DNA of 21,019 nt, from the NCBI GenBank assembly GCA_045863395.1, contig BTVJ01000113.1:1-21019 (forward strand). Reading direction: 5' to 3'. How positions within the stretch are numbered: position 1 is the first letter of the stretch; every line of letters begins with the position of its first letter. The notes beneath the pieces are model-generated. The model made no database searches. It was not told where the DNA came from and saw only the letters and a list, made by a program, of their open reading frames with translations. The DNA is from Myxococcales bacterium (lineage in GTDB: Bacteria > Myxococcota_A > UBA9042 > JABWCM01 > BTVJ01). Below are positions 1-21,019 of the stretch, one piece after another. A program made the position numbers and the translations under genes.

Positions 1-18
1 ATCCTGCATCGCCCACCA
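1..18 (+). tRNA. 3' end of a tRNA (probably tRNA-Val), partial; likely att core
   Basis: ATCCTGC-ATCGCCC-A-CCA reads as T-arm 3' side, acceptor strand, discriminator A and CCA. The acceptor resembles GGGYGAU-type tRNA-Val. The anticodon is outside the window, so identity is inferred. Confidence 0.75.
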
Positions 19-21
19 GAG

Positions 22-48
22 AGGCCAGCGGAAACGCTGGCCTTTTTT
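22..48 (+). terminator. Rho-independent terminator after the tRNA
   Basis: AGGCCAGCG-GAAA-CGCTGGCCT followed by a T run. Confidence 0.9.
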
Positions 49-69
49 GTTTCTGGCGCTCGCATGCCC

Positions 70-108
70 GTTGTGACCGGCCCCAAGTCACAACACCGAG
101 CCACAACA
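70..108. promoter_or_regulatory. Putative integrase arm-type binding sites
   Basis: GTTGTGAC (70-77, inverted), AGTCACAACA (86-95) and AGCCACAACA (99-108) lie between the att core and the int stop. Confidence 0.55.
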
Positions 109-115
109 AGCGCCT

Positions 116-1306
116 CTAGTCCTCCCCCTCCAGCGCCTCTACCGCAGCCCGCTTCCGCTCCACCGCCACCCCTGCGTAGCGCTCGGTCATCGCCTCCGAC
201 ACGTGGCCCATCTGCGCCCGGATCGTGATGCGGTCCACCCCGGCCTCCAGGAGCTGGGTGTTGAAGGTGCGCCGGACCACCTGGGGCGTCACGTGGACGT
301 CGATGCCAGTGTGCTCCGCGGCCTCCACCAGGATCGGCAAGGCGGAGTTCGCGATCCGCAGCTCGCCGCGGGCGGATGGGAACACGAGGCCACGCTCGAT
401 GCCTGGCTGCTGCTCCCGGAGCATCCTGGCGCGCCTGACTCGGAGCAGGTCGACCATGGTCCGCGTCAGGGCGACGACTCGCGGGTCGTCGGTCTTCGGC
501 GTGGCCACGTCGCCCCGCCAGTGGGCACGGTCGATGTGGATCTGCCCGCGCTCCAGGTCCACCTGGTCCCACGTCAGCGCGTACAGCTCGCCGGGCCGCA
601 TCCCTGTGCGGAACATCAGGAAGACCTCGTCGTGCCAGGCCGGGCGGTGCTCCGCGAGCCACGCCAGGAAGGACCCCACTTCCTCCCGTGTCAGGGTCCT
701 CATTTCCCGCTTCCGCGGGGCCGCCGACGTCGGACCCTTCACCCGCGCGGTGGGGTCGGGCAGGTGCAGCTCTGCTGCGGCGTCGCGGAGGACCTCGGTC
801 AGGATCCGCCACCACCCCGCCAAGGTGTGGCGGCTGTACGGGTCGCCCGAGGGAAGGCGCAGCGCCTCCACCGCCGCCGTCCAGCCCTCGACGTCCGCTC
901 GGGTCAATCGGTCGAGCCGGATGTGCCCCAAGCGGGGGAGGATCTGCTGTGACAGCGCCCCCACGTAGCGGTCACGGGTGCTCGCCTTCAGGCGCGGCGC
1001 TCGGGCCTTCAGCCAGTGCTCGGCGTAGGCGGCGACGGTACTCCGCTGGGTCACCCCCGAGACCGGCGCCTCCTCCAGGTCCAGGAGCAGCTCCCTGCGC
1101 AGCGCTTCTCGGGCCTCCCGAGCCTGGGCCAGCTTCCCTTCGACCTGGCGCTCCCGCTGCACGATCCGCCCCGCGTGGCGCACGGCGACTCGCACCCGCC
1201 ACTGCCCGGGGGACAGCCTGTAGATGCCGGGCTCCTGCGGCGGCCGTTGCGGCTGCTGCTGCGGGCGGACTGGCGGCTCCCTCTGCTCCTGCTCCTCCTG
1301 TCCCAC
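116..1306 (-). CDS. int: Tyrosine recombinase / phage integrase
   Basis: TGMRPGEL (R), TPKT (K), QVVRRTF (HxxR box with Q), QMGH and TERY (Y). GTG start at 1306 with AGGAGG RBS is preferred over the ORF-track start at 1390. Confidence 0.95.
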   Translation of the reverse strand: MGQEEQEQREPPVRPQQQPQRPPQEPGIYRLSPGQWRVRVAVRHAGRIVQRERQVEGKLAQAREAREALRRELLLDLEEAPVSGVTQRSTVAAYAEHWLKARAPRLKASTRDRYVGALSQQILPRLGHIRLDRLTRADVEGWTAAVEALRLPSGDPYSRHTLAGWWRILTEVLRDAAAELHLPDPTARVKGPTSAAPRKREMRTLTREEVGSFLAWLAEHRPAWHDEVFLMFRTGMRPGELYALTWDQVDLERGQIHIDRAHWRGDVATPKTDDPRVVALTRTMVDLLRVRRARMLREQQPGIERGLVFPSARGELRIANSALPILVEAAEHTGIDVHVTPQVVRRTFNTQLLEAGVDRITIRAQMGHVSEAMTERYAGVAVERKRAAVEALEGED

Positions 1307-1616
1307 GGTCTTCCTCCTTCCGCCGTGCCATGCCGGCGACGAACGCGTCCAGGGTCTCGGGGAGGAACAGCCACGTCCCGCGCGTCCCACGGCGCCCGTC
1401 GGGGCGCAGCATCCCGGCGGCCACCCAGCCGGTCACCGTGCTCCTCCCGCCCGCCCCGATGTAGGCGGCCGCCTCGGCCGTGGTCAAGTACCGCGTCCGT
1501 TGCCCGCGGGGATCCGTGGCCCCCATGGGAGCGGAGGACAGGGCGAGCTCCAGGACCGCGAGCCTTGCACGCGTCGCGGCCAGCTCCGCCTCGAGGATGA
1601 TCCGGTCAGCGCTCAT
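972..1616 (-). CDS. xis: Excisionase-like winged-HTH (HTH_17/MerR-type) protein
   Basis: RYLTTAEAAAYIG..RSTVTGWVAAGML...WLF..ETLDAF, directly upstream of int. ATG 1616 is coupled to the upstream stop. A low-complexity tail runs about 335 nt into int in another frame. Confidence 0.8.
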   Translation of the reverse strand: MSADRIILEAELAATRARLAVLELALSSAPMGATDPRGQRTRYLTTAEAAAYIGAGGRSTVTGWVAAGMLRPDGRRGTRGTWLFLPETLDAFVAGMARRKEEDRGTGGAGAEGAASPPAAAAATAAAGARHLQAVPRAVAGASRRAPRGADRAAGAPGRREAGPGSGGPRSAAQGAAPGPGGGAGLGGDPAEYRRRLRRALAEGPSAAPEGEHP

Positions 1617-1885
1617 TCCATCCACCTGTCGCAGGCCCACCACTCGCGGCGCACCCGCCGCCCCCCCGCGTCGCTGGCGAGCCAGCAGTCGTGGGTCAGG
1701 CGGTAGCCAACGCACGTACCGCAGGTCTGCCCCTGCTCCTCGCGCAGCGGTCGGCCTGTGGGGTGCAGCCCCTCCGCGACGTGATCGAGGTGCTCCCCCG
1801 AGCACCCCTCCGCCCACCATGGGATCTGTGATCGGAGGCTGTGCCGCGCTGCTGCGTGGATGGCGTTCCAGGGGTGGGGGCTCAT
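1613..1885 (-). CDS. Hypothetical phage protein, Cys-rich (90 aa)
   Basis: GGAGG RBS; ATGA coupling at both ends; CGTC...C...WWAC motif. Confidence 0.7.
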   Translation of the reverse strand: MSPHPWNAIHAAARHSLRSQIPWWAEGCSGEHLDHVAEGLHPTGRPLREEQGQTCGTCVGYRLTHDCWLASDAGGRRVRREWWACDRWME

Positions 1886-1959
1886 TCCGTGTCCTCCGCG
1901 ATCTGCGCGATGTGACGCACGGCGTGGGCCGCCACCGCGAAGTCGAAAGCGAGCTGCAT
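1882..1959 (-). CDS. Small peptide MQLAFDFAVAAHAVRHIAQIAEDTE (25 aa)
   Basis: Exactly fills the gap between neighbouring genes with start/stop overlaps at both ends; not in the ORF track. Confidence 0.5.
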   Translation of the reverse strand: MQLAFDFAVAAHAVRHIAQIAEDTE

Positions 1960-2231
1960 CACACATCCCCCCTGAGTGCCCGCCACCGGAGCAGCCGGCG
2001 CCAGTCGCGGCCGTCCTTGACGTACCATTCAAGCGTGCAGTCCATGCGGTAGCGCCGGTGTAGGTAGCGCCGCAAGAAGCGCGGTAGTGGCTGACGCTGC
2101 CGCAGATCCGGTTGAGCGCAGTGGTAGCACCCCGTGGTGAGCACACGTCCCGTGGGGTAGTTGCGCACCCGGACCAGCGGGGCGCCGCAACGCTCGCAGT
2201 GGTGCGGGGCTGGTGTAGTGATGTGGGTCAT
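1959..2231 (-). CDS. Hypothetical zinc-ribbon protein (90 aa)
   Basis: CERC...CYHC; AAGGAG RBS; ATGA overlap with the upstream gene. Confidence 0.65.
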   Translation of the reverse strand: MTHITTPAPHHCERCGAPLVRVRNYPTGRVLTTGCYHCAQPDLRQRQPLPRFLRRYLHRRYRMDCTLEWYVKDGRDWRRLLRWRALRGDV

Positions 2232-2458
2232 GGGATGGGGTTCTCCTTTGCGATCTGCCTCAGCGCGCAGAGGAGCAGCGACAGCGCCGACATGGCAGTC
2301 TCCCCGTCGCCCATCGTGACGCCTTGTATCGCAGCCGTGAAGGCCGGCGCGCGGGAGCGTAGGGGATCGTGGCGCAGATGGATCATGACTCCGCCCGGGC
2401 CTTGGTCTACCAGCCACCGATCCAGTGAGCCCGGCACGTAGTCGTCTCGCGTGGTCAT
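2228..2458 (-). CDS. Hypothetical protein (76 aa)
   Basis: ATG overlaps the methyltransferase stop (ATGA); GGAGG upstream. Confidence 0.65.
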   Translation of the reverse strand: MTTRDDYVPGSLDRWLVDQGPGGVMIHLRHDPLRSRAPAFTAAIQGVTMGDGETAMSALSLLLCALRQIAKENPIP

Positions 2459-3633
2459 GGCGCCTGCGCCTCCTCTCTCCGCTCGACCCACACACCCTCG
2501 CCACCGAGCTCCCACACACCTGCGTCCGCGGCGAGGAGCGCCCGTGCCGCCGTCTCCGCGATGGCCTGCGCCGTGTCCGGTGGCACTGCGTTGCCGATAC
2601 GCTGGCGCCAGCCCTGGTGACTGGCGCCGTCGAGGACGAGCCACTCGCCCTCGCGACCGACAGGCAGCGCCTGGAGCGCGGCCAGTTCGAGCGTCGTCAT
2701 CGGACGGTGCCATGTGCCGTCCGCTGCGATGATGATCGGCGGGTCGGCGATGCTCGACCAGGCGTTGCGGTGGTTGGCGGCGGCCACCACCGCGTGCCCG
2801 GCGTCATCCCACCGTTCGACGCCGTAGGCGCCGCGGTGGCGGTCGTCGGACGGGCGCATCTCCACCGACTCCGGCAAGTTCCGCCAGTCCCCGCCGGCGG
2901 GTACGAGCGCGAGCCGCAGCCAGTTCAGCGCGCTCAACCGCGGCAGCCGGTGCATCGGCCCGCCTGCGTCCCCGCCCGGCCATGGCACGGGGAGCGGCCC
3001 GATCACGTCGCCGACGGTGCGGAGCGTCTTCTTCGGCGGCTCGAACCAGTAGTTGGGGACGGATCGCGTGTGCCGCGCCACGAGAAGGAATCGGCGCCGG
3101 CGCTGGCCGAGTCCGCCGAGCTCGCCGCAGTCGTGCACCGTCTCCCGGCAGGCGTAGCCGTAGGACTGGAGCATCCCGACGACGACGTCGAGGAGGTGCC
3201 GGCCCCGATTCTGGATGCGGGGGACGTTCTCCAGGAGGATGAGCCGCGGCGGGCTGTCGGGCCACGCTTCGAGCGTCAGGAAGAGTCCGCGGACGGCCAG
3301 GTCCGCCATCTCCTGGTAGCGGGGCGTGCAGGCGGTTGCGGCGGGGAGGCACCCCGAGAAGCTCTTGCAGGGCGGGCTCGTGAAGAGCACCGCCGGCGGC
3401 TCGGGACACGCGGCACGCAGCTCGTCGGGCGTCATCGTCGCGAGGTCGGCGACGGTGCACGGGTGCCCCGTCAGGGCCTCGAAGTCCCGGGCCGCCGCGG
3501 CGTCGAAGTCCACGGCGCCGGCGATGCGGAACCGGCCGACGAGCCCCCGCATACGCCCCTGGGCGCGCTGGAAGCCGAGGGCTCCGCCCCCCAGGCCGGC
3601 GAAGAGAAAGAGGGCAGGGTAGGTGGTCGTCAC
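2455..3633 (-). CDS. DNA (cytosine-5)-methyltransferase, orphan
   Basis: Motif I LFAGLGG, IV SPPCKSFS, VI LLENVP, VIII QRRRRF, X IGNAVPP. GTG start with GGAGG RBS. Confidence 0.95.
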   Translation of the reverse strand: MTTTYPALFLFAGLGGGALGFQRAQGRMRGLVGRFRIAGAVDFDAAAARDFEALTGHPCTVADLATMTPDELRAACPEPPAVLFTSPPCKSFSGCLPAATACTPRYQEMADLAVRGLFLTLEAWPDSPPRLILLENVPRIQNRGRHLLDVVVGMLQSYGYACRETVHDCGELGGLGQRRRRFLLVARHTRSVPNYWFEPPKKTLRTVGDVIGPLPVPWPGGDAGGPMHRLPRLSALNWLRLALVPAGGDWRNLPESVEMRPSDDRHRGAYGVERWDDAGHAVVAAANHRNAWSSIADPPIIIAADGTWHRPMTTLELAALQALPVGREGEWLVLDGASHQGWRQRIGNAVPPDTAQAIAETAARALLAADAGVWELGGEGVWVERREEAQAP

Positions 3634-3744
3634 GCAGGCACCTCCGGAGGCTCGGGCAGCGGCGCCCAGGCGACGACCCGGCTCCAGCACTCCACGATGC
3701 CGGGCGTGGTCAGGCCGGCGAAGAGGAAGAGGGCAGGGTAGGTG
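3592..3744. repeat. 34-bp direct repeat (3592-3625 and 3711-3744, one mismatch) of the methyltransferase 5' end
   Basis: caggccggcgaagagRaagagggcagggtaggtg occurs twice; both copies encode TYPALFLFAGL on the minus strand. Confidence 0.9.
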
Positions 3745-3749
3745 CTCAT
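3630..3749 (-). pseudogene. Chimeric 39-aa remnant: MTase N-terminus fused to a DUF551-like C-terminus
   Basis: MSTYPALFLFAGL-TTPGIVECWSRVVAWAPLPEPPEVPA. WxPLPEPP is the DUF551 signature. Coupled to both neighbours. Confidence 0.7.
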
Positions 3750-4174
3750 GACACCAGTCCATCGGCCATATCAACCGCCGCGCCCCACGCCTCCAGCCAC
3801 TCCGTCAGCGGCTCCGCATACGGCCGACCGGCGAGCATTACGACCACGTCGCCACGGATGACACGCGCTCCCAGCACGTAGCGATGCCCCATGAGTTGGC
3901 CGCGGCATCTCGTGGCCCACGCGGTGCGCGGGTCCGGGGAGACCGTCCGGCCGCGGCCGCTCCGGATGACGTCGGCCATGGAGCGCTCGTACGGCTCCAG
4001 GACCTCGTCCGGGTCCACGACGTGGTGCAGCGCGGAGAGCACATACCAGCGGTCGCAGGTGGCCTCGGCGTAGGCCACGGATGCGCGGAAGAGCTGCCCC
4101 TGGTACAGGTCGCGGGCAGGGGCAGCGTGCAGGAGCTTGGTGCGGCTGCACGCGATGATGGCGATGCGGGTCAT
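3746..4174 (-). CDS. DUF6884-like protein (142 aa)
   Basis: IAIIACSRTK...PARDLYQGQLF...WYVLSALHHVVDPD..LEPYE...LAGRPY. The true start is ATG 4174, coupled to the upstream stop. Confidence 0.8.
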   Translation of the reverse strand: MTRIAIIACSRTKLLHAAPARDLYQGQLFRASVAYAEATCDRWYVLSALHHVVDPDEVLEPYERSMADVIRSGRGRTVSPDPRTAWATRCRGQLMGHRYVLGARVIRGDVVVMLAGRPYAEPLTEWLEAWGAAVDMADGLVS

Positions 4175-4311
4175 GGATAGCCCCTCAGCGTCGTCGCCCT
4201 CGGCACATACAGCGGGTGCCACGGGTGCCCGTCCTTTGTGAGACGCAAGCACTGCACGTTCCCGCCCAGCAGCCGGACGATGCGCCAGGTGTGGCGCCGG
4301 GGACTGTCCAT
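4171..4311 (-). pseudogene. C-terminal fragment of a DUF1643-like protein (46 aa) with its own RBS
   Basis: MDSPRRHTWRIVRLLGGNVQCLRLTKDGHPWHPLYVPRATTLRGYP. CL..TKDGHP.HPLY is the DUF1643 C-terminal motif. AGGAGG lies 5 nt before the ATG. Not in the ORF track. Confidence 0.7.
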
Positions 4312-4333
4312 CCGATCCTCCTGTCGTAGCTGC

Positions 4334-4468
4334 CCGCCCGCCCCGAGCGCGCGAGCAATGGGGCGAGCGGGCCTGCCCCACCGTGGGGCAGACTGTCATG
4401 GGGTCGCCGGACCGCGGTGACTGGCTCAAGCCCGCGGCCCGGCGTCCCGACGCACCGTGCGTCAGGAC
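4334..4468 (-). ncRNA. Putative structured RNA: two tandem double-hairpin units
   Basis: Four stems of 10-12 bp (4444-4468, 4406-4443, 4371-4393, 4334-4370). Each has one G-U wobble only on the minus strand. Stems 1 and 3 share the apex CACGGUG. Confidence 0.6.
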
Positions 4469-4557
4469 TCGTCGATGGGGACATCCTCGGGCCGGGGCTC
4501 CAACAGGTCGAACTCGACGCCCGACGCGGTCTGGATCCAGTGCGGAGAGCGGATCAT
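4462..4557 (-). pseudogene. N-terminal fragment (31 aa) of a YfdR-like HD-family phosphohydrolase
   Basis: MIRSPHWIQTASGVEFDLLEPRPEDVPIDES*. It matches the WIQT.SG..FD.L.P.PED..I.D start of phage YfdR-like proteins and stops before the HD motif. GAGGTG RBS, ATGA-coupled. Confidence 0.7.
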
Positions 4558-5219
4558 GCGTCACCTCGTTGGCGCTGACTCGCTCGCCAGCGGTCGAAGT
4601 CCGCCTGCTGGCGGGCTGCGTGTACTCGGAGGTGGGCCTCCAGGGCGTCGGTCTCTCGGGGGAGCGCCAGGCCGCCCTTGTGCCTGGTGAGCAGGTGCCA
4701 CAGGAGCGCGCCTGTCATGAGGCAGTCCGCCGTTGCGCGGTGGGCGTTCGGGGGGCGGGGGATGTGGAGTCGTTCGCAGACCGACGTCAGCTTGTGGCGG
4801 CCATGGCCCTTCCAGAAGCGCCCCACGCTGTCCAGGCGGACTATCACCAGCGGGTCAATCACCGGCTTGCCGACGACGGCCATGTCCCAGCGTGGACCGA
4901 TGCTGCGTTGCAGAATCGGCGCATCGAAGTGCGAGAAGTTGTACCCCACCAGGACGTCTGCTGAGCGTACGTGAGCCAGAAATCGCTCATCCACCTCATC
5001 AAGGCGTGGACTCTCTCTGATGTCTGCGCTGGAGATGCCGTGCACGGCGCTGGCCGCGTCCGGAATGGGGACTCCAGGGTTGATCAGAGTCCCCATTCTC
5101 TGGCCCGCCCGGCCCCCGTCGAAGGGGACGGCCCCGAGCTCCACGATACGTGCTACCGCCGGGTCCGGGCCGGTCGTCTCCGTGTCGATGACCAGCCACT
5201 TTGCGTCGAGGATGTTCAT
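4554..5219 (-). CDS. DEDDh 3'-5' exonuclease (DnaQ/epsilon-like)
   Basis: ExoI VIDTETTG, ExoII GYNFSHFD, ExoIII AHRATADC; start at MNILDAKW. Confidence 0.92.
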   Translation of the reverse strand: MNILDAKWLVIDTETTGPDPAVARIVELGAVPFDGGRAGQRMGTLINPGVPIPDAASAVHGISSADIRESPRLDEVDERFLAHVRSADVLVGYNFSHFDAPILQRSIGPRWDMAVVGKPVIDPLVIVRLDSVGRFWKGHGRHKLTSVCERLHIPRPPNAHRATADCLMTGALLWHLLTRHKGGLALPRETDALEAHLRVHAARQQADFDRWRASQRQRGDA

Positions 5220-5227
5220 CGGCGCCC

Positions 5228-5992
5228 CTACGCGAAGAAGTCCGTGGTGTCCGTGGCACGAGACTGCCGAGCGGCCGGCGGCGGAGTCGTGGTCCGACGG
5301 GGCGACCGTGAGGGCACGGCCTCCGGCTCCGGCTCCTCGGGTGGTGGAGTGACTGTGCGCGGGCGACTCGCCGGGGCAGTATTCCGGGGCTCCCGTACCG
5401 GCTCCCTTGCAGGGGCCTCCTCGGGCTCCGTGCGGCGCTGGCGCTTCGTCTCCTCCACGTCTCCGCGCTTCGCGTCGCTCGGAAAGCTCTCGCTGCCGAT
5501 GGCCCACAGGTCGTGGATCGGGGTCGCGGCGATCTCTGCGACCTCCTCGTCAGAGATCGCCTCGTCAGGGAGAATAGCGTAGGTGGTCTTGGGATCTCCC
5601 TTCGCCCCCTGCCGCTCGACCTCGAACCAGACCATGGCCAGACCGTACTTCTTGATCACCTTGAGGACGTTCTTGAACCACCCCGGACCGCCCTCGATGA
5701 CCTTCATCCGGCGCTCGTCTCGGACGTAGAAGTTCAACTGAGCCTTGGTGCCGACCCTCAGCCCCTGCGCGCAGTACTTGCACCCCTCGGGGCGGTCGAG
5801 GGTGCAGTCGACATACTCCACGCTGGTCCAATGCACGTCCCGGATGCGCGGGTCATCGACGAAGGTGCCGACGACCTGGTCGCCGTCATCCTCCAGGCGC
5901 ACGTAGATGCTGTTCTGCTTCGCCCTCTCCTTCATGTACTCGCTGGCGGTCTCGTAGCCGCCGATGTGTCCCTTACCGCGCTTGAAGGCCAT
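5228..5992 (-). CDS. Putative phage ssDNA-binding protein (gp32-like OB fold with Zn ligands)
   Basis: VHW...DC...GCKYC, FEVERQG..GDPKTTY, Pro-rich linker and acidic/aromatic tail DTTDFFA; directly downstream of YqaJ. Confidence 0.6.
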   Translation of the reverse strand: MAFKRGKGHIGGYETASEYMKERAKQNSIYVRLEDDGDQVVGTFVDDPRIRDVHWTSVEYVDCTLDRPEGCKYCAQGLRVGTKAQLNFYVRDERRMKVIEGGPGWFKNVLKVIKKYGLAMVWFEVERQGAKGDPKTTYAILPDEAISDEEVAEIAATPIHDLWAIGSESFPSDAKRGDVEETKRQRRTEPEEAPAREPVREPRNTAPASRPRTVTPPPEEPEPEAVPSRSPRRTTTPPPAARQSRATDTTDFFA

Positions 5993-6990
5993 CACTTCAC
6001 CTCGCTCACGTCGAAGCGCCTGTGGGTACTCGTCACGGAGCACTCCGCGGCGATGGTTGGGTACTTGCTCTGCAGCTTCTTGGTGTCGATCCGCGTTGCG
6101 CTGATGGTCGGCCACCTTACGAGGTAGCGGCCCACGGAGCCGCGCTCAGACTCGGCGAGTAGGGTCTTCAGCTCCGCCTCCACGGCGGAGCGGGCCCGCT
6201 CGGCGGTCTTCTGCTCCAGGATGATCGCCTCGCGGTCCTGAATGAGCTGGAGTGCGCGGTCTGGCAGGCGCACCACGTCGGGAGACGACTCCGCCCACAT
6301 CTTGGCCAGCGCCTCGGAAGTGCTCTCGTCGCCGTCCACCGGTGGCATCTCCCCGGCCTGCACGTAGCCCCAGAACTCCCGCTCCTGCTCGAGCAGCCAG
6401 GCGATGGCCTCCTCGTCGCGCTCCACGATGCGCTCCTCATAGTGGTTGCCCCCGAGCAGCACGGGCACGTAGGCGCGACGCACGCGGGGCCCCAGCACTG
6501 CCAGGTAGTGGAGGACCTGCCAGTAGTAGTCCGCCGGCACGCCCCCCTTCCACTTGCGCTTCATGTATTCGCCGCCGGTCTTCACCTCGACGAGGACGTG
6601 CTCTCCGCCGGAGTCCCGGGCGAGGCCGTCCAGGTTGGCCAGGCACCAGGGGATGTTGCTGTGCCGCAGACTCGCACCCACTCGCAGCACAGAGAGCTCC
6701 GGGTGACGGTCGGCGAAGGCCTGCAGCACGGCAGACTCGTGCCTGTGGCCCCACTCCATGGGCTCCGTCTGCTCCCGCGGAGGGATCCGGCCCGTCTTGT
6801 CCGCCCAGAGGTAGACCCGGCTCCGGTACTCGCTCACACCAGCGGCCGCCGCAGCGTCCGACCCTCCGATGCCAGCGGTGCGCAGCTCGAGCCACTGCTC
6901 ATGCGTCAGCTCGTCATGCCAGCCCACCACGGCGCCGTCGCCCACGCGACCCACGCGCCCGATGGTCCCAATCTGTGCCGTCCCGATCAT
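5992..6990 (-). CDS. YqaJ-like viral recombinase / lambda-type exonuclease
   Basis: WLELRTAGIGGSD, WADKTG, MEWGHRHE, NLDG, VEVKT, YYWQVLHYL. Confidence 0.93.
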   Translation of the reverse strand: MIGTAQIGTIGRVGRVGDGAVVGWHDELTHEQWLELRTAGIGGSDAAAAAGVSEYRSRVYLWADKTGRIPPREQTEPMEWGHRHESAVLQAFADRHPELSVLRVGASLRHSNIPWCLANLDGLARDSGGEHVLVEVKTGGEYMKRKWKGGVPADYYWQVLHYLAVLGPRVRRAYVPVLLGGNHYEERIVERDEEAIAWLLEQEREFWGYVQAGEMPPVDGDESTSEALAKMWAESSPDVVRLPDRALQLIQDREAIILEQKTAERARSAVEAELKTLLAESERGSVGRYLVRWPTISATRIDTKKLQSKYPTIAAECSVTSTHRRFDVSEVK

Positions 6991-9323
6991 GCCGCTTCCT
7001 CCAGCGCCTCTGGCGCCGTCATGTCCACCACCGTCCAGCCGTCCCACGTGCCGCCCGGGAGCGTGCAGACCAGGACCTGATCCAGGCGCCCGGCGCCCAC
7101 CAGGCGCTCTGCCAGGCGCGCGAAGGCGACCTGGTTGTGTCGGTCCAGCACCTCGGCGCCGTCGACCACCACCAGGCGCAGGGGGCTGTTCGCCAGGTGG
7201 TGCATCGCCGCAGCCACCATGAGGAGCGTCAGCGCCGCCTCGCCGGCGGACAGCGCCGACAGCGGCACCACCACCGGCCCCCGACGCCAGCCGATGCGAG
7301 GCCGCCCGCCTGACTCGACGGCGAAGCTGCCGAGCTGTGACGCGAAGGCCGACGCCATCTTCTGCACGGGGCCCGTGAGTGGCGAGAGCACGCCGGCCGT
7401 GGCCTCCGCCTGCACGCCGGGCAGCTCCGCCTCGGCCGCGCGCCAGATCTCGTGCCAGGCTTGGGCGACCTGCCGGGCCCGCTCCGCCTCGGCCTTCCGC
7501 GCGACGGCCTCCTCTCGAGCCAGCGTCCGCGCGTCGGCCTCGGTCCTGGCCGCCCGGGCCTGGCGCAGGTCCATGTCCGCCTGCCTGGCCCTCAGCTCGG
7601 CCTCATCGAGCGCGCGCCTGACCGGGGCGTCTTCGACGGGGCAGGACTCCTGACGGATCGCCTCCAGGCAGCGCCGCGCCTCGATCACCCCCGACGTGGA
7701 CCGGCTGGCGCTGGAACGTAGCGACTCCAGCTCCCGTGCCAGATCCTCGACGCGCAGCGCCATGGAGTCTCGCTGCCCCTCCAGCCGCGCCTGGTCCGTG
7801 TCCGCGCCCGATGCCGCGCGCTTCTCCAGACCGGACACCGCCCGCTCTGCCCCGCGCAGCGCGTCCTCCGCGGCCCGCCTGCTCCGCTGCGCATCGCTGC
7901 GAGCCCCCTCCGCCGCGTGCTCTGCCGCCTGCGCCTCGCGCAGCAGGGTCTCCGCCCGCTCGTGGGCCATCGCGGCCTCGTCGGCCTCGACATGCAGCGC
8001 CTCCACCTGCTCGTGCCCCGTGTCGAAGTTGTCCGGGAGGTCCTGCCGACAGGTCGGGCAGCGTCCGTCCGCGTAGGCCCCGTGGTTGCGCAGCGCGTCC
8101 CGCAAGGCCCCATCGACGCGGTCCAGTGCCGCCCGCGCGGTGGAGGCCGCCCTGCGTGCCCGCTCCAGCGCATCGCGGGCAGACGACCACGCCTCCTCCG
8201 CCTCCGACAGCCGGCGCCCCGATGCGTCCAAGGCAACTTGCGCCCGGTCCCGTTCGGTCCTGGCCTTCAGGAGCTCCGCGCCGAGGCCCGTGTCACTGGC
8301 CCTGCGGATGAGGTCCTCCTCGATGCGGCGGATCTGCGCCCGGCTGGCCTCGATGCTGTGCTCCGCCTGCTCGTACTCGCGCACAGCCTCACGCGCCCTA
8401 CTCTCCGCCGCATCTACGGCTGCCTGGGCCATCTGCTGTCGCTTCCGGCGCTCGGACTCCCAGGACGCCCGTTGCTCCTCCAGGGATGCGACGCGCTGCC
8501 GCGCCCCACCGAGCTGCTCCTTCGCCGTCGCCGCGGCCAGCTCGGCGGTCTGGCACGCGTCCGTCACCCGCTGCATGGTCGCCGCGTCAGGTGCATCTGG
8601 GATCGGCGCGTCGATGAGCGCGCGTGTGGACCGCACGTCGCTGTTCGCCTGGGTCCGCTGGGCTCCGACGTACCGCCCGATCTGGTCCACCGCATCGAGG
8701 GGAGCCTCCACGGCGTCCACGGCCGGCTCCAGCAGCGCCGCAAGGCCGTCCTCGCTCAGCTCCGCGCGGTCCAGCGTGTCGGGCTTGACCCGGTCCATGG
8801 TGGCGGTCACCAGCGCGTTGAGCACGTCCCGCGGCGTCCACGTGGACGACCCCGAGCAGAGCGCCAACACCGCCCGCTCCAGCGCCACCGGCTCCATGCG
8901 TCGGAGACCCTCCAGGTCAAGCAGCGCCACGCCCAGGGTGCCACCGTACCGCTTGGCCACCGCTTCCCGCGCTGCGGCGTTGTCGCCGGCCGGACCAGGC
9001 TCACCGTGGGCGGGCGGGAAGACCTGTCGCGTGCCTGCCGCCTCCGACGGACGGAAGCCGAAGGCCACCGCGTAACCGTCATTGTCGCGCGCCGTCACCG
9101 TCCACGGGCGGTCTGCCGTCAGGTCGAGCAGCGGCCCCACAGTCGCCATGCCCTGCTTGTCCACGTCCCGCCCTGGGAGGCGCTGCGTCAGGGCGAGCAG
9201 CACTCCCTCGGCGACAGTCGTCTTGCCCGCGCCGTTCGGCCCCCGGATGACCGTCAGGTCGTCCAGGTCCACCACCACGTCACGGCCGCGGAGGCCGCTC
9301 ACTTCCACCTGGGTCAGCCGCAT
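6987..9323 (-). CDS. Rad50/SbcC-like SMC-family ATPase (778 aa)
   Basis: Walker A GPNGAGKT, long coiled coil with central CPTC zinc hook, signature LSAGE, Walker B VVVDGAE, D-loop LD; AGGAGG RBS. Confidence 0.9.
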   Translation of the reverse strand: MRLTQVEVSGLRGRDVVVDLDDLTVIRGPNGAGKTTVAEGVLLALTQRLPGRDVDKQGMATVGPLLDLTADRPWTVTARDNDGYAVAFGFRPSEAAGTRQVFPPAHGEPGPAGDNAAAREAVAKRYGGTLGVALLDLEGLRRMEPVALERAVLALCSGSSTWTPRDVLNALVTATMDRVKPDTLDRAELSEDGLAALLEPAVDAVEAPLDAVDQIGRYVGAQRTQANSDVRSTRALIDAPIPDAPDAATMQRVTDACQTAELAAATAKEQLGGARQRVASLEEQRASWESERRKRQQMAQAAVDAAESRAREAVREYEQAEHSIEASRAQIRRIEEDLIRRASDTGLGAELLKARTERDRAQVALDASGRRLSEAEEAWSSARDALERARRAASTARAALDRVDGALRDALRNHGAYADGRCPTCRQDLPDNFDTGHEQVEALHVEADEAAMAHERAETLLREAQAAEHAAEGARSDAQRSRRAAEDALRGAERAVSGLEKRAASGADTDQARLEGQRDSMALRVEDLARELESLRSSASRSTSGVIEARRCLEAIRQESCPVEDAPVRRALDEAELRARQADMDLRQARAARTEADARTLAREEAVARKAEAERARQVAQAWHEIWRAAEAELPGVQAEATAGVLSPLTGPVQKMASAFASQLGSFAVESGGRPRIGWRRGPVVVPLSALSAGEAALTLLMVAAAMHHLANSPLRLVVVDGAEVLDRHNQVAFARLAERLVGAGRLDQVLVCTLPGGTWDGWTVVDMTAPEALEEAA

Positions 9324-9361
9324 CGAATCCTCCTATCATCCGCATACTGCGCGGGTAGACG

Positions 9362-9464
9362 TTGTGGGCGGTCCCCCTCCCGTGGCACCATCGGGACGCG
9401 CGAGGCGGCCGTTGTGGTGACCACCGCCCCGCGCGTTGCACGAACCACGGGAGGAAGGACCATG
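9362..9464. ncRNA. Structured ~103-nt element, copy A (inverted homologue of 14719-14823)
   Basis: Outer stem 9370-9385/9445-9461 and inner 14-bp stem 9396-9409/9423-9436. Carries TTGTGG-18-CACCAT plus the SD and ATG of ORF 9462-9704. Confidence 0.65.
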
Positions 9465-9704
9465 GAAGACAAGCCTGTGATGAACGACCACACCCGGGAT
9501 GTTCGAGGAGCAGCGGTTGCTGCGCGCCTCGCATCGGAGGTCGTGGCGGAATTCGCCGAGCAGATAGTCGAGCGCAAGCATGGATCGGACGCGCTCGGGG
9601 TGTTGCTCGATGCACATCACGAGATCATCGTTCGCATCTGGAAGTCGATTCGGAATGAGTTCTTGAGGAACCCGACTCGCACCCCTCGCTCGGAGTGGTT
9701 CTGA
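9462..9704 (+). CDS. Small helical hypothetical protein (80 aa), antisense to the left early operon
   Basis: GGGAGG RBS within element A; MEDKPVMND...RTPRSEWF; composition is protein-like. Confidence 0.7.
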   Translation: MEDKPVMNDHTRDVRGAAVAARLASEVVAEFAEQIVERKHGSDALGVLLDAHHEIIVRIWKSIRNEFLRNPTRTPRSEWF

Positions 9705-10044
9705 GTGCCGCAATCATCCGGAGCAGCGCGGCGGCTGACTCATTGCCCCGGCAGGAAAACGACTCCATGCAATCGGAGCGCTCAGCCTGCAAGGCCGTCA
9801 ACTCCGCTCGATGAAGCATCTCGTATAGGATGGCCTGGAACTTGTTTGCGAACTCGCGCGCGGCGTCGTGCAACGCGACTATGTCGTCAAGCCCTTCCGG
9901 GCCGGCACCCACGAACACACACACCGTCTTGTACATAGAGGCTGCGATGGCTCGCGCCTGCTCCTGGTGGTGGCTCGCCAGTTCGAGCGTGACAGTCGGA
10001 GGGTCTCCTCCTACTTCAATGACGGTCCCTTGAATCAGTCGCAT
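9625..10044 (-). CDS. Hypothetical protein (139 aa)
   Basis: GAGAGAGG RBS, MRLIQGTVIEVGG...; its 3' end overlaps the antisense ORF by 80 nt. Confidence 0.65.
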   Translation of the reverse strand: MRLIQGTVIEVGGDPPTVTLELASHHQEQARAIAASMYKTVCVFVGAGPEGLDDIVALHDAAREFANKFQAILYEMLHRAELTALQAERSDCMESFSCRGNESAAALLRMIAALRTTPSEGCESGSSRTHSESTSRCER

Positions 10045-10088
10045 GGAATCAGCCTCTCTCCCGCGCCGTGCGCGGATCACTTGTTGGC

Positions 10089-10475
10089 TCAGTTGATCAG
10101 GAAGCCCGCACGGACTCGCACGGTCTCCGCGATGGCGACGATAGAGACGTTGAAGTCTTCGCCCGCCGCTTCGACGAGGCGCCGGAGGCCCCGCATGGTC
10201 CCGACGAGGACCAAGCGGGCCGCAGCCGGCGGGGGCTGCTCGGGGTCGGTGACAGCGCCCCCGGTCGACGGCACGGGGCTGAGGGCGCGCGCCCCCTGCG
10301 TCCGCACGCAGAGCCTCGTGAACCTCCACTCCGGCCCCCGGTCGTCCGACGTCAGCACGGCCCGGGCCCCGCACCCGTAGTCCGTCGTCCTCTTCGTCCA
10401 CAGAGCGCGCCGGGAGCCGCAGTACACGCACTCCGCGGGGGCCGTCGCCAGTCGCTGGATGTTGCTCGGTTTCAC
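10089..10475 (-). CDS. Hypothetical protein with CxxC; first gene of the PL-like transcript
   Basis: GAGGTG RBS, GTG start, CVYC motif. Confidence 0.6.
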   Translation of the reverse strand: MKPSNIQRLATAPAECVYCGSRRALWTKRTTDYGCGARAVLTSDDRGPEWRFTRLCVRTQGARALSPVPSTGGAVTDPEQPPPAAARLVLVGTMRGLRRLVEAAGEDFNVSIVAIAETVRVRAGFLIN

Positions 10476-10802
10476 GTTCGCACCTCGTCACTGCAATACT
10501 TTGCCGTTGCCTGAACCGGCGTTCAGGGCCATCATGGGTCCACGTCGCCCCGGCGACGCCCGCTCCCGGTGCCCGCACAACCGCGCCCCACTGCCGGGGC
10601 CGTGTCTTCCCGGCGTCCGTGGGCGCCGGTACTGCGGGGCCGACGCGCTGACCTGCGGCTCCTCTTGGCGAGGGAGCGCGGGAGGGGCCGCGGGGCCGGC
10701 AGGGGCCGCGCTGGTGGGCGGCGTGCTCGGACCCGCGGGCCCCTCCCGGCGGGGGCGCGGCGGCGGGGAGTGGGTTGTCAGGGAGCGACGAGTACGAAAG
10801 AA

Positions 10803-10832
10803 ACTTTAGCTTAGACCTAATTGGCGAGTCAA
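10803..10832 (-). promoter_or_regulatory. PL-like sigma70 promoter
   Basis: TTGACT-18-TAAAGT with ATTAGGT in the spacer; aligns with the PR-like promoter at 13778-13807. Confidence 0.7.
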
Positions 10833-10850
10833 GGGCAAAATGTAGGTTGT

Positions 10851-10864
10851 ACCTAATGCTAGGT
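10851..10864. promoter_or_regulatory. Putative operator ACCTA-ATGC-TAGGT
   Basis: Palindrome sharing the ACCTA/TAGGT half-site with the PR operator. Confidence 0.5.
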
Positions 10865-10870
10865 GAGGCG

Positions 10871-11131
10871 ATGCGACGGCTGGCATGGCGGAACGTGATT
10901 GGGGCGATGCAGGATCTGGACCTTGATGATCCGGCTGAATTGACCGACGGGGCAACAATTGTCGCAGAGGTGCTGAGCGGCGCCCTGTCCGGGAAGCTTG
11001 TGCTTGGGGTTATTGATGGAACGGAGCTTGTCCCAGCGGAGCCAACAATGCGCCGCCTCCCGCTCTCCTCCGCCGACCCCCGCCTGCGGGTGCTCGGAGC
11101 CGTGGTCGGCTTCACCAGGCGCGACGCGTGA
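10871..11131 (+). CDS. Small protein (86 aa) resembling a degenerate S24/LexA C-terminal domain
   Basis: AGGTGAGG RBS. DGATIVAEV...ELVPAEPTMRRLPL...RVLGAVVGFTR resembles the end of LexA/UmuD domains. No clear Ser-Lys dyad. Confidence 0.6.
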   Translation: MRRLAWRNVIGAMQDLDLDDPAELTDGATIVAEVLSGALSGKLVLGVIDGTELVPAEPTMRRLPLSSADPRLRVLGAVVGFTRRDA

Positions 11132-11152
11132 GCCCTGCACGGACGCGCAGAA

Positions 11153-11181
11153 TTGCTCCGCGCGGCCGGCGGTTGTACCTT
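11153..11181 (+). promoter_or_regulatory. Putative hicBA promoter
   Basis: TTGCTC-17-TACCTT just upstream of the GGAGGT RBS. Confidence 0.45.
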
Positions 11182-11199
11182 GCTGGAGGTGCACTCGCC

Positions 11200-11640
11200 A
11201 TGAATGGGACGACGCGCTTGAACCTGATCAATACCTACACCTTCTGGGTCCACGCATACCGGGCTGACGACCTGCCTGGGGTGTGGCTCGCCCATGTGTT
11301 GGACATCGACACCGTGACGCAGGGCTCCTCCCTCCGCGACGCCCTGGAGCACGCGGTGGACGCCGCGACCATCGTCGTCGGAGAGGACAGGGCTGCTTCG
11401 CGCGACCTGGCCGACCGCAAGGCCCCGGAGGAGTTCTGGGAGAAGCTGCGCTCCCTGTTCAAGGAGGGGTTCTTCGTGCGCTCCGCCGAGCAGCTCCTCG
11501 ACCACCAGGATGCCATCGTGGAGCTTGCCACCCAGATCAGCATCACCTACGGCACCGTGATCGCAGACCACGACCCGGTCAACGCCGACTCCATCCCCAA
11601 CTTCTGGCTCAAGGAGACCTTGGGCCAGCTCCACTCGTAG
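11200..11640 (+). CDS. hicB: HicB-like antitoxin (146 aa)
   Basis: GVWLAHVLDIDTVTQGSSLRDALEHAVDA matches the HicB partial RNase H fold; GGAGGT RBS; adjacent to hicA. Confidence 0.8.
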   Translation: MNGTTRLNLINTYTFWVHAYRADDLPGVWLAHVLDIDTVTQGSSLRDALEHAVDAATIVVGEDRAASRDLADRKAPEEFWEKLRSLFKEGFFVRSAEQLLDHQDAIVELATQISITYGTVIADHDPVNADSIPNFWLKETLGQLHS

Positions 11641-11650
11641 CCCCCCGTCC

Positions 11651-11878
11651 GTGCCCTACCGACTTCGTGACGTGAAGCGACACCTCGAAGCCCGCGGCGT
11701 CGCGGTCGTCGAGGCCGGCGGCCGCCACCCCTACCGTGCCGAGCGCGACGGGAAGGTCTACCCGATCCCCGCACACAACGGCCTCAAGTCCGAGCTCGCC
11801 GACGTCTTCATCCGAGGCGTGTGCCGCTGCTTCGGCCTGGACCAGGACGCGTTCTTCCGCGACCTGCGCGGCGAGTAG
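11651..11878 (+). CDS. hicA: HicA-like toxin (75 aa)
   Basis: RDVKRHLEARG...GGRH...YPIPAHNG.KSEL...IRGV...FGL is the HicA dsRBD-like pattern. GTG start without an evident SD. Confidence 0.8.
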   Translation: MPYRLRDVKRHLEARGVAVVEAGGRHPYRAERDGKVYPIPAHNGLKSELADVFIRGVCRCFGLDQDAFFRDLRGE

Positions 11879-11950
11879 GCGCCGCCTCCCGCTCTCCCCC
11901 GCCGACCCCCGCGTGCGGGTGCTCGGGGCGGTCGTGGGGACGGGGAGATC

Positions 11951-12412
11951 CTACGGTGGGTCGGGGATGCGGTTCAGGAGCAGGAGGGGCAACACCAAGG
12001 TGGGGATCCCAGTTCGGACGGACATCGATTGGAGGAACTCGCGGTAATAGGGCCAAGCGTTGAACACGGCGTTCCTGGTAGCAAATGCCGCTCGGTCCCG
12101 TTCAATCACGTCCCTGGGAAGAGCCTCATTGAACAGGTAGGCCAGCATGTAGGTAGCCTCGGCCTCGAACCAGGTCACGCCGGACTTCGCCTCCACGACC
12201 TCCGTCGCCATCTTCACGACCACCGTGTAGATGCGGTTCTCTTCGTCCACCATGTCAGTGGCTTGTGTCGTGACCTGGGGCCTCAGATCAGGATCCACGG
12301 GCTGTGGCGGCACGACCGGGTGGAGCTTCGACCGGCACTCGAGCAAAGCAATATTGAGCAGTTGAAGCCATTCATGCAGCGCGGTGATGCTCTCTGGGGC
12401 AGCGTCGCTCAT
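11951..12412 (-). CDS. SecB-like chaperone of a TAC system (153 aa)
   Basis: LQLLNIALLECRS...WFEAEATYMLAY...FATRNAVFNAWPYYREFLQSMSVRTGIPTLVLPLL matches the SecB/Rv1957-like C-terminal signature; ATGA-coupled to the antitoxin. Confidence 0.88.
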   Translation of the reverse strand: MSDAAPESITALHEWLQLLNIALLECRSKLHPVVPPQPVDPDLRPQVTTQATDMVDEENRIYTVVVKMATEVVEAKSGVTWFEAEATYMLAYLFNEALPRDVIERDRAAFATRNAVFNAWPYYREFLQSMSVRTGIPTLVLPLLLLNRIPDPP

Positions 12413-12927
12413 GCCGCTTTTCCCTCACGCGGGGGAAGGCGGATGCCCCCCTGGGTCATGGATGGCGCAGGAATGTGCTGCGACGCTCCGTTACTGGAGT
12501 ACGTTGGCGCGTTCACCTCTACCCGGAGTGTGCAGCGCTGGAACGAAAAAACGTTCGCGGGAAGTAACGGAGCTTGCGCGCACGGGCTGAGCTTATCGAG
12601 TAGCCCCAAGGCTGCCTGAATGTTGGAGCCATGAGCGGCTTGCCGTGGTCGGATGAGTGGCACCATTTCCAGGTCCAGCGCATCCAGCGCCCGGAACAGC
12701 GTCTTGAGCGAGACGCCGTCCCCCGTGTAGAGACCGAGCGCCCGCTGCGCCGTTGAGATGGACCCCACCCGCCGGGCGAATTCTCGCATCCCCCAGCCCT
12801 TTGACAGCCTGGCCTCCTCGACATTGCGCGCCACTTCGCCAAGGAAGCGACCAAGGCGGTACGCTTGGCGTCGCTCCGCGCTGGCTTCCCGGTCATCTTG
12901 TACCCTGTCACTCCACTTCGCGCCCAT
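12409..12927 (-). CDS. HigA-like XRE-HTH antitoxin with C-terminal extension (putative ChAD)
   Basis: KWSD...AY...VEEARLSKGWGMREFARRVG...VSLKTLFRALDALDLE followed by a ~75-aa extension. ATG 12927 has a GGAGG RBS. Confidence 0.82.
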   Translation of the reverse strand: MGAKWSDRVQDDREASAERRQAYRLGRFLGEVARNVEEARLSKGWGMREFARRVGSISTAQRALGLYTGDGVSLKTLFRALDALDLEMVPLIRPRQAAHGSNIQAALGLLDKLSPCAQAPLLPANVFSFQRCTLRVEVNAPTYSSNGASQHIPAPSMTQGGIRLPPREGKAA

Positions 12928-13332
12928 CGTCGGCCTCCATGTCCTCGTCGTGTTCATCGTCTTCGGGCCAAGGGATCTGTCGCCGGCGCTTCAGTAGTGC
13001 GTCCTTGACCTTCGGCAGTATGGCCCGAGTCCCCTTGTTGCGGTCACAGAGAAGCACCCACACAGCGCGGTTCGTTTCGTCCACATCAACGTAGATCCTG
13101 AGGTTGTGGTCGTAGTGACGCTTCCGTATCTCCCAGATGCCACGGATCCCTTCCTCTTCCGTGAGCTGCTTGTAGGCTGGAGGCCAAGGGCTGGCCCATG
13201 GTCCAAGCGCGTCACCAGATCATCGAGTTCGCCAAAGAACTCATCGAGGAACCCGGCGCACCTCCGCTCGATGCGTCGGACTTCGCGCTTGCATGACTTG
13301 TGCGGGTCGTTCCACTTCCAGCCGTCCGCCAC
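12908..13332 (-). pseudogene. HigB/RelE-family (Gp49-like) toxin interrupted by a 1-nt frameshift near 13183
   Basis: Frame 1 reads MADGWKW...LDHGPALG. The shifted frame reads PAYKQLTEEEGIRGIWEIRKRHYDHNLRIYVDVDETNRAVWVLLC...GREVE*, has a stop at 13222-13220 and no start codon ahead of the WEIR motif. Confidence 0.82.
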
Positions 13333-13344
13333 ACCGCCCCTCAC

Positions 13345-13372
13345 ATCGTACCCAAAAATGGGTACACGTCAA
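13345..13372 (-). promoter_or_regulatory. TAC operon promoter with palindromic operator
   Basis: TTGACG-16-TACGAT; the perfect inverted repeat GTACCCA-AAAA-TGGGTAC (13348-13365) covers the spacer and -10. Confidence 0.72.
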
Positions 13373-13707
13373 CGCGACTGCCCTTCGCGCCTCACCATCC
13401 CCATCTGCTCCGCCTGCTCCACCACCGCTCGGACCAGCCCCACCCCCCGCTCGTCGAGCTGCACCACCCGGTGCACCAGCTCTCGCGTCGCCTCCGGGAG
13501 CTCCGCGTCAGGGGGGTGCGTGTAACCAAGGACCTCGTGCTCGGGGACAGAGAGGGCCGTGGCCATCAACGAGAGGGTGTGGGATGTCCAGCCGTGCCTG
13601 TCCCGCTCAAGCTGAGAGATCGTCGCCGGGTTCATCTCGACTTTCTCGGCGAGCTGCTCCTGCGTCAATCTCGCGGCCCGGCGGATCTGGCGGATGTGAA
13701 GCCTCAT
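13369..13707 (-). CDS. CI-like XRE-HTH repressor (112 aa, no peptidase domain)
   Basis: IRQIRRAARLTQEQLAEKVEMNPATISQLERD; divergent from the cro-like gene. Confidence 0.88.
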   Translation of the reverse strand: MRLHIRQIRRAARLTQEQLAEKVEMNPATISQLERDRHGWTSHTLSLMATALSVPEHEVLGYTHPPDAELPEATRELVHRVVQLDERGVGLVRAVVEQAEQMGMVRREGQSR

Positions 13708-13777
13708 GGCTGAATGGTCGCACCTCCTAGAGGTTCCACACCATGGGGGCTGTCCTTCAGTCGGAGCAACTTTGGGC

Positions 13778-13807
13778 TTGACCTAAACATTAGGTTGAGG
13801 CTAAGGT
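13778..13807 (+). promoter_or_regulatory. PR-like promoter with operator ACCTAA-ACA-TTAGGT (13781-13795)
   Basis: TTGACC-18-TAAGGT; ATG lies 6 nt after the -10 with no SD. Confidence 0.75.
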
Positions 13808-13813
13808 TCCCGC

Positions 13814-14242
13814 ATGAAGCTGGACGACTTCAGGACAAGTCGAGGATTGACCTACAGCGAACTCGCCGAGCTTGTAGGGGCGAGGAATACCAACGCCGCG
13901 TGGCGTTGGTGCCAAGGCGAAGCACCAGAGCGCTTGACCGCTGCCCGCATCAGCGCCGCGACGGACGGCCTGGTAGCGGTGGAGGAGCTGCTCTACCCGG
14001 ACGGCGTACCCGAAGGTGCCCGGATAGCACGGTCTGAGCCGTGCCCTGAGAGCCAGGGCGCCGCCTCCCCAGATACCACCGCGCACGAGTCTCAATGCCC
14101 TCAGGACGGGCCGAACGCCCCCGGGACCGACGCTGACACCACCGCCGACGGGGGCCAAGGCCACCAGGTTCAGCGGGAGGGCGTCACCCACGACGAAGAC
14201 GACACAGCAACCCCGGCGGCGGGCGACCGCAGAGCGGCGTAG
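13814..14242 (+). CDS. Cro-like HTH regulator with low-complexity C-terminal tail
   Basis: MKLDDFRTSRGLTYSELAELVG...AAWRWCQGEAP...ISAATDGLVAVEELL. Confidence 0.85.
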   Translation: MKLDDFRTSRGLTYSELAELVGARNTNAAWRWCQGEAPERLTAARISAATDGLVAVEELLYPDGVPEGARIARSEPCPESQGAASPDTTAHESQCPQDGPNAPGTDADTTADGGQGHQVQREGVTHDEDDTATPAAGDRRAA

Positions 14243-14252
14243 GAGAACGACG

Positions 14253-14522
14253 ATGCACGTTCCAACTCGACCACCGTCCTCCCGTACACGCTTCATCGCG
14301 GTTGCGATCATCGGCCACGCACTTCGCGTGAGGCGCTGGTGGCGAGTACTTGTCGCGGAAGCGCACGACAAGTACGCGCGGAGGAAGCCGTACCCGTTCG
14401 ACCGCACCCCCCCGGAAAAGTGGAAGGTCATGCAACTCCCCGTAGAGACATTCGGGGGGATCCGTCTGGCGAATGTGCATTGCGAGAATCTCAGCCGCGA
14501 GGTGTCTTCATGCGCGGAGTGA
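14253..14522 (+). CDS. Hypothetical protein (89 aa)
   Basis: AGGAG RBS immediately after the cro stop; 3' end overlaps the antisense ORF by 32 nt. Confidence 0.55.
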   Translation: MHVPTRPPSSRTRFIAVAIIGHALRVRRWWRVLVAEAHDKYARRKPYPFDRTPPEKWKVMQLPVETFGGIRLANVHCENLSREVSSCAE

Positions 14523-14721
14523 CGCTGTCCGCGAAGTGCAGCGCCTCGTTCCAGAGCGCATGTACGTCCGCTTCGGACCCCGCGATAGTCTGGCCCACCA
14601 GCCAGGCTTGTGCGGCGCACGTGCGATTGATGGCCAACCGAGTGGCCATGCCTTCCTCGTGCACCGCTTGGGTCAATCGTTCGATGGCCAGCCGAAGCTC
14701 CCGGATCTCTTCTGTATCCAT
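14491..14721 (-). CDS. Small helical hypothetical protein (76 aa), antisense to the right early operon
   Basis: GGGAGAAGGGA RBS within element B; MDTEEIRELRLAIERL...KTPRG. Confidence 0.7.
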   Translation of the reverse strand: MDTEEIRELRLAIERLTQAVHEEGMATRLAINRTCAAQAWLVGQTIAGSEADVHALWNEALHFADSVTPRMKTPRG

Positions 14722-14823
14722 GGTCCCTTCTCCCGTGGTTGGTCCGCGGCGCAGGACGGTGGCTCCACCACAGAGCCGTCGTGCGCCGAGCCCATGGTGC
14801 CACGGGAGAGGGGCCGCCCTCAA
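14719..14823. ncRNA. Structured ~105-nt element, copy B (inverted homologue of 9362-9464)
   Basis: Outer stem 14722-14738/14800-14815 and inner stem 14747-14760/14775-14788; TTGAGG-18-CACCAT on the minus strand. Confidence 0.65.
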
Positions 14824-14898
14824 TGCTCTGGTGCGCTGGCATGTGGGGCAGCTTGCCGCCGTCCTGGCCTATCCGCACGCACAGAGGGGGGCCTGACC

Positions 14899-15459
14899 GT
14901 GCCAATCACGCACCGCACGCCACGGGAGGTCCGCGCAGCGCTCTCGGCGCTCTCCGCCGAGGTGGGCTCCACCGAGCTCGCGCGGGCCGGCGGGGCTGAG
15001 GACCGCTCGACGGCGACCCGGTGGGTGAGCGGCGAGCTGCCCCTGTACCTGGACACGGCCTGCGCCGTCGCGCGGGCCTTCCAGGGCCAGGAGTGGGCGG
15101 AGCACGTCCGAGTCCTCGGGCGCGCCCTGGCCCTGGCCATCGCCGATGCCGCTGGGCTGCTCGACGGCGGGGCCCCGGCGGTCAGCCCCAGGGTCGCCGA
15201 GCAGACCTTCTGCGAGGGGGCGGCGGAGGCCGCGACGCTCGCAGCGGAGGAGGCTCGCCTCGCAGCCCGCATCGAGCGCGACGGGGTCGTCGACCGAGCC
15301 GACCTGCCCGCGCTGCAACGCTTGGAGGAGCGCCACATCACGCAGATCGACCGCGCGACGCAGCGCCTGGCGCTCGTCAGGCAGCATCGCCGGACCCTCG
15401 ACGGGGCGGACATCCGCCTCGTGCGCCCCGCCAACCCGGGGCCGGGGAGGCGGTCGTGA
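14899..15459 (+). CDS. CII-like phage regulatory protein (186 aa)
   Basis: N-terminal HTH (STELARAGG..DRSTATRWVSGE), helical C-terminus with DGVVDRADL; position after cro; GAGGGG RBS with GTG start. Confidence 0.7.
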   Translation: MPITHRTPREVRAALSALSAEVGSTELARAGGAEDRSTATRWVSGELPLYLDTACAVARAFQGQEWAEHVRVLGRALALAIADAAGLLDGGAPAVSPRVAEQTFCEGAAEAATLAAEEARLAARIERDGVVDRADLPALQRLEERHITQIDRATQRLALVRQHRRTLDGADIRLVRPANPGPGRRS

Positions 15460-15614
15460 TGGCCCGCGCGGCCCGGGCCGCAAGCCTCGCCCTGGTGCAC
15501 GGGGCCGTGCTGCTCGGGGGCGCGGCGATGGCCGTGGGGGTCGTGGGGATGCTGCTCCTCGTCACGTGGGGCGGCGGACCGTGGGATGGAGACGTGGAGG
15601 ACGAGGAGCGATGA
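15459..15614 (+). CDS. Small membrane protein (51 aa)
   Basis: One long hydrophobic segment and an acidic tail; coupled at both ends. Confidence 0.6.
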   Translation: MARAARAASLALVHGAVLLGGAAMAVGVVGMLLLVTWGGGPWDGDVEDEER

Positions 15615-16747
15615 GCCAGACCCTACACGAGGCCGAAGCAGACCGCCTGGAAACCCTCGCCGCGGAGCACGCCGACCTCCAGGCAGGCGAGCGCGACGCG
15701 GCCGCAGCCCTGCTCCAGTCCGCGGCGGAGCGCGGGCGCAGCATCGAGCTGCTCCGGGCGGCTGCGCGTCTGCTGCGGCACGGCGCCTCGCTGCAAGATG
15801 ATCCAGTCGCCGAGCCCGAGGATCCACCCACGCCGCGGGTGGGCGAGCCCGGGAGCGAGCCCGGCGGCGCCCCCGTCAGCTCGCTGGTGACGACCGGCGA
15901 CACCGGGGCCTCTGGCGGCCCTGTTGGCGACCGGGAGGGCTCCTGCAACGACGGCAACCCCTGCACCACCGAGGGCGCGCTCCCCTGCGGCCACCCGCAG
16001 GACGCAGTCAGAGGAAACGCCAAGGGCCCGGGCGGGACGCGGCACTGCGGCATCTGCGCGTCTCAATCCCCTCTCTGCGGGGTCGCCGTCGACTGTACCA
16101 CGGCCGCCGATCCACTCGCCACCACCACTCAGGACCGCATCCTCGCCGGCGCCGCCCTCGGACGCGCCCGGGCCGCGGAGCCCACGGAGTGCCCGGACTG
16201 CGGACGCACCATCGCGCGCGGCCAGATCCCCGGGCACCGGGGCACGGACTCGTGTAGGCGGGAGCAGGAGCGACGTGCCAGGGCTGAGGAGCGGGCCGCG
16301 GTGCTCGCGGCGCCCGTGTCCGATGCGCCGCCGGCCAGGCCCACGACCGTGATCCTGGGCGGGTCTACGTCACGCATCGTGACGTGCGACCTCTGCGGCC
16401 GCGAGATGCCACAGGCGGGGCTCATTCCGCACCGGGGGCGGGGGCCGTGCAAGGAGCGCCAGGCAGCGCAGCGGGCCGCGGTCGACGCCGAGCCCGCGGC
16501 CCCGGTCGCCCAGGCCGAGCCCAAGGCGGCACCCGTCGATGCCGGCGAGCCCAAGGTAGTGCTGCCCCTCTCGCGCCCCCAGCGCCGCCCCCTCCGGGCG
16601 GAGGACGTCCCCAGCAGCATCTGGGGGCGTCAGGTGCAGCCCGGCGAGCTGCGGGGTGTCGCCGTAAGCGTGACCCGCGCCATCGGGGCGGCCCCAGAGG
16701 TGACCACCGACAATCGACTCCCACGAGCGACGGAGGTGCTCTCGTGA
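15611..16747 (+). CDS. Hypothetical protein with repeated C2HC-type zinc fingers (378 aa)
   Basis: CPDCGR......GHRG..SC and CDLCGR......PHRG..PC, plus CGH...CGIC; GAGGAG RBS, ATGA coupling. Confidence 0.72.
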   Translation: MSQTLHEAEADRLETLAAEHADLQAGERDAAAALLQSAAERGRSIELLRAAARLLRHGASLQDDPVAEPEDPPTPRVGEPGSEPGGAPVSSLVTTGDTGASGGPVGDREGSCNDGNPCTTEGALPCGHPQDAVRGNAKGPGGTRHCGICASQSPLCGVAVDCTTAADPLATTTQDRILAGAALGRARAAEPTECPDCGRTIARGQIPGHRGTDSCRREQERRARAEERAAVLAAPVSDAPPARPTTVILGGSTSRIVTCDLCGREMPQAGLIPHRGRGPCKERQAAQRAAVDAEPAAPVAQAEPKAAPVDAGEPKVVLPLSRPQRRPLRAEDVPSSIWGRQVQPGELRGVAVSVTRAIGAAPEVTTDNRLPRATEVLS

Positions 16748-16932
16748 GGGCGCTCGTTGCGACGCTCTACATCTGCCGGCTCGGGGCCTTCGGGCCCACG
16801 GCTCAGATCCGCGCGCTCCGAAGTGCCATGGCGGGGGACGTGGCGCGCCCCGTGGACAAGGTGCGCGCGCCGAGCGAGGTGGAGCCTTGGCGGTGGAGAA
16901 CTGGGGCCGGCTGGCGGGAGGTGGCGCGATGA
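16744..16932 (+). CDS. Hypothetical protein (62 aa)
   Basis: GGAGGT RBS; GTGA and ATGA coupling at its ends. Confidence 0.55.
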   Translation: MRALVATLYICRLGAFGPTAQIRALRSAMAGDVARPVDKVRAPSEVEPWRWRTGAGWREVAR

Positions 16933-17165
16933 CGCCACTCATGGACGCGCCATTCTGCCCTGGGTGCGGACAGATCCAGGCTGGCAGCGGCTCGGACGGG
17001 GAGCCGTGTCCGCGGTGCGAGTACGAGACGTGCGGCGCTGCCTGGCCAACGGTCCGGAGCCTGCTCAATCAGCAGAAGAGGGACACGGGCTGGCGTGACG
17101 TGGACCTGTCGGCTGTTGCGCGGCTGGTGCAGCAGGCGCTCATGACAGAGGGGGTGCGGCCGTGA
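16929..17165 (+). CDS. Zinc-ribbon protein (78 aa)
   Basis: CPGC...CPRC; GGAGGT RBS. Confidence 0.65.
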   Translation: MTPLMDAPFCPGCGQIQAGSGSDGEPCPRCEYETCGAAWPTVRSLLNQQKRDTGWRDVDLSAVARLVQQALMTEGVRP

Positions 17166-17170
17166 TGCGG

Positions 17171-18139
17171 TCACTTCTGCCCGACTTCGCCCTCCCCCTC
17201 GCCGGCCAGCACCGCACGGAGCTGCGCCTCGGTCATGTGCTCCACGCGGAGCACCTCACCCTCGATGGTGTGGGGCTCCGACACGAAGGCCCGGGCCGCT
17301 TCGGGGGTCGGGAGCTTCTGACAGATCAGCCGGGCGCGGCGGAGGGGGAGCCGACTCAGATCCGACCCGGAGTCGAAAAGCGAACCGCGGTTCGCTTTTG
17401 GCCCCCCGAAGGTCTCCGCGATCTGCATGTACTGCTGCGCGATCCTCTCCTTCAGCCCAGCGTCCTCCCGGACGAAAGACTCCCACCGACCGTGGGGGAC
17501 GTGCTGGCGGACGTCGAGCAGCGCCAGGCCGATCCGGATGGCGCTCTCCAGCATGCGGCCCTTCTCTTGGTGGATCTCGTCGGCGCGGGCCCGGAGCCAG
17601 CCCTCGGAGCCGGGTGCCGCGATGGCCTCGCCGGCGGGGGCGGGGTCCGTGGGAGCCAGGGGACCGGGAACGACCGGGGGCGCCTCGCCGCGGCGGACAG
17701 AGCCCTCGGGCACCACCAGCACCGGGAAGGGCTCCCGCAGGGAGCGCGACAGGGCGTGCTCGTCGAGGGCGACGAAGGCCCGCGCCATCTCCAGGCCCTG
17801 GCGCACCACGAAGGCAGCAGACGACCAGCGGTCGAGCAGACCGTAGAAGGCCGTCTCCGCCTCCAGGGCCTCGATGATGCCGTCCCGCACCTCCATGGCC
17901 TCCATGGTGAGCAGGTAACGGCGCAGGGCCCGCGCCGGCCGATGCCAGTCCTCCGACCCGTCGAGCCGCAGCGGATCGCTCGTGACGTGCGCGAGCCGCA
18001 TCGTCTTGTCGCGGTCGAGGCGGGCCCGGCGCGCCTTCTCCTCGGGGCTGTCCTCGCGGCGGACCATGGCGCTTCCATCGGGGGCGGGCAGGGGGAGCTG
18101 CTTCGGGGCTTGGGTAGATCCGTGCTTGCGTGCTACCAT
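17171..18139 (-). CDS. DUF3102-domain protein
   Basis: AIRIGLALLDVRQHVPHGRWESFVREDAGLKERIAQQYMQIAE; ATG 18139 has GAGGTG (alternative start 18190). Confidence 0.78.
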   Translation of the reverse strand: MVARKHGSTQAPKQLPLPAPDGSAMVRREDSPEEKARRARLDRDKTMRLAHVTSDPLRLDGSEDWHRPARALRRYLLTMEAMEVRDGIIEALEAETAFYGLLDRWSSAAFVVRQGLEMARAFVALDEHALSRSLREPFPVLVVPEGSVRRGEAPPVVPGPLAPTDPAPAGEAIAAPGSEGWLRARADEIHQEKGRMLESAIRIGLALLDVRQHVPHGRWESFVREDAGLKERIAQQYMQIAETFGGPKANRGSLFDSGSDLSRLPLRRARLICQKLPTPEAARAFVSEPHTIEGEVLRVEHMTEAQLRAVLAGEGEGEVGQK

Positions 18140-18247
18140 CGGGGCACCTCTCGGCCTTCGGGCCGGGTTGGGGGCGGGGCGCTGGATCATCTTGCCGGGT
18201 GGCCAGCGCCTCGCTCGCTTTCCTCACCTCCTGGCACCAATCCGGAT

Positions 18248-18264
18248 AATTGTCAAGAACAATT
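18248..18264. promoter_or_regulatory. Palindromic operator in a divergent promoter region
   Basis: AATTGT-CAAGA-ACAATT overlapping a minus-strand TTGACA (18256-18251) in an AT-rich patch. Confidence 0.55.
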
Positions 18265-18278
18265 CATCGGAGCTAGCA

Positions 18279-18545
18279 ATGGCAGGGCGCGGACGGCCAC
18301 GCAAGTTCAGCGAGCCGACGGTCACGATCTGGACACGAGTCAGAGCCGGTCTTGGGAGCTGGCTCAACGAGCAGCGGGACATCCGCCTGTCCAAGGCCGA
18401 CGTGATCGCGTCCGCCCTCGAGCTCTACCTCACCCTCCGCTCCCCGCAGTCGCGCCCCCCCGGCTACGAGCTCTCGGAGGAGACCCGCGCCCTGCTCGCG
18501 GAGCTGCGGCCACCCGAGCCGCCACCCGACTCCTCGACGGAGTAG
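18279..18545 (+). CDS. Ribbon-helix-helix-like regulator with N-terminal GRPRK motif (88 aa)
   Basis: MAGRGRPRK...TVTIWTRV...WLNEQ...SKADVIASALELYL; GGAG RBS. Confidence 0.72.
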   Translation: MAGRGRPRKFSEPTVTIWTRVRAGLGSWLNEQRDIRLSKADVIASALELYLTLRSPQSRPPGYELSEETRALLAELRPPEPPPDSSTE

Positions 18546-18573
18546 CGGCCACCGACCGCAAGGGGGTAACCGC

Positions 18574-18888
18574 ATGAGCGCGGCCCCTTCGCCCACCCAG
18601 GCCCTGATCGCCGCCGAGTGCGACGCCATCAAGGCGATGCTCCTCGCGAAGAACGCCCGCTACGGAGACAGCGCCCTCGACCCGGTGCGCGTCTTCTCGC
18701 GTGCCGACTCCGTCGAGCAGATCAAGGTCCGCATCGACGACAAGCTCTCGCGCCTCGCCCGCGGGGCAGGGCAGGGCGCCGACGACCACGAGGACACCGA
18801 GGCCGACCTCATCGGCTACCTGGTCCTGCTCCGCGTGGCCCGCCGGCGCCTGGCGCCCGTCGCACAGAGAGACGGAGGTGACGCATGA
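18574..18888 (+). CDS. DUF1599-like (nucleotide-modification-associated) protein
   Basis: LLAKNARYGDS...VRIDDKLSRL...EDT.ADLIGYLVL. Confidence 0.82.
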   Translation: MSAAPSPTQALIAAECDAIKAMLLAKNARYGDSALDPVRVFSRADSVEQIKVRIDDKLSRLARGAGQGADDHEDTEADLIGYLVLLRVARRRLAPVAQRDGGDA

Positions 18889-19286
18889 CCGCCTCCACCC
18901 TCTGCGCCGCCGTCCTCGCCCTCGGGCACGCCGGCCCGGCACCCGTCGCCCGGGCCACCTGCGAGCACGTCGCCGCGTCCGCGGAGGCCCACGGCGTCCC
19001 CGTCGCCCTGGCCCTGGCCCTGGCGTGGCACGAGTCGCGCCTGTCGCCGGCGGCCGTCTCCCGGCGTGGCGCCGTCGGACCCCTCCAGGTGACGCGGTGG
19101 CTGCACCGGCGCGCCATCGACGTGACCGGTGCTGGCGTGGAGGAGCTGGCGCGCCTCCTGGGGCGTCACCGGCCCGAGAGGGCCATCTGCCACTACCAGC
19201 ACGGGGTCACCTGCCCGCCGTCTGGCCTGATCCGGGCGCGCAGGGTGCTGCGCCTGGCCTCCCGACTCCAACCGTCAGCACTGTGA
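18885..19286 (+). CDS. Small SLT-like lytic transglycosylase with signal-peptide-like N-terminus
   Basis: HGVPVALALALAWHESRLSPAAVSRRGAVGPLQV (catalytic ES and G.lQ motifs). Confidence 0.85.
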   Translation: MTASTLCAAVLALGHAGPAPVARATCEHVAASAEAHGVPVALALALAWHESRLSPAAVSRRGAVGPLQVTRWLHRRAIDVTGAGVEELARLLGRHRPERAICHYQHGVTCPPSGLIRARRVLRLASRLQPSAL

Positions 19287-19293
19287 GGAGACC

Positions 19294-20082
19294 ATGCTGT
19301 TCCACGCATCGACCCGCACCGCCACCCTCGTGAAGGGGGCCTTCGACAAGGACAAGCTCGGCAACCTGACCATGAAGCTCACCCTCTCGGTCGATCTTGA
19401 CGACGACGACATGGCCGTCCTCCAGATAGACCCCGAGGGCTTCGCGCGCTGGTCAAACAAGATCGAGAGCGACCTGGCCATCGGGCGATACGACCTGGAG
19501 GTGGGCGTTGGGGGCCTCACGTTCGAGGCGCGGGACGCGCTGCTCGCCAAGGCGAAGCTGATGAACACGCGCCTCCCTCGGGAAGATGACAAGCCCTGCA
19601 CGCAGCAGGCCCTGCCCGGCGTGCCGGCGAAGGAGCCCACGGAGCCCCCCGGCGCCAGGTGCTGGATCGAGTTCACCGCCGGGTTCGAGGTCGGCGACAT
19701 CGAGCCCGCCGCCTACGCGAAGCTGCACGCGTGCATCAAGAGCAGCATCCAGGTGTCCTTCGACTGCCGCAAGCCCTACGAGGACGAGATCCGCAGGCTG
19801 GCGGACCTCCACGACCTGCGAGACCTGCTGGACCTCGTGGGCACGCCCTACAGGGCCGAGCTGGATCGGATCATTGATCGCGTGATGGACAAGCGCGACT
19901 TCGGGGCCTCCGTCATCATGCCCTTCTACCTGCACATGGGGCTCCTGCGGGGCCTCGGCAACTGCCGTCCCGACGAGCTGCTCGACAGCCTCATCGCCGT
20001 GGCCAGGCTGGACCGGTTCGATGCGTTGCGGTCGCGCCTCGATGAGTTGGACGCGACGAACCTCGGGGCCAGCCTGAACTAG
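19294..20082 (+). CDS. Hypothetical protein (262 aa)
   Basis: GAGGAG RBS and strong GC3 codon pattern; no family recognised. Confidence 0.8.
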   Translation: MLFHASTRTATLVKGAFDKDKLGNLTMKLTLSVDLDDDDMAVLQIDPEGFARWSNKIESDLAIGRYDLEVGVGGLTFEARDALLAKAKLMNTRLPREDDKPCTQQALPGVPAKEPTEPPGARCWIEFTAGFEVGDIEPAAYAKLHACIKSSIQVSFDCRKPYEDEIRRLADLHDLRDLLDLVGTPYRAELDRIIDRVMDKRDFGASVIMPFYLHMGLLRGLGNCRPDELLDSLIAVARLDRFDALRSRLDELDATNLGASLN

Positions 20083-20094
20083 GGAGGGGGGACC

Positions 20095-20586
20095 ATGACC
20101 GGCTCCACAGGACCTGTCGACGTCACGCTGGACATCCCCATGGAGCCGCAGCCGAAGGCGCGCCCACGCGCCAGGGTGCTCCCGTCCGGGGTGGCCACCA
20201 TCTACACGCCGGCGAGCACCCGCAAGTGGGAGGCCACCGTAGCCTCGCTTGCCGCGATGCAGCTCCCGGGGACCATCATCGAGGGCCCGGTGCGCGTGGA
20301 CGTGCTCGCGGTGATGAGCCGGCCGAAGCGCCTGCTCCGCCGCAACGACCCGGACGGCCTCGTGTGGGCCCCGACCCGCCCCGACGGCGACAACATCCGC
20401 AAGGCGGTGCTCGACGCGCTTGCTCCGTTCTGGCGCGACGACGCGCAGGTCGTCGCCGGCGACACGCTCAAGGTCTACGCGGAGAAGACGGGGCGCCCGC
20501 GCACCGTGATCCGCATCCGCTCACTGCACGGGGTGGGGCTCCTGGCCGGCGGGCCGGAGTCATGCGCCGTCTCGTTGGGGCTGTAG
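20095..20586 (+). CDS. rusA: RusA-family Holliday junction resolvase
   Basis: PQPKARPR, RPDGDNIRKAVLDAL, WRDDAQVV. Confidence 0.93.
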   Translation: MTGSTGPVDVTLDIPMEPQPKARPRARVLPSGVATIYTPASTRKWEATVASLAAMQLPGTIIEGPVRVDVLAVMSRPKRLLRRNDPDGLVWAPTRPDGDNIRKAVLDALAPFWRDDAQVVAGDTLKVYAEKTGRPRTVIRIRSLHGVGLLAGGPESCAVSLGL

Positions 20587-20595
20587 GAGGCGCAC

Positions 20596-21019
20596 GTGGC
20601 CGAGACCCCCTATCGACACGTGCCGGCCGATCTGCTCGACCATCCGAAGTTCGCCCGGATGTCGGACGCAGCGCGGATAGTGCATCTCGGACTGCGAACC
20701 ATGGCAGACCACCACGGGCGAACTCAGGCGGATGCTTGGCTCGTATCTGACCGCTACTTCCGCTGGCTGGGCGAGGATGGCGTCCAAGCTGCCCTCGAGG
20801 AGAACGTTGCCAGGGGCTGGATGGTGCTCTACGTGGTGGATGACGTCCAGTGGGCGTGGTTCAGCGATACCGACTCCATGCACAAGCCGTCGTGGTTGGA
20901 GCGTGAGCGTCCGCGCTCGTCGCGCCCCATCCCCCCCGGGTATCAGGATCCGCGCGAGGAGTCGCCCCCGCGGAGTCCCGACGGACCCCCGCGGAGTCCC
21001 GACGGACCCCCGCGGAGTC
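20596..21019 (+). CDS. Phage replication initiator, N-terminal part (runs off the window)
   Basis: AGGAGG RBS and GTG start. The frame is open: MAETPYRHVPADLLDHPKFARMSDAARIVHLGLRTMADHHGR..., then a Pro-rich linker containing tandem repeats. Missing from the ORF track because it has no stop in the window. Confidence 0.75.
   Translation, partial: MAETPYRHVPADLLDHPKFARMSDAARIVHLGLRTMADHHGRTQADAWLVSDRYFRWLGEDGVQAALEENVARGWMVLYVVDDVQWAWFSDTDSMHKPSWLERERPRSSRPIPPGYQDPREESPPRSPDGPPRSPDGPPRS
20965..21019 (+). repeat. 21-bp tandem repeats (at least 2.6 copies), putative iterons of the phage origin
   Basis: CCCCCGCGGAGTCCCGACGGA at 20965-20985 and 20986-21006, partial copy at 21007-21019; in frame (PPRSPDG). 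Confidence 0.75.

Follow-up and report, generated by a model that had tools for sequence, protein, structure and literature searches.

The sieB gene of phage P22 is transcribed from a promoter of its own within the PL operon, where it is arranged tail-to-tail with gene 24 (NC_002371), and the sas RNA, as described in sections of PMC12197685, PMC13397905 and PMC7067206, extends from the start codon of sieB across its promoter. This PsieB/sieB/sas arrangement is the closest known system to our locus and was overlooked in the earlier note on this DNA. Convergent overlap likewise keeps lysogenic and lytic genes from being expressed together in the Tha/Ith noncontiguous operon of S. aureus prophages and in excludons, according to parts of PMC11087260 and PMC12288877. 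In the section of PMC11087260 on Tha/Ith, the defence gene belongs to the cI operon and the gene antisense to it encodes its inhibitor, and a conserved structured head such as the one present here is not mentioned. Prophage morons antisense to lytic genes, such as STMMW_20121 (in the part of PMC7067206 that treats it), are also small and replaceable and have their own promoter. Our locus differs from these in having one structure-conserved head shared by two unrelated cargos, and no terminator was found.

The window (the whole 21,019-nt stretch of DNA analyzed) resembles P22 in that each early operon contains a backward gene, with its own predicted promoter, whose 3′ end faces that of an early gene. 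As is described for sas, a predicted early-strand RNA of about 105–127 nt would cover the cargo start codon, leader and promoter. Neither the sequence nor the fold of sas matches our element (the alignment and the folds differ, and the best score of covariance model R2 on the P22 region was 7 bits, not at sas). Unlike in P22, the cargo is a pair of small helical proteins, unrelated to each other, that lack a SieB match and a supported Esc-like nested product, and there are two paralogous heads, one per early operon, in which a 16-bp stem joins the promoter spacer to the ribosome-binding site (RBS). We therefore regard the element as working like PsieB/sas without being a member of it by sequence; the layout is known from P22, and its sequence and fold have no counterpart there. 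Our preferred reading, to which we give a probability of roughly 0.57, is a sas/sieB-like control head that supplies promoter, 5′ hairpin and RBS to a lysogeny cargo gene, with the early transcript acting as a self-folded silencing antisense RNA.

Table 1. Coordinates of the twin element, its parts and the neighboring genes.
Feature	Position	Strand	Remark
SbcC-like ATPase	6987..9323	-	first left-operon gene after copy A
Copy A	9362..9466	-	RNA read on early (PL) strand; homology and folding
Predicted promoter PA	9362..9391	+	-35 TTGTGG (9362-9367), 18-bp spacer, -10 CACCAT (9386-9391)
Copy A outer stem	9461-9445 with 9385-9370	-	16 bp; then internal loop
Copy A inner stem	9436-9423 with 9409-9396	-	14 bp
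Copy A loop CACCACA	9419-9413	-	within hairpin loop
Shine-Dalgarno of ORF A	9450..9458	+	within one outer-stem arm
ORF A	9462..9704	+	80 aa, helical; no family match
Early-left gene	9625..10044	-	139 aa; tail-to-tail with ORF A
Predicted PL	10803..10832	-	CCTAA-type operator repeats nearby
cI-like HTH repressor	13369..13707	-	
Predicted PR	13778..13807	+	palindromic operator in spacer
cro-like gene	13814..14242	+	no leader after PR; weak match to HTH (E 0.017)
Early-right gene	14253..14522	+	89 aa; tail-to-tail with ORF B
ORF B	14491..14721	-	76 aa, helical; no family match
Copy B	14717..14823	+	RNA read on early (PR) strand; homology and folding
Copy B outer stem	14722-14738 with 14800-14815	+	
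Copy B inner stem	14747-14760 with 14775-14788	+	
Copy B loop CACCACA	14766-14772	+	within hairpin loop
Shine-Dalgarno of ORF B	14725..14734	-	within one outer-stem arm
Predicted promoter PB	14794..14823	-	-35 TTGAGG (14823-14818), 18-bp spacer, -10 CACCAT (14799-14794)
cII-position gene	14899..15459	+	first after copy B; candidate by position only

The two copies, A in the PL operon and B in the PR operon, are 76.9% identical over 108 columns (blastn, E 5.8e-14), and a covariance model made from copy A alone recovered copy B at 81.6 bits. The homology reported earlier is confirmed, with slightly corrected limits (9362–9466 and 14717–14823), and it stops at the second codon of the cargo ORFs. 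The 8.77-Mb host assembly (97% complete) contains these two copies rather than many dispersed ones, so the element is not a host-wide REP or MITE repeat; the next-best match of copy A across the assembly reached only E 0.014.

No Rfam family matched the element, in agreement with the earlier note, and no true third copy was found across phylum genomes, phages, plasmids, or viral, genome and metagenome contigs. Among 101 relatives, blastn gave short matches in 9 other genomes (E 5e-4 to 0.009). The host was the sole match both for R2 in 107 class genomes and for the exact pattern plus blastn in 401 phylum genomes; a 25.8-bit R2 match among 151 phylum genomes was rejected because it lies within a coding gene and has 7 broken pairs. 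Pattern scans returned 0, at least 119, 1, 2 and 1 stretches in viral contigs, 17 in genome contigs and 30 in metagenome contigs. Matches were rescored by nhmmer (149 and 30 loci) and by R2 (58, 3 and 81 loci, the 81 including 80 of the at least 119), and were rejected as homologs, the best R2 score among the pattern matches rescored being 18.3 bits. In blastn searches of phage, plasmid and E. coli sequences no match was better than E 0.3, and flanking proteins identified no related prophage in viral contigs, GenBank phages or the class. The integron attC core RYYYAAC...GTTRRRY had 0 matches in the window; the pattern also had 0 on the host contig encoding an integron integrase, which leaves it with no positive control. 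We found no description of the element in the literature, within a coverage that is thin for subscription journals and older Mx8 work.

Folding favors the early strand, with z-scores of -5.9 and -4.8 (0 of 200 shuffles were equally good) against -2.8 and -2.9 for the opposite strand. The pairing has been kept despite divergence: between A and B, 22 of the 30 pairs are invariant, five show two-sided compensatory changes (four inner, plus the outer C-G to U-A swap, all as first noticed), two show one-sided changes that keep the pair, and one is broken (G-U to G.G). When the 13 stem substitutions were placed randomly, 29 or more pairs were kept at P 1–2e-5. The covariation tool's own shuffle control (18/500) is weak since the alignment has two rows, and with only two sequences in existence there is no family-level covariation. 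All five wobble cells, at four independent positions, are G-U on the early strand, as claimed, an outcome expected by chance alone about 1 time in 8. CACCACA occurs in both loops and nowhere else in the window. Inspection by eye gave no reason to retain either a U-turn motif in the loops or a pseudoknot joining loop and internal loop over the 14-bp stem. The outer stem cannot form in an mRNA started at PA or PB, yet its pairing was maintained through one compensatory and two one-sided changes, which requires selection on the early-strand or read-through RNA.

It is highly improbable that the element is a duplicated moron promoter in a palindromic mobile-element relic, with compensatory changes arising by DNA template switching and not by RNA selection. 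Such a relic would account for the 16-bp inverted ends, and metagenomic REP-like inverted repeats share the outer-stem core, for which the search pattern selected; those matches score at most 18 bits with the covariance model. Against a relic, the genome has only the two copies, and the wobbles, bulge and loops have been retained between them and not perfected, with every wobble suiting one strand.

The earlier note had compared the copies with lambda nut and HK022 put sites. In HK022, according to passages of PMC9378689, put consists of two stem-loops of ~70 nt at 0 and ~270 nt from the transcription start and binds RNA polymerase; those passages mention no antisense promoter and ORF. As with putL/putR, each early transcript would carry a homologous structured copy of our element; its pairing favors that strand, and no N-like protein was matched among 28 ORFs scanned. 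These points would suit a cis RNA that modifies RNA polymerase (antitermination or anti-pausing) with the backward promoters and ORFs as passengers. We consider this quite unlikely. The element is a single long hairpin 1336 and 908 nt downstream of predicted PL and PR, its sequence is best kept in the promoter and RBS arms (20/22, 14/16, 8/10) and not in the loop (6/14), homology stops at the cargo's second codon, and copy B can be replaced along with its cargo while copy A stays. We therefore do not retain antitermination as the main role, given one long hairpin 0.9–1.3 kb from the promoters. A lambda nut-type site would combine boxA and boxB and act with an N-like protein; boxA was assessed by eye only.

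Kinship with C4 or P4 CI was not borne out either. The C4 antisense RNA of P1/P7 (RF01695) also comes from phages, is about as large and is closed by a long stem, but it folds as a three-way junction and its target sites lie within its own operon, whereas our element is an unbranched hairpin. With the RF01695 covariance model, for which membership is set at a score above 45 bits, the element fell below threshold and formed no three-way junction. As for target sites, the 7-nt loop complement, searched as the full-length exact word, is confined in the window to the two copies.

On the opposite strand, the claimed -35/-10 pair with an 18-bp spacer, Shine-Dalgarno sequence and ORF were found for both copies. 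Predicted PA scored 13.8 bits (rank 8 in the window) and predicted PB 15.6 bits (rank 4), similar to predicted PL (15.3) and PR (16.0) under the same matrix, whose seed fixed TTG, A and T and permitted C at the first -10 position; a score of 13 was reached by 5 of 280,800 coding positions. TTG-N21-CACCAT occurred 10 times in 3617 host upstream regions against 0.6 expected, and in these regions the C-start -10 class was most strongly enriched at 17–18 bp spacers (189 vs. 42; 93 vs. 40). The two predicted promoters thus belong to a type of motif that is overrepresented in front of host genes. A sigma-54 promoter was considered and dropped on inspection by eye.

The predicted starts lie near 9396–9398 (PA), at the base of the inner stem, and near 14789–14787 (PB), with 5–6 nt between the -10 and the inner-stem start in both copies. 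A transcript started at the base of the inner hairpin would leave the RBS free, while read-through RNA would bury it: opening costs 5 kcal/mol from the predicted start versus 22 in read-through RNA for ORF A, and 4 versus 20 for ORF B. If our reading is correct, spacer-RBS pairing would be a compact design that restricts translation to transcripts initiated at the element's own promoter.

Like PRE of P22 (NC_002371), PB is directed toward cI from a site between cro and the cII-position gene. This placement, together with the lack of a terminator-like site directly after ORF A or B in a scan limited to hairpins with U-tracts, could suggest that PA and PB are pRE/paQ-like antisense promoters at the lysis-lysogeny decision, with the shared sequence as an activator site, PB reading via cro into cI, and the ORFs incidental. 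That is very unlikely, in our judgment, because both score as unaided sigma-70 promoters, a DNA site has no need of compensatory base pairs, and a strong Shine-Dalgarno sequence and ATG are kept in both copies. The CII identity of 14899–15459 is itself positional, with no family, sequence or fold match in support (model pLDDT 58).

RNase III, which the host genome encodes, could plausibly act on an interrupted 30-bp helix lying between cistrons. The element might then serve in RNA processing, stability or pausing and so adjust the downstream sbcC-like and cII-position genes independently of cargo. We find this distinctly unlikely: the opening energy of the downstream RBS is barely altered by the element (5.9 vs. 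7.5 and 16.9 vs. 15.7 kcal/mol), the terminator scan found no U-tract after the stem, and element ends that match the opposite-strand -35 and start codon would go unexplained. Cleavage could equally release the antisense RNA in the sas/sieB-like model.

In that model, each copy would be the control head of an accessory ("moron") gene lying backwards in an early operon. In the lysogen, with PL and PR repressed, host RNA polymerase would initiate at PA and PB on the first inner-stem base, and the mRNA would begin with a 5′ hairpin, lack the arm able to pair with the RBS and be translated into the 76–80 aa cargo. Upon induction, early transcription would cross the head on the other strand and interfere with PA and PB. 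The resulting RNA, exactly complementary to the cargo leader, Shine-Dalgarno and AUG, may fold into an interrupted hairpin of 30 bp, with its anti-Shine-Dalgarno arm masked until the complementary inner loops meet. Loop contact would then lead to a full duplex, with the cargo mRNA blocked or destroyed, possibly by RNase III. The inner loops of the sense and antisense RNAs are complementary, and cognate duplexes gain ~100 kcal/mol versus ~20 for cross pairs; since any convergent transcript is complementary by construction, duplex energy in itself is no proof of regulation. Most likely, the cargo serves in exclusion or defense and has to be turned off before the phage itself can grow.

If this is correct, the sas/sieB logic, in which a lytic transcript silences lysogeny cargo, is not an enterobacterial peculiarity, and it recurs with an unrelated RNA fold in the prophage of a distant high-GC host, twice in one genome. 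A broader version, which we think unlikely, is that the element represents a dual-strand phage RNA switch of a new class, combining the start-site-gated cargo head with a protein-free signal (an antiterminator or RNase III-released antisense RNA) required by both early operons. Activation of the lytic operons would then be coupled to shutting off two independent cargo genes, and the diverged inner stems would give each pair its own specificity.

Of the bidirectional module first proposed, a structured early-strand RNA and a real-looking backward promoter and RBS are supported; antitermination as the main role and the "exchange platform" are not. In one variant phage, the only informative one, the early-right gene, ORF B and copy B are replaced as a single block while copy A is retained, so the copy leaves with its ORF, and the breakpoint is 36 nt outside the element. 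The replacing DNA may carry a diverged third copy; in the run X8 alignment copy A was not placed on copy B, and an equally diverged third copy would be missed.

RNA contigs, which are unstranded, have a depth of 2–5 and could be DNA, included in run X20 four near-identical pieces, two of them within ORF A and ORF B (chance 0.005 for windows picked post hoc). Only the covered stretches of the RNA runs are counted as evidence. All four have a GC content of 0.60–0.65 versus 0.67, and their placement could follow from this lower GC. In run X19, one of the four near-identical pieces listed lies in ORF A (chance ~0.24) and another in the lytic sbcC-like gene.

As stated earlier, the ORFs are not obviously related (pairwise comparison gave no alignment), and each overlaps convergently with the upstream early gene, by 80 nt for ORF A and 32 nt for ORF B; the start of the gene upstream of copy A is corrected to 10044. 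Neither matched Pfam, PHROGs, PADLOC, SieB or a defense family, and no HEPN or defense domain was found in them. The only NCBIfam match, in the SieB test, was far below cut-off, and Atlas matches of 0.85 and 0.80 were below that tool's threshold. If our reading is correct, these two orphan proteins of 76–80 aa are candidate exclusion or defense factors. Their codon scores match that of cro, a level also reached by 23–26% of antisense-frame nulls. The only known relative of ORF B is a near-identical variant, another match to a repetitive 1358-aa protein being taken as coiled-coil noise; Met25 of ORF B follows a Shine-Dalgarno-like word but is Thr in a near-identical variant. ORF A has one full-length relative (83% identity), in which Met7, a candidate Esc-like nested start, is kept.

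The earlier note had proposed that two stretches of the prophage, one in each early operon (copies A and B in the table), are homologous. This was borne out by an alignment of 108 columns at 76.9% identity (E = 5.8e-14), with no other sequence in the assembly close. A covariance model built from copy A alone scored copy B at 81.6 bits, and a host scan with the two-copy model returned copies A and B only. The pairing that was said to be kept is indeed kept: of 30 pairs, five changed on both sides, two changed on one side, 22 are constant and one is broken. A pairing shuffle control with the two rows gave only 18/500, and the alignment had been fitted to the structure; when the 13 stem substitutions were placed at random, at least 29 pairs were kept with P = 1–2e-5. 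Folding z-scores were −5.9 and −4.8 for the early strands (those of the PL and PR transcripts) and −2.8 and −2.9 for the opposite strands. Every wobble reads as G-U on the early strand, at four independent positions, a bias that is suggestive and not strong by itself. We conclude that a two-strand, structure-conserved element, present twice in one prophage, is real. A palindromic relic as the source of this pairing is very improbable.

The window is one complete contig of 21,019 nt in a host assembly of 8.77 Mb (71% GC). It corresponds to the early half of a lambdoid-type prophage, with genes for an integrase, a C5 methylase, an exonuclease, SSB, YqaJ, an SbcC-like ATPase, an HTH repressor and RusA. 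Each copy follows the second predicted gene of its operon, copy A at 1336 nt from the start of the left one and copy B at 908 nt from the start of the right one. A DUF3102 gene also lies backward in the right operon, with no copy of the element, and its 5′ part holds a predicted rightward promoter.

Features of the prophage contig
Feature	Position	Strand	Remarks
Copy A	9362–9466	−	early strand; PL operon
Copy B	14717–14823	+	early strand; PR operon
PA	9362–9391	+	predicted promoter of ORF A
PB	14794–14823	−	predicted promoter of ORF B
ORF A	9462–9704	+	80 aa
ORF B	14491–14721	−	76 aa
PL	10832	−	predicted by promoter matrix; CCTAA-type operator repeats
PR	13778	+	predicted by promoter matrix; CCTAA-type operator repeats
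HTH repressor	13369–13707		112 aa
Promoter with palindrome	10507–10535	+	predicted, strong, 17.0 bits; palindrome in spacer, 10511–10526
91-aa ORF	10856–11131	+	downstream of the preceding promoter
60-nt direct repeat	11050–11109, 11879–11938		90% identical
Promoter of HicB-like/HicA-like pair	11153		predicted
Gene group	11951–13372	−	RelE/HigB-like or unknown ORF; HTH gene (weak HipB match); SecB-like gene
Promoter of gene group	13372		predicted, strong, separate, 17.1 bits
DUF3102 gene	17171–18190	−
Promoter in DUF3102 gene	18110	+	predicted, 14.5 bits
42-nt direct repeat	3592–3633, 3711–3752		90%
Short tandem repeats	20861–21019		contig end

The predicted backward promoters of the two small ORFs (the cargo), PA and PB, look real. 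Across 3617 host upstream regions, TTG-N3-spacer-TANNNT was enriched over shuffles (346 vs. 8 at 17 bp, 270 vs. 6 at 18 bp), as was the CANNNT variant (189 vs. 42 and 93 vs. 40), whose enrichment was far lower at spacers of 15, 16, 19 and 20 bp; the exact form TTG-N21-CACCAT occurred 10 times vs. 0.6. With a promoter matrix trained on the host genome other than the window, PB ranked fourth in the window (15.6 bits) and PA eighth (13.8 bits), next to 16.0 bits for PR and 15.3 for PL. Fixed letters had been used to seed this matrix, which makes the ranks partly a matter of design. Scores of at least 13 bits were reached at 5 of 280,800 coding positions. The independent part of the case is the enrichment over shuffles. 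That PA and PB are instead pRE-like regulatory promoters seems to us quite improbable.

The main clue is the geometry of the element. The inner stem of each copy begins 5–6 nt past the −10, at the expected transcription start, and the outer stem joins the promoter spacer to the Shine-Dalgarno (SD) region. An mRNA from PA or PB would carry the hairpin at its 5′ end, lack the spacer arm and leave its ribosome-binding site (RBS) accessible; in read-through RNA on the cargo strand the RBS would be buried. The computed cost of opening the RBS was 4–5 kcal/mol in the mRNA and 20–22 kcal/mol in read-through RNA of the same strand. Because mRNA started at PA or PB cannot form the outer stem, the conservation of its pairing implicates the early-strand transcript or read-through RNA. 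In the early-strand RNA, the cargo SD and AUG are matched exactly by the complementary first arm, which the far arm masks, and a loop in the cargo mRNA has its complement in the inner loop. The computed duplex gain was about 100 kcal/mol for cognate and about 20 kcal/mol for cross pairs, the cognate figure being no proof of regulation because complementarity alone yields it. An early-strand fold might also serve as a processing site for downstream genes, which we think unlikely.

The P22 record shows the same layout: sieB, which has its own promoter, is set backward within the PL operon and meets gene 24 tail-to-tail. According to passages of PMC12197685, PMC13397905, PMC7067206 and PMC5415839, sas RNA is antisense to sieB and switches its translation; the sas read given in PMC13397905, mapped by eye on the P22 record, extends between the promoter and sieB codon 2. 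This read and the element have the same footprint, from the cargo start codon through the promoter, but neither sequence nor fold matches, so the element would work like sas without being a member of it. We favor, with a probability of roughly 0.57, a sas-like promoter and antisense head for lysogeny cargo. Excerpts on Tha/Ith (PMC11087260), Fc02 olg1 (PMC9936078) and excludons (PMC12288877) describe this mutual-exclusion logic too. One copy per operon is equally the symmetry of HK022 putL/putR and speaks for an antitermination signal, but shape and position differ from those described in PMC9378689, and we regard this reading as unlikely. The P1/P7 antisense RNA C4 is a three-way junction (PMC2864571), and the element does not agree with it in score, shape or targets.

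A Rfam search came nowhere near a cut-off, and a host-wide repeat, the alternative that had been raised, was set aside by the count of only two copies in the host assembly. Searches for homologues by model, pattern and blastn gave chance matches only (107 genomes of the class, up to 401 of the phylum; viral, genome and metagenome contigs; phages, plasmids and E. coli). Flanking genes had no relatives outside the Logan/NCBI clusters either, so this absence may reflect an unsampled phage group, not a private element. The pattern scan also met nine metagenomic loci with GTAG-type inverted repeats of about 140 nt with constant arms and variable centers, which share with the element only the core used as search pattern. 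We take these to be REP/REPIN-like.

No alignment was obtained between ORF A and ORF B, and a family search with either gave no match above the cut-off. ORF A has one full-length relative (83%, substitutions mostly mild); the sole relative of ORF B is a variant with two changes. Their own frames have the best or near-best codon score of six, similar to cro, but 23–26% of stop-free antisense frames score equally well, so codon use alone is no proof that they are genes.

Among sequencing runs with part of 8500–16000 (20 of 23 listed, from 10 studies), four were compared in detail, and none of the variant letters listed there fall within either element. One 11,286-nt contig of DNA run X8 retains 8800–10797 nearly unchanged, including copy A and ORF A, and has different DNA on the PL side (10797–11888) and at 13527–14059, so that the cI N-terminus, PR operators and cro start are swapped as well. 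X8 is apparently a natural immunity-specificity variant of the prophage. Its 14184–14858 is replaced by 1087 other letters, which removes copy B, ORF B and the convergent partner of ORF B as one block, with the breakpoint at copy B 36 nt past the −35. The element had been suggested to be an exchange platform; this block loss and outside breakpoint argue that head and cargo move together and that the crossover does not take place in the head. A third copy, diverged as A is from B, could hide in the new DNA, since copy A did not align onto copy B there. In RNA run X20, four of six records are near-identical, and two of the four fall in the two cargo ORFs (with windows chosen afterwards, chance 0.005). 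Of the four near-identical pieces listed for RNA run X19 (six in all), one falls in ORF A and another in the sbcC-like gene. The contigs of the RNA runs are a weak hint of ORF A/B expression, being strandless, shallow and possibly DNA, with the X20 pieces all of lower GC.

The palindrome in the promoter at 10507 has a single mismatch to a site that precedes lexA in the host, and this promoter is probably SOS-controlled, firing against the PL leader. The 91-aa ORF is weakly similar to the host LexA C-terminal domain (28% over 75 aa, pairwise E 0.002); it had no family match and a poor model. Since the repressor has only 112 aa, the ORF may encode an antirepressor induced by SOS or be what is left of a peptidase. 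The 60-nt repeats bracket a HicB-like/HicA-like pair (HicA-like by a weak match, E 0.059), whose absence in X8 would fit gain or loss of the stretch that the repeats enclose. The group at 11951–13372 resembles a toxin-antitoxin-chaperone module, its toxin assignment being a guess; the SecB-like gene (PADLOC PD-T4-9_C, E 7e-4) is mostly deleted in X8.

Host contig C110 (19052–20986) has two neighboring integron-integrase genes above the family cut-off, and a simple pattern found no canonical attC on that contig. The tandem repeats, which may be iterons, lie inside a replication-protein-like ORF and are probably why the assembly breaks here. The 42-nt repeat is a duplication of the beginning of the gene for the C5 methylase.
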